A stretch of DNA of 57,870 nucleotides from Candidatus Margulisiibacteriota bacterium (GTDB taxonomy: Bacteria > Margulisbacteria > WOR-1 > O2-12-FULL-45-9 > XYB2-FULL-48-7). A program made the position numbers and the translations under genes. This document shows, piece by piece, positions 1 through 57,870 of the stretch; within the stretch, counting starts at the first letter, position 1, and each line of letters begins with the position of its first letter. The DNA is taken from assembly GCA_041658645.1 (NCBI GenBank), contig JBAZZV010000010.1, forward strand, positions 1 to 57,870, in the 5' to 3' direction. The notes under the pieces were generated by a model. It worked only from the letters and a program-made list of their open reading frames with translations. It was not told the DNA's origin and did not search any database.

Positions 1-668
1 GCCGCCGCGTAACTTGCGCAATTGTCGTGGATCAGTTTGTTAACCTGGGTCGCGGCTTGGGCGATGTTCGCCGCGGAAAGCGCGTCCCAATTGATCTGGG
101 AGAGAGCGATCTGGCCGCGGAGATTCTCCGGCAGGGCGCTGTTGATCCGCTCCAGTATCCCCTTGATATTGATCTTAAACGACTTATCCTGGGCATAGGC
201 CACCCCGGCCGCGATCGGTCTTTGGCTTTTTTCCAAGGCTTGCTGAAAAGGGACCAGCAAATTGCCGTTCAACAGTCCCAGCACATGGTTCAATTTTACC
301 AAGTCACCGTCATTTTTCTTTGACTTTTCATCGGTCAGACTTTTGATCACTTTTTGCAGGATCCGCTCGATCGGCAGAGCTTCTGCCGCTACTCCGGTTT
401 CCTTAACCAATTCCTTGGTCACTTGGCCCCATACTTCCCAGGCATGGTTATTTAAGCTGCCGGGCTGTCCCGGTTGGCCTAAAATGCTCCTGACCTGCGC
501 GCTAAGATCAACAAAGGTCGATAAAGTAGCAAGCGCCCAGGACATTTCCCCCAGCGTCGCGATCTGGTTGCTGGTCGTGGTGGCTGATTCCGGTAAAGTG
601 GCGCCGGCCGGTACGGCCCGCAGCTTGACCCCACTGGCGCTACATATTGTATTTACATCCATAGTCAT
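1..668 (-). CDS. hypothetical protein. Partial: ATG at ~668, runs off the left edge
   Basis: Translating the minus strand by hand gives an open frame >220 aa (MTMDVNTICSASGVKLRAVPAG...) from ATG ~668 to position 1 with no stop. A GGAGG lies 8 nt upstream. It is missing from the ORF track because it has no in-window stop. Confidence 0.45.
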   Translation of the reverse strand, partial: MTMDVNTICSASGVKLRAVPAGATLPESATTTSNQIATLGEMSWALATLSTFVDLSAQVRSILGQPGQPGSLNNHAWEVWGQVTKELVKETGVAAEALPIERILQKVIKSLTDEKSKKNDGDLVKLNHVLGLLNGNLLVPFQQALEKSQRPIAAGVAYAQDKSFKINIKGILERINSALPENLRGQIALSQINWDALSAANIAQAATQVNKLIHDNCASYAA

Positions 669-682
669 GATCTTTTGCCTCC

Positions 683-1405
683 TTAAGGTATTGGAATAAC
701 CACAGTAGGTGCCGCGGTGGCTGGCGGCTTGCTGGTCCCGCTAGCTTTAGTCCACGGCTGCTGCTTGCCCGTCCCTGTTGGGCTGGTTGGCGTAGGTTTG
801 GTTGAGCTAGCTTCCGGTTTAGCGGATGTTTCCGGCGCGGCGGAAGTTTCCGGCTTGGCGCTGGCGTCTGCCTGGGGAACCGGAGCCTGGGTCGACGCTG
901 GAACCGGGATGGGGGTCATGGTGATCGGGCAAATAGTGATCGGGGTCGGGGTCGGAATAAATATTTCCGTACCAGAGGCGGCCCAAGCGAATAACCGATG
1001 GTCAACCCCCTTGGGGGTCGTGCTGTTGACCGAGAGGATCCAGCCAATATCTCCCTTGAGATGCTTTTCATTCGCCGCCCGCAAGGCCTGGGCGGTCGTC
1101 GTAATAGCCTCCGCACTCGGCGCCGCTTCTCCGCAATACTCGATCGAGACCTGACGGGCAGCCAGCTCCCAGCTCTCCTCCGCCGCGTCATTGAGGTAAA
1201 AATGGACCCCTGGCTGCTGGGTCGGCCGTTGGGCCGAGGCTGAAGTACAATCGAGCGGGGACGGCACCGGGGTGAAAATAAAGCCGGCGATCTCGTCCCA
1301 GACGGAATCAGCGCTCTTCGCCGGCCGGCCGCTAGCCGCCGCACTGACTATAGACTTAACCGTATTATAGAGCGAACTTATCCCTGTTATTGACATAACG
1401 ATCAA
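683..1405 (-). CDS. hypothetical protein with a Pro/Thr/Ala-rich low-complexity C-terminal region
   Basis: 240-aa ORF. Its C-terminal ~90 aa are PT-rich linker-like (TPTPITICPITMTPIPVPASTQAPVPQ...). It is co-directional with, and 12 nt upstream of, the next CDS. Confidence 0.4.
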   Translation of the reverse strand: MIVMSITGISSLYNTVKSIVSAAASGRPAKSADSVWDEIAGFIFTPVPSPLDCTSASAQRPTQQPGVHFYLNDAAEESWELAARQVSIEYCGEAAPSAEAITTTAQALRAANEKHLKGDIGWILSVNSTTPKGVDHRLFAWAASGTEIFIPTPTPITICPITMTPIPVPASTQAPVPQADASAKPETSAAPETSAKPEASSTKPTPTSPTGTGKQQPWTKASGTSKPPATAAPTVVIPIP

Positions 1406-1472
1406 ATGGTTATCGGCCCCTCAGCCGGGAAATTTCACTTTTTTTATCATTTGTGCTACAATCACTATAATC

Positions 1473-2810
1473 ATGGTCAGGATCTTCCCTTTTCGGGGCA
1501 TTTTCTACAATACAAAAAAGATCAAGCACCTCTCCAAAGTCACCTCCCCCCCCTATGACATCATCAGCCCGGAACAGCAGGGCGAGCTGTATAAGCTAAG
1601 CGATTTCAATTTTGTCCGGATGATCCTGGGGAAGGAATTCAGCGGCGACGGGCCGTATAACAACCGCTATGTCCGGGCGGCCGCCTTCCTCGACGGCTGG
1701 CTCCGCCACAAGATCATGCTCCAGGATGACGAGCCGGCCTTTTACCTTTATGAGCAGATCTTCAGTTGCCAGGGGAAAAAATACGTCCGGATCGGCTTTT
1801 TCGGTATCCTCCGCCTGGAGGACAGCGGCCGCGCCAAGGTCCATCCCCACGAGGAAACCTACCCCAAAGCCAAGCTCGACCGCCTCAATCTAATGAGAGC
1901 GACCCATGCCAATCTCGACTCGGTCTTCTCGTTCTACTCCGATCCGAAAGAGAAGATCATCAAGACCCTCAAACCCTTTATGAAGCGCAAGCCGCTACTC
2001 GAGGTCCGGGACCGCGACAATGTCGTCCACCGGGTCTGGCGGGTGGATAAAAAGGCCGCGATCAGCCGGATCATGCTGGAGATGAAAGACAAGCCGGCTT
2101 TCATCGCCGACGGCCATCATCGTTTCGAGGCGGCGATCCGCTACAAGAACGAGCTGAAGCTCCGCAACACCAAGTTCTCCGAAGACGAGTCTTATAACCA
2201 TGTTTTAATGTATTTCACCCCGATCGAAGGGAAAGGTTTGGCGGTCCTGCCGATCCACCGGGTGATCAGCAATGTCGCCTATTTCGACTCGCTCCACTTT
2301 GAGCAAGATTTGGCTAGTTATTACGATGTTGTCCCCTACCCGGCCGGCAAAAAGAGCTCCGAAGCTGTGCGGAAAAAGCTGATGAAAGACCTGGCCAAGG
2401 CGGGTGAGACCAAACACGCGTTCGGCCTCTATCTGGGGAACTACCGCTACTTCCTGCTGACCTTGCGGGACGAGGCAAGCATTGACGAGATGGTCGCCGA
2501 GGAAAAGCCAAAGGCCTGGAAGCATCTGGACGTGACCATCCTCCACTACACCATCTTTGAGCGGCTGCTCAATATCGCTAACGAGACCGAGGACAAGGTC
2601 ACCTACTTCAAGAACGACCTCGACGCGATCAAGGCGGCCGATGAGCCCGGGGCCAACTTCGCTATTCTCCTCAACGGGACGAAGGTCGAGGAGATCATTG
2701 CCGTGGCCGGCGAGCTGGAGAAAATGCCGCACAAGTCGACCTATTTTTACCCCAAGCTCCTCTCCGGCCTGATCGTTAACCGCTTAGAGCACGGCGAAAA
2801 AGTGAAGTGA
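1473..2810 (+). CDS. DUF1015 family protein
   Basis: 445 aa. Begins MVRIFPFRGIFYN...SPPYDIIS and contains ADGHHRFEAA, both typical of DUF1015. A TACAAT/TATAAT box lies immediately upstream. Confidence 0.65.
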   Translation: MVRIFPFRGIFYNTKKIKHLSKVTSPPYDIISPEQQGELYKLSDFNFVRMILGKEFSGDGPYNNRYVRAAAFLDGWLRHKIMLQDDEPAFYLYEQIFSCQGKKYVRIGFFGILRLEDSGRAKVHPHEETYPKAKLDRLNLMRATHANLDSVFSFYSDPKEKIIKTLKPFMKRKPLLEVRDRDNVVHRVWRVDKKAAISRIMLEMKDKPAFIADGHHRFEAAIRYKNELKLRNTKFSEDESYNHVLMYFTPIEGKGLAVLPIHRVISNVAYFDSLHFEQDLASYYDVVPYPAGKKSSEAVRKKLMKDLAKAGETKHAFGLYLGNYRYFLLTLRDEASIDEMVAEEKPKAWKHLDVTILHYTIFERLLNIANETEDKVTYFKNDLDAIKAADEPGANFAILLNGTKVEEIIAVAGELEKMPHKSTYFYPKLLSGLIVNRLEHGEKVK

Positions 2811-3367
2811 TCATTCTCGCCTCCGCCTCACCCCGCCGCCGCCAATTACTTCGCCGGCTGGTCAAACATTTCCGGGTCATCCCCAGCCGGGTCGATGAAG
2901 GGAAAATAACCGCGGCCAATCCTCCCCGCCTGGCCGAAAAGACCGCCCGCGCCAAGTGCGCCGAAGTGGCCGACCGTTACCCCACCGCAGTCGTCATCGG
3001 AGCAGATACGATCGTCGTCCTTGGCCAGACTATTCTGGGCAAACCAGGGAGCCAGAAAGAGGCCAGCTCCATGCTCACCCGGCTCTCCGGCCGGACCCAC
3101 CTTGTCATTACCGGTCTGGCGGTCTACGACCCCTCAAGCGGCAAGATCAATTCAACGCGAGAGATCACTTATGTGAAGATGAAAAAGGTTGGTAAAACCG
3201 AAATAATGGCCTATGTCAAAAGCGGCCGGCCGCTGGATAAAGCGGGTGGTTATGGTATCCAGGAGATCGAGAAAATCTTCATCGAAAGAATAAAAGGCGA
3301 TTATGACAATGTGGTCGGGCTACCCCTGCTGACCCTCCAGAAACTCCTCAAGCCAATATTGAAATAA
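2807..3367 (+). CDS. maf: Maf-like nucleoside triphosphate pyrophosphatase
   Basis: ILASASPRRRQLL...VIGADTIVVLGQTILGKP...GRTHLVITGLAV motifs. Start overlaps the DUF1015 stop. Confidence 0.9.
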   Translation: MIILASASPRRRQLLRRLVKHFRVIPSRVDEGKITAANPPRLAEKTARAKCAEVADRYPTAVVIGADTIVVLGQTILGKPGSQKEASSMLTRLSGRTHLVITGLAVYDPSSGKINSTREITYVKMKKVGKTEIMAYVKSGRPLDKAGGYGIQEIEKIFIERIKGDYDNVVGLPLLTLQKLLKPILK

Positions 3368-3585
3368 CTGTCCCGACGACATTAGTATATCAAATATGTC
3401 CCGACGGTCATAATGGTCGAATAATAATGGAATCGTCGGGATCCCGGTTCGGCGAAGCCGACATCGGGATAATGTCGGGATCCCGATTTCCGCCGCAGGC
3501 GGAACATCGGGAAATTTTCCGCTGAAACCTGCCGATATATATATGTAGGGAGCCATACCTATCACCGACTGTCGAGACAAGTAAA

Positions 3586-3611
3586 CCGGAGAGCCTGTTC
3601 TCCGGTTTTTT
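3586..3611 (+). terminator. Rho-independent terminator after maf
   Basis: ccggagaGCCTGTTctccgg followed by tttttt. Confidence 0.65.
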
Positions 3612-3673
3612 GTTGGGCTTTTCGACGCCCACCCCATCTTGCGTCAATTGGAACACGGCGATAAAGTTAAGAC

Positions 3674-4216
3674 TTAATCAACCATAAATCCAATCCGTTT
3701 TTTTGATCTTTCAGTAGGAATTATTAGCGCTCTGATTGCATCAAAAACAATCTTGAATTGTTTGTCATATTTTCCTTCCAGCTCCTCGATCTTTCTTAAA
3801 ACATCTTTATGAGAAGACACCAATTCGCGCAACTTCACAAATGTATTAATTATTAAGATGTTAACTTGTATTGCCCTCTTACTATTTAGAACGGAAGAAA
3901 GCATCGCCACGCCCTGCTCCGTAAAGACATAAGGCAGTCTATAAGAATATTTCAACTCTTTGAGGTGGTCACAAATTGTGACCACCTCCGCTTTTTCCTT
4001 TTTGCTTAATTGGAACATAAATCCCTCCGGGAAACGATCTTGATTCCGTTTAACGGCTTGATTTAAGACCTTAGTTTCAACCTGGTAAAGTTCAGCCAAA
4101 TCTCTGTCAATCATCACTTTTCGCCCTCTTATTAAGTAGATCGCCTTTTCAATCCTTTCCGCTGGAATAATATTTGCCATGAATTCTCCCTCCACAATGT
4201 AAATTAGCGCCCTCAT
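3674..4216 (-). CDS. ORF6N (KilA-N-like) domain protein. Probable start at [23 protein letters not shown] (~4180)
   Basis: [42 protein letters not shown]...[17 protein letters not shown] matches the ORF6N family. The central segment [15 protein letters not shown] appears frame-shifted relative to the family consensus (SQF.TSSW..RR) over a 27-bp palindrome. Confidence 0.7.
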
Positions 4217-4500
4217 CCTTTATTCGCGAAGGAGCTAAAGCAATTGAAAACACGCGGTAAGTAGCGACGACCTCTCCAACTTGAGGTCACAAATTGTGAT
4301 CTCAAGATTTCTGCTTCTTGAGCGCTCAATTTGAACATAAAATCGATTGGGAACCGCTCCAGATTTCTTTTTACTGTTTGAGTTAATACTCTAGTTTTTA
4401 CTCCATATAACTCGGCAAGGTCATTATCTAACATTACTTTTTACTTTCTAATTAAATATATTGCTTTTTCAATCCTCTCCGTTGGGATAATACTTACCAT
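4213..4500 (-). pseudogene. disrupted tandem partial duplicate of the ORF6N gene
   Basis: The minus strand reads [19 protein letters not shown], then a stop. It resumes as [63 protein letters not shown] and then fuses to the start region of the intact copy. A third ~40-bp remnant (LRAQFGTSS) with the same RBS/start motif lies at ~4500-4600. Confidence 0.55.
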
Positions 4501-4864
4501 CAATTCACTCTCCTCATATTAAAGTAGCGCCCGCCTCAACTTGAGGTTCCAAATTGGGCCCTCAAGTTATCACTTACTGGAACCTGCGACTGAACGTCGC
4601 GGCTCCAATTATATTCTTTTTATGCGAGGAAACCGCGAAGTTTATTCGCAGGTTTCCGAGCAATAGTTAGTAGCAATAACACAGTCTCGCCAGGCTGACC
4701 AAAGCCAGATATTTCCGCCCCCAGCAGGAACGCTTGTCCGACACCATCCGTTTCAATCTTCTGATGCTTTTATCTTTTTCTCTATCCGTCATCTCGTTCA
4801 CCACCTTTCATTGTAAACACCGGGGGACTCCCTGATTTGACCCAGGGAGCCCCCGGCGCAGCCA

Positions 4865-5119
4865 TTACGCCACTACCAGCGCGGCTTCCTGCAGGACATT
4901 AAGCAGTTCGCCCAGTTTGTTCTGAAAAACCATGATGCTGGACTTCTCAAACTTGTTATCCGCGACCAGCCGGCTCTCGGTCAGCATTATATAGCGGGTA
5001 TCGTTCTTGGCCGCCCGGACCGACACAAAATAGGTCCGGCGCCCGGCTTTTACCATCCGTTTGAACAACTCTTTGCTTCCGATCGACTCCGTCTTCGTTT
5101 CTGTTTCCATCTCTCTCAC
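4865..5119 (-). CDS. DUF3276 (PUR-alpha-like) family protein
   Basis: ELFKRMVKAGRRTYFVSVRAAKNDTRYIMLTESR resembles the Bacteroidetes-type DUF3276 pattern (RTYFFDVK...YL.ITES). A GC-rich hairpin lies just past the stop (4820-4858). Confidence 0.5.
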   Translation of the reverse strand: MREMETETKTESIGSKELFKRMVKAGRRTYFVSVRAAKNDTRYIMLTESRLVADNKFEKSSIMVFQNKLGELLNVLQEAALVVA

Positions 5120-5145
5120 CTCCTTCTTTCTTAATCCGTCTTCCG

Positions 5146-5277
5146 TCAGTTAACCTTTTCGTAACTGATGATCCGCTCCTTCAACCAATTCCAGCGCAAC
5201 CAAGCTTGCAGCTCGTCCGACTTCATAAAGATCTCGCGCACACAGTTAAACGGCAGATGATACACCACTCTATACAT
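5146..5277 (-). CDS. small hypothetical protein (MYRVVYHLPFNCVREIFMKSDELQAWLRWNWLKERIISYEKVN)
   Basis: The ORF track gives 5146..5328. A GGAGGTGAGGGGA RBS precedes the internal Met at ~5277, and that start overlaps the comM stop. Confidence 0.3.
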   Translation of the reverse strand: MYRVVYHLPFNCVREIFMKSDELQAWLRWNWLKERIISYEKVN

Positions 5278-6826
5278 TCCCCTCACCTCCCCAACGGTCC
5301 AATGTCCTGTATTGTGTCGCCTCGGCAATATGCCGCGCCTGGATAGTGTCCGTCCCTTCCAGGTCGGCGATCGTGCGGGAAACTTTAAGTATCCGGTCGT
5401 AAGCCCGGCCGCTCAAGCGAAGATGGAGAATAGCTGATTTAAGGAGATTTTCGGCTTCGGGATCGAGTTGGCAAAACGCTTTCATCTGCTTCGGGGTCAT
5501 CCGGGCATTGCAATGAACTTCCGTCCCTTTGAAGCGCGCTTGCTGGGTCAGCCTTGCCTGACTGACCCGCTCCCGGACCAGCTTAGAACTCTCCCCTTCC
5601 GGCTGGGCCGCCAGTTCCTCTTGCTTCAAGCGGGGAACTTCAATGTGCAGATCGATCCTGTCCAGAAGAGGCCCGGAGAGTTTCCCCCAATAATTTTTGA
5701 CCCGGTACGGCGGACAGACGCACTTTTTCACCGGGTCGAGATAATTGCCGCAGGGACAAGGGTTCATCGCCGCCACCAGCATGAACTGGGCAGGGTAAGT
5801 TATGGTCGAATGGGCCCGGGAGATGGTCACCTGGCCATCCTCGAGCGGTTGGCGCAAAACCTCCAGCACCTCGCGCTCAAACTCCGGGAATTCATCCAGG
5901 AAAAGGACGCCTAAATGAGCCAGCGAGACCTCACCCGGCCGGGGGATCCGCCCGCCCCCGATCACCCCAATATCGGAGGTGGTGTGGTGGGGAGAACGAA
6001 AGGGCCGGGTAGTTATCAAAGCGTGCTTGCCGTCAAGCAGGCCGGTCACGGAATAGAGCTTGGTCACCTCGAGGGCTTCGGAGATCGAGAGTGGCGGCAG
6101 GATGGTCGGCAGGCGGCGCGCCAGCATCGTTTTACCGGAACCGGGGGAGCCGACCAGGAGCACGTTGTGTCCACCGGCCGCCGCCACTTCCAACGCCCGC
6201 TTCACGTGCCCCTGGCCTTTGACATCGGCAAAATCGAGGTCATATTCCGGCTCCGGCGGAAAGAGGGCGGCAATATCCACCTGGTGCGGAACGATCGTCT
6301 TCAGACCACTAATATGGTCGACTGCTTCCCGTAAGTTCGCGACCGGCAAGACGGCCAAGCCTTCGACCAGCGCCGCTTCGTCCGCGTTCTCCCGGGCGAC
6401 CATGACCTGTTTCTTCCCCTCTTGCTTTAACGACAGGCAGATCGGCAGGAGGCCGTTGATCCCACGGACCGAGCCATCAAGCGATAATTCGCCGAGGACG
6501 ACCGTTCCGTTCAGTTGCGTCGTCTTGACCTGTTCGGAAACAGCCAGCATGCCGAGGGCGATCGGCAGGTCGTAGAGCGGCCCCTCTTTTTTGGTATCGG
6601 CCGGAGCGAGGTTGATCGTAAAGTAACCGCCGGGGAATTCAAAACCGGAGTTCTCGATCGCCGCCCGGACCCGGTCGCGTGATTCACGGACCGAGGCGTC
6701 CGGCAAGCCGACGATCGATTGTCCCGGCAAACCTTTTTGCGCGTCGACCTCGACTTCAATTAAATAAGCTTCTAACCCAAGGAGCGCCGCGGAATCAATT
6801 TTAACTAACACCCATTCCCTCCCCAC
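5270..6826 (-). CDS. comM: YifB/ComM family Mg-chelatase-like AAA+ ATPase
   Basis: N-terminal Lon-like domain, Walker A LLVGSPGSGKTML, and a C-terminal Mg-chelatase subunit ChlI-like region. Confidence 0.9.
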   Translation of the reverse strand: MGREWVLVKIDSAALLGLEAYLIEVEVDAQKGLPGQSIVGLPDASVRESRDRVRAAIENSGFEFPGGYFTINLAPADTKKEGPLYDLPIALGMLAVSEQVKTTQLNGTVVLGELSLDGSVRGINGLLPICLSLKQEGKKQVMVARENADEAALVEGLAVLPVANLREAVDHISGLKTIVPHQVDIAALFPPEPEYDLDFADVKGQGHVKRALEVAAAGGHNVLLVGSPGSGKTMLARRLPTILPPLSISEALEVTKLYSVTGLLDGKHALITTRPFRSPHHTTSDIGVIGGGRIPRPGEVSLAHLGVLFLDEFPEFEREVLEVLRQPLEDGQVTISRAHSTITYPAQFMLVAAMNPCPCGNYLDPVKKCVCPPYRVKNYWGKLSGPLLDRIDLHIEVPRLKQEELAAQPEGESSKLVRERVSQARLTQQARFKGTEVHCNARMTPKQMKAFCQLDPEAENLLKSAILHLRLSGRAYDRILKVSRTIADLEGTDTIQARHIAEATQYRTLDRWGGEGNV

Positions 6827-6837
6827 AACCCGACCAT

Positions 6838-7206
6838 TTAATTAATGGCAAAGGCATTTTTGTACAACTCGATCGCCCTAGAGCCGTCCGGCTGGCGGTA
6901 GATCGTGATCACGTCAAAGCGGCAATTCGTGCCGACAATGCGCTTTCTATATATGAAGGTGCGAGCGGCGTGGATGATGCTGCGGCGCTTGTTCCGGTTG
7001 ACCGCGCTAAGCGGGGCCCCATAACTGCGGGCGGAATAGTTTTTGACTTCAACAAAAACGAGGTCGTCACCTTCGCGGGCAATGAGGTCGATCTCACCTT
7101 GCTGGGAACGGAAGTTCCTTTCAACGATCTCATAACCTTGCTGGCTTAAATAGCGTTCCGCTATCTCTTCTCCCGCTAACCCCTGCCGATAACTTTCCAT
7201 CCCCAT
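6838..7206 (-). CDS. yraN: YraN family (UPF0102) endonuclease-like protein
   Basis: GEEIAERYLSQQGYEIVERNFRSQQGEIDLIAREGDDLVFVEVK is the typical YraN pattern. Confidence 0.85.
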   Translation of the reverse strand: MGMESYRQGLAGEEIAERYLSQQGYEIVERNFRSQQGEIDLIAREGDDLVFVEVKNYSARSYGAPLSAVNRNKRRSIIHAARTFIYRKRIVGTNCRFDVITIYRQPDGSRAIELYKNAFAIN

Positions 7207-7358
7207 GACGGTAGGGATTAAGCAAACTTATTACCAGCTACAGCCCGAATTCTCTAATTTAGGCCCTAATGCTCTAATATTTATTGATCTATTAGGATAT
7301 TCGTACCCACATATTCGAGCATTCGAGTGGTATAGTCCGACGAAAAATCGCCGGTGGC

Positions 7359-7411
7359 GAAAAAAAACAGCCCCCTGTCTTCCGCCGGACTTTCAGGAAA
7401 ACAGGAGGCTG
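7359..7411 (-). terminator. Rho-independent terminator downstream of hup
   Basis: The minus-strand RNA folds as CAGCCTCCTGT...ACAGGGGGCTG followed by UUUUUUUU. Confidence 0.6.
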
Positions 7412-7417
7412 CGGGGA

Positions 7418-7699
7418 CTAATTGATCTGGTCAAAAAGGCGCTGGCCGGTCGAGAACTTGATGACATTGCGGGCCGGGATGGTCAGCTCCTTACCGGTCT
7501 GGGGATTGCGCCCCGGGCGGGCTTTCCGTTTCAGTTTCCGCCAGGAGCCGAAACCGACCAGGCGGACCTCCTGCCCCTTTTTCAGGGACGATTCGATCGA
7601 ATTGAAAGTGGAATCAAGGATCGCCATGATCTTGGTCTTCGACATCTTGGTCTGCTTGGCGACCTGGTTGCAGAGTTCTTGTTTGTTCACGTCGTTCAC
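7418..7699 (-). CDS. hup: HU family DNA-binding protein
   Basis: MNDVNKQELCNQVAKQTKMSKTKIMAILD...RLVGFGSWRKLKRKARPGRNPQTGKELTIPARNVIKFSTGQ. Confidence 0.9.
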   Translation of the reverse strand: MNDVNKQELCNQVAKQTKMSKTKIMAILDSTFNSIESSLKKGQEVRLVGFGSWRKLKRKARPGRNPQTGKELTIPARNVIKFSTGQRLFDQIN

Positions 7700-7759
7700 C
7701 TCCCCCGGATAATTATTTATGGCGATTATAGCAACGCGTCGAGTTGAATGTCAAGCCAG

Positions 7760-8365
7760 TCAAGGGAGAGCGGAGAGCGGGTAAAATGAGCGCCGGTGGA
7801 TCGGACAGGGGCCGCAGCGCGCCAGGGCGAGCAAATGCCTCCGGGTGCCGTAACCCTTGTGCCGGTCAAAACCATATTCCGGATAACGTAAATGATATTC
7901 TGCCATCAGCCGGTCGCGCGTCACTTTAGCCATGACCGAAGCGGCGGCGATCGAGGTGCTCCGGCCGTCCCCCCCGTTGATCCCCATCTGCGGCAGGGAG
8001 AGCGCGACCCGGTAGCGGCCGCCATCGAGCAACAGATACTCCGGCTTGATCTTGAGCTTAAGGACTGCCAGCTCCATCACCAACAGGTTGGCGCGGCCGA
8101 TATTAATTTTATCGATCTGGCGATGGCCGACTGCGGCCAGACCGATCGCGATCGCTTGGCGTTTGATCTCCACGAATAATCTTTCGCGCTGTAGAGGGGT
8201 CAGTTTTTTAGAATCATCCAGGCCGGGGAGGCGGCAACTAAGCGGCAGAATGACTGCGGCCGCGACGATCGGTCCGGCCAGTGGCCCGCGGCCGGCTTCG
8301 TCCACGCCGGCGATCAATTTAAACCCCTGGCGCTGGAGCCTTTTTTCGAAAACTAACGAGGGCAT
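7760..8365 (-). CDS. rnhB: ribonuclease HII
   Basis: LIAGVDEAGRGPLAGPIVAAAVIL...DDSKKLTP...LLLDG motifs. Confidence 0.9.
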   Translation of the reverse strand: MPSLVFEKRLQRQGFKLIAGVDEAGRGPLAGPIVAAAVILPLSCRLPGLDDSKKLTPLQRERLFVEIKRQAIAIGLAAVGHRQIDKINIGRANLLVMELAVLKLKIKPEYLLLDGGRYRVALSLPQMGINGGDGRSTSIAAASVMAKVTRDRLMAEYHLRYPEYGFDRHKGYGTRRHLLALARCGPCPIHRRSFYPLSALP

Positions 8366-8379
8366 CGGCCCTTATTATA

Positions 8380-8931
8380 CTAGATGAGGCCAGACTTGGA
8401 CAGCGGCCAAATGCGGAGAAAAGCGGGGCCGATCAGGTTCTTTTTCGGGAGGAAACCCCAGTAACGGCTGTCAGCCGAGGCGGGGCGGTTGTCACCCATG
8501 ACGAAATACGAGTCGGACGGGATGGTGACCGGACCGAAATTAGCGTAATCCTGGTTCATGGTGTGCGTTTCGACCAACGGTTGGCCGTTGATATTGATCA
8601 CGCCATCCTTGATCACCAGCGTCTCCCCCGGCAAACCGATCAGCCGCTTGATCAGGTCCTTTTTCTGCAGGCTGGTATCGGACACGCCGCGGAAAACAAC
8701 GGTCTCCAGGCGCTGGGGGGCGCGGAAATGATAAATGACCTTGTTGACCACGATCCGGTCATTGATGTCGAGGGTCGGCTCCATTGAACCGGAGGGAATC
8801 CAGAAAACTTGGAGAAAAAACGCCCGGATGACCAAAGCGAGGGCTAGGGCGACAACGATCGTCTCAGTCCAGTCTAATAACCAGTGCTTAAACCGCAACA
8901 TCAGTTGGAGCCTGTTGTCCGGCTTCTTCAA
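8380..8931 (-). CDS. lepB: signal peptidase I
   Basis: N-terminal TM segment, SGSMEPTL (Ser box) and GDNRPASADSRYWGF. Confidence 0.9.
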   Translation of the reverse strand: MKKPDNRLQLMLRFKHWLLDWTETIVVALALALVIRAFFLQVFWIPSGSMEPTLDINDRIVVNKVIYHFRAPQRLETVVFRGVSDTSLQKKDLIKRLIGLPGETLVIKDGVININGQPLVETHTMNQDYANFGPVTIPSDSYFVMGDNRPASADSRYWGFLPKKNLIGPAFLRIWPLSKSGLI

Positions 8932-9259
8932 TGCGAGTAGCGCGGCTGCCGATCCTCTTCCTCATATAATAAAGCTTGGCGCGGCGAACCTTGCCGCTTT
9001 TCAAAATTTCGACACGTTCAATTTTCGGCGAATAGAGTGGGAAAGTTCTCTCTACCCCTACCCCCTGGACCAGCTTGCGGACGGTAAAATTGACGCGGAC
9101 ACCGGCCCCGCCTCGTTTGATGACGATCCCCTCAAAGCCCTGGACCCGCTCTTTGCTCCCCTCAATGATCTTGGAGAAGACCTTAACTGTGTCTCCAGGC
9201 TTAAAAGCCGGTAACTTGCGTTTCATCTGTGACTGTTCGATATCTTCAATAACGCCCAT
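8888..9259 (-). CDS. rplS: 50S ribosomal protein L19
   Basis: LPAFKPGDTVKVFSKIIEGSKERVQGFEGIVIKRGGAGVRVNFTVRK. Confidence 0.9.
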   Translation of the reverse strand: MGVIEDIEQSQMKRKLPAFKPGDTVKVFSKIIEGSKERVQGFEGIVIKRGGAGVRVNFTVRKLVQGVGVERTFPLYSPKIERVEILKSGKVRRAKLYYMRKRIGSRATRIEEAGQQAPTDVAV

Positions 9260-9301
9260 AACAAAAGCTCCTTAAATAAAACTGGTGGTAAATCGACAGG
9301 T

Positions 9302-9856
9302 CTAACTGCCCAATAACCTATCGAGTATTATAGCACAAGCCGAGCGGACTGACAAATGGTTATACTCGCCCGGACCACAAATGGGGGGCAATACGTGGTC
9401 AACTTTGGTAAATACTTCTTCCGCCAAGCCCCAGCCAGTGCCAAAAAGCAAAAGGTATGGATTATTTGATGTTTTGATCTCCGAACTCAGTCCTCCGAAC
9501 TCAATACTCCCTCTTGGTTTGGCCGAGGTGGCGATGATCTTCGGCCGCCGCCCTTCGGCGGCCGCGATCTCCTCGATCACTTCTTCCAGGTCAGCTTTGA
9601 TCGAGATCAGCCGGAACGCCTCCACCCGGGTCCAGTTAAATTCCAGGCTCGTTTCGTCCATCCAAAATTCAAAGATCCGCTGGGCGAACGCCCTTTGGGC
9701 CGGCATAGGATTGACCACATAATACTTTTTTACCCCAAAAGTTACCGACGAACGGGCGATGTCGTGCAGGTCAAAGCCGGTCACACAGGTCGTGACTATG
9801 TCGCCATTTTTGTTATAGACCGGGTGATGTAATAAGGCCAGATAGACGGCCGCCAT
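9302..9856 (-). CDS. putative small SPOUT-class (TrmL/TrmH-like) RNA methyltransferase
   Basis: LLLFGTGWGLAEEV and GEYNHLSVRSACAIILDRL resemble SPOUT motifs 2 and 3. It sits where rimM normally lies between trmD and rplS. Weak call. Confidence 0.35.
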   Translation of the reverse strand: MAAVYLALLHHPVYNKNGDIVTTCVTGFDLHDIARSSVTFGVKKYYVVNPMPAQRAFAQRIFEFWMDETSLEFNWTRVEAFRLISIKADLEEVIEEIAAAEGRRPKIIATSAKPRGSIEFGGLSSEIKTSNNPYLLLFGTGWGLAEEVFTKVDHVLPPICGPGEYNHLSVRSACAIILDRLLGS

Positions 9857-9857
9857 G

Positions 9858-10580
9858 TTAGTTTCTCTGGACGATCTCGGCCAGCATGAGCCGGTCTTGA
9901 TCGCTCAACTCTCCCCTGGCCAGCAGGTCCGGCCGGCGTTCCAACGTCCGTTTCAACGATTCCTTACGGCGCCACTTTTCGATCTCCGCATGATGGCCGG
10001 AGAGCAGGACTTCGGGGACTTTTTTCCCCTCGAACTCTTCGGGTTTGGTATAGCTCGGATAGTCGAGCAAACCATCGTGGAATGAATCACGCTGGACCGA
10101 TTCTTCTTCTTTGACCACCCCGGGGAGATAGCGGGCGACCGCGTCGGTCAAAACCAGGGCGGGCAGTTCCCCGCCGGTCAAGACATAATCACCGATCGAA
10201 AGCTCTTCGTCCACCAACCCCCGGACCCGCTCGTCAACCCCTTCATAATGCCCGCAGAGGAGGACCAGGTGTTCCGCTTTGGCCAGCTCTTTGATCTTAG
10301 CCTGGGTTAGGGTCTGGCCAGTTGGGCAAAGCAAGATGACCCTGGTCCCTGGTCCCTGGACCCTGGCCACTGCTTTCGCGATCGGCTCAACTTTCATGAC
10401 CATCCCCGGCCCGCCCCCATAGGGCGAATCATCGGCGGTCTTGTGTTTGTCTGAAGTAAAATCGCGCAGGTCGACCAGGTTAACGGTCAAGAGCCCTTTA
10501 TCCCGGGCTTTTTTCAGCAGGCTGGCATCAAGCGCCCCCCGGAGCATCTCCGGGAAGAGGGTGAGGATATCGATTAGCAC
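9858..10580 (-). CDS. trmD: tRNA (guanine37-N1)-methyltransferase
   Basis: MLIDILTLFPEM...DDSPYGGGPGMVMKVEPI...YTKPEEF. Confidence 0.9.
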   Translation of the reverse strand: MLIDILTLFPEMLRGALDASLLKKARDKGLLTVNLVDLRDFTSDKHKTADDSPYGGGPGMVMKVEPIAKAVARVQGPGTRVILLCPTGQTLTQAKIKELAKAEHLVLLCGHYEGVDERVRGLVDEELSIGDYVLTGGELPALVLTDAVARYLPGVVKEEESVQRDSFHDGLLDYPSYTKPEEFEGKKVPEVLLSGHHAEIEKWRRKESLKRTLERRPDLLARGELSDQDRLMLAEIVQRN

Positions 10581-10611
10581 AACTTCAAACGTCCAACTTC
10601 AAAGAACGCGG

Positions 10612-11034
10612 TTAGAGGCCGCGGATCTCTTGGATGATCCCGTCTTTGACCACGATCTCGGCGCCGCCCACCTTTTTATAAAGGTTGTCGCCGACGGCCA
10701 CATTGACCGGGCCCTCCAGCGGGCCCTGGACGAACTCGGAGCCGATTTGGAGGCGTTTAGACTCTTCCGTCTTCATCATTAAGTCGGAGCGGGAAGCCGC
10801 CTGGCGGTTTTTCTCTTCGTCGAACTGGTGCTTGAAAGCGGCCGCCTTCTGCATCAACCCTTTCTTTTTGAGGTCTTCCAGATAAGTCTTACCCTGCATC
10901 TCCATCTGGTTCAGCTGGCCATCGAGGTTGGCGATCGCTCGCTCCAACTCCTTGCTCAAGTTTTCCTTGAACGCCTCGGTCACGATCGCTTTCACCATAA
11001 CTATTCTTTTTAATTCGAGTGATTTTTCTGCCAT
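10612..11034 (-). CDS. ylqD: YlqD family protein
   Basis: 140-aa charged coiled-coil protein between the KH protein and trmD, as in the Bacillus rpsP-ylqC-ylqD-rimM-trmD operon. Confidence 0.5.
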   Translation of the reverse strand: MAEKSLELKRIVMVKAIVTEAFKENLSKELERAIANLDGQLNQMEMQGKTYLEDLKKKGLMQKAAAFKHQFDEEKNRQAASRSDLMMKTEESKRLQIGSEFVQGPLEGPVNVAVGDNLYKKVGGAEIVVKDGIIQEIRGL

Positions 11035-11051
11035 TTTATTACCTCCTAGGG

Positions 11052-11291
11052 TTATCTATCTTCGGTCAATATCTCGACCGATATTTTCTTTTGTTGTTTG
11101 GCGGCGGCGGCTTTGATGATGTTGCGGATGGAATTGATGATCCGGCCTTCCCGGCCGATCACTTTACCAGCATCTTCCGGCGCGGTCTTGATCTCGATGA
11201 TAGTGGCCAGTTCGCCCTGGGCCTCATTGACGCTCACGGCTTCGGGTTTATCGACCAGTGTTTTGACGATGTATTCGACCAGCTCTCTCAT
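11052..11291 (-). CDS. KH domain RNA-binding protein (YlqC/UPF0109)
   Basis: LVEYIVKTLVDKPEAVSVNE...TIIEIKTAPEDAGKVIGREGRIINSIRNIIKAAA. Confidence 0.85.
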   Translation of the reverse strand: MRELVEYIVKTLVDKPEAVSVNEAQGELATIIEIKTAPEDAGKVIGREGRIINSIRNIIKAAAAKQQKKISVEILTEDR

Positions 11292-11303
11292 GGCAGCTTC
11301 TCC

Positions 11304-11639
11304 TTAACTCGCCGGCACGGCCGCCGGGGGAGTGTTCTCGACCGGGGCCGGTTCACCCTTCTTTTTTCGTTTGGGGAGCGCCGCCAGGTCCATCGGCGGC
11401 AGGATCCCGGCTTTACCGAAGAGGATGCGGACTTTATCGGTCGGCATGGCCCCTTTCTTGATCCAGGCGAGGGCTTGCTCCTTATCCACCTTGAATACGG
11501 TCGGCTCGCTCAACGGCTGATATTGCCCCAGGATCTCGATCACCCGGCTGCTCGGCGTGGCCGATTCATCCTGGACCACAACCCGATAGAACGGGCGGTT
11601 CTTCGTGCCGACTCTTTGTAATTTGATCTTGGCTGCCAT
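11304..11639 (-). CDS. rpsP: 30S ribosomal protein S16
   Basis: MAAKIKLQRVGTKNRPFYRVVVQDE... Confidence 0.9.
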   Translation of the reverse strand: MAAKIKLQRVGTKNRPFYRVVVQDESATPSSRVIEILGQYQPLSEPTVFKVDKEQALAWIKKGAMPTDKVRILFGKAGILPPMDLAALPKRKKKGEPAPVENTPPAAVPAS

Positions 11640-11651
11640 AACCAGGGAATA

Positions 11652-12695
11652 TTATATCACAGCGAGGCGTTTTTGGTAAGAGGTAATTTTCTCGCTTAAT
11701 TCAGCGACCGTATCCGAGCCGAATTTCTCCAGCAGGGCGCTAGCGATCTCCAGGGCGACCACCGCCTCGCCGATGACCGCGGCCGCCTCGACCGCGCAGA
11801 CGTCAGCCCGCTCGATATGGGCCGGGGAAGGTTTTTTGGAAGCCAGGTCGACCGATTGGAGCGGTTTGCCCAAGGTAGCGATCGGTTTCATCGCCGCCCG
11901 GATGACGATCGGTTCACCGTTCGACATGCCACCCTCCAAGCCGCCGGCCTGATTGGTCTTATGATAAAACCCCCTACCCTTATCATAGAAGATCTCATCA
12001 TGGGCCCGGGACCCGGGGAGACCAGCCAGGGCAAAACCAGTCCCGATCTCGACCCCCTTGACCGCCGGGATCGCCATGACGGCCCGGGCCAGGTTGCCGT
12101 CCAGCCGCCTGTCCCAGTGGACATAACTCCCCAAACCGGCCGGCACCCCGCTCACCGTCACCTCAAAAAGGCCGCCAAGCGAGTCGCCGACCGCTTTGGC
12201 CTGGTCGATCATTTTTTCCCATTCGGCTTGTTTTGTCGCGCCGCCGATCGCCATGACCCGGCTGGTAACCTTGATCCGCACCTCGGCCAGGAGTTTCCTG
12301 GCGATCGCCCCCACCGCCACCCGAACAGCTGTTTCCCGGGCGGAAGCGCGCTCGAGTATATTGCGGATATCTTTCTGTTCGTATTTTAAGGCGCCGGGGA
12401 GATCGGCATGGCCGGGGCGAAGCTGGGTGATCGCTTGTTCGAACAGTTCAGTGCTTTTATTAGGTATAAGGATGGCAATGGGACTCCCGATGGTTTTCCC
12501 CTGACGGACACCGGAAAGTATCTCCGCCCGGTCGGTCTCGAGCTTCATCCTGGCACCCCGGCCATAACCTTGCTGGCGCCGGGCCAGATCGGGATCGAGG
12601 TCGGCCGCGCTAAGCGCCAGATGGGCCGGACACCCTTCCAGGATGGCCACTAAGGCTTTGCCGTGCGATTCTCCCGCGGTCAAAAAACGCAACAT
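11652..12695 (-). CDS. aroC: chorismate synthase (start at internal [13 protein letters not shown])
   Basis: [24 protein letters not shown]...[12 protein letters not shown] motifs. The ORF track extends to 12911, but the conserved N-terminus begins at 12695. A TATAAT box lies 9 nt upstream of the ATG. Confidence 0.9.
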
Positions 12696-12776
12696 TGTGG
12701 GGGAATTATAACACGGGGAAAGGGCACAGGCAAACCAAAAGCTTTTACCAATATCTCGTGCTATAATAAATATTGT

Positions 12777-13106
12777 ATGACGCGGCTGGCTAATTATATC
12801 GAGAAGGTCGACTTGCCGGACAAAACCTTTGTCGGCACGATCGCTTTCCGGAGCGAAGAGCTGACCCTCCCCGACGGGAGTAAAATGGCCCTCGGCATAG
12901 ACGACAGCCATTGGATCCTGGTCTACCAGGAAAAACCAGGGTCAGCTTTCCAGGTCTACGAATGTGACTGGCCGGAGAGGAAGATCGTCGTAGACAAAAA
13001 GAGCGGCGGCGAACACGATCTGGCCCGTTTTAAAAAGCTGGTCCAGTACTTTTTCGCTCATTCGCAGGTCGAGGATCTGGTCACAATCCTGCCGCCACAA
13101 GGATAA
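12777..13106 (+). CDS. hypothetical protein ([27 protein letters not shown]...)
   Basis: Internal Met of track ORF 12663..13106, with a TATAAT box 9 nt upstream. No recognisable family. Confidence 0.35.
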
Positions 13107-13110
13107 ACAT

Positions 13111-13347
13111 ATGAAAGAAATACACGGTCTCGGCGCTTTCGGCATCGCCCCTTTTATGAGCGATGACCTGCTCAAGCAGGCTAAATATGCCAACATCAAG
13201 AGCCGGGCCGGCAAGATGGCTTATTTAGCCGCCCTGGGCGAGAGGGCCCCTAAGCCCGAGATCAGAGCGGGGGTCCATGAGGCGGGCGGCGCGCTCAAGT
13301 GGATCGCCGACCAACTGTCAAAGGAGGAAAAGTCAGATGAGGAGTGA
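13111..13347 (+). CDS. small hypothetical protein
   Basis: 78-aa ORF between the previous CDS and ilvD. Its end overlaps the ilvD start. Confidence 0.3.
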
Positions 13348-14989
13348 TGCGTTAAAGAAGAAAGCCCCGATCCGGGCCTTGCTCCATGCGACTGGGGTTT
13401 CTAGTGAAGAGATGGGCAAGCCGTTCATTGGCCTCGCTTCAAGTTTTACCGACCTCGTCCCCGGCCATGTCGATATGCGCTCTCTCGAGCGGGTGATCGA
13501 GAAAGGGATCCACGCCGGCGGCGGAGTCTCCTTCACTTTTGGCCTGCCGGCGATCTGCGACGGCATCGCCATGGGACACAAAGGAATGTACTATTCCCTC
13601 CCTTCGCGCGAGTTGATCGCTGACACGATCGAGTCGGTCACCGAAGCGCACCAGCTCGACGGGCTGGTCCTCCTGACCGCTTGCGACAAGATCACTCCCG
13701 GAATGCTGATGGCCGCGGCCCGCTTGAACGTTCCGACGATCATCGTCACCGCCGGGCCGATGCTGGCCGGTTGTTATAAAATGACCCGGCTCGACCTGGT
13801 CCACGACACGTTTGAGGCGGAAGCGGCTTACAAACAGGGGAAGATCAGTAAAAAAGAACTCGATAATCTCGTGCTGAACGCCTGCCCGGGGGCCGGCTCC
13901 TGCTCCGGCATGTTCACCGCCAACACCATGGCCTGCGCGACCGAAGCGATGGGCATGTCACTCCCCTACTGCGGCACTTCGCTCGCCGTCTCCTCCAAGA
14001 AAAAGATGATCGCTTACGAAAGCGGCAAGAAGGTCGTCTGGCTGGTCAAGAAAAACATCACGCCAAGAAAGATCATGAACCTGAAAGCTTTTATGAATGC
14101 CATCCGGCTCGACATGGCGCTCGGCGGCTCGACCAACGCGGTCCTCCATTTGACCGCTATCGCCCATGAAGCGGGGATCGCTCTGCCGCTCGACCTGTTC
14201 GACCAGATCAGCCGGGCGACGCCGCATATTGCCAGCATCCGGCCCGGCGGCAACCACTTTATGGAAGATCTGGAGAACGCCGGCGGGGTGCCGGGAGCGC
14301 TCCACACGCTCGGCAAGTTGATCGTCAACAATCCGACCGTTTCCGGTTTGACGATCAAGCAGATCGCCGCCGCCGGCGAGGTCTTTGACCGCGAAATAAT
14401 CCGCCCCCTCTCGAACCCCTACCACAAACAGGGGAGCTTGGCCATCCTGACGGGGAATCTCGCGCCACAAGGCGGGGTCGTCAAACAGACCGCTGTCTCT
14501 GCCAAAATGATGAAACATAGCGGCCCGGCCAAGGTCTTTGACTCCGAAGATGCCGCCCAAAAAGCGATCCTCGCCGGCAAGGTTAAACATGGTGACGTGG
14601 TAGTCATCAGATACGAAGGGCCAAAAGGCGGCCCGGGGATGCGGGAGATGCTCTACCCGACTTCGACCATCGCCGGGATGGGATTGGCGGAATCGGTCGC
14701 GCTGATAACTGACGGGAGATTCTCCGGCGGCACCCGCGGACCATGCATCGGTCACGTCTCGCCCGAAGCAGCCGAAGGCGGTCCGATCGCGATAATTAAA
14801 AATGGGGATATCATCGACATCGATATCCCGAACAGGAAACTGCATGTCCGGTTGAGTACGAGCGAGATCGAAGCGCGGTTGGCTCACTGGAAAGCGCCCA
14901 AACCGAGATTCACTACCGGCTGGCTGGCGCGGTACCAGCAAATGGTCACTTCGGCCAGCACGGGCGCGGTTTTGAAATCTGGCCTATAA
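13337..14989 (+). CDS. ilvD: dihydroxy-acid dehydratase
   Basis: [20 protein letters not shown]...CDGIAMGH...[25 protein letters not shown] before ATG 13337. Confidence 0.9.
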
Positions 14990-15009
14990 TCTGTTAAAAT
15001 TTATATAAT

Positions 15010-16686
15010 ATGCAATTGACTGGCGCGCAAGCATTGCTTGAATCGTTAAAAAATGAAGGGGTCGATATTATTTTCGGCTACCCCGGCGGGGTGGTCCTTC
15101 CCCTTTATGACGCTATGTATTCCTTCAAGGATATTAAGCATATCCTGGTCCGCCACGAACAAGGGGCCGCCCACGCGGCCGACGGTTACGCCCGGGCAAC
15201 CGGCAAAGTCGGCGTTTGCCTGGCGACTTCAGGTCCCGGGGCGACGAATTTAGTCACCGGCATCGCCAACGCCCACATGGATTCGATCCCGATGGTGGCG
15301 ATCACCGGCCAGGTAGCGACCTCGCTCCTCGGCCGCGATTCCTTCCAGGAAGCCGACGTGACCGGTATCACCATGCCGATCTCCAAGCATAACTACCTGA
15401 TCAAAAAGACCGAAGACCTGCCGCGGATCATTAAAGAAGCGTTCCATATCGCCCGGAGCGGCCGGCCGGGCCCGGTCGTGGTCGATATTCCAAAAGACGT
15501 TTTTGTCAATAAGATCGATTATAAATATCCGGATAAGGTCGATATTCCGAGCTACAAGCCGCGGACCGAGGGCCATCCGAAACAGATCGCCCTGGCGGTC
15601 AAGGCGATCCAGGCGGCCAGACAGCCGATCATTTACGCCGGCGGCGGCGTGATCGCGGCGGACGCGGCCAAAGAGTTGAAAGAATTAGCCGAAAAGTGCA
15701 ATCTGCCGGTGACTACTACCCTGATGGGCCTCGGCGGCTTTCCGGAAACGCATGAACTCTCCATGGGGATGCTCGGGATGCACGGCACCGCTTACGCCAA
15801 TTACGCCGTGACCGAATGTGATCTTTTAATCGGCATCGGCGCCCGCTTTGACGACCGGGTGACCGGCCACATCGAGAAATTCGCTCCTAAAGCCCGGATC
15901 ATCCACATCGACATCGATCCGGCCGAGATCGGCAAGAATGTCCGGGTCGACATCCCGATCGTCGGCGACGTCAAGCGGGTCCTGCGCGCCCTGCTCGACA
16001 AAGTCGGGCCGAAGGAAAAGCACGCGCCGTGGGTCGAGACGATCGCCGAGTGGAAAAAGAAATATCCCCTCGCCTACAAGATGGACGACGTGATCAAGCC
16101 GCAGTATGTGATCGAACAGACCCACGAACTGACCAGGGACCGCGACACGATCATCGTGACCGAGGTCGGCCAGCACCAGATGTGGGCGGCCATGTTCTAT
16201 AAGTACACCAAGCCGCGGAGTTGGATCTCGTCCGGCGGGCTCGGGACGATGGGTTTTGGCCTCCCCGCCGCCAACGGCGCCCAGTTCGGCCGCCCCGACG
16301 CCCTGGTCATCGACTTTGCCGGCGACGGTTCGATCCAGATGAATATCCAGGAGCTGACGACTGCGGTCAACAACCGGCTGCCGATCAAAATATTCGTGCT
16401 CAACAACAGCTTCCTTGGCATGGTGCGGCAATGGCAGGAGCTGATCTATGACCGGCACTATTCGCACACCAATCTCTGCAACAATCCGGACCTGGTCAAG
16501 ATCGCGGAAGCCTACGGCGCGGTCGGGATGAGAGTGACCAAACCGTCCGAAGTCCGCGGGGCGATCGAAAAGGCCTTGGCCATCAACGACCGCCCTGTCC
16601 TGGTCGACTTTGTGGTCGCCAAAGAAGAGAACGTCTTCCCGTTCGTGCCGCCAGGCCAGGCGATCAACGAAATGATCATTGACTAA
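15010..16686 (+). CDS. ilvB: acetolactate synthase large subunit
   Basis: [27 protein letters not shown]...ThDP-binding [12 protein letters not shown]. Confidence 0.9.
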
Positions 16687-16687
16687 T

Positions 16688-17170
16688 ATGAAACACACAA
16701 TTAGCGTCATAGTAGAAAATAAGCCGGGGGTCCTCTCGCGGGTCAGCGGGCTGTTCAGCCGGCGGGGTTTTAACATTGAATCCCTGGCCGTCGGGATGAC
16801 GGAAGTTCCGACGATGTCGCGGATGACAATCGTTGTCGAAGGGGACGAAAAAGACCTGGAGCAGATCACCAAGCAGCTTTATAAGTTGATCGACACCTTG
16901 AAGGTGTTCGATCTGCCAGCGGATAAGTCGATCCAGAGTGAGTTGGTGCTGGCTAAAGTCGCCGCGAACGAAAAAACGCGGCCGGAGATCACCCAGATCT
17001 GCGAAATTTTCCGGGCCAAGATAGTCGATGTGGCGGAAACGTCGCTGACGCTCGAGTTGACCGGCGAAGAGAGCAAGGTGGAAGGGGCGATCAAGCTCCT
17101 CTCAAAATTCGGCATCAAGGAACTGGTCAGGACCGGCAAGATCGCGCTCCAACGCGGCAGCGCCGAGTAG
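16688..17170 (+). CDS. ilvN: acetolactate synthase small (regulatory) subunit
   Basis: MKHTISVIVENKPGVLSRVSGLFSRRGFNIESLAV is an ACT domain. The ATG lies 1 nt after the ilvB stop. Confidence 0.85.
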   Translation: MKHTISVIVENKPGVLSRVSGLFSRRGFNIESLAVGMTEVPTMSRMTIVVEGDEKDLEQITKQLYKLIDTLKVFDLPADKSIQSELVLAKVAANEKTRPEITQICEIFRAKIVDVAETSLTLELTGEESKVEGAIKLLSKFGIKELVRTGKIALQRGSAE

Positions 17171-17175
17171 TCGAG

Positions 17176-18246
17176 TTAGATTAATTCTCCGTTCATCATT
17201 ACCATTCTTGAAGAACCATCTGCATTTATAAAAGTGATGGTCGGATGCCACATCAAGCAGTCGCGATGGGTCCCTGATGTATTGGCACCTCCGAACTTTT
17301 TATTTCCTCCAGCTGCCTTGTGGGCGGTTCCCTTTATTTTTTCGTCAAACAGCATTTCACCGGTTTGAGGGAAATCAGCGACGCCGATCCCCAATTCTCC
17401 GATCACGGCGGCCTGCGGGTCGTCTTCCTTAAAGAAGGCATTTCGCAATCTTAACAGGAATTCGTCCGCCGATCGTGACGAGGATAAATAATCTATGCTG
17501 GAGATGCGGCCTCTAGAATAACCAAAGCGGATAGGGAATGCCGGGATGCCAAAGTCTCCGATCGTTCCATCTACTATGGCTACTCCTTCCGCGGAATCTT
17601 CAAGCGGAGCCCAATAGGCTTCACCCGGAGGCCAATTCCCAAAATCTCCGGGTTTATCGATCGTCAGTTCGCAATGAAGCGGCCGGTTGCCAATGCCCAG
17701 GAGCAGAGAGGTTCCAAGCTGGGTCGTGATCCTGGCTTCTCGCGCGCCGGCAAACGCGTCGCTTATTTTTTTCATTCTTTCCGCCATGATACCGTAATCC
17801 ACATCCCACAGAAGCGCTTCTTCAGTTATTCCCGGCGAATGCATTACGCGGCTTTGTTTTCCTATTGAAACTAGACTGTCTGGGACATCCGGGCAAAGTT
17901 CTTTTGATCCAATTTGATGGCCAAGCAGCTGGACCCTGAACGGTGTTTCCGGTTTCCCTTCGCTGGTCACTCCTCCGGTAAACGCATTGACGAACACATA
18001 AGGCCCGCCTTCCGACACGCTGGCTAAAAGCCTTTCAATCCCTCCGTTTTCAAACCGTCTTTCTCCTATATTATGAGCTCTGACACTATTGCCCAATTCT
18101 CCCGCCGCCGCCACAAAAGCGCTTCCAACGCCAGCCCTGGGAATATCATGGACAACAAAAACTTGTTCACCTTTTTGTATTTTTAAAGTATGCTGTAATA
18201 TCCCTCTCGCACTCGCGGTCAATCGGCTCATTGTGCCAACGCTCAT
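17176..18246 (-). CDS. probable M29-family (AmpS/PepS-like) aminopeptidase
   Basis: Length and motif pattern (…IGELGIGVADF…THRDCLMWHP…) resemble thermophilic aminopeptidases. Moderate confidence only. Confidence 0.5.
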   Translation of the reverse strand: MSVGTMSRLTASARGILQHTLKIQKGEQVFVVHDIPRAGVGSAFVAAAGELGNSVRAHNIGERRFENGGIERLLASVSEGGPYVFVNAFTGGVTSEGKPETPFRVQLLGHQIGSKELCPDVPDSLVSIGKQSRVMHSPGITEEALLWDVDYGIMAERMKKISDAFAGAREARITTQLGTSLLLGIGNRPLHCELTIDKPGDFGNWPPGEAYWAPLEDSAEGVAIVDGTIGDFGIPAFPIRFGYSRGRISSIDYLSSSRSADEFLLRLRNAFFKEDDPQAAVIGELGIGVADFPQTGEMLFDEKIKGTAHKAAGGNKKFGGANTSGTHRDCLMWHPTITFINADGSSRMVMMNGELI

Positions 18247-18272
18247 AATCTTTCCTCCATTTTAAATTTAAT

Positions 18273-18680
18273 TCAGGCTCCAACCTTATTAGTATCAGCC
18301 GGCAGCCCCATCTCCCCGCTTAAAAGCTTTTTTTGCAGATCTACGATCTTCCATTCGATAAATTCGTGAAGATCGTGCGGTTTAACCTTTGGGAACACCT
18401 GTTCCAGTATTTCCAGAGGTACTTTTATCCCAAGTTCGTCTTTTAAACGTTTAACCGCCGTCCGATCCAGCACCGCCGAGGTTCCCAGTTCGCTTTCTTT
18501 CTGGCCCATGCTCCAGTTATCTTCATAAAGCTTGGCGGCAACCCCCTGCTTTAGGCCGATCCCCTTCAGTTTATCGAGTTCGATCACTACCCGGGCAACA
18601 TTCGGGCGCACTCTTATTGATAATCCCCTCTCAATGAGCCTGTCTGTCCTTACTGGCGGAAATCTCTTAACTCCTTCCAT
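18273..18680 (-). CDS. hypothetical protein (start at MEGVKRFPPVRTDRLIERGL)
   Basis: Internal Met preceded by an AGGAGGAAAATAAAC RBS. No family recognised. Confidence 0.35.
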   Translation of the reverse strand: MEGVKRFPPVRTDRLIERGLSIRVRPNVARVVIELDKLKGIGLKQGVAAKLYEDNWSMGQKESELGTSAVLDRTAVKRLKDELGIKVPLEILEQVFPKVKPHDLHEFIEWKIVDLQKKLLSGEMGLPADTNKVGA

Positions 18681-18805
18681 GTTTATTTTCCTCCTGTTTA
18701 ATCGGCCTTGGCACTTTTGCTTCCAGTTTTTTATCGTGCTACAATATTCTCGTAGATTGGTCTGGAAAATTTCACTTAGATTGAAAATTGAGGAGGGCAA
18801 TTAAA

Positions 18806-19798
18806 ATGGCAAAAGTTTATTACGACAAGGACGCGGATCTCGGGTTATTGAAGGATAAGACGGTGGCGATCATCGGTTACGGGAACCAGGGAACGGCCCA
18901 GTCACAAAATTTACGGGATAGCGGCGTCAAAGTCATTATTGCCGAAGTCGAAGGGACGCCGAATTGGAAAGCGGCCCAGGAAGCCGGTTTTGAGGTCATG
19001 GACGCCAAATCGGCCGCCAAGGCGGGCGACATCATCCAGGTCCTGATCCCGGATGAGGTCCAGGGGGGAGTTTACAAGGAAGCGCTCAAGAAAGCGCTGA
19101 AAAAAGGGAAGACCTTGATGTTCTCCCACGGTTTTAATATCCACTTCCGGGCGATCAAGCCCCCCAAGGATGTCGATGTCATCATGGTCGCCCCCAAAGG
19201 TCCCGGCGCCATGGTCCGCAACACCTACGTTGACGGCGCCGGCGTCCCCTGCCTCATCGCCGTTTACCAGGACGCTTCCGGTAAAGCGAAAGAAACCGCC
19301 CTCGCCTACGCGAAAGGGATCGGCGGCACCCGTGCCGGCGTTTTCGAAACGACCTTCAAAGAAGAGGTCGAGACCGACCTCTTCGGCGAACAGACCGTCC
19401 TCTGCGGCGGCTGCACCGCGCTGATCAAAGCCGGGTTCGAGACGCTGGTCGAAGCCGGTTATCAGCCGGAAATGGCCTACTTTGAATGCTGCCACGAGCT
19501 GAAACTGATCGTCGACCTGATCTACAAGCAGGGGCTGCTCGGCATGCGCAAAGCGGTCAGCAACACCGCCGAATACGGCGATCTGACCGTCGGGCCCAAG
19601 ATCATCGACGAGAAGGTCAAGAAGCGGATGAAGAAAGCGCTCGACCGGATCCAGAACGGCGCCTTCGCCCGCGAGTTCATCAAGGAGAACAAGGAAGGGT
19701 GCAAAAACTTTAACGCCCTGCGCGAAAAAGACAAGAACCACCAGATCGAGAAGGTCGGCGGCGAGCTCCGCGGCATGATGCACTGGCTTAAGAAATGA
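18806..19798 (+). CDS. ilvC: ketol-acid reductoisomerase
   Basis: [29 protein letters not shown]... GAGGAGGG RBS. TACAAT box ~75 nt upstream. Confidence 0.9.
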
Positions 19799-19826
19799 CG
19801 AATGACTAATGACGAATGACTAATTT

Positions 19827-20429
19827 ATGAATAACACACGTTGGGCCGTAGCCATATTATTGATCGGGGCGCTGCTGGTTGGATCGGCGGCGGAAGGGAA
19901 AAAGAAAATGAATAAACAGTATGCTGTCCTGGAAACATCACTGGGGAAGATAGTTTGCGAGCTGTTGCCGAAAGAAGCCCCGGCTACCGTCAAGAACTTT
20001 ATCGGACTGGCCAAAGGGGAACGCGGTTGGCTCGACCCAAAGACCCAGGAGATAGAGAAAAAGCCGTTGTACAACGGGACGATTTTCCACCGGGTCATTC
20101 CCGATTTCATGGTCCAGGGAGGAGACCCGCTCGGCAACGGAACGGGCGGACCGGGCTATAAGTTTGACGACGAGGCACCGCAAACCACCACTTTCGACAA
20201 GCCGGGCCGGCTGGCCATGGCCAACTCCGGACCGAACACCAACGGGAGCCAGTTTTTCATCACCATCGCCCCGACCCCCTGGCTCGACGGCAAGCACACC
20301 ATTTTCGGCCTGGTGGTCAAAGGACAGGATATCGCGGATAAGATCGCCACTGCCCCGCGTGACGAACGCGACCGGCCAAAGACGGAGATCGTTCTAAAGA
20401 AGGTCACTATCCTGGATAAGCTCCCTTGA
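19827..20429 (+). CDS. ppiB: peptidyl-prolyl cis-trans isomerase (cyclophilin type) with signal peptide
   Basis: FHRVIPDFMVQGGDP...GNGTGGPGYKFDDE...NSGPNTNGSQFFIT. Confidence 0.85.
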   Translation: MNNTRWAVAILLIGALLVGSAAEGKKKMNKQYAVLETSLGKIVCELLPKEAPATVKNFIGLAKGERGWLDPKTQEIEKKPLYNGTIFHRVIPDFMVQGGDPLGNGTGGPGYKFDDEAPQTTTFDKPGRLAMANSGPNTNGSQFFITIAPTPWLDGKHTIFGLVVKGQDIADKIATAPRDERDRPKTEIVLKKVTILDKLP

Positions 20430-21046
20430 TCGCCCAGCTGATCGACCTGATCGTCGTCTTCGTCACCGGAACGATCTCGGCGGTCGGTTATCTCGGCGTC
20501 CTGGTCCTGATGACGCTCGAGTCGGCCTGCATCCCGATCCCCTCGGAGATCATCATGCCCTTCTCCGGTTTTCTCGCTTCGACCGGCAAACTTTCTATTT
20601 GGGGGATAACCCTGGCCGGAGCGTTCGGCAACCTGATCGGCGCCGTGATCACTTACGCCATCGGCTACTACGGTGGCCGGCCGTTCGTCCTCAAATACGG
20701 CAAGTATTTCTTTATCCGGGAACACGAGCTGCATAAAGCGGAAAAGTTTTTCGCCAAGTATGGCGATTTCTCCGTTTTCCTCTCGCGCAACCTGCCGGTC
20801 ATCCGGACCTTTATCTCCCTGCCGGCCGGCGTGGCCGAGATGCCATTCATCAAGTTTTCCGTCTACTCTTTCCTCGGGTCAATTCCCTGGTGCTTTGCCT
20901 TGACCTATCTCGGCTTTTTGCTGGGCAGCAACTGGCTGGTCATTCGCCAGTACGGGCATTACCTCGACATCCTGGCCGGGATCGCGATCGCCAGCCTGGT
21001 GGCAAAAATAGTTTGGGACTATTACCATAACGGGGAAGAAAAATGA
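20426..21046 (+). CDS. DedA family membrane protein
   Basis: GYLGVLVLMTLESACIPIPSEIIMPFSGFL...SRNLPVIRTFISLPAG. Confidence 0.85.
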   Translation: MIAQLIDLIVVFVTGTISAVGYLGVLVLMTLESACIPIPSEIIMPFSGFLASTGKLSIWGITLAGAFGNLIGAVITYAIGYYGGRPFVLKYGKYFFIREHELHKAEKFFAKYGDFSVFLSRNLPVIRTFISLPAGVAEMPFIKFSVYSFLGSIPWCFALTYLGFLLGSNWLVIRQYGHYLDILAGIAIASLVAKIVWDYYHNGEEK

Positions 21047-22182
21047 AAAAAGCGCTCGCTATCCTGGGTTCCACCGGCTCGATCGGCAAGCAGGCCCTTG
21101 AGGTCGTCTCGATCTTCCCCAGTTCGCTGAAAGTCTCCGCCCTCGCCGCCAAGGATGAGGTCGACCTGATCGTCGAACAGATCAAGAAGTTCCAACCGCG
21201 GATCGTCTCCGTCCAGAACGAAGAAGTCAAAGCCAAAGTCGAAGCCAAGCTCGCAGGCGTAAAAGTCGAGCTCTATACTGGGACCGAGGGTTTGCAGAAA
21301 GTCGCCACCTGCGCCGAAGCGAAGATGGTCCTCGTCGCTATCCCCGGCTCGCTCGCTTTGACCGCCGTACTCGAAGCGGTAAAACTCAAGAAAGATATCG
21401 CCCTGGCCACCAAAGAAGTCCTGGTTGCCGCCGGTGAGACATTCATGAACGAAGTTAAAGCGGCCGGCATTAAAGTCTTCCCAATCGATTCCGAACATTC
21501 GGCGATCGCCCAATGCCTCCGCGGCGAGGACAAAAAGACGGTCAAGAAATTGATCCTGACCGCTTCGGGTGGGCCGTTCCTGAAAACCCCGGCCGAGAAG
21601 TTCGCCCAGCTGACCGCCAAGGAGGCGCTCCAGCACCCAACCTGGAAGATGGGGCCAAAGATTACGATCGATTCGGCAACCTTGATGAACAAAGGTTTCG
21701 AAGTGATCGAAGCGCATTATCTCTTTGGCCTTGATTACACCCAGATCGAGGTCGTCATCCACCCCGAGAGCATCATCCACTCGCTGGTCGAGTTTAGCGA
21801 CGGCTCGGTCAAGGCCCAGCTTGGCGCCCCCGACATGCGGATCCCGATCCAATACGCTTTATTAGAGGAGACTCGCCAGGCAAACCACTGGGGCCGCCTC
21901 GACCTGACCAAGAGCAACCACCTGACCTTCGCCAAACCGGATAAAGTGAAGTTCCCCTGCCTTGAATACGCCTATGAAGCCGGAAAAAAAGGGGGAACCC
22001 TCCCCGCCGTCCTCAACGCAGCAAACGAAGAAGCGGTCAGCCAGTTCCTGAAGGGTAAATTCACCTTCGACCAGATCCCGGTCAAAATCAAACAGGTGAT
22101 GGATGGACACCAAAACAAAGAAAAACCTTCCCTCGAAGATCTGCTTGAAGCCGATAAAATTGCCCGCTCCCAGCTGCTGTGA
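21043..22182 (+). CDS. dxr: 1-deoxy-D-xylulose 5-phosphate reductoisomerase
   Basis: MKKALAILGSTGSIGKQALEVV...DSEHSAIAQCL...LTASGGPF. Confidence 0.9.
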   Translation: MKKALAILGSTGSIGKQALEVVSIFPSSLKVSALAAKDEVDLIVEQIKKFQPRIVSVQNEEVKAKVEAKLAGVKVELYTGTEGLQKVATCAEAKMVLVAIPGSLALTAVLEAVKLKKDIALATKEVLVAAGETFMNEVKAAGIKVFPIDSEHSAIAQCLRGEDKKTVKKLILTASGGPFLKTPAEKFAQLTAKEALQHPTWKMGPKITIDSATLMNKGFEVIEAHYLFGLDYTQIEVVIHPESIIHSLVEFSDGSVKAQLGAPDMRIPIQYALLEETRQANHWGRLDLTKSNHLTFAKPDKVKFPCLEYAYEAGKKGGTLPAVLNAANEEAVSQFLKGKFTFDQIPVKIKQVMDGHQNKEKPSLEDLLEADKIARSQLL

Positions 22183-22195
22183 TATACTTGTTTTC

Positions 22196-23935
22196 ATGAC
22201 GAAAGAGATCGATCTGGAAGTGCTCCGCCACTCCACCTCCCACGTGATGGCCCATGCCGTCCAGGAGATCTTTCCGAGCGTTAAGCTGGGGATCGGCCCG
22301 GCTATCGAAAACGGCTTTTATTACGATTTTGACCTCCCGACCCAGATCACCCCGGAAGACCTGACCAAGATCGAAGCCAAGATGCGGGAGATCATCAAGA
22401 AAGAGCATAAATTTGAACGGCAGGAGATGGACAGGGCCAAGGCGATCGAGCTGTTCGAGGCGCGGGGCGAGAAGTACAAAGTCGACCTCCTCAACGAGAT
22501 CCCCGATAACAAGGTCACCTTGTATAAGAGCGGCGATTTCCTCGACCTCTGCCGCGGCCCGCATATTGAACATACGGGACATATTAAAGCGTTTAAATTG
22601 CTCTCAATCGCCGGCGCTTACTGGCACGGGATCGAGACCAATCCGATGATGCAGCGGATCTACGGGACCGTCTTCCCGACGCAAAAAGAGCTTGATGATT
22701 ATCTGAAGCAGATCGAAGAAGCCAAAAAGCGCGACCATCGCAAGCTCGGCCGGGAGCTAGACCTCTTCTCGATCCATGAGGAAGCGGGCGCCGGTCTTGT
22801 CTACTGGCACCCCAAAGGGACGGTCCTGCGCGGTTTGATCGAGGATTTCCTGAAAAAGGAAAATAAAAAGCGTGGCTACGAGTTCGTCACTATTCCGCAC
22901 ATTGGCAAAATCGACCTTTGGAACACTTCGGGCCATACGAACTACTATCGAGAAAACATGTACTTCATGCAGATCGACGAGCAGGATTACGTCCTCAAGC
23001 CGATGAACTGCCCGGGCCATATTTTGATCTTCAAACGCAAAACCCGCAGTTACCGCGACCTGCCGATCCGCTATTTTGAGCTCGGCACGGTCTACCGCTA
23101 CGAGAAATCGGGGGTTCTGCATGGCCTCCTCCGGGTCCGCGGCTTTACCCAGGACGACGCCCACATTTTCTGCCGCGAAGACCAGTTGGAGGAGGAGATA
23201 CTCTCTATCCTCGATTTCATCAACTATGTCATGAAGGTCTTTGGCTTTGCCTTCAGCGTCAACCTCTCGACCCGGCCGGAAAGCTTTGCCGGGACCAAGG
23301 AGAGCTGGGAGCGGGCGACCGCCATCCTCGAAAAATCGCTCCAGGACCAGGGGATCCCGTTTGAGATCGACCCGGGCGCCGGCACTTTCTACGGCCCGAA
23401 GATCGACGTCAAATTAAAAGATTCGCTCGGCCGCGAATGGCAGGGGCCGACCGTCCAGGTCGATTTTAACCTGCCGCAGCGCTTCAACCTGGCCTATGTC
23501 GGGGACGATGGGAAAGAACATACCCCGGTCATGATCCATCGGGCGATCCTGGGAAGCCTGGAACGCTTTATCGGCGCCTTGATCGAACATTACGCCGGCG
23601 CCTTCCCCACCTGGCTCGCCCCGACCCAGGCGCTGATCCTGCCGATCGCCGACCGCCATATCCCCTACGCGGAAAAGGTCAGGGACTCCCTTCTGGCGGC
23701 CGATGTCCGGGTAGAGGTTGATTCCCGCCGCGAAACCATCGGCGCCAAGATCCGCGACGCCCAGATGCAAAAGGTCCCCTACATGCTGGTCGTCGGCGAC
23801 AAGGAAGCGGAAGCCGGGACCGTCTCGATCCGCCTTAGGAACGCCGCGACCTCGGCCACCAAGAGCCTCAGCGATTTTCTCTTTGACCTGAAGAGAGAAA
23901 TAAGCTATAATAGTGGTGAGAATGACGGGAGTTAG
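22196..23935 (+). CDS. thrS: threonine--tRNA ligase (N-terminal TGS domain apparently absent)
   Basis: Starts MTKEIDLEVLRHSTSHVMAHAV (the HxxxH of the second additional domain), followed by class II catalytic and anticodon-binding domains. ~580 aa. Confidence 0.9.
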   Translation: MTKEIDLEVLRHSTSHVMAHAVQEIFPSVKLGIGPAIENGFYYDFDLPTQITPEDLTKIEAKMREIIKKEHKFERQEMDRAKAIELFEARGEKYKVDLLNEIPDNKVTLYKSGDFLDLCRGPHIEHTGHIKAFKLLSIAGAYWHGIETNPMMQRIYGTVFPTQKELDDYLKQIEEAKKRDHRKLGRELDLFSIHEEAGAGLVYWHPKGTVLRGLIEDFLKKENKKRGYEFVTIPHIGKIDLWNTSGHTNYYRENMYFMQIDEQDYVLKPMNCPGHILIFKRKTRSYRDLPIRYFELGTVYRYEKSGVLHGLLRVRGFTQDDAHIFCREDQLEEEILSILDFINYVMKVFGFAFSVNLSTRPESFAGTKESWERATAILEKSLQDQGIPFEIDPGAGTFYGPKIDVKLKDSLGREWQGPTVQVDFNLPQRFNLAYVGDDGKEHTPVMIHRAILGSLERFIGALIEHYAGAFPTWLAPTQALILPIADRHIPYAEKVRDSLLAADVRVEVDSRRETIGAKIRDAQMQKVPYMLVVGDKEAEAGTVSIRLRNAATSATKSLSDFLFDLKREISYNSGENDGS

Positions 23936-23940
23936 TTCGT

Positions 23941-24447
23941 ATTAGGGATTATCTAATAAACGAGCGGATCTGGGCAAAAGAGGTCCGGCTCATCGCCAAT
24001 GACGGCAAGCAGCTGGGCGTGGTAGCGACCACTGAAGCGCTCCGGCTGGCCCGCGAACAAGGGATCGACCTGGTCCTGATCGCGCCGGCCTCCAAGCCGC
24101 CCGTCGCGCGTCTGGCCGATTACGGCCGGCTCCGCTACGAGCTCTCCAAAAAGGAGAAAGAATCGCGCAAGGCGTCAAAGACCGGGACCATCAAGGAAGT
24201 TAAACTTTCCTCCAAGATCGCCCAGCACGATTTTGATGTCCGCGTCAATAAAGCCAAAGAGCTGCTGGAAAAAGGGTTCAAGGTTAAGATCAATATCATG
24301 TTCCGCGGTCGGGAGATGGCCCATACCGACCTGGGTCGCAAGGTATTGGACCGCCTGGTCGAGGCGGTAGCTTCGGTCGGCAAGGCCGAGGCCCCTCCTA
24401 AGATGGAAGGTCGCAACCTTAATCTGATGCTCGGACCAAAGAAGTAA
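23941..24447 (+). CDS. infC: translation initiation factor IF-3 with non-AUG (ATT) start
   Basis: In-frame IRDYLINERIWAKEVRLIANDGKQLGVVATTEALRLAREQGIDLVLIAP... has no ATG after the upstream stop at 23923-25. An ATT at 23941 (or ATA at 23956) is the only plausible start, as in E. coli infC. Confidence 0.8.
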   Translation: MRDYLINERIWAKEVRLIANDGKQLGVVATTEALRLAREQGIDLVLIAPASKPPVARLADYGRLRYELSKKEKESRKASKTGTIKEVKLSSKIAQHDFDVRVNKAKELLEKGFKVKINIMFRGREMAHTDLGRKVLDRLVEAVASVGKAEAPPKMEGRNLNLMLGPKK

Positions 24448-24451
24448 AAAT

Positions 24452-24649
24452 ATGCCAAAAATAAAAACCAGAAAAGCCGCCGCCAAACGTTTCGTCATTA
24501 AAAAATCGGGCAAGATCATGCGCCGGCATGCCGGCCGGCGCCACCTGCTGGAGTGCAAATCGGCTACCCAGCGCCGCCGCCTGAAGAAAAACGCCGTCCT
24601 ATCACCAGCGGACGTTCGCCGCGTCCACGATATGCTACCGGGAGGATAA
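24452..24649 (+). CDS. rpmI: 50S ribosomal protein L35
   Basis: MPKIKTRKAAAKRFVIKKSGKIMRRHAGRRH. Confidence 0.9.
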   Translation: MPKIKTRKAAAKRFVIKKSGKIMRRHAGRRHLLECKSATQRRRLKKNAVLSPADVRRVHDMLPGG

Positions 24650-24650
24650 C

Positions 24651-25001
24651 ATGGTCAGAGTAAAAAGAGGATTCACCGCCCGCCGCCGCAAAAAGAAGCT
24701 TTTTGCCAAGACGAAAGGCTTCCGGATCACCCTCCGGACACAGCTGCGGCGCGCCAAACAGGCGGTCATTAAGGCCGGTGTCCACGCCACCCGCCATCGC
24801 CGCGACAAGAAAGGGACGATGCGCCGCCTCTGGACCACCCGGATCAACGCCGGCGCCCGCGCCCTGGGGATCAAATACAGCCTGCTGATCAACGCGCTGA
24901 AAAAGGCCGCCATCAAGCTGGACCGCAAGAGCCTGGCCGATCTCGCGCTTAACCATCCGGCCGATTTCGCGAAGATCGTCGCTCACGTCACGAAATCATG
25001 A
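24651..25001 (+). CDS. rplT: 50S ribosomal protein L20
   Basis: MVRVKRGFTARRRKKKLFAKTKGFR... Confidence 0.9.
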   Translation: MVRVKRGFTARRRKKKLFAKTKGFRITLRTQLRRAKQAVIKAGVHATRHRRDKKGTMRRLWTTRINAGARALGIKYSLLINALKKAAIKLDRKSLADLALNHPADFAKIVAHVTKS

Positions 25002-25489
25002 TCGAGATGCAGCTCGGTGGGCTCGGTTTTGACCCCCGCAATCTCTCCCCGCTGGTCCTCCTCCGCGACCAGGAAGAGCTGAATTTCCTCCCCATCTGGA
25101 TCGGGGTATTTGAAGCCGCGGCCATCGCCATGGAACTGCAAGGGGTCCAGCCCCCCCGCCCCATGACCCATGACCTGCTAAAAGATGCCATCGAAAAGCT
25201 CGGTGGCAAGACCAAGCGGGTCCTGATCAACGACATGAAGGAAGGGACCTTTTTCGCCGCGGTCGAGGTCGAGACTAAAGAAGGAAAACTGCTGACCCTG
25301 GACGCCCGCCCGTCGGATGCCATCGCCCTGGCCGTCCGCAGTCAGGCGCCGATCATGGTCGCCGAAGGGGTCATGATGCAGGCCAAGCTGGTCAATTCGG
25401 AAAAAGATGCCGAGGAAACAAAGAAGTTCAAAGATTTTATCGCGGACCTCCGCCCCGAAGACTTCACCAAGTATTACAAGAAAGATTAA
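24998..25489 (+). CDS. bifunctional nuclease (DUF151/BFN) family protein
   Basis: LPIWIGVFEAAAIAMELQGVQPPRPMTHDLL...ARPSDAIALAVR. Confidence 0.7.
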   Translation: MIEMQLGGLGFDPRNLSPLVLLRDQEELNFLPIWIGVFEAAAIAMELQGVQPPRPMTHDLLKDAIEKLGGKTKRVLINDMKEGTFFAAVEVETKEGKLLTLDARPSDAIALAVRSQAPIMVAEGVMMQAKLVNSEKDAEETKKFKDFIADLRPEDFTKYYKKD

Positions 25490-25845
25490 CTTCTCGAGAT
25501 CAGGAGCACCCCGACGACGATCGTCACGATCCCGGCCCAGCGGATCAAGCTGACCTGCTCTTTAAAGAAGATCAGTGAGAGGATCGCCACCAGGACGTAA
25601 CCCAAACTGACCATCGGGTAGACCAGGCTTAGCGGCAGCCGCGACAGGACGACCAGCCAGAAAAGCGAAGAGAGGCCAAAACAGGCAAAACCGAAAAAGA
25701 CCCACGGATTGAGGATCATCGGGACGATCTTAAAAAGAAGCTGGCTGGCCGGGAATGTCCCGAACGCCATCATTCCCTTCTTCATCAGCATCTGGCCGGC
25801 GATCGCCAGCAGGACCGAGACGATCATGATCAGATAATTCATCAT
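25486..25845 (-). CDS. small EamA/SMR-like 4-TM transporter (ArnE/ArnF-like)
   Basis: 119 aa from ATGATG preceded by a GAAGGAG RBS. Four hydrophobic helices. The track ORF extends to 26010 with an implausible N-terminus. Confidence 0.55.
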   Translation of the reverse strand: MMNYLIMIVSVLLAIAGQMLMKKGMMAFGTFPASQLLFKIVPMILNPWVFFGFACFGLSSLFWLVVLSRLPLSLVYPMVSLGYVLVAILSLIFFKEQVSLIRWAGIVTIVVGVLLISRS

Positions 25846-26228
25846 TATGGTAACTCCTTCTTTAATATGACTACGGCTCGAGCGCTCCGGCCGACCGCGT
25901 AAACAACTTTGAGATCTTTTTCCCGCACGACCTTGAATGAACCTTCCCCTAAAGACTGGCCATAACCAACCGCCGAGTTTTTCAACCAATTGTGCTCGCC
26001 GGCCGGCCAATGTGGTTGGTCAGTATACCAGGCGGGATTTTTGACCAATTCCACCCCAGCCGAAGCTAAACCTGCCTCGGCCAACCACTCCGCTTGTTCC
26101 CGCCGATAGAAAAGGACCGCCGCGACATGGTTATTATAGACCATTTTCCCGAGAAAAACAGCCAGCAGGAGCAATGCTCCGGCAACCAGAATAGCGACCA
26201 GCAGAGCGGCCCCTGACCTCCTCTTCAT
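25845..26228 (-). CDS. GspK/PilX-like minor pseudopilin
   Basis: MKRRSGAALLVAILVAGALLLL N-terminus is typical of GspK-type pseudopilins. Overlaps the upstream gene by 4 nt. Confidence 0.45.
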   Translation of the reverse strand: MKRRSGAALLVAILVAGALLLLAVFLGKMVYNNHVAAVLFYRREQAEWLAEAGLASAGVELVKNPAWYTDQPHWPAGEHNWLKNSAVGYGQSLGEGSFKVVREKDLKVVYAVGRSARAVVILKKELP

Positions 26229-26635
26229 CTGACCCCGACCGTAAATTCGGCCTTGTTCAGTGCGATCCTAATCAAACCAGGTTCCGGATAACTGAAAGTA
26301 AGCCGCCCAATCTCCCCTTCTGAAGTTAAATAAGCGCTCCAACTGCCGGCCCGCCGCCTGACTTTACCATCGACCAAGCGATAATTGACATTTTCACTCC
26401 CCACTTGAAGGAACACTTCCTGCGAAGTCGACCCACAGAGAACCGCCGAGGCGGAGCGAATATCGATCGTCACTCTTTCGGCCAGGTTAGTTTCGATCTG
26501 GGCGAGGGCGTTCTTTCTCACAACCAGTCGCCAACTCCTTACCCCTGTTCCCAAAGCGCCAAAAATGACCGTAAAGATCAGCGCAGTTAGGCTGAGGGCG
26601 ATGATCGCTTCAACCAGCGTGAAGCCCCTCTTCAT
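26225..26635 (-). CDS. prepilin-type N-terminal cleavage/methylation domain protein (GspJ/PilW-like)
   Basis: MKRGFTLVEAIIALSLTALIF prepilin motif (G/FTLVE). ATGA overlaps with both neighbours. Confidence 0.6.
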   Translation of the reverse strand: MKRGFTLVEAIIALSLTALIFTVIFGALGTGVRSWRLVVRKNALAQIETNLAERVTIDIRSASAVLCGSTSQEVFLQVGSENVNYRLVDGKVRRRAGSWSAYLTSEGEIGRLTFSYPEPGLIRIALNKAEFTVGVR

Positions 26636-26910
26636 AAATACTTGCTCCTTAAGGTGTATAAAATCAGCGGCGGCCGACCTTTTTGCCACTCCTGCTCCAA
26701 TCTAACTACAACCAGCTCGGGAGCGATTGACGGCTGATGGCTGATAACTTCCATTTGACTGCGCAGGAAGAGGGTCGCCTGGCGCAGTTTGCCGGCGCGG
26801 GCCAATTCGACCTGCGCCGATTTGACCAGCCAGGTGAACGCGACAAAAACAGCGAGGAAGAGCCCCATGGCGGCCAGCACCTCGACTAAAGTAAACCCCC
26901 GCCTATTCAA
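26632..26910 (-). CDS. prepilin-type pseudopilin (GspI/PilV-like)
   Basis: MNRRGFTLVEVLAAMGLFLAV. Confidence 0.6.
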   Translation of the reverse strand: MNRRGFTLVEVLAAMGLFLAVFVAFTWLVKSAQVELARAGKLRQATLFLRSQMEVISHQPSIAPELVVVRLEQEWQKGRPPLILYTLRSKYL

Positions 26911-27214
26911 CGCGGACCCTCCCGGCCGAGGAGAGGATCACTTTGCGGCTCCGCCCGATCAATTCGGTCCCGCTCCCGCCTGGCGGGGGGAAACCACTGG
27001 CCGCGAAACGGAAACGCCCGCTGGCTTGGGTTTGGCCAACAGTTAGAGCGGTCGCTTGAGTAGTGCGCAGATCGGAGGCCAAATGTTCTGCCAGACCGTT
27101 CAGGCGGAGGTTTTCTTTTAATTTGGTAAAAGCGGGTAAAGTAAACGAAAGGAGCAGGCCACACAGCCCGATCACGACCAATAGCTCGACCAAAGTGAAC
27201 CCCCTCCGCCCCAT
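26903..27214 (-). CDS. prepilin-type pseudopilin (GspH/FimT-like)
   Basis: MGRRGFTLVELLVVIGLCGLLL. Confidence 0.6.
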   Translation of the reverse strand: MGRRGFTLVELLVVIGLCGLLLSFTLPAFTKLKENLRLNGLAEHLASDLRTTQATALTVGQTQASGRFRFAASGFPPPGGSGTELIGRSRKVILSSAGRVRVE

Positions 27215-27247
27215 CCCCTACCTCCTACTGACAACTAACGACTAATA

Positions 27248-28093
27248 TCACGCTTCAACGATCAGATTATCGATCAACCTGGTCTTGCCAACATAAGCCG
27301 CCACGGCGAGTAACATCCGGCCACGGACCCCCTTGGCATCTTCGAGCGTTTCCGGATCGGCCGCGACCAGATAATCAAGGCGGACCGACGGTTCGCTCCC
27401 AATCAAGGAACGAAGCCGGTACATGATCTTATTTAAATCTCGCTCTCCCGCGCCGATCTCGCTCTGGGCCAGGCGGAGCGCTTTATACAGAATGGCCGCC
27501 GACTTCCTCTCCCGGGGATTAAGATAAGCGTTGCGCGAGCTGAGCGCCAGCCCGTCGAACTCCCGGACCGTCGGCAGAGCGACCACCGTAACCGGCAGGT
27601 TAAGATCACGCACCAGTTGTTTGACGATTAACTGCTGCTGGTAATCTTTTTCGCCGAAAAAAGCGGCATCGGGGCAAACAATGTTAAATAACTTGGTGAC
27701 GACCGTGGTCACGCCGCGAAAATGGTTCGGGCGGGTCCGGCCGCACAGTTTCTTGGCCAGCTTCTCTACTTCCACGAAGGTCTTAAACCCCTCCGGGAAC
27801 ATCGCTCTGGCTTCGGGGGTGAAAAGGACATCGATCTCAAAACTTTTCAGCAGCTTCTTATCGTGGCGGAGGTTACGCGGGTAACTGGCAAAGTCTTCGC
27901 TCGGGCTGAATTGGAGCGGATTAACAAAGACGCTGGCGACCACGACCTCGCAACGTTTTTTCGCGGCGGCGATAAGAGAAAGATGTCCCTCGTGGAACGC
28001 GCCCATAGTCGGGACAAAACCGACTTTCTTGCCGTGACTTTTGGCTTTGAGGGAAAAAAGACGCATCTCGCCCGGCTCTTTGATCTCGCGCAT
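27248..28093 (-). CDS. panC: pantoate--beta-alanine ligase
   Basis: VGFVPTMGAFHEGHLSLI... Confidence 0.9.
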   Translation of the reverse strand: MREIKEPGEMRLFSLKAKSHGKKVGFVPTMGAFHEGHLSLIAAAKKRCEVVVASVFVNPLQFSPSEDFASYPRNLRHDKKLLKSFEIDVLFTPEARAMFPEGFKTFVEVEKLAKKLCGRTRPNHFRGVTTVVTKLFNIVCPDAAFFGEKDYQQQLIVKQLVRDLNLPVTVVALPTVREFDGLALSSRNAYLNPRERKSAAILYKALRLAQSEIGAGERDLNKIMYRLRSLIGSEPSVRLDYLVAADPETLEDAKGVRGRMLLAVAAYVGKTRLIDNLIVEA

Positions 28094-28198
28094 TTTACCT
28101 GATCAGCCAGTGATGGGCGACCAGCCAGATAGCAATGGCGATCGCCAGGGCGGTAGCCTTCAAAGTGAGGTTGATAGTAAATAGTCTTTTAAGCATCG
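28094..28198 (-). CDS. possible small hydrophobic peptide (MLKRLFTINLTLKATALAIAIAIWLVAHHWLIR)
   Basis: 33-codon ORF. Its ATG overlaps the topA stop (ATGCTTAA), and it ends 5 nt before the panC ATG. Found by hand translation and not in the ORF track. Confidence 0.25.
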
Positions 28199-30387
28199 GC
28201 CGGCTCCGGCGGTTTCACGGCCGGCGTTTCCCCGGGTTGCGGCCGCTGCCAGGTGGCGAAATCGCATTTGGGATAATTGCTGCAACTGTAGAAGAGCTTT
28301 CCCCGCTTGGTCCGTTTCTCGACCAGCTCGCCGCCGCATTTTTGGCACTTGACGCCGATCTTCTTGAGGAGCGGCTTGATGCTCTTACATTCGGGATAAC
28401 CGGTACAGGCGAGGAACTCGCCGAAACGGCCGCGCTTGATCGTCATCGGCTTGCCGCACTTAGCGCAAACTTCCTTGAGGGCCGCCGCCTTGGCTTCTTC
28501 TTCCGGCAGGTTCTTGGTAAATTTGCATTTGGGATAGGTCGAGCAGGCAATGAACTTGCCGTAGCGCCCTTCGCGGATGACCAGCTTGTTGCCGCAATCC
28601 GGGCAGAGCTCATCGGTCATGATCTCCGTCTTGACCTTCTCCATTTTCACTTCGGCCTCGGCCAGCGCCGCGGAGAACGGCTTATAAAACTCATGGAGGG
28701 CGCCGACCCACTGGACTTTACCTTCGGCGACCGCGTCGAGCTGGTCTTCCATCTGGGCGGTGAACTTGATGTCAAGGATCTGGGGAAAATGCTTGACCAG
28801 CAAACCATTGGTCGTGATGCCGATCTCGGTCGGCTTGAGCGCCTTCCCTTCCTTGATGACGTAGCCCCGGTCCTGGATCGTGGAGATGATCGGGGCATAG
28901 GTCGACGGGCGGCCGATGCCGCGCAGTTCCAGCTCTTTGACCAGCGAAGCTTCAGTGTAGCGCGGCGGCGGCTCGGTAAAATGCTGCAGCGGGAGGAGTT
29001 CTTGCAGTTGCAGGGCCGCGCCGGCGGCCAGGTCGGGCAGACTGGCGCTCTGCTCGTCTTCCGGAGAAGCCTCATCCCGGCTCTCTTCGTACAATTTAAG
29101 GAAACCTTCAAACCGGATGACCGAACCAGTCGCCCGGAGGAGGTATTCGCCCGCCGCGGCGGGCAGGCCGGCGGAGATGTCGACCGAGGTCTGGTCAAAA
29201 ACGGCCGCTTCCATCTGGCAGGCGACAAAGCGCTTCCAGATCAGCTCGTAGAGCTTGAGTTCATCGGGGTCCAGGCTCTCCTTCAACTTTTCCGGGGTCC
29301 GGGCGATTGCGGTCGGACGGATCGCTTCATGGGCGTCCTGGGCCTGTTTCTTTTTTTTGTACCTGATCGGCGCCGCCGGAAGGAACTTCTTGCCAAAAGC
29401 CTCCCCGATGTAGCGCCGGACCTCGGTCTCGGCTTCCGCCGCAATGCGGACCGAGTCAGTGCGCATATAGGAGATCAAACCGACCCGGTCCTCGCCTTTA
29501 ACTTCTTTGCCTTCATAGAGTTTCTGGGCCAGGACCATCGTCTTTTTAGCCGAGAAGCCGAGCTTGCGGGCGGCGTCTTGCTGCAGCGTGCTGGTAATGA
29601 ACGGCGGCGAGGGGTTCCGCTTATGTTCTTTTTTCCTGACCTCTTTGACCGCGTAGTCGGCCTTCCCCAGTTCGGCGACGATCGCCTTGGCCTCCGCCTC
29701 GCCGGGAATGATCTTCCCTTTGTCTTTAGGGCTGACCCCCAGTGCTTTCTCCCCCTTAGCGATCAGCTTGGCGGAAAATTCCAGTTTCTTATCATCGGCC
29801 AGGCGGGCGGTAATGTCCCAGTATTCCTGGGCTTTGAACTTGCCGACCTCGGCTTCCCGTTCGCAGATCAGGCGGACGGCGACCGATTGGACCCGGCCGG
29901 CCGACAGCCCTTTACGGACTTTCTTCCAGAGGAGGGGACTTAATTTATAACCGACCAGGCGGTCGAGGATCCGCCGCGCCTGCTGGGCGTTGACCCGATC
30001 GAGGTCGATCTCGCGGGGATGCTTGACGGCCGAGGTAACGGCTTCTTTGGTGATCTCGTTAAACTCGATCCGCTTGATCTTTTTGTCCATATCAAGCAGG
30101 ACCTGCAAATGCCAGGCGATCGCTTCCCCTTCACGGTCAGGATCGGGGGCGAGGAAAACCATTTTAGCTTTGGCCGCGGCCGCCTTGAGATCTTTTACGA
30201 TCTTCTCTTTACCTTTGATGATCTGGTAATTCGGCTCAAAATCCTTGTCGACCTTGACGCCGAGCGATTTGGCCGGCAGGTCGCGGACATGCCCCCCCGA
30301 AGCGACCACGGAGAAATCCTTACCGAGGAACTTCTCCAGGGTACGCCCCTTAGCGGGTGACTCAACAATAACTAAATTCTTAGCCAA
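28189..30387 (-). CDS. topA: DNA topoisomerase I with C-terminal zinc ribbons. Likely TTG start (MAKNLVIVESPAK)
   Basis: IVESPAKGRTLEKFLG..., Toprim and topoisomerase IA domains, and multiple C-terminal CxxC motifs. A GGAGG sits 9 nt upstream of TTG 30387. The track ATG at 30411 lacks an RBS. Confidence 0.9.
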   Translation of the reverse strand: MAKNLVIVESPAKGRTLEKFLGKDFSVVASGGHVRDLPAKSLGVKVDKDFEPNYQIIKGKEKIVKDLKAAAAKAKMVFLAPDPDREGEAIAWHLQVLLDMDKKIKRIEFNEITKEAVTSAVKHPREIDLDRVNAQQARRILDRLVGYKLSPLLWKKVRKGLSAGRVQSVAVRLICEREAEVGKFKAQEYWDITARLADDKKLEFSAKLIAKGEKALGVSPKDKGKIIPGEAEAKAIVAELGKADYAVKEVRKKEHKRNPSPPFITSTLQQDAARKLGFSAKKTMVLAQKLYEGKEVKGEDRVGLISYMRTDSVRIAAEAETEVRRYIGEAFGKKFLPAAPIRYKKKKQAQDAHEAIRPTAIARTPEKLKESLDPDELKLYELIWKRFVACQMEAAVFDQTSVDISAGLPAAAGEYLLRATGSVIRFEGFLKLYEESRDEASPEDEQSASLPDLAAGAALQLQELLPLQHFTEPPPRYTEASLVKELELRGIGRPSTYAPIISTIQDRGYVIKEGKALKPTEIGITTNGLLVKHFPQILDIKFTAQMEDQLDAVAEGKVQWVGALHEFYKPFSAALAEAEVKMEKVKTEIMTDELCPDCGNKLVIREGRYGKFIACSTYPKCKFTKNLPEEEAKAAALKEVCAKCGKPMTIKRGRFGEFLACTGYPECKSIKPLLKKIGVKCQKCGGELVEKRTKRGKLFYSCSNYPKCDFATWQRPQPGETPAVKPPEPADA

Positions 30388-30507
30388 ATTACAAGACCTC
30401 CGAAAAGCCATATTAACAGAGGGAGGCAGACTATGTCAAATAATAAGCAATTTTATTGCCAGGTTTAGCCAAGTACAAATAGAGGTAAAAACGGCGAAAA
30501 TTCGCCG

Positions 30508-32133
30508 TCAGCGCCCAAAGCGCTTCGCCAGCTCTTCGGACGAGATCCGGACCATGGTCGGCCGGCCATGAGGACAGGTCAGCGGATTGGCTGTAGCCAG
30601 CAGATCTCGGATCAATTGGACCATTTCCTGGGGAGTTAACTTATCCCCGGCTTTGATCGCGCTATGACAGGCGACCAACTTGCGGACGGTCTCTTGCCGG
30701 ACCTCGATCTGGGGGCTTTTCCCGGCCACGGCCAGATCGGCAACTATATCCTGTAACAACAGTTGCGGAGCGGCTTGACCGGAGAGGGCCGGCACGCTCC
30801 GGAGGAGAAAACTGTTCCCCCCGAACTCCTCGATCTCAAAACCGAGAGTATTTAAGTAGGCCAAGTTCTCTTTCAGAACGACAGCCTCCGGCGCAGGGAA
30901 CTCCACCGTCTCCGGCATCAACAACGACTGACGACTAACCGCTAACGATTGAAGGCTAAGCCGGTCGTAGAGTATCCTCTCGTGCGCGGCATGCTGGTCG
31001 ATCAGGGTCAATTCGCCCTCGCCGGTCGCTACTATGTACATATTGTTGATCTGACCAAGCGGGAAGAGCGGCAGGTCGTGACTGGGTATGGCCGCAGTGC
31101 TGGGAAACGAACTATTGTCCATCGGAAAAAGAACGTCGGCCATCGCCGGCTGCCAAGCACTATCTGATCTGCCGGTCTCGTAATACCCCCCAGCTGGTTG
31201 GCTGATAGCCTGGTCCCCCAGGGCTTTTTTAACCGCCTCCCTTACCCCATCCATCACCAACTGATTGCGGACGAACTTCACTTCCCGTTTAGCCGGGTGG
31301 ATATTGACATCGACCTGCTGCGGGTCGATCGCGAGGAAAATGACCGCTACCGGATAACGGCCGTGCGGGATCAGGGTCCGGTAAGCCTCTTCCAGCGCTC
31401 GGTTGAGGAGGAAATTCTTGATGAACCGCCCGTTGACGAAAAAGTCTTCATAATTCTTGTCGATCCGGGTCAGCGTCGGCCGGCTGACGAAACCGGTGAC
31501 CTGGCCGCCCTTGAATTCGCCGCTGACCTCAACCAATCCTTTCAGGATCTCTGGGCCGTAGACCGAGAGGATCGCGTCGGCTAACTGGCCGGTCCCGCCG
31601 GTAGTGAGGAGCGGCTTGCCGTCGGAGCTGAAGCGGAAGGCGATCCCGGGATAAGCCAGGGCGTATTTGGCGGCGACCTGGCCGCAATGGCCGAGCTCGG
31701 TCGAGTTGGCTTTCAGGAATTTCCTCCGGGCCGGAGTGTTGTGGAAGAGGTCCTTGACCGTGACCGTCAACCCGCGGCCGGCCGGGTTCCGCTCAATCTT
31801 CGTTTTCGACACCGCCGCGATCGAAGGGAGCGCTTCTCCCCGGAAACCGAGAGTGTGGAGATTGAAAAGATCGTCGTACTCGGCCAGTTTGGAGGTCGCG
31901 TGGCGCTGCAGGGCTAGCTTGATCTCGGCTTCGGTCAAACCGCGGCCGTTATCGGCCACCCGGATCAATTTCTTCCCCGCTTCATCGACTTCGATAATGA
32001 TCTGGCTCGCACCAGCATCGATCGCGTTCTCGACCAGCTCTTTAACGACCGAGGCGGGACGCTCGACCACTTCCCCCGCGGCGATCTTATTGATCAGGTC
32101 TTCCGGCAGGATCTTAATACTTTGATTCGCCAT
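30508..32133 (-). CDS. mutL: DNA mismatch repair protein MutL
   Basis: IKILPEDLINKIAAGEVVERPASVVKELVENAIDAGAS... Confidence 0.9.
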   Translation of the reverse strand: MANQSIKILPEDLINKIAAGEVVERPASVVKELVENAIDAGASQIIIEVDEAGKKLIRVADNGRGLTEAEIKLALQRHATSKLAEYDDLFNLHTLGFRGEALPSIAAVSKTKIERNPAGRGLTVTVKDLFHNTPARRKFLKANSTELGHCGQVAAKYALAYPGIAFRFSSDGKPLLTTGGTGQLADAILSVYGPEILKGLVEVSGEFKGGQVTGFVSRPTLTRIDKNYEDFFVNGRFIKNFLLNRALEEAYRTLIPHGRYPVAVIFLAIDPQQVDVNIHPAKREVKFVRNQLVMDGVREAVKKALGDQAISQPAGGYYETGRSDSAWQPAMADVLFPMDNSSFPSTAAIPSHDLPLFPLGQINNMYIVATGEGELTLIDQHAAHERILYDRLSLQSLAVSRQSLLMPETVEFPAPEAVVLKENLAYLNTLGFEIEEFGGNSFLLRSVPALSGQAAPQLLLQDIVADLAVAGKSPQIEVRQETVRKLVACHSAIKAGDKLTPQEMVQLIRDLLATANPLTCPHGRPTMVRISSEELAKRFGR

Positions 32134-32214
32134 GTTTTAATTGTACCGCAGTTGAAAATGATGGTAAAGGGTTAGGCTGGTAGCCGCTGGCAGCCGGCGG
32201 ACGGCGCCGTCTTT

Positions 32215-32967
32215 CTATTTATTACATATTTCATCTACACGTTTAGTAAACCCAAGGTAAGCAATCCTTGTCTTTCGACCTAGCTCAATAATTTCACCAG
32301 ACAACTTTCCTGATTTCGCATCATATTCAGAAATAGCGACTACATCTAGGTAATTTACAAGCTTGGCAATAAAAGAGTTGAAAAGAGGAAGAGGATTAAC
32401 CTCCTTAGTTTCCTCGAGTGGTATTTTATTCTGTCCAAGTTGCTGCCTGGCCCGGAATAAATTGTTACGAGCCTTGATAAAATAAATAAGCGCGGAAGCA
32501 GTCTCACTATCATCCAATAGCCTTGTCGCGCTCTCTATGTTTTTTGCGCTTTCAAGAAAAAGCGAATAGCTGCCTTCCAGCTCAACTTTGGCTTCTATCA
32601 ATAATTTTTTCCTGTTCCCGACAAGCCTTCCTAAGTGTTTGGCCCTGCCATTCAATTGGTTGTATTTTAAGGCTAAAGCAACGTTATCCAGGGAAGACTT
32701 GTATTGGCTATTATTATAAGCAGTTACGGCGTAATGATAATAAATTCTACTTAATTTTAAGTTCGCGTTTTTAAGATATTTGGTTTCTTTTGTTTGCCGC
32801 AGAATAAATTGATATTTGTTTTTGGCCTCCTCATATTTTTGTTTTTCTAATAAACTATCGGCTTCCTTGCTGATTAAGGCCTGATCGCCACGGAAAGCCA
32901 AGAGAACAAACAAAACACTCAGCATAAAAAGCAAGATGCTTACTGGGCTTAATAATCCTCTGCCCAT
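32215..32967 (-). CDS. hypothetical membrane-anchored protein (low-GC island begins here)
   Basis: N-terminal TM helix followed by a K/E/N-rich domain. An AGGAAAGG RBS precedes the Met at 32967. Confidence 0.4.
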   Translation of the reverse strand: MGRGLLSPVSILLFMLSVLFVLLAFRGDQALISKEADSLLEKQKYEEAKNKYQFILRQTKETKYLKNANLKLSRIYYHYAVTAYNNSQYKSSLDNVALALKYNQLNGRAKHLGRLVGNRKKLLIEAKVELEGSYSLFLESAKNIESATRLLDDSETASALIYFIKARNNLFRARQQLGQNKIPLEETKEVNPLPLFNSFIAKLVNYLDVVAISEYDAKSGKLSGEIIELGRKTRIAYLGFTKRVDEICNK

Positions 32968-32991
32968 TTGTCCGCCTTTCCTTTTCATCTT

Positions 32992-33477
32992 TTATTGAGA
33001 ATATTTTCCCAGGGCGACGCTTGAATCAATTAACTTTCTAGCCTGTTTTGACGAGAAGCAAACGGATCCCTTTCCGTTTTTACGGGTTTTCTTTCTCGGC
33101 TTCCCTTTTATAATTTTAGGAGGGTCGCTTTTTATTTTAAGAGAGGACATGGTGTTTAGGGCCCCTTTATATTTTTTTACATCCAGGGAATGATTTTTAG
33201 AATTTTCGCTGGTCAGAAACGAACAATGAGGATTCATGGTTGGCCAGTATCTATACCCTTTTACGGCAACAAATGCCGCAAGAAGAGCCAAAAGCCATCT
33301 CACGAGCATAAAATCAACTGTATCTTTGTTCATAGCAGGTCCCCTAGCTAAGATATTGGATAGGTCCGGTTTGGCCTGAAACCTGGGAGGCAAAACAAAA
33401 GGAGATAAAAGACAAACCACTGTAATTGCCAGAAAGAGCAGGGTTAAACTCTGGTATAATTTATCCGGTAATTTCAT
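32992..33477 (-). CDS. hypothetical membrane protein
   Basis: Two predicted TM segments and a basic C-terminus. Confidence 0.35.
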   Translation of the reverse strand: MKLPDKLYQSLTLLFLAITVVCLLSPFVLPPRFQAKPDLSNILARGPAMNKDTVDFMLVRWLLALLAAFVAVKGYRYWPTMNPHCSFLTSENSKNHSLDVKKYKGALNTMSSLKIKSDPPKIIKGKPRKKTRKNGKGSVCFSSKQARKLIDSSVALGKYSQ

Positions 33478-33563
33478 TATTATCTTGCCCGGGCCGTCCC
33501 GACGTTACGCCTGCCTGTCGGCAGACAGGTCGGGACAACCCAAGCCGAAAAAGCAACGAGGCT

Positions 33564-34229
33564 TTATTCCTCACCAAAAAACTTATCCAGAAAATTAGCC
33601 GCCCTGTCTTTTGCCCCAAGGCCAAAAGCAATGGCAAAGGCCAATCCCACGGCGCCAACTATTATGTTAACTGAAGTTGTAAGCCACTCCAGGGGAACCC
33701 CAAGTTGCCCCAAAGCCGCTAGGGCCGCAAAGATAATAATGGCAGACTGTACGACATTCGCTAAAACATTGGCGTTGGTAAGACCAATATTATTGGCAAT
33801 AACCAGCATTACCGCAGAAAGTAAAAGCGCGACAAAGATGCCTACGCCTAAAACATAGGCGGCTGACAAAGCCGCCGGCAGATAGGCCAGGAGTCCTCCC
33901 AGCAAAGCTTTCGCCGAAGCTAATCCTAAGATACTGGCGACTGCGGTTACTGTCACGAAAATAGTTAGCCAATAAACTAACTCTCCCAAAAGTTCCGTTG
34001 GTCCCTTTTTAAGGCCGCCTTTGGTTAAGAACTCCGTAAAACCAATTTGTTTGCTTCCTTTGTTAAGTCGCAGGACTCCCAGGGCGGTGATTACCAACCA
34101 CTGCGAACCTTTAGCGATCAGAAGACCGATAAGCAACAAGATCAACGCATATAACAAACTTAAAAGCAGCGGCCCTACAGTCAACAAGGTATCCCTAATT
34201 GGTCTTAAAAAAATTAATAATAAATCCAT
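33564..34229 (-). CDS. multi-pass membrane protein with repeated conserved-TM-helix segments (MscS-N-terminal-like)
   Basis: Repeated hydrophobic helices (ILGLASAKALLGGLLAYLPAALSAAYVLGVGIFVALLL...). Confidence 0.45.
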   Translation of the reverse strand: MDLLLIFLRPIRDTLLTVGPLLLSLLYALILLLIGLLIAKGSQWLVITALGVLRLNKGSKQIGFTEFLTKGGLKKGPTELLGELVYWLTIFVTVTAVASILGLASAKALLGGLLAYLPAALSAAYVLGVGIFVALLLSAVMLVIANNIGLTNANVLANVVQSAIIIFAALAALGQLGVPLEWLTTSVNIIVGAVGLAFAIAFGLGAKDRAANFLDKFFGEE

Positions 34230-34274
34230 AGTTTCCCCCCATTTTTACGTCATTCGCCCCTCGTTTCCCAGGCC

Positions 34275-34454
34275 TCACCTCCTGTTCCTTGATTTCCATT
34301 GCCATAAAGCGGTTAAAACAGCCCATCCAAATTTAAATGGCCCAAAAAGATATACTCCCCGATCTTTTTCAAGCACTTCGTGCCTTCCCCCCTGAAACCG
34401 GGAAAAATATAACTCAAGATACTTTCCAAACCTTGATTCTTCTTTTTCCGCCAT
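34275..34454 (-). CDS. possible small ORF (MAEKEESRFGKYLELYFSRFQGGRHEVLEKDRGVYLFGPFKFGWAVLTALWQWKSRNRR)
   Basis: Hand-translated ~59-aa ORF with an AGGAGG RBS. Not in the ORF track. Confidence 0.25.
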   Translation of the reverse strand: MAEKEESRFGKYLELYFSRFQGGRHEVLEKDRGVYLFGPFKFGWAVLTALWQWKSRNRR

Positions 34455-34468
34455 AATAAGCCTCCTAA

Positions 34469-35161
34469 TTATCGCTCGATATTAGCACCGACATCTTCCA
34501 TAATATAGTCGGCTAGTTTATCCCTCTCGGCCCTTTTGCTTCTAAAATAATATCCTTTCATATATTTCAGGACCCTAACTCGCTCCTTAAGTGCTATCAC
34601 CTCAATATCGCCAGGCAACTTATCAACAACATTATGATGCGCTCCGATAAAGAGAATTCCGGTTTCATTCTCTTTTAGCGTTTCGCCTATTCTTTTAGCA
34701 ACGTAATTATCTCTCTCTTCTAATGTTTTATTTTTACGGCAGACATATTTAAGATAAGCAATGGTTTTCCCGATAAAAGTCCTGGCTTTCGCCAATTCCT
34801 TAACCGATTTATATTCTTTCATTACGATACCTATATCTTCGGTCTTTACCAAAATTGCCCCTCCCTCAATCAGGTGATCAATAATTTCATAATTCTTACT
34901 GCCACGTTTGACCCCATCCGCTACAATCTTCATCCCCATCTCCCCGTCCGCCACCAACCCATCCTGATAAACCTTATAGCCCTTAGGCTGCAAATTCTCA
35001 AAGAACTTAAAAAGCGCCCCCCAAAATGAGGCGATAGTCTGTTGATGCGCCGCCCACCGCTCTCGGCCGCAGATCGCTATTCCTTTTTTCTCTGTCTCGG
35101 CGGCAATCGTTCCCAGATCTGCGCTACTGTGAATTATGGGAACATACAGGAGTTTTCTCAT
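34469..35161 (-). CDS. hypothetical protein (gvp-island associated)
   Basis: 230-aa ORF. No family recognised. Confidence 0.4.
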   Translation of the reverse strand: MRKLLYVPIIHSSADLGTIAAETEKKGIAICGRERWAAHQQTIASFWGALFKFFENLQPKGYKVYQDGLVADGEMGMKIVADGVKRGSKNYEIIDHLIEGGAILVKTEDIGIVMKEYKSVKELAKARTFIGKTIAYLKYVCRKNKTLEERDNYVAKRIGETLKENETGILFIGAHHNVVDKLPGDIEVIALKERVRVLKYMKGYYFRSKRAERDKLADYIMEDVGANIER

Positions 35162-35297
35162 CTGCCTCGCTTTTTAGGGAAGTGCTGCCGCCTTCCTCTA
35201 CTATCTTCCCTACCACATTAATAATGTTCCCGATCCCCTCAAAGACCTGATTTATTCCAAGACTGGAAATAAGGGTTTTTTCGTCTTCGGCCGTCAT
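35123..35297 (-). CDS. possible small protein sharing the FEG.G...VVGK motif with the Hsp20/GvpH-like N-terminus
   Basis: Hand-translated MTAEDEKTLISSLGINQVFEGIGNIINVVGKIVEEGGSTSLKSE.... Its ATG overlaps the upstream stop (ATGA). Confidence 0.3.
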
Positions 35298-35617
35298 AAT
35301 CTCACCTCGGGCATCAGCTTCTTTTTCTGCAATACTTGCTGACGAAGATCCAGCATGTATTTTTGCCTGGCTTCCCTTCTTCTGATTCTCTGCATCCTTA
35401 GATCATTCATAAGTCTTTTAAGCTCTGCTCGCCTTTTTTCTCGATCTTCGCGAAAACCTTCGAAGATTTCAGTAACTTTTGCCTGGCGCAGATCTCGATC
35501 TTCTTCCGCGATCTCTCTTGCCAAAACTGCCTCAGGCTCAATTAGTTTTATGCCCTGCCTCACCGGCACGCGGGCGGCAGGCCTGGTTTTTGTCTGTCTT
35601 TTTTTCTTCCTAGGCAT
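35294..35617 (-). CDS. highly charged (R/K/E-rich) hypothetical protein
   Basis: 107 aa, predicted coiled-coil, within the gvp cluster. Confidence 0.4.
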   Translation of the reverse strand: MPRKKKRQTKTRPAARVPVRQGIKLIEPEAVLAREIAEEDRDLRQAKVTEIFEGFREDREKRRAELKRLMNDLRMQRIRRREARQKYMLDLRQQVLQKKKLMPEVRL

Positions 35618-35634
35618 TTTAAGATACCTCCTTT

Positions 35635-35931
35635 CTAGCCCATTACCTTGGCTTCCAATTTTTCTAACCGTTTTTGAAGCGTTTTATTTTCTTCTTCCAG
35701 CTTTTTAGCCTGCGAAGAAATAAAAGAATCCTGCTGCCACCAGTCAATCCCAATCTCCATCGCCTTTTCCACCGAACACACCAGAAGTCTAATCTTAATA
35801 TTTAACAGGTCTACATCCGCGAGCGAGATCTTAATATCGCCGGCAATGACAATTCCCTTGTCCAGAACCCTTTCTAAGATATCCGCTAAATTCGTAGCAT
35901 TGGTCGCGTGGGCCATTCCTTGCATAACCAT
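35635..35931 (-). CDS. gvpJ: GvpA-family gas vesicle protein (GvpJ/GvpM-like)
   Basis: LADILERVLDKGIVIAGDIKISLADVDLLNIKIRLLV...GIDWW is the GvpA/J/M core. AAGGAGGG RBS. Confidence 0.8.
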   Translation of the reverse strand: MVMQGMAHATNATNLADILERVLDKGIVIAGDIKISLADVDLLNIKIRLLVCSVEKAMEIGIDWWQQDSFISSQAKKLEEENKTLQKRLEKLEAKVMG

Positions 35932-35950
35932 AATTTTCTTCCCTCCTTTT

Positions 35951-36211
35951 TTACGCTATTTTACTAGCTTTAATTACCAGTTCTGCGGTTTTCTTGCGTA
36001 AATTAATTATATTTCTACAAATCTCGCAGACTGAACTGCCTTGATCATATTCCAGGCATTTAAGCAGAGGAGTGAGTTCATTTATTAAAAGCTGGGCTCT
36101 ATTGCCTTTTACTTTAGGATCACGGGTCTCATTTAAACTCCGGGTTATTTCTCTTGTTTTGCGTTCCTTTTGTTGGAAAATTCCGCAGTTTACTTTTTCT
36201 TCTTCAGACAT
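35951..36211 (-). CDS. hypothetical protein (gvp cluster)
   Basis: 86 aa with a CxxC. Good RBS. Confidence 0.4.
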   Translation of the reverse strand: MSEEEKVNCGIFQQKERKTREITRSLNETRDPKVKGNRAQLLINELTPLLKCLEYDQGSSVCEICRNIINLRKKTAELVIKASKIA

Positions 36212-36221
36212 GTTCCCCCCT

Positions 36222-36578
36222 TCACATTAAATCTCCTAACGGCCCGAGATTCAGATTCAGCTCTTCGTCTTTTACATTAAATATTTCTTTTAACTCTGCC
36301 ATTTTCTTATCAAGCTTTATAAAAGTTTCGCCCATTTTCTCGATTTGTTCATCAGTTAAAGAGCCACTTTCAACTCTTCGCGCCGCTTGTTTTTCCATGA
36401 GTTTCCTGATTAGCTCTATCAGGGTTAAGACCAGCTTTGCCAATCCCTGTTCTACCTGTTTAGGATCAATATTAATTCTCTCCGCGGATTTAAGCTTCAC
36501 CGCGGAATCCTGCATCTCTGCCGGATCCTCCATTACTATCGTTAAAGAACTGGATCCATGCCCTGCACTATCCGGCAT
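36222..36578 (-). CDS. gvpK: gas vesicle protein GvpK
   Basis: INIDPKQVEQGLAKLVLTLIELIRKLMEKQAARRVESGSLTDEQIEKMG...LNLNLGPLGDLM matches the GvpK pattern. Confidence 0.75.
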   Translation of the reverse strand: MPDSAGHGSSSLTIVMEDPAEMQDSAVKLKSAERINIDPKQVEQGLAKLVLTLIELIRKLMEKQAARRVESGSLTDEQIEKMGETFIKLDKKMAELKEIFNVKDEELNLNLGPLGDLM

Positions 36579-36579
36579 T

Positions 36580-36783
36580 TTAAGTTGACTCCTTCATGCG
36601 CGCAACTTCGTACTTTTCCATGGTTTCAACCGAAGAGACCAGAACCCGCAAGCCGATGTAAACCAGATCAATATCGGCCACCGAAATAACAATATCTCCC
36701 GCCACAACCGCTCCTTTGTGCAAGACCCGATCCAGCGCTTCAACCAGAGTTACTTCTTTCTTCTCATAATAAGGCCCGGTCAT
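36580..36783 (-). CDS. small GvpA-family protein (GvpS/GvpM-like)
   Basis: LVEALDRVLHKGAVVAGDIVISVADIDLVYIGLRVLVSSVETMEKY. Confidence 0.75.
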   Translation of the reverse strand: MTGPYYEKKEVTLVEALDRVLHKGAVVAGDIVISVADIDLVYIGLRVLVSSVETMEKYEVARMKEST

Positions 36784-37562
36784 TTCCCCTCCAAACTAGC
36801 GAAGCTGTAAGCTGGCCATGGGCCGGATATCTCCAGTTCCAGGCCGGAAGCCGCATAGGTTTTCTGTAAATCCGACACTCTAGATTTAAACTCGGAGACT
36901 TTCTTTTTCGGAATTAAATAGGCGCCGTTTAAAATCGTCTCGGCCTCCTTTATAGTCAGCTCTTTGGGCTGTAGTTTATTCAAACAATTTTTATCCGCGA
37001 ACTTCACCAGTTCTTCGTGAATAGCGGCGGCATCTTCGTTCATCTTTTTTTCGCTCTCTTCAAAAATCAAACTGGCTCTTTTCCTTTTTAAGAAATACGC
37101 CGCGCCTTCTGATTTATCTTTTATCGCCAAATCAATATCCTTGATATGCTGATTGCTGCGCGCAAGCTCTTCTTTTAATTTATTGGCATCACAATAAACT
37201 TTTACTCCCCATTCCTCTTTTCCATCAAGATTTAAAATAATCTCCAGGAAACCCTGGTAATTTTTCTCAAGCATAGCTTCAAGCGATTTGGCGGTTTTAA
37301 AGATGGTCCCGAATTTTATGGGAACAACTGCCGTCTTTTCTGCAAGGCGAGAAATTATATTATTATGATGCATAACTTTTTCTTCCAGCCATTTAGGATC
37401 TTTCTCAACCTTAAGTTTAAATGCCTCTTCTTGAAAATCATCAATAGTTGTTTTTTCAACCACCGCCGCTATATCTTTGTAAGAGATAGTCTGACTCCCC
37501 TCTCCCGCAAAATTTGATTGCGAAGCAGCGATTAGGCAAAATAAACAAAGTCCTTGCTCCAT
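36780..37562 (-). CDS. gvpL: GvpL/GvpF family gas vesicle protein (paralog 1)
   Basis: MEQGLCLFCLIA... N-terminus and the GPWPAYSF signature. Confidence 0.8.
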   Translation of the reverse strand: MEQGLCLFCLIAASQSNFAGEGSQTISYKDIAAVVEKTTIDDFQEEAFKLKVEKDPKWLEEKVMHHNNIISRLAEKTAVVPIKFGTIFKTAKSLEAMLEKNYQGFLEIILNLDGKEEWGVKVYCDANKLKEELARSNQHIKDIDLAIKDKSEGAAYFLKRKRASLIFEESEKKMNEDAAAIHEELVKFADKNCLNKLQPKELTIKEAETILNGAYLIPKKKVSEFKSRVSDLQKTYAASGLELEISGPWPAYSFASLEGK

Positions 37563-37583
37563 ATTTTTTATTCCTTATTGGTT

Positions 37584-37838
37584 TTATTCATGCCGATCGT
37601 AAGAAGTAATAGTTAAATCTTTATCCAAAACCACATCGTATTGATGTTTTTCCATTATCTTCTTGCCGATGGCTTTCATAGATTCACTTTCTTCCACCAC
37701 CTCAACCCTGGCCTCCCAACCGGTATCCACAACAGAGGTCTTGACCACAAAGGCATTGGGTTTCTTAAGCGTCTTCTTAAAGAAATTTTCAACCGTTTCG
37801 GTCGCGGCTACAACATCACCTTTTGTTTTTTCAGCCAT
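37584..37838 (-). CDS. gvpO: probable gas vesicle protein GvpO
   Basis: VVKTSVVDTGWEARVEVVEESESM...YDVVLDKDLTITSYDRHE fits the GvpO pattern. AGGAGGG RBS before MAEKTKG. Confidence 0.55.
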   Translation of the reverse strand: MAEKTKGDVVAATETVENFFKKTLKKPNAFVVKTSVVDTGWEARVEVVEESESMKAIGKKIMEKHQYDVVLDKDLTITSYDRHE

Positions 37839-37854
37839 TTTAATTCCCTCCTTT

Positions 37855-38049
37855 TTATTTTCCGCCTTTGGCGGAAACTTTGGTTCCACATTTTGGACAA
37901 TACTTATAGTCGTAGCTAAACCTCCAGTGATGCCCGCATTCAGAGCATCTTATGGTAAGCGCCTCTCCGCAATTAGGACAATTATCATGGTCGCTATAAG
38001 TTGTGGTTTTACATTTTGGACATTTAAAGGGACCGGTTCCTTCCCCCAT
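37855..38049 (-). CDS. double zinc-ribbon protein
   Basis: CPKC...CPNC and CSEC...CPKC pairs. GGAGGAGG RBS. Confidence 0.5.
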   Translation of the reverse strand: MGEGTGPFKCPKCKTTTYSDHDNCPNCGEALTIRCSECGHHWRFSYDYKYCPKCGTKVSAKGGK

Positions 38050-38220
38050 TCTTATTCACCTCCTCCAGCACTTTCTTTCTTCCCTTCAATCTTTTCCTTT
38101 TCGGCTTCCAACTTTTCGGTTAACTTTCTAGTTTTCCCAACAAATTTCCCTACTATTTCTGCAGGCGCCAAGGAAGGCTAACAAGACAATATCATGGAGG
38201 CTCAAAGGCAAAAATGTCAT

Positions 38221-38466
38221 TTATTCTTCTTCTCCTTCTTTGTATTTTCGAATGGCTTCCAAGCGCTCCATTATTTTCGTTTCTCTCTTTTGATACTCAT
38301 CTTCGGTAATCTCCCCCATATCTAAAAGGGTTTGGGCTTCTAATAACGCCTGTTGAGGCTTGGCTTCATCGGAAAGCTCCTCATCGACTTGGGTCTTTAT
38401 CGCCTCAAAGATCCCCATAAATCCCTGGACCGGCAGCATTAATATATCATCGATTATAAATGCCAT
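38221..38466 (-). CDS. gvpG: gas vesicle protein GvpG
   Basis: MAFIIDDILMLPVQGFMGIFEAIKTQVDEELSDE...LLDMGEITEDEYQKRETKIMERLEAIR. Confidence 0.7.
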   Translation of the reverse strand: MAFIIDDILMLPVQGFMGIFEAIKTQVDEELSDEAKPQQALLEAQTLLDMGEITEDEYQKRETKIMERLEAIRKYKEGEEE

Positions 38467-38566
38467 ATCAAAAATCCCAATGTCAAATGGATGTCCGCCT
38501 TAGGCGGATTATTTAAATAATTTATTCCATCATTTGTCATTTTTAATTGGTCATTGGCCATTAATT

Positions 38567-39301
38567 TCAAAACATCAGCTCCACATTGGCGAAATTATAG
38601 GGCGCCAGCGGCCCGACATATTTCAAATTTATTCGATCCTTATGCTGTTCGTGGATTTTATTCACTAATTCGTCAAAATCTTTTTCTTTCTCCTTCTCCA
38701 CCAAAAAGGCCGCATTCATTAGCCAGGGATCGCCATAGGTAGAATTCAACTTATAATCAACCGCCAATTTCTTAAATTTTCCCAGCAAGTCTTCAACTTC
38801 CTTTTCTTTTTTTATCTTTAAAAGTTCCTCAACTCTTCTTCCAATCTCCATTAAATTTGGATGGGGGGAACTTTTTAATTTTTTTATCTCCGGCGTTTCA
38901 GCAATTTCGGCAAAGATCGGTTCCAGAGCCGTCCACATGACCCGCAAGCCCAGTTCTACTTTACCCTTCATATTTTTAATCATATCCTTCAAGGTTGCTT
39001 CAAAGCGTTTTAATCCCTTTTCTACTACTTCCGCTTCACTCTTCGCAACAGTGCAAAAGCGCACCGGAAGCGCGGTAAATTCTTGCATAGCTTCCTCAAC
39101 CACCAGTTCATGCGGCATCAAATTCTCCCGCAAGGCTTGATACCTCATCTTGGGCGAGCGACTTACGACTGCGCCCAGCCCATCAAAAGAAATGGCATAA
39201 ACCCTGTCACTCCGGCCTCCGATACCCGGAGTCTTAAACTCTTTTCCCTCTTTAGGGTTATCTATAATGCAATAGACATATATACCCTCTTCGCCTGTCA
39301 T
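38567..39301 (-). CDS. gvpF: GvpL/GvpF family protein (paralog 2)
   Basis: GIYVYCIID... and GPLAPYNF. Confidence 0.8.
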   Translation of the reverse strand: MTGEEGIYVYCIIDNPKEGKEFKTPGIGGRSDRVYAISFDGLGAVVSRSPKMRYQALRENLMPHELVVEEAMQEFTALPVRFCTVAKSEAEVVEKGLKRFEATLKDMIKNMKGKVELGLRVMWTALEPIFAEIAETPEIKKLKSSPHPNLMEIGRRVEELLKIKKEKEVEDLLGKFKKLAVDYKLNSTYGDPWLMNAAFLVEKEKEKDFDELVNKIHEQHKDRINLKYVGPLAPYNFANVELMF

Positions 39302-40407
39302 TTTTCCTTTGCCTCATCGGACAGCGCCGCTACCAGAGCGCCTTTGGCTACCGTGCGCAAAGGCTGGGATGCCATCCGCACTGATTTTATGGCTAAGGGA
39401 AATTTAGATCGCTCCAAAATGCTTTTAAACCTGTCTGAAAATCCGGGAGGCAAAGAAGTTCCCCCTGATAAAATAATAGAAAGGGGTTTATCAAGGCGCG
39501 GCATCTTTTTGTTCTTTTCAAATTCCCTTTTTATGTTTTCAATAACATATTCAATGAGATGACTGTAATAGATAGATAAGGCGCTTTCTATTCTGGATAG
39601 GCCGGTTTCCTTGGATAGATCAAGACTGGTTTCTTTAATAGCAGAGATGCGGCTCGCAGTTTCATCGACACTCAAAGCTACCTGCTGATCAATCCAGTCC
39701 CCGGCCTTGGTAACGCTAAAGGCAACTATGGGAACGGAAAGGTAGGAAAGGCACATATTGACCATGCCGCCGCCAAAAGAAAGTCCGATCCCAGAAAAAT
39801 CTTCATCGCCTAACTCCGCCAGAACTATGGCGTGCGCCTCATTGATTACTTTAGGGGTATAGCCAAGCCTGGCGATAAAACCATAGAGAATTTTCTCATG
39901 ATAGATAACGTTGAAATCAGCATCAATTGGCTCACCGGGGACGGAATAGTAAACGATCTCGCCATCGCGGCGGGGTTTTCCTAAAACGCTTTTAATTAAA
40001 AGTTCTACCATGGGCAAAGCTTCTTTTTCCGAAGGGCTGACAATCCCTTTCTGGAGCGGTCGGCGGGTATCTTTGTGGAAAATATTGGCAAATTCCAGAG
40101 CTTCATCTCCCACTACGTACAGCTTGTTATCTTTGATAATATACTTAACCCGGGAATTATCCAGCATATTGCGGGTAAAATCCGTGTGTTCTACCTCAAA
40201 GAAGGCATCTCGCTGAGATCTAAAGATGATGGAATCGCCGTTTTTCTCCGCGAATTTTATAAAACAGGTCCCAATGTCTATCCCCTTACCATATTCTGCC
40301 TGCCTGCCTGCCCGTCCGGCAGGCACGGCTTTCTCGATTACCTTAACCATCTTTGCAACCTTCTTTTTAACTTTTCCGCCTTTGGCGAACTTTTTCCCCT
40401 TTACCAT
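39298..40407 (-). CDS. actin/Hsp70-fold ATPase (Hsp70-NBD/MreB/EutJ-like) with a Lys-rich N-terminal tail
   Basis: Phosphate-1 GKGIDIGTCFIKFA, connect/phosphate-2 VINEAHAIVLAELGDEDFSGIGLSFGGGMVNMCL, and adenosine motif SIILSGGTSLPPGFSDRF. The GGTSLPP and INE..A motifs look more Hsp70/MreB-like than ParM-like. Strong RBS. Confidence 0.65.
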   Translation of the reverse strand: MVKGKKFAKGGKVKKKVAKMVKVIEKAVPAGRAGRQAEYGKGIDIGTCFIKFAEKNGDSIIFRSQRDAFFEVEHTDFTRNMLDNSRVKYIIKDNKLYVVGDEALEFANIFHKDTRRPLQKGIVSPSEKEALPMVELLIKSVLGKPRRDGEIVYYSVPGEPIDADFNVIYHEKILYGFIARLGYTPKVINEAHAIVLAELGDEDFSGIGLSFGGGMVNMCLSYLSVPIVAFSVTKAGDWIDQQVALSVDETASRISAIKETSLDLSKETGLSRIESALSIYYSHLIEYVIENIKREFEKNKKMPRLDKPLSIILSGGTSLPPGFSDRFKSILERSKFPLAIKSVRMASQPLRTVAKGALVAALSDEAKEK

Positions 40408-40410
40408 AAC

Positions 40411-40932
40411 TTACCTCCCTTTTGCCTTTTTAAACGCTTCGACCGCGCCTCCGAGGTTAAACTTGTCTTTCTCATCAGTTGTAACCTTTTCAAGATTACT
40501 TTCCATCTTTACCTCCTCTAATTCTATCGGCGGAATGAAACTGGTTTTAATTTGAATTCTTTTCTCCTCATCTTCTGTCTCTCTTAGCCTTCTGACACCG
40601 GGACGATAAGACCCGCTTCTGACAATCCTCTCTTTAACCGGCAAGGCCCCTATTTCACGGGCAACTTCTTTGGCAACTCCTTTAGCGACTTCCTCCAGCA
40701 TTGACTTATCTACGATAAACTTCCAACCCTCACCCGATAAAAGCTTTGCTCCTTTGGGAGCCAGAGCAAAATATTTGCCCTCATTTACCCTCAAATATCC
40801 TTGTCGAATAAGGGATTTACAAACCAGATCCGCATAACCAGGAGATATTCCTAATCTTTGGGTAATCAAACTTCTCCCGGCCTTACCCTTTTCTCCGACA
40901 ACCTTTAATATCTCTTGTTCAGTTGTTCCCAT
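40411..40932 (-). CDS. winged-helix (MarR/PadR-like) DNA-binding protein with an acidic C-terminal extension
   Basis: EQEILKVVGEKGKAGRSLITQRLGISPGYADLVCKSLIRQGYLRVNEGKYFALAPKG. GGTGAGG RBS before MGTTEQ. Confidence 0.5.
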   Translation of the reverse strand: MGTTEQEILKVVGEKGKAGRSLITQRLGISPGYADLVCKSLIRQGYLRVNEGKYFALAPKGAKLLSGEGWKFIVDKSMLEEVAKGVAKEVAREIGALPVKERIVRSGSYRPGVRRLRETEDEEKRIQIKTSFIPPIELEEVKMESNLEKVTTDEKDKFNLGGAVEAFKKAKGR

Positions 40933-40973
40933 CCTCACCCACCATTCGCTTCGCTCATAAGCCCGCCACCCCA

Positions 40974-41969
40974 CTAGGTGGGGAGAGTAAGCTTTTTAAC
41001 CGAAAATAAATCACAACCGTTGCTCGTATATTCATATAAAAGATCAAAAGCCTTTTTTAACTCCACAAATTGCTTGGCGGCCTCCGGATTATCTGGATTT
41101 TTGTCGGGGTGAAGCTTTCCGGCCATGGCACGGTAGGCCCGTTTAACCTCTTCCGGAGGGGGATCTTCTACTATTCCCAAAACTGCCTTGGCATAGAAAA
41201 TTTCATCCGGAGTTAATTTCTTTATCTCAATAGTGGCAAAACTGTAAGGGGGCAGAGGGCCTACGCACTTAAAGTTTATTTTACCCTCATACTTTCTATC
41301 TAATTCCGCTAGTTCCTGTTCAAAGACCTCCTTTTTATCTTTATCAAGCAAAAAAGCTGTATTGAAAATCATCCTGTCATTTAAAGTAGCATGCTTACAA
41401 AAAGCGCCAGCTTGTCCGCCAGAGGCGGACAAAGCCGTGATTATCTCCTCGGCAATTCTATCTTTTTTTCTATCCAGGAAATCTTTAACCATTTTTCCAA
41501 GGATTATGCCACCCTGAATTCTTTCGCCGGGAGGCTTTTGAGTAACCTCGTCTTTGAAGCATTGAATCTCTGCTATTTCTCCTATCTCTTTTAAGACGCC
41601 ATTCATCTCATTCCAAATGCCCACCAAATCCAATTCGATTTTCCCGCTTAAGGTTTCCATAATTTCTTTAAATAGTTTATAGCCCTTTTTCATTATTCTT
41701 TGAGTTTCGTTATCTCCGTCTATAAAAGTTCCAAATTTGAGAGGAACAACTGAATAATTCTGCATGACTTTTTCAATGATAGATTGATGTCTAAGCAGGT
41801 AATTTACTAGCTCATCTTTGCGCAGAGTCGCGAAAGGAATTGGTTTACTATCACTTACTACCAAAGAAATATCTTCATAAGGGATAGTAAAAATCTCCCC
41901 ACCGATCCCCTGGATATCAAAGGTCTGCAGCTTATTGTCCGGGATGACACAATAGAGGTATTTCATCAA
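40974..41969 (-). CDS. GvpL/GvpF family protein (paralog 3) fused to a C-terminal J-domain
   Basis: [11 protein letters not shown]... and VGPLPPYSF (GvpF), followed by EEVKRAYRAMAGKLHPDKNPDNPEAAKQFVELKKAFDLL, a DnaJ J-domain with the HPD tripeptide. Confidence 0.75.
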   Translation of the reverse strand: MMKYLYCVIPDNKLQTFDIQGIGGEIFTIPYEDISLVVSDSKPIPFATLRKDELVNYLLRHQSIIEKVMQNYSVVPLKFGTFIDGDNETQRIMKKGYKLFKEIMETLSGKIELDLVGIWNEMNGVLKEIGEIAEIQCFKDEVTQKPPGERIQGGIILGKMVKDFLDRKKDRIAEEIITALSASGGQAGAFCKHATLNDRMIFNTAFLLDKDKKEVFEQELAELDRKYEGKINFKCVGPLPPYSFATIEIKKLTPDEIFYAKAVLGIVEDPPPEEVKRAYRAMAGKLHPDKNPDNPEAAKQFVELKKAFDLLYEYTSNGCDLFSVKKLTLPT

Positions 41970-44143
41970 CTCACCCCCGCTTCTCCTCTTCTCTTATAAA
42001 GAGAGGGGGATGGGGGATGAGTTTTTATTTCCTTGATCGCCTGACTAAAATAGGGCCTATCAATTTCAAACTTCGAATAATCCAGTTTCCTGCCCTTAGC
42101 TTTATCGATAAAATCTCTAATCGCTAACATAGATGCTCGCCGGCAAATAGCTTCGATGTCGGCGCCGGAAAGCTCCCCGGTCTTTTCAGCCAATTCGGAA
42201 AAATCAACCTCTTTAGCTAAAGGCTTATCTTTGGCATGGATTTTAAAAATCTCGACTCTGGTCTTCTTATCCGGCAAAGGCAGTTCAAACTTCAGATCAA
42301 ACCGGCCTGAACGGAGCAAGGCGGAATCGACCATATCAAAACGATTGGTAGCGGCTAAAACAACCACTCCTTTAAGCTCTTCAATGCCATCCAGTTCAGT
42401 TAAAAACTGACTGATAACGCGCTGGGCAACTTGAGAATCTCCTCCCCCGGCTCCGCGAACAGGGACCACGCTTTCGATTTCATCAAAAAACAAAATAGTC
42501 GGCGCCGCTTGTTTGGCTTTTTTAAAGATCTCGCGGACAGCCCGCTCGGAATCACCCACATATTTAGACATAAGTTCAGGGCCTTTAACTGAAATAAAAT
42601 TCACCCCGCTCTCTTTGGCTAAGGCCTTGGCCAAAAGAGTTTTCCCGGTGCCGGGAGCGCCATAAAGCAAAATCCCTTTAGAGGGCTTAGTCGCGGCTTT
42701 TTCAAACATTTGAGGATATTCCAGCGGCCACTGAATGGTTTCTTTTAGGTTTTCCTTGATCTCATCCAGCCCGCCGATATCCTCCCAACCCACCTCCGGG
42801 ACCTCCACAAAGACTTCACGAATAGCCGAGGGCTCCACCTCTTTCATCGCCTCCATAAAATTATCCATGGTAACTTCAAGTTTCATAATTTTTTCATAAG
42901 GGATCTCCGCTACGGCAAAATCCAATTGAGGAAATAATATACGCAAGGAGGCCATAGCCGCTTCGCGGCAGAGCGCCTCAAGGTCGGCGCCCACAAAACC
43001 ATGGGTGATAGCAGCTAATTTTTCCGAATTAACATCTTTGGCTAGCGGCATGCCCCGGGTATTGATGTTTAAAATTTCCAATCTGCCGTTTTTATCCGGG
43101 ATAGGAATGCTTATTTCCCGGTCAAATCTGCCGGGACGACGCAGAGCCGGGTCAATGACATTGGGAATATTAGTCGCGGCGATCACAATTAGCTGACCCC
43201 GGGACGCCAGTCCATCCATCAGCGCTAATAGTTGCGCCACCACTCTTTTTTCAACCTGTTTTTCGCCGCCCATTTCTTCTCTTTTGGGAGCGATGGAATC
43301 AATTTCATCAATAAATAGTATCGCCGGAGCATGAGCCGCGGCATCTTCAAAGACTTCGCGTAGTCTGCCTTCTGATTCACCATAAAATTTCCCCATGATC
43401 TCCGGCCCGGAAATGCTGGTAAAATAAGCGTCAGTTTCACTGGCCACGGCGCGAGCAATCAGGGTTTTGCCGCAGCCGGGAGGCCCGTAAAGAAATACCC
43501 CTTTGGGAGCTTCAATTCCCAATCTCTCAAAAATTTGCGGATACTTAAGAGGGAGTTCGATCATTTCCCTGATTTTCCGTATTTCTTTATGTAAGCCGCC
43601 AACATCCTCATAAGTTACCCGATGCGGCCCAGCTTTAGACGCTCCTTCCGTTTTTAATTTAATTTGGGTGGTAGGAGCAATAACTACAATTCCCTCCGGA
43701 ACTGCTTCTATTACTTTAAACTCCTGATATTTGGTCCCAAAAAGGAGTGCTCTGACTCGATTTCCCGCTATAAGAGGAATGCCTTCAAGTATCCGCCCCA
43801 TATAGCGGGTATCCTGGGAAGCCATAAGGGTTAAGGGTTGAACGGTAATGCGGGTGGCAGGCTGACTTTTAGCCGGACTTACTTTTACTTTTTCATCCAG
43901 GCCCACTCCGGCATTATCTCTGATAATTCCGTCAATTTGTATGAGCCCCTTTCCCCGATCTTCGGCAAAACAGGGCATTACTTTTGCGGGAGTTGATTTC
44001 TTACCCTTTATCTCGATAATTTCTCCAACCTCTACCCCGATATCTTTCATATCATCAGGATCGATGCGGGCAATGGCCCGACCCACATCTTTAGAGAGGG
44101 ATTCGGAGACCTTTAGGGTTAATGTTTCTTTTTTCTTTGCCAT
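41966..44143 (-). CDS. Cdc48/VAT/p97-like double AAA+ ATPase
   Basis: Cdc48-N-like domain plus two AAA modules (GPPGCGKT...DEID and GAPGTGKT...DEIE, with SRH regions). The track ORF extends to 44200. [12 protein letters not shown] at 44143 is the likely start. Confidence 0.85.
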
Positions 44144-44154
44144 AATTCTTAAAA

Positions 44155-44214
44155 TGTAGGGACAACCCTTGTGGTTGTCCGTTTTTTCGGACAGGGACAA
44201 GCCCTGTCCCTACA
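44155..44214. repeat. paired hairpin element (A+B) filling the hsp20-cdc48 intergenic gap
   Basis: tgtagGGACAAcccttgtggTTGTCCg tttttt cGGACAGGGacaagCCCTGTCCctaca. The outer tgtagggaca/tgtccctaca arms are also complementary. Confidence 0.6.
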
Positions 44215-44216
44215 AT

Positions 44217-44750
44217 TCATTTTTGTATCTTTATCTCCAAAACCCCATTCTTATAGGTTGACGCCATTGTTTCAGCTTTAACTTTTGAAGGGAGCAGAAC
44301 TTCTTTGTGATACTTCCTGTCGCCTTTTGCGGCAGAAATATCCAGGATATCTTCTTTGAGATCAAGCTTGATATCAGTTTCTTCAATCCCCGGCATCTCC
44401 ACCACCAGCAAGACGTGATCCTTCTCATCGAAAATATCGACCTCCGGTTCCCTTTCTTCTTCGACCACGGTTTTGCCTTCAGGGGTACGATGGATGTTGC
44501 CGAAGGAAGAGACTTTGGGCCCGCCTTTGGCCATGGTATTGATCGTGAAACCATACATCATTTTACCTTTCTTGCCGCCTAAACCCTCAATATCTATTGC
44601 CCCCGTTTTTTTAAGCTCTTCGCCCTTTTCCGCTAGTTTTCCTACAACATCAAGCAAACTTCCCAATCCCTCAAATATCCCACCCAGGTTAAATCCTGCT
44701 TCGACTTTTGGTTCCTCTTTTTTACCTTTTTTCTCTTTTGCCATTTTCAC
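44217..44750 (-). CDS. Hsp20/alpha-crystallin family protein (GvpH-like)
   Basis: ACD: DIFDEKDHVLLVVEMPGIEETDIKLDLKEDILDISA...GVLEIKI. GTG start overlapping the gvpF stop. Confidence 0.8.
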   Translation of the reverse strand: MKMAKEKKGKKEEPKVEAGFNLGGIFEGLGSLLDVVGKLAEKGEELKKTGAIDIEGLGGKKGKMMYGFTINTMAKGGPKVSSFGNIHRTPEGKTVVEEEREPEVDIFDEKDHVLLVVEMPGIEETDIKLDLKEDILDISAAKGDRKYHKEVLLPSKVKAETMASTYKNGVLEIKIQK

Positions 44751-45496
44751 TCATCCTCCTTTATTACAACATTCACAAAATTATACGGCGGCAGGGGACC
44801 AACATATTTAAACTGCGCCCGTCCGCCTTTGGCGGAGTATTTTTTATCCAGCTCATCAACCAAAGTATCAAATTCCATTTCGCGAGCTTTATCGACTAAA
44901 AAAGCGGCGTTGAGAAACATATTTTCAGTCAAAAGTTTTCCTAAGGCGATATTATAGGCGCTGTGGCGCAAATGAGTGAGGATTTCTTCCCCCTCCTCTT
45001 CTTTTTTCTTTTCAAGCAACCTCTCAACCAACTTTCCAGCTTCAATTTGTTCCTCCAAGCCCGAAGCCCCTTTCTTCTTTTTTGCGCTAACTTCAGGGCT
45101 GTTGGCAATTTCTTTATAGATTACTTTCATGTCTTTCCAGAATGCCTTGAGCCCCAGCTCAACTTTACCGTCCATATCCCGCAAAAGACTTTTAAACTCA
45201 CTATGTCTTTTCCCTAGAAGATTTCTTATCTCGTCGGCGCTTTCGGCAATACTGCAAAACCGAACCGGAAGCACGGTAAATTCCTGCATTACTTTTTCGA
45301 TTGCCTTTTCATGGGCAATTAAATTATCCCGGCTCAAAGTATATTTTGTCATGGGGGTATTGCTGACCACGGCCGAAAGACCTTCGCAAGAAATAGTTGT
45401 CACCTCATCCCCTCGCCCGCCAATACCAATGGAACCAAAGTTACAAGGGAAGTTCGTTTCAATAATGCAGTAAATGTATTTTCCCTCTTTATCCAA
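44747..45496 (-). CDS. gvpF: GvpL/GvpF family protein (paralog 4)
   Basis: GKYIYCIIE... and VGPLPPYNF. Confidence 0.8.
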   Translation of the reverse strand: MDKEGKYIYCIIETNFPCNFGSIGIGGRGDEVTTISCEGLSAVVSNTPMTKYTLSRDNLIAHEKAIEKVMQEFTVLPVRFCSIAESADEIRNLLGKRHSEFKSLLRDMDGKVELGLKAFWKDMKVIYKEIANSPEVSAKKKKGASGLEEQIEAGKLVERLLEKKKEEEGEEILTHLRHSAYNIALGKLLTENMFLNAAFLVDKAREMEFDTLVDELDKKYSAKGGRAQFKYVGPLPPYNFVNVVIKEDE

Positions 45497-45866
45497 CAGT
45501 TACACTCCCTTTTCCATGACAGGCCAGACAGGGCAGGCCGCTTAAAGCTGATCCTCTGCCCCTACATTGCTTACATGTTTTAATTGGCTCTTTAATTGGA
45601 ACTACTCCTTTCCCATGACAGACGACACAGGAGAAAAAGCTCCTGGGGTTTTTCATTCCCCGCCCCCCGCAATAAGCACAAACTACAACCGGCGGTTGTA
45701 CGGTGATGGTTCCTTTTCCGCCGCACGCCGGACATTTAGCTTTTTGAGTAGTACCAACTAAGCCTTTCCCGCCGCAAAAAGCGCAGATAAAATCGCTTTT
45801 ATGTAAAATCTGCCCTTTCCGTTTATCTAAACCTTTTTTCCAATCATAAGCAATCCACTCTTCCAT
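45489..45866 (-). CDS. DnaJ-type CR zinc-finger protein (6x CxxCxGxG)
   Basis: CAFCGGKG, CPACGGKG, CAYCGGRG, CVVCHGKG, CKQCRGRG, CLACHGKG. Confidence 0.65.
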   Translation of the reverse strand: MEEWIAYDWKKGLDKRKGQILHKSDFICAFCGGKGLVGTTQKAKCPACGGKGTITVQPPVVVCAYCGGRGMKNPRSFFSCVVCHGKGVVPIKEPIKTCKQCRGRGSALSGLPCLACHGKGSVTVG

Positions 45867-45867
45867 A

Positions 45868-46221
45868 CTAATATTGTAGGGCCATTCTTTGCCATTTAGG
45901 GACGCCTTGAGGGGCGCCTGTGGCCGGCAGACTTTTGCGCCTAGCCCTGCCGCCGGCGGTAAGTTGGCCCGCTTCGGCCGCCTGTAGTTTCCGGCTTTCC
46001 TTTTCTATGTCAGCTAAGCGCCGCTGAATTATTGTTTTGCGGCGTTCAACGATTGAACTTTCTTTCTCGAGTCGTTCTCTCTCTTTTCCCAGCATATATA
46101 AATCCAGGAAAGTCGAGTCTTGATTGCCTCGAGGAATAGAACGCCTGCCCGTAGAATGCAGCGTCCGCAGGCCATGAAGACCGGCGATGTTCACGGCCCC
46201 GTTTTTGCGCCGCTCTTTCAT
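45868..46221 (-). CDS. hypothetical basic/coiled-coil protein (gvp cluster)
   Basis: 117 aa, overlapping both neighbours. No family recognised. Confidence 0.4.
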   Translation of the reverse strand: MKERRKNGAVNIAGLHGLRTLHSTGRRSIPRGNQDSTFLDLYMLGKERERLEKESSIVERRKTIIQRRLADIEKESRKLQAAEAGQLTAGGRARRKSLPATGAPQGVPKWQRMALQY

Positions 46222-47150
46222 ATTTTCACCCCCTCGTAATGCTTATTAATTAACTCATTAACAAGTTTCCTGACTTTAGCCTGATTGGTTCTGCTACCCA
46301 CGCGGCTGGTCTCGGACGCCAGGATGTCAGTGCAAATTTCCCGGAAGATCCCTTTATCGGCATCGTGAGTTCCATTAAGCACCTTTAAACTCTTAGCAAT
46401 CATGATGCAGCCGCGAATGGTGGGAGCAAACTCGCATTTTCCGGATCCCCGCAGAGCTCGCACAATCCCTACAATTTCCCCGGCTTTATCCTTAGATATT
46501 TTTGCTTTAGCGGCAGTAATATCTATCTCTGTTTCTTCATCATAATGATCCAGATCCATAGTAATCATGCGGTCGCGCAGGGCATCCTGACTGCGGTGTA
46601 CCCCGGCGTATTCTTCAGGGTTGCTGGTAAAGATGGCGGTAAACTCCGGGTCGACCCGAAGATAGGACTCTCCTCCTCCTCGACCAACCGGCAAATCCAT
46701 TATCTTTTCCTGCAAAATAGAAAGCAAGATATTATTAGCTTCCGGACGGGAGCGGGTAAACTCATCATATATTAATGTAAAGCCGTATTTACAGGCCACC
46801 GTTAAGCGGTTATCCACCCAGCGCTTAACCATATCTTCTTCCACTTTCAAAACACGCGAGATAAAGCGATCCACCACTTTTCGGATCCGGTAGCCGTATT
46901 CACCACCCACTAAATCAGAGGTTTTAAACTCTTCATCCCCATGAATAAGCACCACGGGCCGGCCGATTTTGCTGGCAATGTGCATCGCCAGGGTGGTTTT
47001 ACCCGTCCCCGCACCCCCGCGAAAATGGATAGGAAACCCCGCTTTTATATAAACCATAGACCGATCAGCCAATTCTTTCACCTGTTTTGTCTCCACAAAA
47101 TCGGGCATCGACTTTGGGTCCAAAACGGTAGTCATTTCATCGATGGACAT
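46218..47150 (-). CDS. gvpN: gas vesicle protein GvpN (MoxR/CbbQ-like AAA+)
   Basis: Walker A FRGGAGTGKTTLAMHIA, Walker B LIYDEFTR, 310 aa. AAAAGGAGG RBS. Confidence 0.85.
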   Translation of the reverse strand: MSIDEMTTVLDPKSMPDFVETKQVKELADRSMVYIKAGFPIHFRGGAGTGKTTLAMHIASKIGRPVVLIHGDEEFKTSDLVGGEYGYRIRKVVDRFISRVLKVEEDMVKRWVDNRLTVACKYGFTLIYDEFTRSRPEANNILLSILQEKIMDLPVGRGGGESYLRVDPEFTAIFTSNPEEYAGVHRSQDALRDRMITMDLDHYDEETEIDITAAKAKISKDKAGEIVGIVRALRGSGKCEFAPTIRGCIMIAKSLKVLNGTHDADKGIFREICTDILASETSRVGSRTNQAKVRKLVNELINKHYEGVKI

Positions 47151-47170
47151 TTTTTTACCTCCTTTTTTTT

Positions 47171-47230
47171 CGGACAGGGATAAACCCTGTCCCTACATGA
47201 TAATGTAGGGACAACCCTTGTGGTTGTCCG
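47171..47230. repeat. paired hairpin element (B'+A') upstream of gvpN
   Basis: cGGACAGGGataaaCCCTGTCCctaca tgataa tgtagGGACAAcccttgtggTTGTCCg, the same family as 44155-44214 in the opposite order. Confidence 0.6.
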
Positions 47231-47236
47231 TAAAAT

Positions 47237-47557
47237 CTATTTCCCTACCAACCCAGTCCCCTGACACTCAAGACACGGAAGATCGCCTTTGCCTATATTG
47301 CGTCCGGTGCCCTTACAGGCAGAACACTTTTTATCACTGCGCTTACCTGGAATTACTCCCTTGCCCCGGCAGGCAATGCAGGTATTGCGGGTTTGGGGTT
47401 GGACCCCGCTTCCCCCGCAATATGCACAGTCTACATAGGGTTCTTCAACCGTAACCTGCCCGGCGTCACCGCAAACCTGGCAGTTAGCCAACTCCGAGAG
47501 AAGGTCAAAAGGATCTTTGCCCGTGCCTTTACAAAAGGCACATTTTATTTTCGGCAT
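47237..47557 (-). CDS. DnaJ-type CR zinc-finger protein (6x CxxCxGxG)
   Basis: CAFCKGTG, CQVCGDAG, CAYCGGSG, CIACRGKG, CSACKGTG, CLECQGTG. Confidence 0.65.
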   Translation of the reverse strand: MPKIKCAFCKGTGKDPFDLLSELANCQVCGDAGQVTVEEPYVDCAYCGGSGVQPQTRNTCIACRGKGVIPGKRSDKKCSACKGTGRNIGKGDLPCLECQGTGLVGK

Positions 47558-47572
47558 AACCTTGCCCTCCTT

Positions 47573-48229
47573 TTAGCTCTTTCTCGGTCTTCCTCTTTTA
47601 CCTTTTTTCTTTGGCTTAGCGGATTCTTCTACTGTCTTAACTTCTATGCCCGCGGCAATGGGTTTGCCTTTTTCAATTTTTATAGCAACCCCATGCCTAG
47701 CTTTTTCCATCTGCTCCGCCATTTTCTGCCAGGCACCGCTTGCCGCTGTCATGTCATCCTTAACCTCAGCCAAATAACTACTTACTTCTTTATCTATTTC
47801 CATTATTCTCTTCTGAATTCCAGATAACATGGCCTTGAAATCTTTCAACCTATTCGTTTCTCCAGTCTTCAATGCTTCTTCAAGAGCTTCAGCCATTTCC
47901 TTATGCTCCTTCTGAAGTTCTTTAAGCATTCTCTTTACATTGCTGACTAAATCTTCAGCAAATTTGGCTAGATCCTTTGCCTGTGCGGTAGCCATCTTCC
48001 TGTGGTCGCCAGCAAAACCCTTTAATAGGCCACTGGTTGTATCCACCAAATCACCCACAAAGGAACTTAAATCTTTCCTTTGCTCCGCACCCATTTTCAC
48101 CCGATCCCGGTTAAAGCCCTTAAGGGTATCATGGGTATCTGAAAAAATATTCCCTAAAACACTTATTCTGGCATCATAATCGCCTACAATTTTATCCGCT
48201 AAACTTTTCATCTCTTGTGCAATTGACAT
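47573..48229 (-). CDS. GvpC-like repeat protein (33-residue repeats) with a basic AT-hook-like C-terminus
   Basis: LKGFNRDRVKMGAEQRKDLSSFVGDLV and LKGFAGDHRKMATAQAKDLAKFAEDLV lie 33 residues apart. C-terminal KKKGKRGRPRKS. Confidence 0.5.
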   Translation of the reverse strand: MSIAQEMKSLADKIVGDYDARISVLGNIFSDTHDTLKGFNRDRVKMGAEQRKDLSSFVGDLVDTTSGLLKGFAGDHRKMATAQAKDLAKFAEDLVSNVKRMLKELQKEHKEMAEALEEALKTGETNRLKDFKAMLSGIQKRIMEIDKEVSSYLAEVKDDMTAASGAWQKMAEQMEKARHGVAIKIEKGKPIAAGIEVKTVEESAKPKKKGKRGRPRKS

Positions 48230-48284
48230 TTCCCTTACCTCCTCTTATTTGACATAAACTTTCGAATCCCTGTCTGCCGGCAGG

Positions 48285-49040
48285 CTATTTTGTGGCAGTC
48301 ATCACCCCCTTTCCTCCTACGCCCTTCCACCTTCGCTCTTCGAGCTCCGGCGGACAAGCCGGGCTTCGGAGGACACGCTTTTTCGCCATGGTTAAAGATA
48401 AACTGCGCCAGGACCCGGCTGCGGCTATCCTTTCTTCCTGAAAGCCCTTGAGCATGGCTTTAAAGTCTCTTATTCTTATGGTTTCGCCTTTACTTAAAAG
48501 CCCCCTTATTCCTTTCGCCAACTCCTCATTTTCTTTACGATATTCGGCAACTTGGGCCTGGAAACCCTTAAGCATTTTTGTTACTTGATCCTGCCGCGCC
48601 AGCTGCTGCTTTTTAATTTCAGAGAACTTGGCCTTAAACTCGTCCAGCCGAATTTGCTCACCGGCGACTAATTGTTTATTGAAATCCGCAAATCCTTCCT
48701 TTAATGTCCCGGCAACCGCCTTTTGCTCCGCCAGATAATCTTCCAAAAGTTTCTTTACCTCTTTTTCCCGATTGCTTTGCTCTTCCAAAATCCCCCGCAT
48801 CATTTGATCAAAATCCTTATGCCGCAGGGAGTCGGTTTTGGCCAATTTCTCACGGAGTTCTTTGCTTAACGATTCTCTTTCTTCCCGGGTTTCAAGCAGG
48901 GCTTTTTGAAAACCATCCAGCATTTGGTGGGTATCAGAAAAAATGCATTCTATCGAAGCGATGCGGTCTTCATAAGAAGAAATAACATCACAAGCAAGGA
49001 ACTGCATCTTTTCCGCGACATTTGATACGCCGTCAACCAT
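48285..49040 (-). CDS. GvpC-like repeat protein (paralog)
   Basis: Repeated MLDGFQ / TLKEGF / MLKGFQ and R.(D/E)FKA units. Shares the N-terminal IFSDTH..L.GF with the 47573 protein. Confidence 0.5.
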   Translation of the reverse strand: MVDGVSNVAEKMQFLACDVISSYEDRIASIECIFSDTHQMLDGFQKALLETREERESLSKELREKLAKTDSLRHKDFDQMMRGILEEQSNREKEVKKLLEDYLAEQKAVAGTLKEGFADFNKQLVAGEQIRLDEFKAKFSEIKKQQLARQDQVTKMLKGFQAQVAEYRKENEELAKGIRGLLSKGETIRIRDFKAMLKGFQEERIAAAGSWRSLSLTMAKKRVLRSPACPPELEERRWKGVGGKGVMTATK

Positions 49041-49134
49041 TTCTACCTCCGATTATTTTAAGAAAGATTCCTGGTGCAGAATGCCTTATTCCGGGATTCC
49101 TCAGCAAGAATCGTTCCCATAAGTTTCAAGAAAC

Positions 49135-49344
49135 TTACGCTGCTGCGGTTGCCGTGAGGCCTACTGCTTCAGCATATTTCAAGAATGTCTCAACACCGGC
49201 GACCACAACTCTGGCTTCAATCGCCAGAAGCTCGATCCCGACTAAGGATATCCTTACCCACGCGTCAATCACGATGCCCTTATCGAGAATGCGATCGATG
49301 ACTTCTACCAAGCTGGAACTTCCAATTGCTTTTTCAACTGCCAT
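49135..49344 (-). CDS. gvpA: gas vesicle structural protein GvpA
   Basis: [64 protein letters not shown] is near-identical to canonical GvpA. AAAGGAGGTGA RBS. Confidence 0.95.
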
Positions 49345-49375
49345 GTTTTTTCACCTCCTTTTGTTTATAATATAA

Positions 49376-49405
49376 TGTAGGGCAAGGGCTTATCCCTTGC
49401 CGAAC
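49376..49405. repeat. single hairpin element of the same family upstream of gvpA
   Basis: tgtagGGCAAGGGcttatCCCTTGCCgaac. On the minus strand the hairpin is followed by CTACATTATATTATAAA, ~40 nt before the gvpA RBS. Confidence 0.5.
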
Positions 49406-49642
49406 TCCCTTAATCAATAATCATCATAAATTTGGGATTCTGTTTCTTTTATGGCTGTTTTTAACAGGCCAAGAATGCCTAAAAGTTTCCGCAACCACTT
49501 AAACATTCTCATTTTCCAATTTCCGGGTTGATTTTATAGTCATAAATAAAGAAAAAACCAAGGCTGTATAAAGGCATACCTTAGCTTTTCCGAAAAATTA
49601 AGTTTGGTGAAGCTCGCGGAAATCCGCGAATTTTTATTTTCC

Positions 49643-49694
<52 letters not shown>

Positions 49695-49951
49695 ACTATT
49701 TAATCTATCACTCATCATTATGATGAGATCACTCATCGGTAATTGTGTGTTCATTTTTTTACTTCTCTTTCCTTCCGAGCTTCCACCTCCGCACTCTAAG
49801 CGGACAGGTCGAAGAGCCAGGCAGTAATTTACATTACTACTAAGGAAGTATATGGCATTTAGCCCATTTGTCAAGTTGTTTTTGACCTATGGGCTATTCT
49901 TCTCTTATACCCAATTGGCTTAGACTGTAAGCCTGGAAGGAGGAATAATAA

Positions 49952-50368
49952 ATGGCAATTTTAAACGGCCTTGGCAAAAAGATCAAAATGCTAAGAAACG
50001 CAAGGGGCTTGACCCAGGAAGATTTAGATGGGCTTACTGGGCTACATTATACATTTATTGCTAAAATTGAAGCCGGGAAGAAACAACCTAGTTTAAAAAG
50101 CCTGGCAAAAATAGCTAAAGCGTTAGGCATCTCCCTTTCGCGGCTTTTTGAAGAAAAACAAAAGGTTCCTATCAAACCCCCGCTAAATAAATTAATAAAG
50201 ATTCTTGAAGATAGGGATCCAAAAGAAGTAAATCTTATTATCGAATTGGCAGAAACTATTTTTTCTAAAGCAGACAAGCTATTAAAACAAAAAGGGTCAC
50301 GACAAAAGTCGGGGGGGGGGGGGGGGGGGGGGGGGGGGATCAGGTTAAGGTATAATGGAAAGGAATGA
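49952..50368 (+). CDS. XRE-family (Cro/C1-type) HTH transcriptional regulator. The 3' end runs through the poly-G tract
   Basis: LRNARGLTQEDLDGLTGLHYTFIAKIEAGKKQPSLKSLAKIAKALGISL. The C-terminal SGGGGGGGGG is encoded by the G-tract, so the true C-terminus is uncertain. GGAGGA RBS. Confidence 0.55.
   Translation: MAILNGLGKKIKMLRNARGLTQEDLDGLTGLHYTFIAKIEAGKKQPSLKSLAKIAKALGISLSRLFEEKQKVPIKPPLNKLIKILEDRDPKEVNLIIELAETIFSKADKLLKQKGSRQKSGGGGGGGGGIRLRYNGKE
50311..50338. repeat. ~28-nt poly-G homopolymer at the island/core boundary
   Basis: Read directly from the sequence. Immediately precedes the rlmD start. Confidence 0.9.
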
Positions 50369-51618
50369 AGATACTGACACTCGACGAAAAAGGGCGGGGC
50401 GTTGGGCCGGAAGGGTTACATGTCTCCTTCGCTTACCCCGGCGATGAAGTCGAAGCTATCCTGATCAACCGCCGCAAGAAAACCGGCCGGCTGGTCAAGC
50501 TGATCGAAGGCTCCCCGAACCGCCAAACTCCCCCCTGTCCCTACTTTGGCCGTTGTGGCGGCTGCCCCTGGCAAGGGTTGAAATACAAAACGCAGTTGCA
50601 GTTCAAGGAAGCGCGGATCAAAACGCTTTTCGGTGACTGCCAACCGATCATCCCCTCGCCTGACGAGTACGGCTACCGCAACCGGATGGATTATGCTTTT
50701 GGTCCGGAGCATACCCTCGGGCTGAAGGACGACCGGGACAACATTATCGATCTCGACAGATGTCTTTTAGCTTCGGCCCGGAGCAACGAGCTGTTGGCGC
50801 GTCTGCGCCAATTCAGCGTCCGCCACGATCTAAAAGAGTACGACCGCGGACAGGGGCTCCTGCGCCACGTCGTCATCCGCGAAGGGCTAAACATCAAGAA
50901 CGCCGTCCTGAACGTCATCACCTCCAACCTGGGTGAGTTCCCTCTGGAGACACTCTGGGAGGAATTAAAAGGGAATGTTGAGGGGATCACCTGGAGCGTT
51001 AATCTCTCGCCGGCCGATCGCTCCTACGGCGACCTCCAGGCGACGCTCGGCCAGGACTATTTATTGGAATCTTTACTCGACCTCAAGTTCAAGGTCCCGG
51101 TCCAATCGTTTTTCCAAACCAATACCCGCCAGGCGGAAAGGCTGCTACAAGTTATTAAAGATTTTGCCGGGTTGCAGGGAGGAGAAATGGTCTTCGACCT
51201 TTACGCGGGGACAGGAAGCATCGGTCTCTCGTTGGCCGACCGCGCCCGGGAAGTGATCGGTCTGGAAGAGAACGAAGCGGCGGTTGCGCTCTCCCGGGCC
51301 AACGCCGAGCTGAACGGCTTGAAGAACTTTACCTCCCTGGCCGGCCGGGTCGAAGCGGTCATCGCTTCACTCGGCAAAAAACCAGAGATCGTCATTCTTG
51401 ATCCGCCCCGCCCCGGCTTACATAAGAAGGTGATCCAGGAGCTGGGGAAGATCGGGGCGCCGAAAATCGTCTATGCCTCTTGTAATCCGACCACCCAGCA
51501 AGTCGATGTTGCCGGATTAACGGCGTTCGGGTATCAGATCAAGCAAAGCCAACCCCTCGATATGTTTCCCCACACCCCGCACATCGAGAATGTTATCTTA
51601 CTTGTTAAGAGAAGCTAA
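50365..51618 (+). CDS. rlmD: 23S rRNA (uracil-C5)-methyltransferase RlmD/RumA family
   Basis: TRAM domain, a CPYFGRCGGCPWQ Fe-S cluster motif, and a SAM methyltransferase DLYAGTGSIGL...ILDPPRPG. Confidence 0.85.
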   Translation: MKILTLDEKGRGVGPEGLHVSFAYPGDEVEAILINRRKKTGRLVKLIEGSPNRQTPPCPYFGRCGGCPWQGLKYKTQLQFKEARIKTLFGDCQPIIPSPDEYGYRNRMDYAFGPEHTLGLKDDRDNIIDLDRCLLASARSNELLARLRQFSVRHDLKEYDRGQGLLRHVVIREGLNIKNAVLNVITSNLGEFPLETLWEELKGNVEGITWSVNLSPADRSYGDLQATLGQDYLLESLLDLKFKVPVQSFFQTNTRQAERLLQVIKDFAGLQGGEMVFDLYAGTGSIGLSLADRAREVIGLEENEAAVALSRANAELNGLKNFTSLAGRVEAVIASLGKKPEIVILDPPRPGLHKKVIQELGKIGAPKIVYASCNPTTQQVDVAGLTAFGYQIKQSQPLDMFPHTPHIENVILLVKRS

Positions 51619-52869
51619 AATCTCTTCAAACCCGGGAAAAGAGGTTTCGATACAAGCGGTATCGGTCACGCGCGTCCTGCCCTCGGTAATCAGGCCGGCA
51701 ATGGCGGCCGACATGGCAATGCGGTGGTCGCCGTAGCTTTCGATCTTGGCTCCGGTTAGTTTGGTCGGCCCCGTTATTTTCAGCCCGTCATCCAGTTCTT
51801 CGATCTTGGCTCCCATCTTGCGCAGCTCTGAGGCTATCGTCTTGATCCGGTCGCTCTCTTTGACCCGCAGCTCTTTCGCCCCGCGGATCTCGGTCGTCCC
51901 CACCGCCTGGGTGGCCGCCACGGCGATGATCGGGATCTCGTCGATCAGCCGCGGAATGATCTCCCCGTCAATTTTCACCGCTCTTAATTCCGAACTCCGA
52001 ACTACCAGGTCGGCGCGCGGTTCGCCGGAGATGATCCGTTCGTTCTCGACCACCAGATCAGCCCCCATCCGGTGGAGAACGTCGATGATCCCGGTGCGGG
52101 TCGGATTGACCCCAACCTCCCGCAAAGTAATGACCGCCCCGGGAAGGATCAAGCCGGCGACGATAAAGAAGGCGGCCGAAGAGATATCCCCCGGCACGTC
52201 AACCTCGGCACCGTCAAACTCTTTCTGACCAGTGATTCGTGATTCGTGGTTCGTGATTCGTATAGTTGCGCCAAAGTGTTCCAGCATCCGCTCTGTATGG
52301 TCACGCGACTGGTTCTTTTCAAGAACTGATGTTTCGCCGCCCGCGAACAGGCCGGCCAGTAATACCGCGGATTTGACTTGCGCGGAGGCCACGGGAAGTT
52401 CGTAAGAGATCGGTTCGAGGTTGCCGCCAAAGATCTGGAGCGGAGCGTAGATCTCGCCGTCGCGCTCTACCCCGGCTATACTCGCGTTCATCAGCCGGAG
52501 CGGTTTGGCGATCCGCCCCATCGGCCGGCGCTGGATCGAGGCGTCGCCGGTTATTTTCGTAGTAAAGCTCTGGCCGGCCAGTATCCCGGAGATCAGCCTG
52601 ATCGTCGTCCCGGAATTACCGACATCGAGGGCCTCTTTAGCCGGCCTTAAACCTTGCAGCCCCTTCCCCATAACTCGCAACTCGGACCCCGTAACATTAA
52701 TGGCAACGCCTAGCTTCCGAAAGCAGTCAATGGTCGCTAAGCAATCAGCGCTGGCCAAGTAATTTCTGATAACAGTCTCACCCCGGGCCAGGGCGCCCAG
52801 CATGACCGCCCGGTGGGAGATCGATTTATCGCCGGGGAGGCGGAAGTCAGCTTTGACCATAAATAGCAT
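51598..52869 (-). CDS. aroA: 3-phosphoshikimate 1-carboxyvinyltransferase (EPSP synthase)
   Basis: LPGDKSISHRAVMLGALA...VPGDISSAAFF... Confidence 0.9.
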   Translation of the reverse strand: MLFMVKADFRLPGDKSISHRAVMLGALARGETVIRNYLASADCLATIDCFRKLGVAINVTGSELRVMGKGLQGLRPAKEALDVGNSGTTIRLISGILAGQSFTTKITGDASIQRRPMGRIAKPLRLMNASIAGVERDGEIYAPLQIFGGNLEPISYELPVASAQVKSAVLLAGLFAGGETSVLEKNQSRDHTERMLEHFGATIRITNHESRITGQKEFDGAEVDVPGDISSAAFFIVAGLILPGAVITLREVGVNPTRTGIIDVLHRMGADLVVENERIISGEPRADLVVRSSELRAVKIDGEIIPRLIDEIPIIAVAATQAVGTTEIRGAKELRVKESDRIKTIASELRKMGAKIEELDDGLKITGPTKLTGAKIESYGDHRIAMSAAIAGLITEGRTRVTDTACIETSFPGFEEILASLNK

Positions 52870-53704
52870 CGCGGGCAGTTTTGGCTTTGAGCAGTTCTTC
52901 GCGGATCTTTTCGCCGTTGCCTTCTTTGACCGCTCTTTCCAGCTCGGCCAGCGCTTTTTTAAAAGCGCCGATCATTTTCAGAACAGCCTTTTTATTGGTA
53001 GTGAACATATCGACGCCAAGAATGGGATCGCCCGAAGCAATCCTGGTCGTGTCACGGAAGCCGGATGCCGCTGCTTTGGCCATCAACTCTTTTTCCGGCT
53101 CGCCGGCGATCGAATTCACCAGTGCCGCGGCAACGGCCAGCGGCAGGTGGCTTATTCCCGCAACAACGAGATCATGAGTTTTTGTGTCCATTTCCAAAAC
53201 CGAACCACCCAACCACCCAACCACCTGTTTGATCTTTTCCAGGGCCTTTTGACTCGTTTTTGATGTTTTTGTAATGACCCAGGTCTTATTCCTGAACAGT
53301 TCGGCCTCAGCCGCTTCGAGTTTGGTCGTTTCTTTCCCGGCCATCGGATGGCCGCCCACAAAGAAAACGCCTTTCGGCATCGCCTTTTCCGCCGCGGAGA
53401 CTATTTCGTATTTTGAACTGCCCACGTCGGTTACGATCGCGCCTTTTTTCAGGCTCTTGGAAATTTCGTTGATGACCGGCAGGATCAGGTTCAGCGGGGT
53501 GCAAATAAAGACCAGGTCGGCATCGCTCACCCCTTTGCTGTGGTCAGTGGTGCCCTCATCGATCGCTCCCATGGCCTTGGCCGCTGTCAGTGTTTCTTCT
53601 CGCCGTGGGATGCCGACTATTTTAAGGTCTTGAACGCCTGATCTCTTTAAACCCAAACCGATCGAACCGCCGATCAGGCCCAAACCGATTATCGCTATCC
53701 TCAT
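52847..53704 (-). CDS. tyrA: prephenate dehydrogenase
   Basis: MRIAIIGLGLIGGSIGLGLK Rossmann motif...HPMAG. Confidence 0.85.
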   Translation of the reverse strand: MRIAIIGLGLIGGSIGLGLKRSGVQDLKIVGIPRREETLTAAKAMGAIDEGTTDHSKGVSDADLVFICTPLNLILPVINEISKSLKKGAIVTDVGSSKYEIVSAAEKAMPKGVFFVGGHPMAGKETTKLEAAEAELFRNKTWVITKTSKTSQKALEKIKQVVGWLGGSVLEMDTKTHDLVVAGISHLPLAVAAALVNSIAGEPEKELMAKAAASGFRDTTRIASGDPILGVDMFTTNKKAVLKMIGAFKKALAELERAVKEGNGEKIREELLKAKTARDAIYGQS

Positions 53705-53713
53705 GCCGCTATC

Positions 53714-54475
53714 TTACCTTTTTTCCAGCCGCTCCGCCAGTTGATCGACCCCCACCGCGATCTGGCCAAGCTCATCCCTGGAACGATCATCGATCCGTTC
53801 GCCGCTGTTACCGGCGACGATCTTCCGCAGGCTGGCCAGAAATTTTTGGAAACGCAAGCCGGTATAATTGGCCAGGAAGAGGCCGTAAAAATAGAGGAAA
53901 ATAAAACCGAGCGGCGCCAGGACAACGTTAAGAAAGAGGATATAGTTGACCCGCTCGATGAACCGCCCCTCACCGACCTCGACCTTGCTCTTCCCTTTCT
54001 CGATCTCGACATAAGCCCGGCCGATAAAGGCACCATAATCGCGGCTAAATTCGGCCGTGATCACGCCACTCTCGGCGCTGACGAGCTTACCCTCCTTGAG
54101 GTTGACCAGCTTAAGGGCTGACTGGCGAAAAGTGTAAAAGTCGCCGACCAACGCGACAAAATCTTCCGGGATCCCCCCGGCCCGGAACTGTGTGTAATCG
54201 ACCAGCCAGTTCCCCATCTGCATCAGACCGACCCGGGCCAGGGCCGGCCGCTGGTCAAGGTCGAGCCGGACCTGGAGCCCGGCCGAGCGGAGGCTCTGCA
54301 AGGCACTCAATTGGCGCCAGCTGTCGCGCATCAGGTTATTGTAATCATTGACAATGGTACTGATGTGAAAAATACTGCTGGAAAAAGCGCTGGTCAGGAT
54401 AAAAACGCCGATCAGGTAGCCAAACATGATCTTGCCCGGAAAACTCCAATGCCGGAAGTTCAGCTCAACGGTCAT
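53714..54475 (-). CDS. membrane protein with two TM segments and a C-terminal HAMP domain (no kinase domain)
   Basis: Two TM helices flank a periplasmic segment. C-terminal LASLRKIVAGNSGERIDDRSRDELGQIAVGVDQLAERLE is HAMP-like. Confidence 0.5.
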   Translation of the reverse strand: MTVELNFRHWSFPGKIMFGYLIGVFILTSAFSSSIFHISTIVNDYNNLMRDSWRQLSALQSLRSAGLQVRLDLDQRPALARVGLMQMGNWLVDYTQFRAGGIPEDFVALVGDFYTFRQSALKLVNLKEGKLVSAESGVITAEFSRDYGAFIGRAYVEIEKGKSKVEVGEGRFIERVNYILFLNVVLAPLGFIFLYFYGLFLANYTGLRFQKFLASLRKIVAGNSGERIDDRSRDELGQIAVGVDQLAERLEKR

Positions 54476-55670
54476 GGAACAACACCTCCAATAAATGATG
54501 CCCGGCAGCCACGCGGAATTTAGACCGGCCGATCTCTCGCTCTGAATAACCTTTGATCAACTGACGGCCAGCGGCTAACGGCGCGGGATAGATCACGAAC
54601 GGGACATCGTCCCTGGTGTGGGTCATGTATTTGATCGGCGTCGGATGGTCGGGCAATACCAATATTCGCGTATCGCGTAACGCGTTACCTGCCTGCCGGC
54701 AGGCACGGCGCGTAACGTGTTTCAGCATGGCGCCAACAACATATTTATCAAAATCCTCGATCGCCTGGATCTTATGTTTGACGTTTCCTTCGTGGCCGGC
54801 CTCATCCGGCGCTTCGACGTGGACGAAGACAACATCATTGCGCCGGAGTGCTTGCAGGGCGGCCGCGGCCTTGCCGCGGTAATTGGTGTCAAGATAGCCG
54901 GTCGCTCCGGGAACATTGATCACTTCCATCCCAAGGATCTTCCCCAACCCTTTCAATAAATGGACAGCAGTAATGATCGCCGCCTTCTTGCCAAAACGGC
55001 GCCGGAACGACAGCAAGTCAGGCCTTTTCCCCTGCCCCCACGGCCAGATCATCGTCGCCCGGCTGGTCAGGCCATGCAGGATGACCTCGCTCTCGTTCAT
55101 CAGGCGAAGGAGCTGGTCGGCCCCCTTCCCTTGAGGGAGATAACCGTTGATCTTTTGGCCGGTGATATCGTGCGGCGGGACGGTCTTGATCTTCTCCAGC
55201 GGCGCGGCGGCGGAGTCGGTCATCACTAACAGGTTGCGGTAGCTTAGCCCGGGATAGAATTTAACCCCACGGGAACCGATCTCCCGGTTGAGTTTGGCCA
55301 GGATCCGGCGAGCCTCCGGCGTCGCAATATGATGGGCGGTAAAGTCTTTCATCCGGCCGTACTCGACCGTGACCAGATTGCAGCGAAAGGCTACTTCGCC
55401 CGCCTTTAATTCGATTCCCAAGCTGGCCGCTTCCAACGGACCCCGTCCGGAATAATATTTCTGCGGATCGTTGCCAAAAATGCTCATGGCGGCAACATCT
55501 GAACCAGGTTCTAAGCCGCGAGGGATATTGTTAGTCCAGCCGCAGAGGCCGTTTTGGGCCAGGAAGTCGAGGTTGGGGGTCCGGGCGGCCGCCAGAGGGG
55601 TTTTTCCGCCGAGTGCCTTGAGCGGCAGGTCGGACATGCCGTCACCGATCAGGACTAGATACTTCGTCAT
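54465..55670 (-). CDS. apgM: cofactor-independent phosphoglycerate mutase, archaeal-type (ApgM family)
   Basis: MTKYLVLIGDGMSDLP...AARTPNLD... Confidence 0.75.
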   Translation of the reverse strand: MTKYLVLIGDGMSDLPLKALGGKTPLAAARTPNLDFLAQNGLCGWTNNIPRGLEPGSDVAAMSIFGNDPQKYYSGRGPLEAASLGIELKAGEVAFRCNLVTVEYGRMKDFTAHHIATPEARRILAKLNREIGSRGVKFYPGLSYRNLLVMTDSAAAPLEKIKTVPPHDITGQKINGYLPQGKGADQLLRLMNESEVILHGLTSRATMIWPWGQGKRPDLLSFRRRFGKKAAIITAVHLLKGLGKILGMEVINVPGATGYLDTNYRGKAAAALQALRRNDVVFVHVEAPDEAGHEGNVKHKIQAIEDFDKYVVGAMLKHVTRRACRQAGNALRDTRILVLPDHPTPIKYMTHTRDDVPFVIYPAPLAAGRQLIKGYSEREIGRSKFRVAAGHHLLEVLFHDR

Positions 55671-56077
55671 TTTTTCTTCAGGGACTTAGGAATTTCTTCC
55701 AATAATTTCTCGAGCTCTTTTTCAGGGATCGATATCTTAGGAGCTTCTATTTTAAGGGGTTTAACTTCCGGGGTGGGAGCAGAAATAATCTTTTCCTTGA
55801 TGAAGGAATTGACCTTGGGGGCGTTATCCTCGACCGCCGGATAAACGCTTTTGACCAGGCTGGTCGAGACGGCAACAAAATAAGAATTGGCCAGCATCTT
55901 GCGCGCTTCGCCGGAAATGAGCGACGAGTCGAGCAACAAGCGGACAATGATGACCAGGATAACAAGCGAGACGACGACCACCAGCATATTTTTGACCGTC
56001 TTGAGGAGCCCGCCGGCGTTCTTGAGCAGATAAAAAAGGATCAACCCGGCAATGGCCAGATCAATGATATTCAACAT
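55667..56077 (-). CDS. CvpA-like membrane protein
   Basis: MLNIIDLAIAGLILFYLLKNAGGLLK... N-terminal helices. Confidence 0.45.
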   Translation of the reverse strand: MLNIIDLAIAGLILFYLLKNAGGLLKTVKNMLVVVVSLVILVIIVRLLLDSSLISGEARKMLANSYFVAVSTSLVKSVYPAVEDNAPKVNSFIKEKIISAPTPEVKPLKIEAPKISIPEKELEKLLEEIPKSLKKK

Positions 56078-56541
56078 TAAGCTTGCGCCATCCTTTGCTT
56101 GAAAGCTTTGAGCTTTTCTTTTAACTCGGGATACTTCAGCGCCAGGATCTCGGCCGCCAGGATGGCCGCGTTCTTCGCCCCGTCGATCGCCACACTCGCC
56201 ACCGGCACGCCGGGCGGCATCTGGACGATCGAAAAGAGAGCGTCATGGCCGGAGAGGGCCTCGGTATGAACGGGAATGCCGATGACCGGGAGGATAGTCT
56301 GGGCGGCGACTACGCCGGGGAGAGCGGCCGACATGCCGGCCGCCGCAATGATCAAGTCATAATTGTTTTCCGCTTCGCGGGCGAACTTTTCGACCGCCTG
56401 GGGGGTGCGGTGGGCGGAAGCGACAACGACCTCATAGCCGATCCCAAACTCCTTGAGCTGGGCTTCCGTTTTGGCCAGAAGCCCGAGATCGGACTGGCTA
56501 CCGCAGATGATCCCAACTTTCGGATTTCTGATTTCGGACAT
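56077..56541 (-). CDS. purE: N5-carboxyaminoimidazole ribonucleotide mutase
   Basis: VGIICGSQSDL...AAGMSAALPGVVAAQT. Confidence 0.9.
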   Translation of the reverse strand: MSEIRNPKVGIICGSQSDLGLLAKTEAQLKEFGIGYEVVVASAHRTPQAVEKFAREAENNYDLIIAAAGMSAALPGVVAAQTILPVIGIPVHTEALSGHDALFSIVQMPPGVPVASVAIDGAKNAAILAAEILALKYPELKEKLKAFKQRMAQA

Positions 56542-56553
56542 TCGGATTTTCTC

Positions 56554-57786
56554 CTATGGCGTGACGGTCATGATCTGGCGGGCCTGCTCCGGGTATTTCG
56601 CCACGAAGAGGAGCTCCGCCCGGGTCAACGGTTTCTGGGTATGGACATTAGCATAACGGACCAGTTCGAGTATCCGCTCCGCTTCCTGGTCGTCCTTGAA
56701 CTCAACCTCGATCTTGCCGAAAACGTTGCGGAAACCTTTAATGCCGGAGTATTCCCCGACGGTGATCATCCGGCCGGTCTCAACCAGCTCCGGTTCACCG
56801 CGGCCTAGCTCTTCGTATTCGTAGAGCTCATAATTGCGGCGGTCCTTCAGCGCCCCGTCGGCATGGATCCCCGACTCATGGGCGAAAGCGTTGGCGCCGA
56901 CCCCGACCTGGTTGACCGCGATCGGGATCCGGAAGGCGTAGGAAGCGTAATTGGCGATCTGCCACGCCTTATCCAGCTTGATCTCGGCTGGCATCAGATT
57001 TTTACCGCGCAGGCCGCTGCTGTATTTAAGCGCCAGCAGCACAGAGAGAAGATCGGCGTTCCCGGCCCGCTCCCCAACCCCGTTGACCGTGGTATTGATG
57101 TAGGCATCCTGGCCGCCGTCGAGCACCCCTTTGGCCCCCAGGACCGAGCAGGCGACCGCCATCCCGATATCGTTGTGGCAGTGGAGCTCGATCGGCAGCT
57201 TGATCTGCTCGGCCAATATCTTCAACCGTTCGTAGATCGTCTGCGGATCGTCCGCGCCCAGGGTGTCGCAATAGCGCAAGCGCTTGGCCCCGTGTTCCTT
57301 GGCAGCCAGACCGTATTTGACCAAATAATCGATCTCCGTGCGGGAAGCGTCTTCGGCGTTGACCCCGACGGTCTCGGCCCCCAGTTTATAAGCGGTGTCG
57401 ACTGCGGCGGTCATGCTGGAAATGATCGTGTCTTCCGTCATCTTCCCCATGAATTTATTCTCGAGCATGATGTTCGAGGTCGAGATCGAAAGATTGAGAT
57501 GCCTGATCTTGGGCGTCAGCTTGAAAGAGAGCTCAACATCCTTCTTGAGCGCCCGGGCCCAACCTTCCAAGCGGATCGGGGCAAGCGCCCCCAGGGCGGC
57601 CAACTCGAGGTTGGCATTGAGGTAATTGGTCTCATGATGGGTGAAAGGAAAACCGAATTCAGATTGGAATATCCCCATTTCGTTCAGGTACATATTGATG
57701 ATGGTTTTTTCCAGCTTAGCCAGGCCGATGCGCGAGGTCTGCACTCCGTCCCGGTTAGTAACGTCAATAATATGGATTTTTGGCAT
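56554..57786 (-). CDS. LeuA/CimA/NifV-family synthase (citramalate, homocitrate or 2-isopropylmalate synthase)
   Basis: MPKIHIIDVTNRDGVQ..., HCHNDIGMAVA, HESGIH. GGGGGAG RBS. The track start at 57822 has no RBS. Confidence 0.75.
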   Translation of the reverse strand: MPKIHIIDVTNRDGVQTSRIGLAKLEKTIINMYLNEMGIFQSEFGFPFTHHETNYLNANLELAALGALAPIRLEGWARALKKDVELSFKLTPKIRHLNLSISTSNIMLENKFMGKMTEDTIISSMTAAVDTAYKLGAETVGVNAEDASRTEIDYLVKYGLAAKEHGAKRLRYCDTLGADDPQTIYERLKILAEQIKLPIELHCHNDIGMAVACSVLGAKGVLDGGQDAYINTTVNGVGERAGNADLLSVLLALKYSSGLRGKNLMPAEIKLDKAWQIANYASYAFRIPIAVNQVGVGANAFAHESGIHADGALKDRRNYELYEYEELGRGEPELVETGRMITVGEYSGIKGFRNVFGKIEVEFKDDQEAERILELVRYANVHTQKPLTRAELLFVAKYPEQARQIMTVTP

Positions 57787-57870
57787 GTAACTGCACTCCC
57801 CCTTCCCGCCAAAGGCGGACACGGAGCTTAAATTATAGCGTAAATTAGGCGGTTCGACAACTTGGCTATT

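Follow-up and report, generated by a model that had tools for sequence, protein, structure and literature searches.

A 27-bp palindrome lies inside the coding sequence of an ORF6N gene from a Candidatus Margulisiibacteriota bacterium. By sequence comparison we identified it as a dyad-symmetric DNA element of the ORF6N family and not as the scar of a local duplication. In the alignments the symmetry of the DNA dictates the encoded protein segment, so strongly that the frame in which these bases are read differs between two subfamilies. Nucleic-acid symmetry that overrides protein sequence across dozens of phyla makes a clean and testable case of a cis element, here one that sets what its gene may encode. 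The element was described in no paper found and in no Rfam family. The ORF6N papers recovered by literature search did not mention a palindrome, and KilA-N and a palindrome occurred together in no paper found.

Units of the array

The window, that is the whole stretch of DNA analysed, comprised 57,870 nt of contig JBAZZV010000010.1 (GCA_041658645.1). Copy 1, an intact ORF6N gene of 168 aa with a cassette of type A (EVVTICDHL), was delimited by its open reading frame and translation at 3674-4180 on the minus strand. The protein starts with an ORF6N domain, continues as a long helix in its C-terminal part and ends in a conserved tail, ...IGF, and it was 100% identical to one from a Ca. Margulisiibacteriota MAG (P0001). 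Pfam ORF6N (PF10543) was matched over profile positions 2-86 of 86 with E=5e-32 and 110.4 bits; the gathering cutoff is 27.8 bits and both copy 1 and copy 2 lay above it. The palindrome P1, GAGGTGGTCACAA-A-TTGTGACCACCTC, which like the other palindromes is given without strand, encodes E65-L73 of copy 1. The initial annotation had described it as a perfect 27-bp inverted repeat at 3961-3987. It is indeed perfect, with 13/13 pairs in a 13-1-13 layout, but its position is 3962-3988, one base to the right. When the window was shuffled 100 times no match to P1 was found in any shuffle, even with up to 3 mismatches allowed.

Copy 2, at 4213-4500 on the minus strand, is a truncated N-terminal ORF6N paralogue recognised from its translation, with a cassette of type B (LRSQFVTSS). 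The Pfam match covered profile positions 2-75 of 86 (E=2.6e-25, 89.0 bits), showing the truncation, and homology to the family stopped at ~4250, after ...GRRYLPRVF and ~36 nt beyond its palindrome. This palindrome, P2 (CTTGAGGTCACAAATTGTGATCTCAAG, 4280-4306), pairs at 12/13 positions, the exception being an A:C mismatch seven positions from the centre. The tail of the cassette at 4259-4279 (minus strand, from self-alignment and translation) encodes W-R-G-R-R-Y-L. In this strain copy 2 has its own ATG, a ribosome binding site like that of copy 1 and an in-frame TAA at 4441-4443. Remnant 3, found by self-alignment at approximately 4522-4571 on the minus strand, is an orphan type B cassette reading NLRAQFGTSS*GGRY. 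It consists of the palindrome P3 (CTTGAGGTTCCAAATTGGGCCCTCAAG, 4540-4566, 11/13 pairs) and a tail of ~18-24 nt and lacks both the N-terminal coding part and a start codon; its surroundings are 87% complementary as a 15-1-15 arrangement at 4538-4568.

The three units, each built around a 13-1-13 palindrome as first described, align beyond the palindrome. In the self-alignment 4004-4217 matched 4324-4537 at 70% over 214 nt (copy 1 and copy 2), and 4268-4311 matched 4528-4571 at 75% over 44 nt (copy 2 and remnant 3). Each unit had been thought to re-use one ribosome binding site and start motif, which applied to two of them: the start codon and Shine-Dalgarno-like GGAGGGAG of copy 1 at 4177-4193 on the minus strand is homologous to 4497-4513 of copy 2, while the third unit is devoid of a start codon. 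The predicted free energy of the single-stranded DNA hairpin was -13.7 kcal/mol for P1 (z -6.4), -8.0 for P2 and -9.7 for P3. The palindrome was present in three copies only in the 57,870 nt, all at the ORF6N locus.

A palindrome shared by ORF6N genes

We sampled 80 loci encoding relatives from contigs of one genome per species. The loci were chosen by similarity to an intact query, so decayed or inverted arrangements are under-represented. The taxa included Omnitrophota, Planctomycetota, Nitrospirota, Verrucomicrobiota, Bacteroidota and Pseudomonadota, as well as Paceibacterota, Saccharibacteria and others of the candidate-phyla-radiation lineages. A search among relatives had been suggested in the initial annotation, and the palindrome was found at the same position in 76 of 77 ORF6N genes, taken as the best odd palindrome between FMFQL and YAFTE. 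It is located between the FMFQL strand and the YAFTEQG strand of ORF6N. Thirty of the 77 genes reached 13/13 pairs, 26 reached 12/13 and 17 reached 11/13; the lone gene lacking the palindrome (L037) has an intact reading frame. The palindrome was also detected in cultured organisms (Legionella, Bacteroides, Butyrivibrio and Sulfuricurvum plasmids) and in faecal phage contigs. The family is abundant: the search threshold was passed by more than 8000 proteins, and matches come from many lineages, both uncultured and cultured.

To separate the DNA from the protein we held the protein fixed and resampled the codons from the usage of each locus. This synonymous-codon null gave a mean of 7.8/13 pairs against the observed 12.0/13, with p ≤ 0.01 for 74 of the 77 genes. 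As the pairing was far above this null we concluded that the symmetry is selected at the nucleotide level. In a gap-free alignment 94.7% of the cells were paired as compared with 69.2% in shuffles, of which 0 of 500 reached the observed value, a statistic that somewhat overstates the significance because the family sequences are not phylogenetically independent. When the partner was slid along the sequence the paired cells fell to 29-43%; this control and the synonymous null are free of that weakness. Changes on both sides, that is compensatory changes, were seen in 11 of the 13 arm pairs.

The symmetry is sharply bounded. Watson-Crick pairing was 0.82-1.00 from position 2 to position 13, counted from the centre, and at position 14 it was down to 0.41. 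Essentially no variation was seen at positions 2, 3 and 6 (A:T, C:G and T:A), and the centre motif T..CAA-W-TTG..A is nearly the same across the family. The centre base of the 76 palindromes was A in 43, T in 32, C in one and G in none. This bar on G or C is not a constraint of the protein, because the excluded codons would give conservative replacements (S or T in one frame, L or V in the other).

In viral contigs the 17-nt core occurred in 118 contigs (58 distinct, 47 of those outside ORF6N genes), and four control palindromes occurred in 21, 16, 1 and at least 120, counts too heterogeneous to be compared with the 118.

Two reading frames over the same bases

The palindrome is translated in two frames. 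In 21 of the 76 genes, copy 1 among them, the palindrome is of type A: its centre base occupies the middle of an N or I codon, and translation gives E-V-V-T-N/I-C-D-H-L. The other 55, of type B, have the centre base at the start of an I or F codon and encode L-R-S-Q-I/F-V-T-S-S; copy 2 and remnant 3 are also of type B. The core TCACAAWTTGTGA is identical in both types. The intact gene had initially been seen as deviating locally from the family consensus. This was not upheld: EVVT[NI]CDHL was the commonest motif among the best 120 homologues of copy 1, and the apparent deviation is the second frame.

Amino acids covary as the complementarity of their codons predicts, with V/H tracking GTG/CAC, S/V tracking TCA/TGA, S/A tracking TCG/CGA, F/G tracking TTC/GAA and C/G tracking TGC/GCA. 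The type A peptide is acidic and helical, the type B peptide basic and loop-like. As the two are chemically unrelated, the encoded peptide is probably not what reads the arms. For experiments the palindrome offers a handle, since the DNA element can be altered by synonymous recoding while the protein stays the same.

The encoded protein and a possible reader of the site

The copy 1 protein matched the PADLOC profile PDLC04856 of PDC-S05 over nearly its full length (E=3.8e-60, residues 1-159, profile positions 1-168 of 177). On this full-length match we assigned it to PDC-S05, which is a candidate defence system. One PDC-S05 representative, described as RhuM-like and perhaps not equivalent to the present subfamily, was reported in a single preprint to give strong phage resistance, lowering the plating of T7 and T5 ~1000-fold (10.1101/2024.09.26.614923). 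The palindrome was mentioned neither in that preprint (10.1101/2024.09.26.614923) nor in the papers found by our search. The protein also matched PHROG families annotated as anti-repressor.

In the AF2 model (pLDDT 78.7) helix 60-69 meets helix 71-78 between two ORF6N strands, and the palindrome-encoded residues 65-73 lie at this junction. A 37-residue helix predicted after the ORF6N domain probably has a role in dimerisation. A segment of 16 residues was invariant among the homologues and is presumed to be the DNA-reading part. No relative was found in the PDB by sequence, and the best Foldseek hit, at E=0.77, shared a MerR-like architecture only.

We then examined the genes around the palindrome. 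The 117 neighbours of about 60 loci fell into 140 Pfam families. They showed no enrichment of integrases, transposases or recombinases, and we rejected an association with mobile elements. Replication, partition or packaging genes accompanying the ORF6N loci were not found among these 117 neighbours. Restriction-modification genes were present as ResIII (4), Methylase_S (3) and N6_Mtase (2). A few plasmid loci had integrases nearby. With neighbours spread over so many families, the only constant partner of the site is the product of the gene itself or universal host machinery.

As the best explanation we tentatively propose, on the grounds of the sequence data, that ORF6N genes carry a dyad or hairpin DNA element which would be recognised by the gene's own dimeric product for cis control of a candidate defence gene. 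The initial annotation had raised a binding site embedded in the coding sequence as a second option, and a cis site is the reading that the comparisons favour. The active form would be DNA: a duplex dyad site, or else a hairpin or cruciform that is extruded and has its conserved tip recognised. We lean to the extruded form, because the distal arms covary, being free of sequence but paired, and symmetry so far from the centre would be superfluous in a plain duplex operator. The reader would be the gene's own protein with its KilA-N-type ORF6N DNA-binding domain and probably dimerising long helix, since it is the only factor always co-occurring with the site across phyla and contexts; we infer its identity by elimination. 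An invariant, presumably DNA-reading part of the protein would fit the invariant tip of the site, and binding would give cis control of the candidate anti-phage gene (PDC-S05). A hairpin-forming sequence would also make the locus prone to rearrangement. Against this explanation, the L037 gene lost its palindrome with the frame kept intact, a model of DNA binding cannot draw on any solved relative of the ORF6N domain, and template-switch correction of quasi-palindromes could mimic covariation without selection.

Cassette exchange and orphan palindromes

In the alignments the palindrome together with a tail of ~27 nt (~54 nt in all) behaves as an exchangeable module. Proteins 91-92% identical elsewhere carry entirely different cassettes, in one example a cassette of 18 residues versus ELVTNCDRFATLKHSTSL. 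Tandem paralogues were 80-92% identical outside the cassette and 15-67% inside it (four genes in L044 and three in L056, for instance), and in L069, L072, L073, L084 and P0074 two cassettes, sometimes of different types, stand in frame within one protein.

Palindromes centred on CAAWTTG with at least 10/13 pairs numbered 121 in 493 kb, where we estimated that ~2 would be expected by chance. About 35 of the 121 were orphans, most of them 0-110 nt upstream of an ORF6N start codon. They were stacked upstream of genes in L003 (three to four in a row), L077 (three) and L006 (two), and formed in-frame N-terminal extensions in L010 and L025. At least 12 other genes had an orphan immediately before them, and two had one immediately after. 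The arms were identical to those of the gene's own palindrome in L010 and L085, where the orphan lies upstream, at a distance of 216-251 bp in several ORF6N genes of this kind, and in L083, where it lies just past the stop codon. About 15% of the genes had an orphan, the arms of which usually differ from the gene's own. Thus the orphans are not an obligatory operator, which counts against the recognition model proposed above.

In the window, copy 2 and remnant 3 exemplify the same recurring pattern of stubs and orphans. Stubs like copy 2 and stacks of orphan hairpins upstream of genes recur in the family, and annotators should not take them for assembly noise.

These observations also bear on a different function, in which the palindrome would serve mainly to let ORF6N genes trade the ~54-nt cassette with silent copies, so that a segment setting the specificity of a defence protein is diversified and the upstream orphans are donors or leftovers. 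The swaps between proteins otherwise 91-92% identical, the tandem paralogues with homogenised flanks and distinct cassettes, the stacks of 2-4 different orphans (L003, L006, L077), the different cassettes in tandem within one protein (L069, L072, L073, L084, P0074) and the window truncations 0-36 nt past the palindrome would all fit. However, the genes have no associated recombinase, and the stacked orphans lack flanking homology that gene conversion could use. Exchange at the shared centre predicts non-palindromic hybrids, of which there were none among the 121 sites. The breakpoint is not fixed in position, and the invariant centre and the sharp 13-nt limit are left unexplained. We therefore regard this function as unlikely. 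The related proposal of the initial annotation, that the palindrome is the breakpoint or hotspot of the duplications, was right in that truncations, orphans and in-frame duplications end 0-36 nt beyond the palindrome in many loci. The breakpoints are nevertheless off the palindrome and differ between units, and we concluded that it is not a precise crossover site.

A further idea, which we hold to be doubtful, is that the ~54-nt cassette would be a self-contained specificity unit, serving as the hairpin or dyad target and also encoding the sole hypervariable part of the protein acting on that target. If this were true, reader and target could not be separated by recombination and would be exchanged together between genes, a previously undescribed route to orthogonal self-recognising DNA-protein pairs in an anti-phage family. 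The second frame would then be a frozen record of the DNA, and not the peptide, being conserved.

DNA or RNA

A stem of 12-13 bp could also fold in the transcript and control translation, decay or processing of the mRNA, with the CAAWUUG loop possibly bound by a protein. The predicted stem is strong (z about -6), the loop is conserved while the stem covaries, and many orphans fall within what would be the 5' leader. The mismatches argue otherwise. At positions 4-13 on the sense strand we counted 15 G-T and 20 A-C mismatches, with no wobble bias on either strand, and at position 7 the mismatch was A:C in 13 cases and G:T in 0. Since G-T and A-C mismatches were equally common, the pattern points to DNA rather than RNA. 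Complementarity moreover continues into positions 1-2, where pairing in a hairpin is impossible, and some orphans are found past a stop codon or between genes unrelated to each other. Of the features expected of a structured RNA, an Rfam match or G-U tolerated far above A-C, the palindrome displayed neither: the whole window contained no Rfam match at gathering score and nothing meaningful at E ≤ 10. An mRNA hairpin is thus very doubtful.

An antisense intrinsic terminator was also considered and rejected. P1 and P2 were flagged on the plus strand, but the T-tract is explained by the K/E-rich peptide. Across the family the A count in the 9 nt upstream of the palindrome was 3.41 versus 3.44 in the synonymous null, and only 18 of 76 genes had at least five A there. 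We also rejected the idea that the centre toggles between A and T through inversion of the whole palindrome, as this predicts equal numbers of G:T and A:C at position 7 and the counts were 0 and 13. The N/I toggling saturated only at divergences where synonymous sites saturate as well.

Authenticity and age of the array

The array was 100% identical in three independent assemblies (L087, L088 and L089, from two ENA samples and one Logan run). A co-occurring, diverged strain (L081/L082) has the same three units and the same flanking genes; between the strains the copy 1 protein is 90% identical and ~9% of the bases of copy 1 differ. On these two grounds the array is not an assembly artefact, and it is older than the split of the strains. 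A relative free of the array was sought, but all contigs with the same DUF3276 neighbour carry it.

In L081 copy 2 has CAA in place of the TAA of the window, which leaves an open frame of 95 codons; the gene called there, at 874-1197, encodes 107 aa and has an ORF6N hit. Thus the stop codon in copy 2 of the window is recent. Between the strains copy 1 had a pN/pS of 0.20 and a synonymous divergence of 0.24; the values were 0.46 and 0.13 in copy 2, and 0.10 and 0.05 in the adjacent DUF3276 gene. No substitution was found in the arms of P1 and P2, P2 being unchanged throughout, and the centre base was T in one strain and A in the other in both P1 and P3. P3 of L081, TTTGAGGTTCCAAATTGGAACCTCAAG, has 12/13 pairs, against 11/13 in the window.

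The upstream units had initially been taken for degraded duplicates of the intact gene, in line with a local model of recent tandem duplications triggered at the palindrome and followed by progressive decay of the upstream copies. The head-to-tail units with a common leader, ribosome binding site and N-terminal coding part, the nonsense codon in copy 2 and the reduction of the third unit to a stub would agree with such a history. However, copy 2 and remnant 3 carry the other cassette type in the other frame. Copy 2 is only 70% identical to copy 1 and still scores 89 bits against ORF6N despite this 30% nucleotide divergence, and it is open in the sister strain with a pN/pS of 0.46. The age of the array relative to the strain split speaks against recent events as well. 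We conclude that the cassette types largely refute the local model, which is now highly unlikely. Under the preferred explanation, a DNA element recognised by the gene's own product, the array would instead be the wreckage of gene turnover at a hairpin-prone locus. What stands head to tail in the window would then be a live gene of type A, a truncated paralogue of type B and an orphan cassette, also of type B, and not a run of copies of copy 1 at different stages of decay.

Quasi-palindromes are known to be corrected by template switching, a mutational mechanism that is well established. A functionless quasi-palindrome perpetuated by intrastrand template switching, in which changes in one arm are copied across at replication, would suit the orphans that stay symmetric in non-coding DNA with decayed flanks and the P3 that pairs 12/13 in one strain and 11/13 in the other, but it is highly improbable given the exact 13-nt limit, the invariant centre, the same position in both frames and in dozens of phyla, the retention despite the cost of forcing the protein sequence, and the unchanged arms of P1 and P2 in a gene ~9% diverged.

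Comparison with known systems

We class the palindrome as a probable intragenic cis element, the kind of which is known, and it lacks the testable defining features of the closest families. Intragenic auxiliary operators are exemplified by lac O2 in lacZ and gal OI in galE. As in these systems, a palindromic operator-like site in the coding region is joined by an upstream site in L010 and L085 (216-251 bp). In contrast to them, most ORF6N genes have no upstream partner, and where there is one the arms usually differ and the spacing is 216-350 bp.

Integron attC sites resemble the element in being defined by hairpin structure, with covarying stems, short conserved motifs and arrays of cassettes. 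They are however imperfect, with extrahelical bases and motifs at the base of the stem, intergenic and IntI-dependent, whereas the ORF6N element has a conserved tip and is intragenic. Its stems are perfect or near perfect without bulges, and no integrase was found beside the array in the window. REP sequences with their RAYT genes likewise are short palindromes with a conserved motif and covarying stems around the gene of the protein presumed to act on them. REPs are intergenic and dispersed in hundreds, and RAYT is a HUH Y1 transposase; the ORF6N protein has a KilA-N-type domain, and the only three palindromes in 57.9 kb are all at the ORF6N locus.

A core site of a tyrosine recombinase (dif, lox or FRT type) was rejected, as the centre itself is symmetric (CAA-W-TTG), no hybrids were seen among the 121 sites and there was no association with a recombinase. 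No tRNA or tmRNA attachment site was found in the window.

Sites inside the gene of their own binding protein are known from the lambda ori iterons in gene O, parS in spo0J/parB and pac in terS. In these genes, as in ORF6N genes, a DNA-binding protein is encoded by a sequence that contains a dyad DNA site, and the peptide tolerates a sequence dictated by the DNA. The ORF6N genes differ in having mostly one site and no iteron array, and in carrying it within the DNA-binding domain and not in a linker. From one homologue to the next their arms covary freely, and two reading frames are in use, and, differently from the lambda O type, replication genes were absent from the neighbours. An arrangement like that of the known systems was observed in two viral contigs (L258 and L317), where repeats of GGTGACAAWTTGTCACC, translated as INGDKLSPF, stand inside a 249-aa gene. 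This gene adjoins a 483-aa gene which, as read from its sequence, encodes a putative DnaB-type helicase.

Divergence of the ORF6N segment between strains

Synonymous divergence was compared along positions 3674-5119 of the window and the corresponding segment of the sister strain (L081). It reached 0.24 in the intact ORF6N gene (copy 1) and 0.13 in its truncated paralogue (copy 2), 3-5 times the value of 0.05 obtained for the adjacent DUF3276 gene. Because of this excess, the sequence comparison suggests that the ORF6N segment is either evolving faster or undergoing allelic exchange.

Short repeats around the array

Short repeats based on GTCGGGATCCCGA and ACATCGGGA were clustered at 3380-3540, between the maf stop codon and the maf terminator. 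In the sister strain the same repeat family appeared as a 60-nt insertion (…GCGGGATCCCGAC…GTCGGGA; columns 538-597 of alignment A4), which fell at approx. window position 4590-4600, just upstream of remnant 3, the orphan third unit of the array. The family resembles a small repeat element, either mobile or structured; an Rfam search of the repeats gave no match and no other good copies were detected within the window. Upstream of the array, at 4581-4654, a 22-nt inverted repeat (AACCTGCGACTGAACGTCGCGG / CCGCGAAGTTTATTCGCAGGTT) was present with arms that were 86% complementary and separated by 30 nt. In the sister strain its first arm was interrupted by the 60-nt insertion, and the only matches of the inverted repeat in Rfam were miRNA models at chance level.

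Palindromes and C-terminal motif of the ORF6N genes

On the + strand, antisense to the gene, the palindromes of copy 1 and copy 2 (P1 and P2) both preceded a T-rich stretch, and the two elements, at 3962-3998 and 4280-4316 respectively, scored as intrinsic terminators. As predicted terminators they could block read-through from maf. The T-tract was not conserved across the ORF6N family.

The proteins of the family were closed by a near-invariant (K/R)xIGF motif following a proline-rich linker (alignments A1 and A3), encoded in copy 1 at 3677-3700. G164 was invariant and F165 was conserved at 90% or more. This C-terminal motif may be a short docking peptide.

At another ORF6N locus (L012, 2460-2960) an upstream tandem paralogue had decayed with the opposite polarity, its N-terminal part being riddled with stop codons while the 13/13 palindrome and the C-terminal half were intact.

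Longer ORF6N proteins of 298 and 330 aa, whose C-terminal domain is unassigned, were encoded on a Legionella pneumophila conjugative plasmid (L083) and on Butyrivibrio pCY186 (L085), respectively. Both loci carried a further palindrome with identical arms, directly past the ORF6N stop codon in the former (pair at 4196 and 4909) and 29 nt upstream of the start codon in the latter (2939 and 3190). These two hosts are experimentally tractable.

Palindromes in viral contigs

The 17-nt core GGTCACAAWTTGTGACC was present in 118 IMG/VR contigs, against 1, 16, 21 and at least 120 for four control palindromes, a spread too wide to gauge enrichment by. It lay outside any ORF6N gene in 75 of the 118 contigs (47 distinct), mostly in intergenic positions, and about half of these copies had A and T tracts on their flanks, as bidirectional terminators do.

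A distinct palindrome, GGTGACAAWTTGTCACC, sharing its centre with that of ORF6N, was observed in pairs spaced 30-57 nt apart (L258, 587-660; L317, 5130-5203; L305, 6116-6162). In L258 and L317 the pairs were located within a 249-aa gene, where they were translated as a repeated INGDKLSPF, and the neighbouring gene, judged by its sequence, reads as that of a DnaB-type helicase. These two pairs look like origin iterons within a lambda-O-like initiator gene.

Follow-up and report, generated by a model that had tools for sequence, protein, structure and literature searches.

Gene content of the locus

The contig derives from a metagenome-assembled genome (MAG) of Candidatus Margulisiibacteriota, and the whole stretch of DNA analysed, a window of 57.9 kb, carries a gas-vesicle (gvp) operon of ∼15 kb on the minus strand (34.4–49.4 kb). 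Its GC content of ∼0.43, against 0.56 in the flanks, is foreign, and the operon has probably been horizontally acquired. Five elements in its middle had been singled out in a first-pass annotation as a dedicated chaperone/unfoldase module, and all five have been found as minus-strand ORFs at the coordinates given there. The genes of the region, identified with Pfam (GA thresholds) and NCBIfam (family cut-offs), are as follows:

39298–40407, minus strand: volactin-family actin-like ATPase, 369 aa (Pfam Volactin PF25216, 305 bits)
40411–40932, minus strand: 173-aa winged-helix partner of volactin (NCBI start, homologues, alignment, AF2 model)
40974–41969, minus strand: GvpF paralogue with a C-terminal J-domain (Pfam GvpL_GvpF and DnaJ)
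41966–44143, minus strand: Cdc48/VAT-type double-ring AAA+ unfoldase (TIGR01243, 908 bits, cut-off 803)
44217–44750, minus strand: small heat-shock protein, Hsp20/alpha-crystallin (Pfam HSP20, 33.5 bits, GA 20.8)
44747–45496, minus strand: GvpF/L paralogue without J-domain (Pfam GvpL_GvpF, 208 bits)
45489–45866, minus strand: CR-only zinc-finger protein, 125 aa (DnaJ_CXXCXGXG, 44.2 bits, GA 32.7)
45868–46221, minus strand: conserved 117-aa protein downstream of GvpN (homologues across many related gvp loci)
46218–47150, minus strand: GvpN-type AAA+ (MoxR/AAA_5), a canonical gvp gene amid the module (Pfam AAA_5, 63.8 bits)
47237–47557, minus strand: CR-only zinc-finger protein, 106 aa (DnaJ_CXXCXGXG, 36.9 bits, GA 32.7)

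The operon is demonstrably compact: from GvpN to the third GvpF, the spacing between neighboring genes lies between −8 and +16 bp. GvpN shares a median identity of 72% with its orthologues in 49 loci, and the neighboring 117-aa protein has matched no family in Pfam or NCBIfam. The window contains no Hsp70 gene and no ArsA gene, although ArsA is present in 18 of the 22 fully visible related loci described below.

Chaperone-type proteins

Domain identities and motif integrity have been demonstrated for the chaperone-type proteins, and four of the five domain calls of the first-pass annotation lie above curated cut-offs, the exception being the Hsp70-like assignment of the ATPase. The GvpF paralogue (hereafter GvpF-J) combines a GvpL_GvpF domain at aa 3–245 (Pfam, 169.9 bits) with the expected J-domain at aa 263–312 (Pfam DnaJ, 50.8 bits, GA 27.8), which maps to ∼41034–41183. 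The J-domain is of class C, its NCBIfam matches include DnaJ, TopJ, DjlA, and ActJ, and its HPD motif (aa 287–289, codons 41103–41111) is invariant across 14 homologues of 33–72% identity. Of the 120 top-scoring database matches, almost all carry both PF06386 and PF00226, and the best 80 loci among 327 genomic relatives bear many different phylum labels. In related loci, each of the 80 GvpF ORFs that bear a J-domain clusters with the GvpF-J paralogue of the window, and a J-domain is found in none of the 166 ORFs closest to its other GvpF paralogues. Judged by its sequence relatives, the fusion appears to be an old, selected lineage.

The AAA+ protein, recognized early on as Cdc48/VAT-like and double-ringed, comprises CDC48_N, CDC48_2, two AAA, and two AAA_lid_3 domains in Pfam; its ORF extends to a TTG at 44200, with the ATG at 44143 as the likelier start. 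Walker A, Walker B, and the arginine fingers are intact in both rings, the pore loops of both are aromatic (KFYGE and KYVGD), and the closest solved relative is VAT (5g4f, 709 bits). An HbYX-type docking motif has not been found at the C-terminus (...RRGEAGVS). The orthologues form a tight, gvp-linked clade across phyla (median identity 67%, 50 loci). The stop of Cdc48 overlaps the start of GvpF-J by 4 bp and the two genes appear to be translationally coupled; in 39 of 52 loci Cdc48 is the gene immediately preceding GvpF-J, and no other gene is coupled to GvpF-J as tightly across loci.

The small heat-shock protein matches the archaeal Hsp20 family NF041800 with 145.5 bits (cut-off 140), in line with its first-pass description as Hsp20-like, and does not match GvpH (PF05455) even at E ≤ 5. 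The two proteins described as built of six DnaJ-type repeats each contain six CxxC repeats with 12 Cys; every repeat is strict CxxCxGxG in the 125-aa protein, while the 106-aa protein has five strict repeats and one degenerate (CQVCGDAG). Orthologues of the latter occur in 37 related loci (median identity 51%), and the six-repeat form is modal among the CR ORFs of relatives (39 of 64).

The volactin cassette

The ATPase had been placed in the actin/Hsp70 fold and taken to supply the nucleotide-binding domain in an Hsp70 system divided among several proteins. Its membership in the actin/Hsp70/sugar-kinase superfamily has been upheld, and the nucleotide motifs DxGT, GGG, and SGGT (phosphate-1, phosphate-2, and adenosine) are present. 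Its specific family is Volactin, not Hsp70: the PF25216 match is full length (profile positions 3–321 of 321), whereas the Pfam HSP70 profile has given no match at E ≤ 0.01. The profile matches, which include a weak one to MamK in NCBIfam, point to a full-length volactin-family actin homologue and not to an Hsp70 part. The protein is conserved at ∼70% identity across phyla.

The gene directly upstream encodes the winged-helix partner, whose reading frame extends back to a GTG at 40974 and whose layout consists of a winged helix (aa 1–67), a helix, a disordered Arg-rich linker, and a conserved C-terminal segment. The winged helix is predicted with a pLDDT of 80–90 (AF2 model), HTH_24 is matched in 13 of 15 homologues, and the fold is MarR-type, resembling the plasmid centromere-binding protein AspA (TMt 0.65–0.73) and Sso10a. 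This gene immediately precedes volactin in 65 of 69 loci. Gvp genes are present in 70 of 80 metagenome volactin loci, and volactin lies within the gvp clusters of Scalindua, Saganbacteria, and two metagenome contigs (L087–L090). Volactin and its partner, with junctions of −1, +3, and −4 bp, constitute a separate two-gene cassette that resides nearly always inside gvp clusters.

Recurrence in other gvp clusters

The co-occurrence of these genes has been traced across gvp clusters, as suggested in the first-pass annotation, and GvpF-J has been found in no fewer than 80 species-level genomes whose labels span many phyla, these labels coming from MAGs in which binning errors are possible. The 22 fully visible loci, in which GvpF-J is flanked by 8 kb or more in either direction, all contain Hsp20; 18 have Cdc48, 18 ArsA, 15 CR proteins, and 9 a full-length Hsp70, among the last all four loci without Cdc48. 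The cluster Hsp70s are full-length DnaK-type proteins (NF001413 700–758 bits; PF00012 746 bits). Because this combination is found again in the gvp clusters of numerous unrelated lineages, the co-location of the five elements is not due to chance, and this cross-phylum linkage has been directly demonstrated. Volactin is missing from 21 of the 22 loci; most GvpF-J clusters lack it, and a cluster of this kind can therefore do without it. It stands alongside true full-length Hsp70 genes in three loci (L014, L041, and L161), adjoining them in L041 and L161. Considering the true Hsp70 genes in 9 of 22 loci, the partner of the J-domain is likely DnaK or a cluster-encoded paralogue, which is assumed for the present genome as well.

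The arrangement had been regarded as undescribed. It is common in databases, and Hsp20 and ArsA in bacterial gvp clusters have already been reported (Castillo & Saier 2010, PMC2963123); for the GvpF-J fusion, the gvp-cluster Cdc48, the CR proteins, and the volactin cassette, no description has been found in the literature.

Proposed role and alternative explanations

Monomeric GvpA is bound, and perhaps chaperoned, by GvpF, and the aggregation of GvpM is prevented by GvpH (PMC9501494). As the gvp linkage extends across at least 80 genomes, a gas-vesicle-specific proteostasis role appears to be the most reasonable reading of the chaperone set, and we infer its functional steps, like those of the volactin cassette, as follows. 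GvpF-J would hold clients of the GvpA family, which its HPD J-domain would load onto a true Hsp70, presumably the housekeeping DnaK here and, in many relatives, a full-length DnaK paralogue at the edge of the cluster. For the aggregation-prone GvpA, GvpJ, and GvpM-type proteins, Hsp20 and the two CR-only proteins may serve as holdases that need no ATP, while the Cdc48/VAT-type unfoldase would thread and release misassembled or aggregated shell protein, in the role that ClpB has in the sHsp-Hsp70-ClpB triad. Volactin and its winged-helix adaptor, with flexible linker and conserved C-terminal tail, might provide a filament along which gas vesicles are positioned, spaced, or segregated, as in the MamK/MamJ or ParM/ParR systems. 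This whole model, a horizontally acquired gvp operon with a proteostasis set and a cytoskeletal cassette, is considered fairly probable. Given the tight coupling of Cdc48 and GvpF-J, the fusion may cooperate with Cdc48 in a way that lies outside the Hsp70 scheme.

The first-pass annotation had proposed a gas-vesicle folding and quality-control machine, of which the conserved, gvp-linked chaperone set has been retained and the ATPase as its Hsp70 component has not. The 369-aa ATPase, taken as a stand-alone Hsp70-like nucleotide-binding domain that rebuilds a split machine with the J-domain and CR proteins, shares fold and nucleotide motifs with Hsp70, is separated from GvpF-J by a single gene, and adjoins Hsp70 in two related loci, which hints at a functional link. 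Canonical J-domain stimulation of Hsp70, on the other hand, requires both the linker and the substrate-binding domain, and the ATPase has neither. Among solved Hsp70-related chains, the one closest to it in sequence reaches an E-value of only 0.22, and the fold search places the DnaK nucleotide-binding domain at rank 29, below MreB, MamK, and crenactin, on a poor model (pLDDT 57.6). Together with the full-length Volactin match, the near-absence of volactin from complete GvpF-J loci, its travelling with a partner of its own, and the true Hsp70s of GvpF-J clusters, sometimes beside volactin, this makes a split Hsp70 very unlikely. Still less credit can be given to the view that general stress genes came to lie in the island by happenstance, without a gas-vesicle-specific role, which we rank as the least probable of all: Hsp20, J-domains, CR domains, and AAA+ unfoldases are indeed generic proteostasis parts, but here the J-domain is covalently joined to a GvpF domain, the Cdc48 orthologues form their own gvp-linked clade, and the gene order is kept across many phyla, a conserved synteny that already contradicts this view.

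A module for disassembly and recycling instead of assembly is unlikely, but the most credible of the alternatives. Cdc48 would then pull GvpA out of vesicles that have collapsed or are no longer wanted, with GvpF-J for targeting and Hsp70 and Hsp20 as helpers, and slow-growing anaerobes could thereby become less buoyant or recycle the shell protein. The Cdc48/VAT family indeed consists of extraction and unfolding motors, and the pore loops here are aromatic in D1 and D2 alike, as they are in VAT, whereas the D1 loop of p97 is not aromatic; moreover, Cdc48 is the closest associate of GvpF-J, and an assembly ATPase is already supplied by GvpN. Against disassembly, the module genes lie inside a biosynthetic operon, seemingly co-translated with GvpA, GvpN, and GvpF, and both a protease partner and a C-terminal HbYX-type motif are absent. 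For the volactin cassette, the resemblance of the winged helix to DNA-binding proteins including AspA raises the thought that the cargo could be DNA and not vesicles. A DNA-related system on a mobile gvp island, either a partition pair resembling type II or a transcription regulator with an actin partner, would agree with the MarR-type fold, with the ParM/ParR pattern of an actin and a small DNA-binding adaptor, and with the foreign GC content of the island. The cassette lies mid-operon, however, where its junctions offer no intergenic room for a centromere; iterated repeats have been looked for there and none found, and it is carried in gvp clusters on large chromosomal contigs of many lineages. 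Gvp clusters that lack volactin also encode this winged-helix domain in three to four small paralogues, and it is found joined to CR zinc fingers as well; such a pattern suits a module that binds Gvp proteins or vesicles better than one that binds a centromere. We therefore regard the DNA-related system as improbable, and vesicle positioning is preferred.

Comparison with known systems

GvpF-J resembles class C (type III) J-proteins such as HscB for IscU, auxilin for clathrin, and TopJ of the Mycoplasma terminal organelle, in which an HPD J-domain is combined with a client-binding or targeting domain, without G/F or CR in the chain. It differs from these in its GvpF/L targeting domain, in the C-terminal position of the J-domain, and in its presumed client, the amyloid-like shell protein of a protein-bounded organelle. 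The set as a whole may be likened to sHsp-Hsp70/DnaJ-ClpB disaggregation, from which we infer the analogy: an sHsp, a J-protein, an Hsp70 (in the clusters of relatives), and a double-ring AAA+ motor are matched, but the motor is of Cdc48/VAT-type instead of ClpB/Hsp104, lacks an M-domain for Hsp70 docking, and is accompanied by a client-specific J-protein. With archaeal VAT/Cdc48 it shares CDC48_N, CDC48_2, two active AAA rings, and aromatic D1 and D2 loops, while differing in its bacterial host, its gvp-linked clade, and the lack of an HbYX-like proteasome-docking motif. The CR-only proteins are comparable to Bacillus anti-TRAP, whose profiles give sub-threshold matches, and to plant BSD2, a CR-only Rubisco assembly chaperone; all are small, contain CxxCxGxG repeats only, and serve or are expected to serve as dedicated assembly factors or binders. 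DnaJ has four such repeats, and the window proteins have six, presumably forming three zinc centres.

Haloferax volcanii volactin, which belongs to the same full-length PF25216 family, forms dynamic filaments in vivo with ParM-like behaviour (PMC10869688). It is an archaeal cell-shape protein, unlike the present one, which has a bacterial host and is encoded inside a gvp operon. As in MamK/MamJ and ParM/ParR, an adaptor-like partner is present, directly upstream of volactin, albeit without sequence kinship to MamJ or ParR.

The canonical gvp accessories of Halobacterium comprise GvpF/L, GvpH, and GvpN, the latter likewise an AAA+ protein (PMC9501494). For the model clusters of a 2022 review (Halobacterium, cyanobacteria, B. 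megaterium, and Serratia), J-domain fusion, Cdc48, CR proteins, and actin are not described there (PMC9501494). Overall, the first-pass observation has been confirmed and its interpretation partly supported, and the operon probably represents a widespread, undescribed class of gvp clusters with two accessory sets, one for proteostasis and one cytoskeletal. In dozens of bacterial lineages, gvp clusters would carry, in a hitherto undescribed set, folding helpers of their own.

Genomic Setting of the Gas-Vesicle Operon

The gvp operon lies on the minus strand and extends from gvpA (49135-49344), at ~49.4 kb, down to ~34.4 kb. The GC content of the surrounding island (~32000-50000) is 0.41-0.47 vs. 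0.52-0.59 on either side of it, a contrast that points to horizontal acquisition; tRNA genes that might mark an integration site have been found neither at its borders nor anywhere else in the window. Beyond the island on the high-coordinate side lie genes for a tRNA(U5)-methyltransferase-like protein and for EPSP synthase. Among the canonical gvp genes, Pfam profiles have recovered GvpA, a GvpN-type AAA_5 ATPase and four GvpL/GvpF paralogues, together with GvpG, a weak GvpO, GvpK and two more Gas_vesicle-domain proteins. From GvpN through the third GvpF, successive genes overlap by up to 8 bp or are at most 16 bp apart, so that their co-transcription is almost certain, and several of them are probably translationally coupled. 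The following genes of the operon, all on the minus strand, are considered in detail:

39298-40407, minus: actin-like ATPase of 369 aa (volactin)
40411-40932, minus: winged-helix protein of 173 aa, the upstream partner of volactin
40974-41969, minus: GvpF paralogue with a C-terminal J-domain (GvpF-J)
41966-44143, minus: Cdc48/VAT-like double-ring AAA+ protein
44217-44750, minus: Hsp20-like protein
45489-45866, minus: CR protein of CxxCxGxG zinc-finger repeats
47237-47557, minus: second CR protein

Interleaved ORFs of 117, 86, 107, and 230 aa have given no credible family match at lenient profile thresholds. Three of these are nonetheless conserved proteins without a curated family: homologues of the 230-aa (34469-35161) and 117-aa (45868-46221) proteins occur in many related gvp clusters and those of the 86-aa protein (35951-36211) in a smaller subset, and in eight loci the next gene downstream of GvpF-J encodes the 230-aa protein. 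Directly after gvpA, two coiled-coil proteins of 218 aa (47573-48229) and 251 aa (48285-49040), likewise with homologues in many related clusters and no curated family, have in common a recurring motif of the R-x-x-D-F-K-A-M-L type, as seen by eye in the translations, and may be functional analogues of the shell-strengthening GvpC. In the 331-bp gap between GvpG and GvpO, gene callers have placed a 64-aa double-zinc-ribbon (DZR) ORF (~37900-38200; 12271-12465 in L001, an independent, otherwise identical assembly), and small DZR ORFs also follow GvpG in the related loci L005, L006, and L087. A divergently transcribed XRE/HTH_3 regulator gene (49952-50368, plus strand) adjoins gvpA and has a homopolymer tract on either side. 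The first (49659-49691), ~310 bp upstream of gvpA, consists, on the gvp strand, of 33 C and then (CA)8, and the second (50311-50338, 28 nt) falls at the regulator ORF's 3' end. In L001 the first tract is C6-T-C10 and the contig stops within the second. These differences reflect either slipped-strand hypervariability, with possible phase variation, or homopolymer assembly error. A poly-proline ORF (49581-49874) has been dismissed as an artefact of the first tract.

A GvpF Lineage Fused to a J-Domain

The first-pass annotation had proposed that five elements interleaved with the gvp genes, namely an Hsp20, a J-domain on a GvpF paralogue, CR proteins, an actin/Hsp70-fold ATPase and a Cdc48-like AAA+, form a split Hsp70/unfoldase module, and all five are indeed encoded by ORFs at the positions listed. 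The J-domain has been confirmed with PF00226 at 50.8 bits vs. a GA of 27.8 (aa 263-312), and GvpF-J combines it with a full GvpL_GvpF domain according to Pfam. The HPD tripeptide, which in J-domains lies between helices II and III, occupies residues 287-289 and shows no substitution across 14 aligned sequences of 33-72% identity. Of the 120 best database relatives, almost all have both Pfam families, down to 33% identity. A scan of one genome per species has found 327 relatives, of which the best 80 loci all match via the J-domain; these 80 include the labels Nitrospirota, Nitrospinota, Planctomycetota, Desulfobacterota, Chloroflexota, Actinomycetota, Omnitrophota, Verrucomicrobiota, NC10, Latescibacterota, Aerophobetes and Saganbacteria, taken from MAG records in which binning errors are possible. 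Since all J-bearing GvpF ORFs (80/80) are closest to the GvpF-J paralogue of the window, and the 166 ORFs that lie nearest to one of the other three paralogues are all without a J-domain, the fusion is, as judged from these sequences, one old orthologous lineage. RefSeq labels it simply "GvpL/GvpF family gas vesicle protein." In the cultured Octadecabacter arcticus 238, plasmid pOA238_160 carries a simpler cluster with Hsp20 and a GvpF-J in which the HPD is present and the J-domain scores 28.0 bits vs. GA 27.8.

Conserved Companions of the Fusion

Six-frame ORFs of related loci have been searched with the window proteins, and co-occurrence has been tabulated for the 22 loci that extend at least 8 kb on either side of the fusion gene.

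Table. Co-occurrence with the GvpF-J gene in 22 related loci. Counts are lower bounds, with flanks of at most 10 kb.
Component: loci
Hsp20: 22/22
Cdc48-like AAA+: 18/22
ArsA-like ATPase: 18/22
CR proteins (at least 3 motifs): 15/22
Hsp70: 9/22
Volactin: 1/22

Hsp70 is present in all four of these loci that are without Cdc48, and the gene immediately upstream of GvpF-J encodes Cdc48 in 39 of 52 assessable loci. The idea that the arrangement is particular to this locus has therefore not been borne out, given 327 relatives of the fusion and the frequencies of Hsp20 (22/22) and Cdc48 (18/22). ArsA/Get3-like ATPases of one or two domains often stand beside Hsp20 and Cdc48 (related loci L003, L005, L006, L008, L087-L089, and others), and the window's cluster is without an ArsA-like gene.

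The Hsp20 assignment rests on PF00011 (33.5 bits vs. GA 20.8) and on the archaeal Hsp20 model NF041800 (145.5 vs. a cut-off of 140). A relationship to GvpH (PF05455) has been considered and set aside for the window protein, which gives no match at E<=5; one orthologue, in L089, has a faint precomputed PF05455 match. Both CR proteins pass DnaJ_CXXCXGXG (PF00684, 44.2 and 36.9 bits vs. GA 32.7), each with 12 cysteines in six repeats, which is the modal form in related loci (39/64); the claim of six repeats per protein holds in this sense, but one repeat of the shorter protein is degenerate.

The double-ring AAA+ protein belongs, as had been claimed, to the Cdc48/VAT family (TIGR01243, 908 bits vs. 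a cut-off of 803), with an N-domain of CDC48_N (PF02359, 92.6 bits) and CDC48_2 (PF02933, 28.4 bits) ahead of two AAA modules (PF00004), and among solved structures the archaeal unfoldase VAT is nearest to it. Walker A and B motifs and arginine fingers are intact in D1 and D2, and both pore loops are aromatic. Archaeal Cdc48/VAT proteins typically end in an HbYX-type motif that docks on the 20S proteasome, and such a motif is absent from the C-terminus of the window protein, which bears on its proposed partnership and not on family membership. The gvp-linked Cdc48s form a tight clade (median identity of 67%, 50 loci), and in the window the Cdc48 stop overlaps the GvpF-J start by 4 bp.

Volactin Rather Than a Split Hsp70

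An Hsp70 consists of a nucleotide-binding domain, a linker and a substrate-binding domain, ~600 aa in all. The 369-aa ATPase had been read as the nucleotide-binding part of a divided Hsp70, and its place in the actin/Hsp70/sugar-kinase superfamily stands, but it is a volactin (PF25216, 305 bits vs. GA 35, profile positions 3-321 of 321) with the actin-fold nucleotide motifs DIGT, FGGG, and SGGT and with no PF00012 match at E<=0.01. Its best sequence match to a solved structure is an Hsp70-related chain at E=0.22. Genuine Hsp70s of 586-625 aa have been found at the cluster edge in ~14 related clusters; the four that were scored pass NF001413 (NCBIfam DnaK) with 700-758 bits over nearly its full length and stay under the stricter TIGR02350 cut-off, which fits diverged paralogues. 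Volactin and Hsp70 are both encoded in L014, L041, and L161, adjacent to one another in the latter two loci, and the presence of true Hsp70s in related clusters, some beside volactin, contradicts such a role for the ATPase. The split-Hsp70 candidate has accordingly been rejected on four grounds: the profile matches, the length of the protein, the co-occurrence counts and its presence alongside true Hsp70s. An ORF search has found no Hsp70 gene in the window, and therefore the partner of the J-domain in this genome is presumably a housekeeping DnaK encoded elsewhere.

Near the cluster-edge Hsp70, relatives also encode proteins of ~365 aa with a GvpA-like Gas_vesicle domain (L003, 19440-20537; L005, 18517-19620), the former with additional faint GRAM/Vps36-like (PH-like) signatures. 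A 298-aa ORF with the Vps36-like signature alone (L161, 12-908) lies upstream of the volactin-Hsp70 pair.

The Volactin Cassette and Its Winged-Helix Partner

Conservation of volactin is unusually high: the best 120 of 1,764 matches are all at least 66% identical, and the mean column identity in an alignment of 26 is 77%. In four long-contig homologues it lies inside a gvp cluster, namely in L087 (Scalindua rubra), L090 (Saganbacteria), and the JGI metagenome contigs L088 and L089, the protein of the last being listed from Nitrospirae MAGs too. Gene order in these is Hsp20-(ArsA)-Cdc48-GvpF-J-(GvpF)-partner-volactin-GvpF-GvpG, and the partner stop overlaps the volactin start. With the alignment, 80 metagenome loci have been collected, and a gvp gene is present in 70 of them. 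The partner immediately precedes volactin in 65/69, a GvpF immediately follows it in 43/53, and Cdc48 is upstream in 24/29. Five volactin loci have no gvp match, and one of them, L161 (6.3 kb, among the two longest), carries Hsp70 and a GRAM/Vps36-like ORF of the kind usually seen where such clusters end distally. A Foldseek search with an AF2 model of the window volactin has returned MreB, MamK, EutJ, and crenactin as top matches at a TM of ~0.3, and MreB, MamK, and crenactin rank above the DnaK nucleotide-binding domain; this ranking lends weak support because the model, built from 26 close homologues, is poor (pLDDT 57.6). Haloferax volactin forms dynamic filaments in vivo, ATP-dependent polymerisation having been shown for the Haloferax protein only (PMC10869688).

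The partner, 173 aa from its ATG, begins with a confidently predicted winged helix (residues 1-67, pLDDT 80-90). A further helix comes next, then an arginine-rich linker that is disordered and varies by indels, and finally a strongly conserved C-terminal segment that reads IKTSFIPPIELE...KFDLGGAVEALKK. Such a predicted layout would be expected of an adaptor that holds cargo at one end and the filament at the other. Because the winged helix is similar to AspA, which binds centromeres, and to regulators of the MarR type, the partner may also bind DNA, and one may ask whether winged helix and volactin constitute a partition system of type II (ParMRC-like). Against this, no centromere of iterated repeats has been found near the cassette, only two-copy chance repeats in 38-45 kb, and the cassette genes abut their neighbours with junctions of -1, +3, and -4 bp that leave no intergenic space; both observations argue against the partition candidate. 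It is further disfavoured by the occurrence of the winged-helix domain as small paralogues in volactin-less gvp clusters and in fusion to CR zinc fingers, a distribution that suggests a gvp-specific targeting domain.

The small paralogues are three to four tandem ORFs of ~70-130 aa, and the CR-fused proteins measure ~250 aa. Winged-helix ORFs have been located at 5302-6057 and 9056-9855 in L003 and at 2191-2943 and 5572-6109 in L005, and similar ones in the related loci L008, L019, L025, L031-L033, and L040.

Proposed Function in Gas-Vesicle Biogenesis

The functional proposals made here draw on domain content and conserved linkage. GvpF has been reported to bind monomeric GvpA and may chaperone it, and GvpH prevents aggregation of GvpM (PMC9501494). 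One may postulate that the GvpF domain of the fusion would capture GvpA-family clients and that its J-domain would trigger ATP hydrolysis in Hsp70, which would then clamp the client. The full-length DnaK-type genes of ~14 related clusters lend indirect support to such a stimulation of a partner Hsp70. Hsp20 and the CR-only proteins would hold aggregation-prone intermediates, and the Cdc48-type motor would unfold or extract misassembled shell protein, a scheme that would parallel the sHsp-Hsp70-ClpB triad. A role of Cdc48 in vesicle recycling or disassembly is a serious alternative. Volactin and its adaptor most likely organise vesicles in the cell. The wider reading, that these clusters encode a full biogenesis and positioning kit in which GvpF is a GvpA chaperone wired to Hsp70 through the J-domain and coupled to Cdc48, with volactin and the winged-helix protein as a cytoskeleton, is offered tentatively and seems to us somewhat doubtful as a whole. 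If true, the bacterial volactin and its adaptor would be the first case known of an actin cytoskeleton that specifically serves gas vesicles, and an analogue of MamK/MamJ for a protein-shelled organelle.

Known Elements and Significance

Both the gas-vesicle organelle itself and several ideas on accessory chaperones were known before, and the presence of Hsp20 and ArsA/Get3-like ATPases in gvp clusters was already recorded in 2010 (PMC2963123). A 2022 review of gas-vesicle proteins contains no J-domain, Cdc48, CR or actin component (PMC9501494), and the paper on the Scalindua rubra genome goes no further than "11 gas vesicle synthesis proteins." A literature search, conducted largely outside subscription journals, has found no description of the J-fusion, Cdc48, CR, and volactin cassette in gvp clusters, and no earlier account seems to exist of the hard-wired link to Hsp70, the Cdc48 unfoldase, the putative holdases of CR type or the actin cassette.

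These findings bear on the solubility of GvpA, which is extremely hydrophobic and prone to aggregation, on its insertion into the growing shell, and on the function of GvpF/L. As genetic evidence, the natural GvpF-J fusion, with an HPD that does not vary, strongly supports the idea that GvpF handles a client on behalf of Hsp70, an idea thereby opened to direct testing, the cultured Octadecabacter arcticus 238 being one route. Gas vesicles serve as genetically encoded ultrasound and MRI reporters, and their expression in foreign hosts is reported to bring on proteotoxic stress (PMC12848028); a portable, cluster-matched chaperone/unfoldase set could raise gas-vesicle yields. The volactin cassette would supply the first functional context for bacterial volactins, and it hints at a possible active positioning of the vesicles in their bacterial hosts.

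Follow-up and report, generated by a model that had tools for sequence, protein, structure and literature searches.

A volactin-family actin homolog and its candidate adaptor in bacterial gas-vesicle gene clusters

Among prokaryotic organelles, the magnetosome has an actin of its own, MamK, which is encoded inside the cluster of the organelle that it organises and works through adaptors (MamJ and MamY). Gas vesicles are regarded as protein shells that assemble themselves, with nucleators, chaperones, AAA+ ATPases, and clustering factors as their known accessories; we know of no cytoskeletal component described for them. In ParM/ParR/parC, an actin-like filament is paired in a two-gene module with a small adaptor that has an N-terminal domain of nucleic-acid-binding type and a C-terminal tail, and a ParMR-type module has been re-used for a non-DNA role in CorMR of Anabaena (bioRxiv 10.1101/2025.06.27.661541). 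Volactin (VolA, HVO_2015) of Haloferax volcanii, the founding member of the young Pfam family PF25216, forms dynamic filaments in vivo, and a rod-to-disk shape transition in H. volcanii is the only phenotype known for the family (PMC10869688). The locus described here encodes a bacterial protein of the volactin family and, just upstream, a partner with which it would work as a two-gene module, both inside a gas-vesicle cluster.

The DNA analysed (the window) is a stretch of 57,870 nucleotides from a Candidatus Margulisiibacteriota bacterium (assembly GCA_041658645.1, contig JBAZZV010000010.1), and its main features are listed in Table 1. The gas-vesicle context proposed in an earlier note on this DNA is real: GvpA, GvpN, GvpG, GvpO, GvpK, GvpJ/A-like proteins, four GvpF/L proteins, Hsp20, and a CDC48-type AAA+ protein are all encoded on the minus strand, and the J-domain said to be fused to a neighbouring GvpF is there as well. 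The GC content is 0.41-0.47 within the cluster versus 0.54-0.59 in the flanks, which carry the chromosomal housekeeping genes topA and mutL. The actin/partner pair is tightly packed in the middle of the operon, with gvpF/L paralogues on both sides.

Table 1. Coordinates of the gas-vesicle cluster, the actin/partner pair, and neighbouring features in the window.
Feature	Coordinates	Strand	Remarks
Whole gas-vesicle operon-like cluster bearing the actin/partner pair	34469..49344	-	Basis: gene content and GC; gvpA, two coiled-coil and two DnaJ-type zinc-finger genes, gvpN, hsp20, cdc48-type AAA+, four gvpF/L, gvpG, gvpO, gvpK, gvpJ/A-like genes, several unnamed ORFs
GvpF/L paralogue directly downstream of actin	38567..39301	-	Pfam GvpL_GvpF, 2.6e-56; 4-nt overlap (ATGA) with the actin stop codon
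Actin homolog, volactin family	39298..40407	-	369 aa; basic N-tail, predicted disordered (1-39); four-subdomain actin fold (41-361)
Partner (candidate adaptor)	40411..40932	-	173 aa; ends 3 nt ahead of the actin start codon
Partner, N-terminal winged-helix domain (putative)	40708..40932	-	Residues ~1-75; pI 9.6; weak MarR/HTH_24 matches
Partner, C-terminal module	40414..40557	-	Residues 126-173 (IQIKTSFIPPIELEEVKMESNLEKV...AVEAFKKAKGR); candidate actin-binding peptide
GvpF/L with C-terminal J-domain, directly upstream of partner gene	40974..41969	-	Pfam GvpL_GvpF, 1.3e-49; DnaJ, 1.8e-13
J-domain of the GvpF fusion	~41034-41183		HPD motif intact
Palindromic elements	44152-44217, 47166-47235, 49375-49405		Intergenic, within the operon

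The 369-aa protein matches PF25216 over its full length, residues 41-361 aligning with profile positions 3-321 of 321, and since this match scores 305.3 bits (cut-off 35; E 7.7e-91) the assignment is far beyond chance; judged by its sequence, it is a genuine actin-type protein of the volactin family. Its open reading frame is stop-terminated and has a GGGAGG Shine-Dalgarno motif 7 nt ahead of the ATG, and an identical protein is on deposit as a hypothetical protein from a Candidatus Margulisiibacteriota MAG. The nucleotide-binding motifs that had been noticed earlier are all found (GIDIGT at 42-47, INEAHAIVLA at 188-197, FGGGMVN at 211-217, and ILSGGTSLPP at 312-321), as is the lysine-rich N-terminal tail, whose 39 residues include 11 Lys and 2 Arg versus 2 Glu and have a pLDDT below 50. 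The nucleotide-site residues of the patterns D-x-G-T (D44, T47), S-x-G-x-G-M-x-N (S210, G212, G214, M215, N217), and G-G-T (G315, G316, T317) are all present, as is E190 at the position of the catalytic Glu, and they are invariant or nearly so among 77 family members. In the phosphate-2 motif, Ser replaces the usual Asp throughout the family, so the ATPase chemistry may differ from that of MreB and ParM.

Canonical gvp genes surround the actin gene in 22 of 25 loci (17 of 20 from genomes, all 4 from metagenomes, and the window), and in two further loci accessory genes of this type of cluster are all that is found; at one locus (L015), whose actin is 61% identical, the 7 kb downstream lack gvp genes. 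The gvp-linked loci belong to Margulisiibacteriota, Planctomycetota, Omnitrophota, Nitrospirota, Chloroflexota, Bacillota, Aerophobota, and Patescibacteria, and every member of the clade comes from a MAG or a single-cell genome. In a neighbor-joining tree computed without support values, the gvp-linked actins all fall within a single 18-member clade of the 124 family members compared, and members outside that clade are not found in gvp contexts. Of the 18 gvp-clade loci with downstream sequence, all but L013 have the actin followed by a GvpF/L gene (17 loci). Across phyla the actin is 53-89% identical and the partner only 24-40%; strong sequence constraint is typical of polymer-forming proteins. 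By sequence comparison and gene neighbourhood, then, this actin is a distinct subfamily and a regular constituent of one widespread kind of gvp cluster, and at least eight bacterial phyla have gvp clusters in which a volactin-family actin is conserved together with its partner. Because the pair is conserved so widely, the pattern suggests that gas vesicles have a dedicated cytoskeletal element, as magnetosomes do.

A single-sequence phmmer search against the PDB returned nothing significant; matches came only with the family profile, for which MamK is the closest solved relative (E 3e-12) and FtsA, BeeR, and MreB match as well. Fold searches with a structure predicted from a 77-sequence alignment (pLDDT 90.6; a prediction from 16 close relatives reached pLDDT 57 and was discarded) rank BeeR, MreB, MamK, and crenactin first, with MamK among the best structural matches (TM 0.67/0.75). 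The earlier note had allowed for placement among the sugar kinases or acetate kinases, the metabolic branch of the ASKHA superfamily, and this is rejected since the closest relatives in sequence and structure are those just named and not kinases. Membership in two other actin families was likewise rejected: the MamK family NCBIfam NF040964 gives only a partial match (27.5 bits versus a cut-off of 400), and the ParM-type profile ALP_N reaches 22.8 bits, below its cut-off of 26.3, over the N-terminal 65 residues only. The window protein is ~18-21% identical to MamK and only ~19-21% identical to BeeR (of Verrucomicrobiota) and MreB, the latter being tied to peptidoglycan synthesis genes that are absent at the window cluster, and Pfam scans of the cluster detected no mam genes, the neighbours being gvp genes.

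One of two readings offered in the earlier note was that the actin-fold protein is an ATPase resembling the nucleotide-binding domain (NBD) of Hsp70 and partners the J-domain fused to GvpF. Spelled out, such a protein would not polymerise and would consist of an NBD only, its cycle driven by the J-domain within the cluster's chaperone set (Hsp20, CDC48, and DnaJ zinc fingers). A GvpF-J fusion with an intact HPD motif does accompany the actin wherever a locus has enough sequence, often in the adjacent position, but the features of an Hsp70 are lacking: PF00012 is not matched in Pfam at E <= 10, no Hsp70 chain appears at E <= 1 in the PDB search that recovers MamK, FtsA, BeeR, and MreB, and the protein ends ~8 residues past the actin fold, with neither an interdomain linker nor a substrate-binding domain. 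The Hsp70-like 'K..INE' residues, considered as a signature of the J-domain-linked clade, had to be dropped because they are common among other family members (K in 25 and N in 28 of 64). Moreover, two Anaerolineae clusters encode a full-length DnaK beside the pair, which is the obvious client of the J-domain, and family members outside gvp clusters retain the partner peptide described below without a J-domain neighbour. We therefore disfavour an Hsp70-type partner of the J-domain as very improbable. A variant, in which the direct target of the GvpF J-domain is the actin-like ATPase, in place of DnaK or in addition to it, is conceivable because the two genes co-occur in all adequately covered loci. 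Nucleotide turnover or filament dynamics in a superfamily member that is not an Hsp70 would then be under J-domain control, and filament growth would be coupled to the GvpF-marked site of vesicle assembly; we hold this variant to be very improbable as well, as the search yielded no positive sequence support for it and the in-cluster DnaK of the Anaerolineae loci weakens it.

Met15 of the longest open reading frame is the most likely start of the partner protein, since the resulting length agrees with the deposited protein P0121 and with the end coordinate given in the earlier note. Its N-terminal domain appears to be a winged helix, on matches that are weak but consistent: HTH_24 in the window partner falls below the cut-off (E 0.074; 13.1 bits versus 21.9), HTH_24 or MarR/MarR_2 is matched in 6-7 of 15 homologues (best E 2.9e-5), and the best PDB profile matches are winged-helix (wHTH) regulators at E 0.01-0.1. 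The acidic tail attributed to the protein is borne out only in part: residues ~119-150 are acidic, but the last 48 carry no net charge (9 K+R and 9 D+E), and the C-terminal end is a conserved module rather than a low-complexity tail. A homologous open reading frame lies directly upstream of the actin in related gvp loci that have enough upstream sequence. The two halves of the partner are distributed differently. An HMM of the wHTH domain matches 4 independent gvp loci (E 1e-23 to 1e-28), whereas a set of 7646 ORFs from 80 non-gvp volactin loci, drawn mostly from one clade (a metagenome scan with the alignment of a narrower clade), gives no match. The C-terminal module is kept in all gvp-clade partners, including those that lack the wHTH or carry the module split from it, and its peptide "ESN...LKKLK" recurs at the end of the gene that immediately precedes non-gvp volactins: an HMM of the module matches 12 non-gvp loci at E <= 0.01, only at the C-termini of ORFs directly upstream of volactin and nowhere else among the 7646 ORFs, and almost all weaker matches fall at the same place. 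In two non-gvp loci (L024 and L025) the peptide was not detected. Sequence matches also indicate that partner and actin are fused in some lineages, the N-terminal region of separate non-gvp partners recurring fused to an actin domain elsewhere (E down to 2.5e-19); the C-terminal peptide was not detected inside these long fused members. This architecture, a context-specific N-terminal domain joined to a family-wide C-terminal peptide, would be that of an adaptor.

That the actin serves instead to shape the cell, as volactin does in Haloferax (for example by suiting its shape or stiffness to a cytoplasm full of vesicles), with the wHTH protein mainly a regulator of the cluster and no vesicle link, seems unlikely to us. 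The family's sole known phenotype speaks for it, family members already bear the NCBI name 'disk-shape morphogenesis protein volactin', and gvp clusters commonly carry regulators of their own. However, a protein that shapes cells in general should be expected to be passed on apart from the gvp cluster as well, and the gvp-linked phyla differ greatly in envelope and include the tiny Patescibacteria. A primary role as regulator is unlikely because what is conserved in the partner is the peptide that non-gvp partners have too, and because the module can occur without the wHTH; in addition, the window already has a separate XRE-type regulator, divergent from gvpA. The window protein is also unlike volactin in being bacterial and in a separate clade, in a comparison in which haloarchaeal homologues stood for the H. 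volcanii protein, in lying in gas-vesicle operons whereas volactins lie near cell-shape genes (RdfA, SMC-like, and CdpA_N), and in having a partner with a winged-helix domain. A shape role is not implied for it, and the name 'disk-shape morphogenesis protein' should not pass to the bacterial gvp clade.

The best reading, which we think has a slightly better than even chance of being right, is that of a filament and adaptor that tether or position gas vesicles in the manner of MamK. The earlier note had put this forward as a filament of MreB/MamK/ParM type with a wHTH adaptor, and the volactin family, the MamK profile match, the fold ranking, and the adaptor architecture favour it; the family, clade, gene pair, and partner architecture were computed, while filament formation by the 369-aa protein and vesicle positioning are drawn by analogy. 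On this model, the actin would bind ATP and polymerise into dynamic filaments like those of haloarchaeal volactin, and the C-terminal peptide of the partner would dock on them, by analogy with the ParR C-terminus on ParM. The gvp-specific winged-helix domain may in turn hold a gas-vesicle component, for example a GvpF/L paralogue or the vesicle surface, so that nascent or mature vesicles tethered to filaments could be spaced, aligned, or partitioned much as magnetosomes are by MamK. The GvpF J-domain, Hsp20, CDC48-type AAA+ protein, and DnaJ-type zinc fingers, together with a canonical DnaK, would form a separate arm for assembly and chaperoning. The likeness to MamK has its limits in the partner, which is unrelated to MamJ, and in the cargo, which would be a protein-shelled gas vesicle and not a membrane organelle.

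If the model is true, gas vesicles would be the second prokaryotic organelle with its own actin, after magnetosomes with MamK, and the question would be opened of how cells place, align, and inherit them, in phyla that are mostly uncultivated. The claim that such a protein is new for gas vesicles agrees with the literature that was searched, in which no paper links actin homologs to gas vesicles, most subscription-journal papers lying outside the scope of the search. The volactin family gains its first defined functional context in bacteria, as well as a candidate for a universal partner motif, directly testable in Haloferax and consisting of the upstream gene's C-terminal peptide combined with interchangeable N-terminal domains (winged helix, coiled coil, and possibly a membrane anchor in haloarchaea). 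The two genes could also be put into acoustic-reporter gas-vesicle constructs to control vesicle arrangement.

The cargo of the partner could be DNA rather than a vesicle protein, because winged-helix domains usually bind DNA and that of the partner is basic. Taken further, the pair could be a ParMR-like type II partition system, with the wHTH recognising a centromere-like site and the actin transporting DNA, either the island or the chromosome; it would travel with a horizontally mobile gvp island and have no action on vesicles. A weak profile likeness of the partner to the archaeal centromere-binding protein AspA (E ~0.09), the foreign GC content of the cluster, and the palindromes lying between genes at three places in the operon fit this possibility, and salactin, another haloarchaeal actin, helps DNA partitioning (PMC10869688). 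Nevertheless, we regard it as quite improbable: in nearly every gvp-linked locus the pair lies mid-operon between gvpF/L paralogues and not in an independent par locus, the order of adaptor then actin is the reverse of parM-parR, and the flanking topA and mutL are chromosomal housekeeping genes. A search of the cluster for winged-helix target sites (centromere or operator) found no repeat arrays and none of the iterated repeats of a centromere-like site. Related clusters do not share the palindromes, and the variation in the stems is compensatory; from their sequences, the three elements look like genome-specific RNA or REP-like hairpins.

By sequence, the 369-aa ATPase (the actin) belongs to the volactin family: it covers the whole of the Pfam profile PF25216 (Volactin; 305 bits, E 8e-91), its remaining Pfam matches, to ALP_N and to Actin (E 0.013), are sub-threshold, and no HSP70, MreB_Mbl, or kinase match was found in a Pfam scan at E <= 10. 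The four motifs from which an earlier note had recognized an actin/Hsp70-fold ATPase, and the Lys-rich N-terminal tail that it described, are all found in the ORF. The nucleotide-site residues D44/T47, E190, and G315-G316-T317 are invariant over 77 family members, with E190 where MreB, ParM, and Hsp70 have their catalytic Glu. The phosphate-2 Asp is replaced by Ser family-wide (S210 in S-F-G-G-G-M-x-N), likewise in the haloarchaeal homologues compared (43% identity; relatives other than HVO_2015 itself), and this is a family trait rather than a defect of the window copy.

Among the superfamily members that the earlier note had proposed for comparison, the family profile matches MamK best, with no match at E <= 1 to Hsp70, ParM, or the sugar kinases that would have implied a metabolic role. 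An AlphaFold model from the family alignment (pLDDT 90.6; first ~39 residues not confident) places MreB and MamK at the top of a Foldseek search, the best TM-scores being those to MamK (0.67/0.75). On the profile matches and the Foldseek ranking, the actin is grouped with the cytoskeletal members of the superfamily, apart from both the chaperone and the kinase branches. It is outside the MamK, ParM, MreB, and Hsp70 families, although among solved structures MamK is closest to it and supplies the best analogy for function.

Placement of the volactin family among actin/Hsp70-superfamily proteins (E, family profile against PDB; the second figure is unlabelled)
Family	E	Second figure
MamK	3e-12	21.5
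FtsA	3e-5	23.8
BeeR	8e-5	28.4
MreB	1e-4	26.6
EutJ	5e-3	20.4
Crenactin	no match at E <= 1	25.2
Hsp70 (BiP NBD)	no match at E <= 1	23.8
ParM	no match at E <= 1	23.0
Sugar kinases	no match at E <= 1	<= 18

The actin and the GvpF/L paralogue with a J-domain strictly co-occur and often adjoin, as would be expected of an Hsp70-like client of that J-domain. However, the sequence and profile evidence is against this reading, the actin has neither a substrate-binding domain nor clade-specific Hsp70-like residues, and a full-length DnaK is encoded beside the pair in two Anaerolineae clusters, all of which makes it very improbable. In both of these clusters there are, in addition, three to six genes for DnaJ-type zinc fingers.

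At the level of 90%-identity clusters, over 1700 proteins match the actin at E <= 1e-5, the best 120 of them, 66-100% identical, coming from Omnitrophota, Nitrospirota, Planctomycetota, Saganbacteria, and unbinned metagenomes. With one genome taken per species, 20 actin loci were obtained, and tblastn with the window cluster proteins showed that canonical gvp genes surround the actin in 17, that two on short or truncated contigs have accessory genes of this cluster type but no canonical ones, and that one (L015) has neither. All four metagenome loci looked up independently have the arrangement GvpN, Hsp20, CDC48, GvpF with J-domain, GvpF, a ~170-aa ORF, Volactin, GvpF, GvpG, and onward. The hosts are Margulisiibacteriota, Planctomycetota (including Scalindua rubra), Omnitrophota, Nitrospirota, Chloroflexota, Bacillota, Aerophobota, and several Patescibacteria. 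Because L008 and L009 are nearly identical yet binned to different Patescibacteria lineages, individual bin assignments call for caution. Binning places complete-looking gvp clusters in Patescibacteria/CPR MAGs (Parcubacteria, Saccharibacteria, Minisyncoccales) at L008, L009, L011, L016, and L017. A ParA/ArsA-like ATPase (CbiA/ArsA_ATPase), encoded in some of the clusters, is a second candidate for positioning or targeting.

The wider family comprises 1197 representatives (50% identity, E <= 1e-3), and in a neighbor-joining tree of 124 members, without support values, the gvp-linked sequences are all grouped in a single 18-leaf clade. No gvp context was found around the members sampled outside it (one haloarchaeal, four bacterial, and 80 metagenome loci, the last being one Planctomycetota-like clade). 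Across phyla the actin is 53-71% identical, on par with CDC48 and GvpN, the GvpF/L paralogues 30-55%, and the partner encoded just upstream 24-40%. That the protein is a volactin-family filament-type actin, and a conserved component of this gvp cluster type, we regard as highly probable. Fusions are numerous in the family: some proteins contain two actins in tandem, long representatives include P0137, P0141, and P0152 (about 730-750 aa), others have a long stretch added at the N-terminus, such as a zinc-ribbon or HTH-like leader, and in P0145, P0168, P0196, P0232, and P0240 the extension is the N-terminal region of the partner itself. Family members are also encoded by two uncultured huge phages (485 and 595 kb).

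The partner was described in the earlier note as a winged-helix protein with an acidic tail. Its N-terminal ~75 residues do match winged-helix models, consistently though weakly, and the acidic stretch is present, but the true C-terminus is a conserved, net-neutral module behind it. Where a gvp-clade locus extends far enough upstream, the ORF that immediately precedes the actin consists of a winged-helix domain (~80 residues), a variable linker, and this module (consensus I-K-I-K-T-x-F-I-x-P-x-E-(x5)-L-E-S-N-I-x-K-(x10)-D-I-x-K-x-V-x-x-L-K-K-x-K). The module is also seen lacking a winged helix (L015), as its own ORF behind one that encodes a winged helix alone (L006, L007), and duplicated (L017). 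HMMs for each part, built with the four independent metagenome loci left out, find both parts in those loci (E 1e-17 to 1e-28). A module HMM built solely from gvp-clade partners, searched against all six-frame ORFs (7646) of the 80 non-gvp loci, matches at E <= 0.01 in 12 of them, each time at the very C-terminal end of the ORF that directly precedes the volactin gene and nowhere else; nearly all weaker matches have the same position. The non-gvp form reads ...(L/V/I)-E-(S/T/N)-N-(I/L/V)-x-x-V-x-V-K-x-A-K-A-G-G-V-x-x-x-L-A-K-L-K-x-L-Q-K-G, and the remainder of these partners is coiled coil, without a Pfam family. The winged-helix HMM has no match in the 80 loci. The N-terminal region of separate non-gvp partners is fused to the actin domain in other family members (BLASTP E down to 2.5e-19), which provides a Rosetta-stone type argument that partner and actin may associate physically.

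Upstream of the volactin homologue in two haloarchaeal loci lies a membrane-protein gene (CdpA_N-like in Halogeometricum, annotated hypothetical in Haloarcula), whose product has a cytoplasmic tail weakly matching the partner peptide (...IENSE...DVDDAVDGLRQLQGG); it would fit the membrane-anchored filament tips of Haloferax, which is only suggestive. The Halogeometricum locus also has RdfA and an SMC-like gene.

Since only the actin and the partner's C-terminal peptide are constant across contexts, we propose the peptide as the actin-binding element, and the N-terminal domain, which varies with context, as the part that selects the target. Within the family the winged helix is seen only at gvp clusters, and there the pair lies between gvpF/L paralogues, which leads us to propose vesicle tethering: the actin would polymerize, the partner would couple filaments to a vesicle-associated protein, and vesicles or nucleation complexes might thereby be tethered, spaced, aligned, or partitioned. 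Towards this filament-plus-adaptor model, taken whole, we lean modestly. The basic charge of the winged helix and its weak resemblance to AspA could instead indicate ParMR-like DNA segregation, but the pair sits mid-operon in reversed gene order, centromere repeats were not found, and the palindromes of the operon look like genome-specific RNA or REP-like hairpins; we consider DNA segregation improbable.

The founding member, in H. volcanii, forms dynamic filaments that span the cytoplasm with tips touching the membrane, and affects the rod-to-disk transition (PMC10869688). A cell-shape role for the actin, with the partner a plain regulator, agrees with this one known phenotype of the family but leaves unexplained both the inheritance strictly with gvp clusters and the partners without a winged helix, and seems unlikely. 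The name 'disk-shape morphogenesis protein volactin', given to some family members at NCBI, should not be transferred to the gvp-linked clade. Actin-plus-adaptor modules dedicated to cellular cargo are a known kind; what is new is the cargo context, together with the C-terminal peptide of the partner and its modularity. In line with the novelty that the earlier note had claimed, full-text searches, which reached few subscription-journal papers and may have missed an earlier mention, found no paper linking gas vesicles with an actin homolog, and the paper on the Scalindua rubra genome, with its count of 11 gvp genes, does not mention one.

The actin and the partner are both deposited as hypothetical in a Candidatus Margulisiibacteriota MAG. 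Their gvp cluster looks like an acquired island within the chromosome, because its GC content is 41-47% against 54-59% in the flanks, which carry topA and mutL; low GC and the cross-phylum similarity of the cluster proteins together suggest horizontal acquisition.

Coordinates of features in the window and in related sequences (L, numbered loci of volactin relatives)
Feature	Sequence	Position	Strand	Remarks
Low-GC stretch	window	32000-50000		41-47% GC; gvp cluster and two or three adjoining genes
gvp cluster	window	34469-49344	-	~25 co-directional, tightly packed genes: GvpA, two coiled-coil proteins, two DnaJ-type zinc-finger proteins, GvpN, Hsp20, CDC48-type double AAA+, four GvpF/L paralogues (one with terminal J-domain bearing HPD motif), GvpG, zinc ribbon, GvpO, GvpK, GvpJ/A-like proteins, several unnamed ORFs
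Unnamed ORF	window	34469-35161		230 aa
Unnamed ORF	window	35124-35297		57 aa
Actin ORF	window	40407-39298	-	369 aa; good ribosome-binding site; starts 3 nt past upstream gene, 4-nt overlap with downstream gvpF/L
Partner ORF	window	40932-40411	-	173 aa as best reading
Hairpin unit	window	49375-49405, 47166-47235, 44152-44217		intergenic; sites precede gvpA, gvpN, and cdc48
(TG)8 run, then ~33 consecutive G	window	49644-49692		divergent intergenic region
XRE-type HTH gene	window	49952-50368		ends in a Gly run
dnaK	L010	7493-9370		625 aa; directly upstream of partner-actin pair
dnaK	L012	7311-9293		660 aa; directly upstream of partner-actin pair
ParA/ArsA-like ATPase gene	L107	2613-3548		between hsp20 and cdc48
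ParA/ArsA-like ATPase gene	L108	3375-4319		between hsp20 and cdc48
Phage volactin-family gene	LR745208.1	337426-338418		41% identical to window actin
Phage volactin-family gene	LR756511.1	548774-549790		31% identical to window actin
Halogeometricum locus	L021	4800-5699 and 12447-13067
Haloarcula locus	L106	2920-3828

Distally, the cluster has two unnamed ORFs without Pfam match; they have counterparts that end four related clusters (L003, L007, L013, L018; 44-70% identity) and are unrecognized cluster components. The hairpin unit at three intergenic sites of the operon has, on the transcribed strand, an 8-bp stem that varies by compensatory changes, a 5-nt loop, and then CUACAU, with RNA folding z-scores of -5.7, -5.8, and -2.6. 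Exact copies of its core, ATGTAGGGACA, occur at the gvpN and cdc48 sites only (two each), the gvpA site having a two-mismatch variant. As no equivalent was found in related gvp clusters, the unit is probably specific to this genome, either REP-like or serving transcript processing. Between gvpA and the divergent XRE-type HTH gene, the (TG)8/poly-G run may either be phase-variable or have arisen as an artefact of assembly.

Follow-up and report, generated by a model that had tools for sequence, protein, structure and literature searches.

Gene content of the locus

The window (GCA_041658645.1 JBAZZV010000010.1:1-57870), a 57,870-nt stretch of a Candidatus Margulisiibacteriota metagenome-assembled genome, carries a gas-vesicle (gvp) cluster that forms a low-GC island and in which ~25 genes run in one direction from gvpA on. 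One member of this single co-directional operon encodes a Cdc48/VAT-family AAA+ ATPase. Features are given in transcriptional order, with positions counted from the first nucleotide of the window:

49847..49874, minus: sigma-70-like promoter upstream of gvpA, TTGACA-16-TATACT (11/12 positions match; a consensus match only)
49135..49344, minus: opening gene of the operon, coding for the main shell protein GvpA (profile matches)
47237..47557, minus: zinc-finger protein of the cysteine-rich DnaJ type, carrying 5 CxxCxGxG motifs
47165..47235, no strand assigned: second copy of the hairpin element, circularly permuted, between the zinc-finger gene and gvpN, 3 kb further upstream than the first
46218..47150, minus: GvpN, the canonical gas-vesicle AAA+ ATPase (AAA_5; TIGR02640, 339 bits vs a cut-off of 267)
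45489..45866, minus: second DnaJ-type zinc-finger protein, 6 CxxCxGxG motifs
44747..45496, minus: GvpF/L paralogue upstream of Hsp20 (profile match)
44217..44750, minus: Hsp20/alpha-crystallin small heat-shock protein in a GvpH-like position, directly upstream of Cdc48 (PF00011)
44152..44217, no strand assigned: ~66-nt REP-like element of two hairpins that separates the Hsp20 stop from the Cdc48 ATG and contains a spurious TTG start
41966..44143, minus: Cdc48/VAT-family AAA+ ATPase, 725 aa from ATG 44143, stop codon TGA at 41966-41968
40974..41966, minus: GvpF/L with a C-terminal J-domain fusion (HPD at residue 287), directly downstream of Cdc48 (profile matches)
35635..39301, minus: block of the remaining core gvp genes (profile matches), comprising the next eight entries
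38567-39301, minus: GvpF/L
38221-38466, minus: GvpG
37584-37889, minus: GvpO (weak match)
36780-37562, minus: GvpF/L
36580-36783, minus: GvpA-family gene
36222-36578, minus: GvpK
35951-36211, minus: 86-aa protein without an assigned family
35635-35931, minus: GvpJ-like gene
34469..35161, minus: conserved protein of 230 aa, fold of the EreA/ChaN/TraB/Tiki superfamily (fold search), candidate partner (possibly a hydrolase) of Cdc48

The sequence-only reading had placed the ATPase in a gas-vesicle cluster, as opposed to an unrelated neighbouring operon, and had set it apart from GvpN and beside an Hsp20 gene. All three points were borne out: the gene is co-directional with the cluster, its stop and the GvpF/L::J start share nucleotides (TGATG) and the linkage to gvp genes recurs in related genomes (see below), GvpN is encoded separately, and the Hsp20 gene, which also matched NF041800 ‘archaeal Hsp20’ (145.5 bits vs a cut-off of 140), is the immediate upstream neighbour. 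An ArsA gene is absent from the window cluster. Cdc48 and the structural genes apparently share one transcript that starts at the gvpA promoter, separate regulation not being evident, and quality control during assembly explains this arrangement no less well than recycling does.

Gene limits and domain architecture of Cdc48

The mechanical open reading frame (41966..44200, minus strand) begins at TTG 44200 and encodes 744 aa. The true start is probably ATG 44143, preferred because the TTG lies inside the hairpin repeat and because the N-termini of homologues and NCBI's call for the gene (MFA4844532.1, a 725-aa ‘CDC48 family AAA ATPase’) agree with it. Overall, the gene encodes an intact, full Cdc48/VAT-type AAA+ ATPase with N, D1, and D2 parts:

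43637..44119, minus: N domain (CDC48_N + CDC48_2; Pfam), residues ~9-169 of the 725-aa form, the family-specific part
42809..43627, minus: D1 AAA module, Walker A GPPGCGKT (K226), pore loop K-F253-Y254-G, Walker B D279/E280
42074..42808, minus: D2 AAA module, Walker A GAPGTGKT (K501), pore loop K-Y528-V-G, Walker B D554/E555, arginine fingers R611/R614
41969..42073, minus: variable C-terminal tail with no terminal HbYX, the protein ending in RRGEAGVS

The predicted succession of a Cdc48-N domain and D1 and D2 modules with Walker A/B and SRH motifs agreed with the domain models (CDC48_N PF02359, 92.6 bits vs a cut-off of 35.1; CDC48_2 PF02933, 28.4 bits vs 22.4; two copies each of AAA and AAA_lid_3) and with a motif alignment of 82 family members, in which the Walker A and B motifs, the arginine fingers (for D1 in RRPGRFDRE, residues 335–343, R335–R342), and both pore loops are invariant or nearly so. 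The likeness to VAT/Cdc48 was likewise upheld, as TIGR01243 ‘CDC48 family AAA ATPase’ (NCBIfam) scored 908.2 bits against a cut-off of 802.65 (residues 28–726, model positions 3–711 of 733) and the best solved relative was Thermoplasma VAT (5g4f, 709 bits), matched from the N domain to D2. The D1 and D2 modules of an AlphaFold monomer model were acceptable, and the N domain was of low confidence (pLDDT 43–69). Across the family the pore loops are aromatic in both rings, with K-[F/Y]-Y-G in D1, as in VAT, and K-[Y/W/F]-[V/I]-G in D2, as expected for a processive unfoldase (PMC5423775). We propose an active, stand-alone, VAT-like double-ring unfoldase, for which a hexamer and unfolding activity are predicted.

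Other AAA+ classes scored below their thresholds. FtsH (TIGR01241) reached 495 bits against a cut-off of 600, through the AAA modules only and with no peptidase domain found by Pfam; ClpA (TIGR02639) reached 45.8 bits against 993, with no Clp_N found by Pfam, which counts against ClpA/ClpB/Hsp100 identity; and the scores for ClpX, PAN, and CdvC were all under their cut-offs. The GvpN model TIGR02640 was not among the best 25 of the 56 NCBIfam families that matched Cdc48 at E ≤ 0.001. The protein is accordingly not of the FtsH or ClpB type. In archaeal Cdc48 an HbYX tail docks the proteasome (PMC3493965), but the motif ([LVIMGAPFYW][FY]x$) was found in none of the 73 complete C-termini of the gvp-linked family, and proteasome coupling of the family was rejected on this basis.

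Hairpin elements

The window holds exactly two copies of the hairpin element, compared to zero expected by chance. The copy at the start of Cdc48 is predicted to fold at -33.8 kcal/mol (z = -5.1) and to contain a terminator-like hairpin on the minus strand (44180-44160), and no Rfam match was found in the 32–50.5 kb interval of the window. Hairpins had been claimed on both flanks of Cdc48; the 5′ flank (44152-44217) does carry one, but the 3′ flank does not, since at that end cdc48 runs directly into the start codon of the following gene. Both copies lie 5′ of cdc48 and bracket the gvpN-to-Hsp20 block rather than cdc48 itself.

Conservation of the gas-vesicle linkage

The architecture had been described as uncommon in bacteria, which did not hold. 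A homologue search returned at least 8000 matches at E ≤ 1e-50, and the best 80 species-level homologues, for which the loci were analysed, were all bacterial (60–71% identity) and came from >15 phyla. Bona fide gvp genes lie beside Cdc48 in 71 of these 80 loci, so that the ATPase is a conserved, built-in part of one widespread gvp operon type. The usual gene order is Hsp20 – (ArsA) – Cdc48 – GvpF/L(::J domain), with Hsp20 ≤1.8 kb upstream (57/69 loci), an ArsA/Get3-like ATPase gene between Hsp20 and Cdc48 in a subset (22/69), and GvpF/L directly downstream (60/76), starting within -10 to +15 nt of the Cdc48 stop in 22 of 63 loci; a J domain was detectable in 40 of 76. One related cluster includes an Hsp70 gene. 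A literature search of open-access papers found none describing a gvp-linked Cdc48.

Around such clusters lie genes for response regulators and sigma-54 activators, as well as an HTH gene. These flanking genes could point to an unfoldase that sets the amount of a gas-vesicle regulator, much as GvpD does for GvpE in haloarchaea, but the family has no protease-docking motif and the genes conserved beside it encode chaperones and GvpF/L instead of regulators, such that a regulatory role is hardly credible.

The share of gvp clusters that include Cdc48 was probed on a plasmid collection, a small sample, in which the Octadecabacter gvp cluster had no linked Cdc48 and, in Halobacterium, 140 kb separate the gvp cluster from cdc48d. 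To our knowledge, the model gvp clusters of cyanobacteria, Bacillus megaterium, and Serratia are also without one. Many working gvp clusters thus do without a linked Cdc48, from which the ATPase would be accessory, not essential to gas-vesicle formation generally. This bears on the possibility that Cdc48 is an assembly motor, which would strip chaperones or GvpF/L from bound GvpA-family proteins and deliver the latter to the growing shell as a complement to GvpN. That it shares an operon with the assembly genes and is tightly coupled to the GvpF/L gene, and that GvpF and GvpL bind GvpA-family proteins (PMC6107691), would suit such a motor. However, vesicles are assembled by the Octadecabacter and model clusters without it, and Hsp20, J-domain, and zinc-finger proteins resemble a stress or aggregate toolkit more than an insertion machine, and we regard a motor as improbable.

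Phylogeny and the family-specific N domain

A neighbour-joining tree of 165 sequences placed the gvp-linked family in one group (identity ≥57% inside, ≤58% to outsiders). In a bootstrapped 134-taxon tree the gvp-linked clade had 43% support and the joining of the methanotroph pair to that clade 16.5%. Unlabelled metagenome proteins make up the nearest outgroup. The trees do not establish an archaeal origin; though VAT is the closest characterised relative (54% overall identity), the gvp-linked proteins group apart from it and the deep branches are poorly supported. By these comparisons the gvp-linked proteins seem to form their own bacterial group. The distinction is strongest in the N domain, where pairwise values fall from 55% identity within the family to 27% to VAT, compared to 80% and 64% for D1, and this domain appears to be specialised for one organelle.

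A Synergistales sub-lineage nested in the family has a housekeeping context and no gvp genes, indicating that the enzyme can serve other clients. These copies, the low-GC character of the window cluster, and the Hsp20–Cdc48 pairs of Halobacterium and Natrinema, which lack gvp genes and respond to heat shock, would be compatible with a mobile gas-vesicle island that carries along a chaperone pair for general stress, acting on the proteome as a whole. Against this, the gene is kept in gvp clusters in 71 of the 80 best species, at a fixed place beside GvpF/L; the N domain is conserved and particular to the family; and the arrangement beside gvp genes recurs in a divergent methanotroph group (50–54% identity). 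A proteome-wide role is therefore very improbable.

A conserved Tiki/TraB-fold protein

The 230-aa protein encoded at 34469..35161 matched the characteristic alpha/beta fold of the EreA/ChaN/TraB/Tiki superfamily in a fold search, and a sequence-profile search against the PDB gave nothing significant. Its gene tracks Cdc48, occurring in 39 of the 80 loci (many of which are incomplete), and sits between Hsp20 and Cdc48 in cultured methanotrophs. Judged from sequence alone, H39, E108, E116, and H176 are invariant and H11 nearly so, with an Asp also among the invariant residues. A catalytic constellation of 2His/2Glu is the motif of the superfamily, which includes endopeptidases such as RRSP (PMC6254334). 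Esterases belong to it as well, along with proteins that are not enzymes (ChaN and PMT, for example), and the 2His/2Glu set of the present protein is putative.

The protein raises the prospect of a dismantling and recycling machine, the second of the options named in the sequence-only reading, in which Cdc48 would extract GvpA from collapsed or unwanted shells and the Tiki/TraB-fold protein would cleave it, providing active turnover of an extremely stable structure. The invariant His, Glu, and Asp residues, the co-occurrence with Cdc48, and the endopeptidases of the superfamily are consistent with this, as is the description of Cdc48/p97 enzymes (PMC5468458) as segregases that extract subunits from stable assemblies; further, how cells dispose of collapsed shells still awaits explanation (bioRxiv 10.64898/2026.05.31.729101). 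The apparent co-transcription from the gvpA promoter, with no separate regulation evident, the esterases and non-enzymes of the superfamily, and the presence of the gene in just 39 of 80 loci weigh on the other side, and a dedicated dismantling machine is considered unlikely. The bolder claim that Cdc48, Hsp20, and the Tiki/TraB-fold protein are the first known machine actively dismantling gas-vesicle shells, with GvpA from intact or collapsed ribs cleaved or recycled, is decidedly doubtful.

Proposed function

The reading we prefer, at a probability of roughly 0.55, is that Cdc48 acts as a stand-alone unfoldase/disaggregase within a quality-control module dedicated to the aggregation-prone shell proteins of the gas vesicle. 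The sequence-only reading had suggested unfolding or disassembly of gas-vesicle proteins, or vesicle recycling, each of which would be a sensible role. The module would comprise Hsp20, Cdc48, GvpF/L::J, and the Tiki/TraB-fold protein and would attend to the very hydrophobic GvpA, GvpJ, and GvpM. The adjacent Hsp20 would be the holdase working with Cdc48; the translationally coupled GvpF/L would bind GvpA-family proteins, its fused J domain recruiting DnaK; and the Tiki/TraB-fold protein would be a further partner. The family-specific N domain may recognise the client or the client's adaptor, after which ATP hydrolysis in D1 and D2 would thread the polypeptide through the aromatic pore loops, pulling subunits from aggregates or from mis-assembled or collapsed shell, to be refolded, reused, or cleaved. 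As precedent, GvpM is bound by both GvpF and GvpL and is kept from aggregating by GvpH (PMC6107691). The clients, the adaptor roles, and the outcome of reuse or degradation are inferred, and all of the functional links derive from gene neighbourhood. Dedicated quality control also has to accommodate a J domain detectable in just 40 of 76 loci and a Tiki/TraB-like gene in 39 of 80 (many loci being incomplete), the Synergistales sub-lineage without gvp genes, and the many working gvp clusters without a linked Cdc48.

Two long-standing questions about gas vesicles are how the extremely hydrophobic shell protein stays in solution and is inserted, and how collapsed shells are disposed of; work on either has been limited to model clusters without the Cdc48 module. 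Hsp20, Cdc48, and GvpF/L (often J-fused), frequently with the Tiki/TraB-like protein, are testable candidates for a client-specific unfoldase system, present in >15 phyla and at least three cultured bacteria; Desulfoluna spongiiphila AA1, Methylosinus sp. C49, and Methylocella tundrae T4 are carriers in culture. Were dismantling to be true, the carriers, mostly anaerobes of stratified habitats, could switch buoyancy off and clear amyloid-like debris, and would not have to rely on dilution by growth. The module could explain the failure of some mined gvp clusters in heterologous hosts, and might serve as a genetic ‘eraser’ or as a helper that raises the yield of acoustic reporter genes. To the AAA+ field, it offers a natural bacterial Cdc48 without a proteasome-docking tail and with an N domain apparently specialised for an organelle.

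Comparison with known systems

VAT of Thermoplasma acidophilum shares with the gvp-linked Cdc48 the order of a double-psi-barrel N domain, D1, and D2, and an aromatic D1 pore loop (K-Y-Y-G in VAT, K-F-Y-G here) as well as an aromatic D2 loop. The gvp-linked enzymes differ from VAT in being bacterial, in lying inside gas-vesicle operons, and in their divergent N domain. Eukaryotic p97/VCP/Cdc48 also matched over the full length (sequence match ~630 bits; Foldseek E ~1e-69, 44% identity), and the segregase logic of p97, pulling subunits from stable assemblies, is by analogy the same as that proposed for the gvp-linked Cdc48. The D1 pore loop of p97, in contrast, is without aromatics (K-L-A-G). 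For the p97 D1 pore-loop comparison we refer to PMC5511170. Further, p97 works with the ubiquitin system and UBX/Npl4-Ufd1 adaptors, none of which are present here, where the candidate adaptors are Gvp proteins.

GvpN resembles Cdc48 as a P-loop AAA+ protein of the same operon and is thought to act in vesicle growth, but it is a single AAA_5/MoxR-type module (310 aa) compared to the double AAA of Cdc48, and it occurs in nearly all gvp clusters, Cdc48 being confined to a single cluster type. Hsp20 and accessory ATPase (ArsA) genes embedded in the gvp clusters of Chlorobi, Bacteroidetes, and Geobacter were described by Castillo and Saier (2010, PMC2963123), with no mention of a Cdc48-type ATPase; their clusters have ArsA, which the window lacks.

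The likeness to the triad of ClpB/Hsp104, DnaK/DnaJ, and small Hsp is a functional analogy only, in that the operon here combines a small Hsp gene with genes for a J-domain protein and a two-ring AAA+ threader; ClpB/Hsp104 belongs to a different AAA+ clade, and the present Cdc48 has neither Clp_N nor an M domain. Collapse of gas vesicles induces ClpB, DnaK, and DnaJ-like genes in Dolichospermum, a cyanobacterium without the Cdc48 module (bioRxiv 10.64898/2026.05.31.729101). A parallel in gene order is found in the hsp5-cdc48d pair of Halobacterium NRC-1 (pNRC200) and the pair of Natrinema, where, as here, an Hsp20 gene lies directly upstream of Cdc48. These haloarchaeal Cdc48 proteins (~50% identity) fall on a different branch of the tree and lack gvp linkage, the gvp cluster of pNRC200 lying 140 kb from cdc48d, but hsp5 and cdc48d are both heat-induced (PMC1971269), which supports the concept of a holdase and an unfoldase as a working pair.

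Gas-vesicle island and identity of the ATPase

The Cdc48/VAT-type AAA+ ATPase gene (cdc48; 41966-44143, minus strand) belongs to the gas-vesicle system of this genome. It lies in a gas-vesicle cluster (about 32150-50000) that forms an island (~32-50 kb) with a GC content of 0.43-0.47, compared to ~0.55 in the flanks, and a strongly negative GC skew. The low GC of the island, which is bordered by MutL/topoisomerase I on one side and RlmD on the other, is compatible with horizontal acquisition. About 25 closely spaced genes of the island share the minus strand, and a sigma-70-like promoter (11/12 consensus matches) is located 5' of gvpA.

Table. Features of the gas-vesicle island, listed from its upstream edge; genes were identified with Pfam and NCBIfam.
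49952-50368, plus: small HTH_3 regulator at the upstream edge, flanked by both poly-G tracts
49135-49344, minus: GvpA
48285-49040 and 47573-48229, minus: two coiled-coil proteins directly after gvpA
47237-47557, minus: DnaJ-type zinc-finger protein, five CxxCxGxG motifs
46218-47150, minus: GvpN (TIGR02640, 339 bits; cut-off, 267)
45868-46221, minus: unknown protein, 117 aa
45489-45866, minus: second zinc-finger protein, six CxxCxGxG motifs
44747-45496, minus: GvpF/L
44217-44750, minus: Hsp20
41966-44200, minus: Cdc48 open reading frame
40974-41966, minus: GvpF/L fused to a J domain (GvpF/L::J)
40411-40974, minus: unknown protein, 187 aa, between the GvpF/L::J and actin genes
39298-40407, minus: volactin-family actin (PF25216, 305 bits)
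34469-39301, minus: GvpF/L, GvpG, GvpO-like, GvpF/L, GvpA-family, GvpK, GvpJ-like and a 230-aa protein (34469-35161)

Upstream of gvpA, a (GT)n run is followed by >30 G (49642-49694), and a second poly-G run of ~28 G occurs at 50310-50338. In an independent assembly from ENA, this locus breaks off at ~50320, exactly at the second tract, so the right junction may be either a hypervariable tract or an artefact of assembly. The left junction (MutL, topoisomerase) was found in both assemblies, and the host assignment rests on it.

The open reading frame contains CDC48_N, CDC48_2, two AAA and two AAA lid domains, and scores 908 bits against TIGR01243, the curated model of the Cdc48 family, above its cut-off of 803. 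Among solved structures the best relative is Thermoplasma acidophilum VAT (5g4f, 709 bits), with an alignment that starts in the N domain and extends through the whole of D2; plant CDC48A, human p97 and yeast Cdc48 come next. The Cdc48/VAT architecture proposed in the sequence-only reading is thus confirmed, as is its distinction from GvpN, which has a separate gene (46218-47150). FtsH- or ClpB-type membership, named in that reading as a competing classification, does not apply, with the FtsH, ClpA and ClpX models, like those for PAN and CdvC, all scoring under their own cut-offs. An AlphaFold model matched p97/Cdc48 chains over their full length (Foldseek, E ~1e-69), with the N domain modelled at low confidence. 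The NCBI annotation is a 725-aa ‘CDC48 family AAA ATPase’; the TTG at 44200 falls inside a hairpin repeat, and the likely start is the ATG at 44143, in agreement with homologues and the NCBI call.

This repeat is a GC-rich double-hairpin element of ~66 nt (44152-44217; RNA fold -33.8 kcal/mol, z = -5.1) without an Rfam match. A second copy (47165-47235) has its half-units swapped (A-B versus B-A), each with an 8-bp stem, and the two copies in the window, both 5' of cdc48, bracket the gvpN-to-Hsp20 block. The earlier description of hairpins on both sides of cdc48 therefore holds for the 5' side (44152-44217) only; no hairpin occurs at the 3' end, where the stop codon (TGA) and the start codon (ATG) of the following gene overlap. 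Within the operon, the elements may act as mRNA stabilisers of the REP type or as attenuators.

Linkage to gas-vesicle clusters

Close homologues (~70% identity) in Nitrospirota and Omnitrophota occur in syntenic clusters ordered GvpA ... GvpN ... Hsp20 - ArsA-like ATPase - Cdc48 - GvpF/L::DnaJ - GvpF/L. A genome scan using one genome per species provided the best 80 loci, with homologues 60-71% identical, from Nitrospirota, Latescibacterota, Clostridia, Planctomycetota, Cloacimonadota, Acidobacteriota/Aminicenantes, Omnitrophota, Desulfobacterota, Actinomycetota, Victivallales, Atribacterota, Dehalococcoidia, Bacteroidota, Elusimicrobiota, Marinimicrobia, Ignavibacteria, Acetothermia and others, including the cultured Desulfoluna spongiiphila AA1, whose locus is at ~141-143 kb of NZ_FMUX01000003.1. 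Based on tblastn with the Gvp proteins of the window as queries, one or more bona fide gvp families were present in 71/80 loci and two or more in 70/80; when Hsp20 and the 230-aa protein were also counted, a cluster gene was present in 75/80. Together with the co-directional gene run and the stop/start overlap, this establishes the gvp-operon membership that the sequence-only reading had supposed. The fixed position in 71/80 species also makes a purely general stress role for the ATPase unlikely.

The order of partners is conserved, at frequencies that are lower bounds because many loci end at contig edges. GvpF/L is directly downstream of Cdc48 on the same strand in 60/76 loci, with a detectable J domain downstream in 40/76 and a distance from Cdc48 stop to GvpF/L start of -10 to +15 nt in 22/63. 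The Hsp20 adjacency noted previously, directly upstream in the window, recurs within 1.8 kb upstream in 57/69 loci, and an ArsA-like ATPase is encoded between Hsp20 and Cdc48 in 22/69.

A divergent group on plasmids is also gvp-linked, on p1 of Methylocella tundrae T4 (54% identity) and pMSC49b of Methylosinus sp. C49 (50%), where complete gvp clusters close with Hsp20/‘gvpH’ - hypothetical - ‘CDC48 family AAA ATPase’. The Cdc48 module is not universal in gvp clusters: that of Octadecabacter arcticus has Hsp20 and lacks Cdc48, and on Halobacterium pNRC200 the gvp cluster lies 140 kb from a Cdc48 gene. The five loci without cluster genes comprise one 3-kb contig and four Synergistales. Synergistales copies (L080 and L084; 8.6-15 kb) nest in the gvp-linked family, lack gvp genes within 10 kb and occupy a conserved housekeeping setting (class I/II aminotransferase - Cdc48 - TPR-SLT lytic transglycosylase), indicating that the enzyme can leave the gas-vesicle cluster, from which the Synergistales gene has apparently escaped.

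Family anatomy

The Walker A lysines, Walker B Asp-Glu pairs and arginine fingers show no or almost no variation in either ring across 82 distinct members of the gvp-linked family. In D1 the pore loop reads K-[F/Y]-Y-G, resembling K-Y-Y-G in VAT, and in D2 it reads K-[Y/W/F]-[V/I]-G; such aromatic loops are a predictive signature of substrate threading through both rings, and VAT has been caught threading substrate (PMC5423775). The HbYX motif, which is necessary for docking archaeal Cdc48 on the 20S proteasome (PMC3493965), occurs in 0/73 complete C-termini, so the enzyme most likely operates by itself or together with a partner other than the proteasome. Conservation is uneven, with pairwise identities within the family of 55% (N domain), 80% (D1) and 68% (D2), compared to 27%, 64% and 56%, respectively, between the window protein and VAT. 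It is the recognition (N) domain that sets the family apart, suggesting a client or adaptor that is conserved and particular to the family.

Partner genes

The window Hsp20 narrowly passes the NCBI ‘archaeal Hsp20’ equivalog (145.5 bits; cut-off, 140), and ‘archaeal-type’ is a fair description of both the Cdc48 enzyme and this neighbour. On Halobacterium pNRC200 and in Natrinema, Hsp20 is directly upstream of Cdc48 with gvp genes absent nearby, and Halobacterium hsp5 and cdc48d are induced 3.0-fold and 3.4-fold by heat shock (PMC1971269). These observations point to an old holdase-unfoldase pair that was later taken into gas-vesicle operons. Haloarchaeal GvpF and GvpL bind GvpM, a hydrophobic GvpA-family protein that Hsp20-like GvpH keeps from aggregating (PMC6107691). 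The GvpF/L::J protein coupled to cdc48 has an intact HPD motif, through which DnaK could be brought to Gvp clients. A related cluster (L088, 338-kb contig; 1-140, 10726-11442) has an Hsp70 gene of its own and also encodes a double ArsA, a radical-SAM protein and, beside a Tiki/TraB-like gene, a separate J-domain protein.

Get3-type proteins chaperone hydrophobic tail anchors. An ArsA/Get3-type ATPase (PF02374, 279 bits), absent from the window, was found at 8871-9815 and 9024-10004 in two of the comparison loci (L002 and L005, respectively) and in 20 more; its presence in 22/69 loci is a further hint that the module handles hydrophobic clients. Both zinc-finger proteins, with homologues in ~35/80 clusters, consist almost wholly of DnaJ-type CxxCxGxG repeats and resemble stand-alone DnaJ zinc-finger holdases, adding to the chaperone content of the operon. 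The coiled-coil proteins, with homologues in 34-41/80 loci, may, judging from their position, stiffen the shell like GvpC; neither has a real family match, with weak matches to Vps5, ATG17 and apolipophorin.

The actin, named hypothetical by NCBI, also has a weak MamK-family match, and homologues (62-71% identity) occupy the equivalent position in Nitrospirota clusters and one Patescibacteria-labelled locus (L002-L004, L008, L010, L072). An actin encoded within an organelle operon is reminiscent of MamK, which positions magnetosomes; among the listed titles of papers that mention volactin, none concerns gas vesicles. The 187-aa protein, without Pfam or NCBIfam matches, has weak homologues (~30% identity) in 8/80 loci, including the actin-carrying Nitrospirota clusters and L072, and may be an actin-associated adaptor.

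The 230-aa protein, of the Tiki/TraB fold, has no Pfam or PDB sequence matches; among its closest relatives is a protein from a Saganbacteria MAG (70% identity). Homologues occur in 39/80 loci, co-directional in all, and often adjoin Cdc48 or the GvpF/L that follows it. It is the only cluster gene retained beside Cdc48 in one locus (L083), is the ‘hypothetical’ between Hsp20 and Cdc48 in both methanotroph clusters, and is absent from the Cdc48-less Octadecabacter cluster. In this protein family, H39, E108, E116 and H176 are invariant and H11 is nearly so. The protein is a candidate hydrolase partner from a superfamily that includes non-enzymes too.

Phylogenetic placement

The gvp-linked proteins formed one group in a 165-sequence neighbour-joining tree, with identities of at least 57% within the group (median, 67%) and at most 58% to any outsider. 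The nearest outsiders by average identity include VAT and a Thermoplasmatota protein (54%), and one close outgroup representative is from Dadabacteria. By identity, the nearest neighbours of the family are the two methanotroph proteins, which also adjoin it in the tree, whereas the haloarchaeal Hsp20-linked pair falls elsewhere. Bootstrap support in a 134-taxon tree, like the first a quick distance tree, was weak, at 43% for the clade of the family and 16.5% for its grouping with the methanotroph pair. These trees do not establish a direct archaeal origin of Cdc48. Solitary Cdc48-family ATPases on alphaproteobacterial megaplasmids of Methylobacterium radiotolerans and Rhizobium leguminosarum (L095 and L096; 47-49% identity) also fall elsewhere in the tree, clustering with VAT-like sequences and not with the gvp-linked family, which suggests that bacteria took up Cdc48 in separate acquisitions.

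Possible function and relation to known systems

An intact Cdc48-type enzyme in a gvp operon, with conserved partners and no proteasome tail, is best explained as part of a dedicated quality-control module for shell proteins, with clients, adaptor roles and outcome inferred from gene neighbourhood. The small heat-shock protein would hold a client; GvpF/L, with or without a DnaK-recruiting J domain, and the specialised N domain would recognise it; the double-ring unfoldase would extract and thread it; and the Tiki/TraB-fold protein would possibly cleave it. Disassembly or recycling, as first proposed, is a live rival made more appealing by the hydrolase-like 230-aa partner and by the question of how cells dispose of collapsed shells. 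The structural genes and cdc48 appear to be co-transcribed, which favours a role at assembly. In a cyanobacterium that does not carry the module, ClpB, DnaK and DnaJ-like genes are induced when gas vesicles collapse (bioRxiv 10.64898/2026.05.31.729101).

The name ‘CDC48 family AAA ATPase’ is already used for these genes in databases, including those inside RefSeq gvp clusters of cultured methanotrophs. No paper tying a Cdc48-type ATPase to gas vesicles was found in open-access full text, the nearest precedent being a 2010 remark on ArsA and Hsp20 genes in gvp clusters (PMC2963123). What is new is the finding of a known enzyme family in a conserved, previously undescribed, organelle-specific setting, with its own N domain and set of partners.
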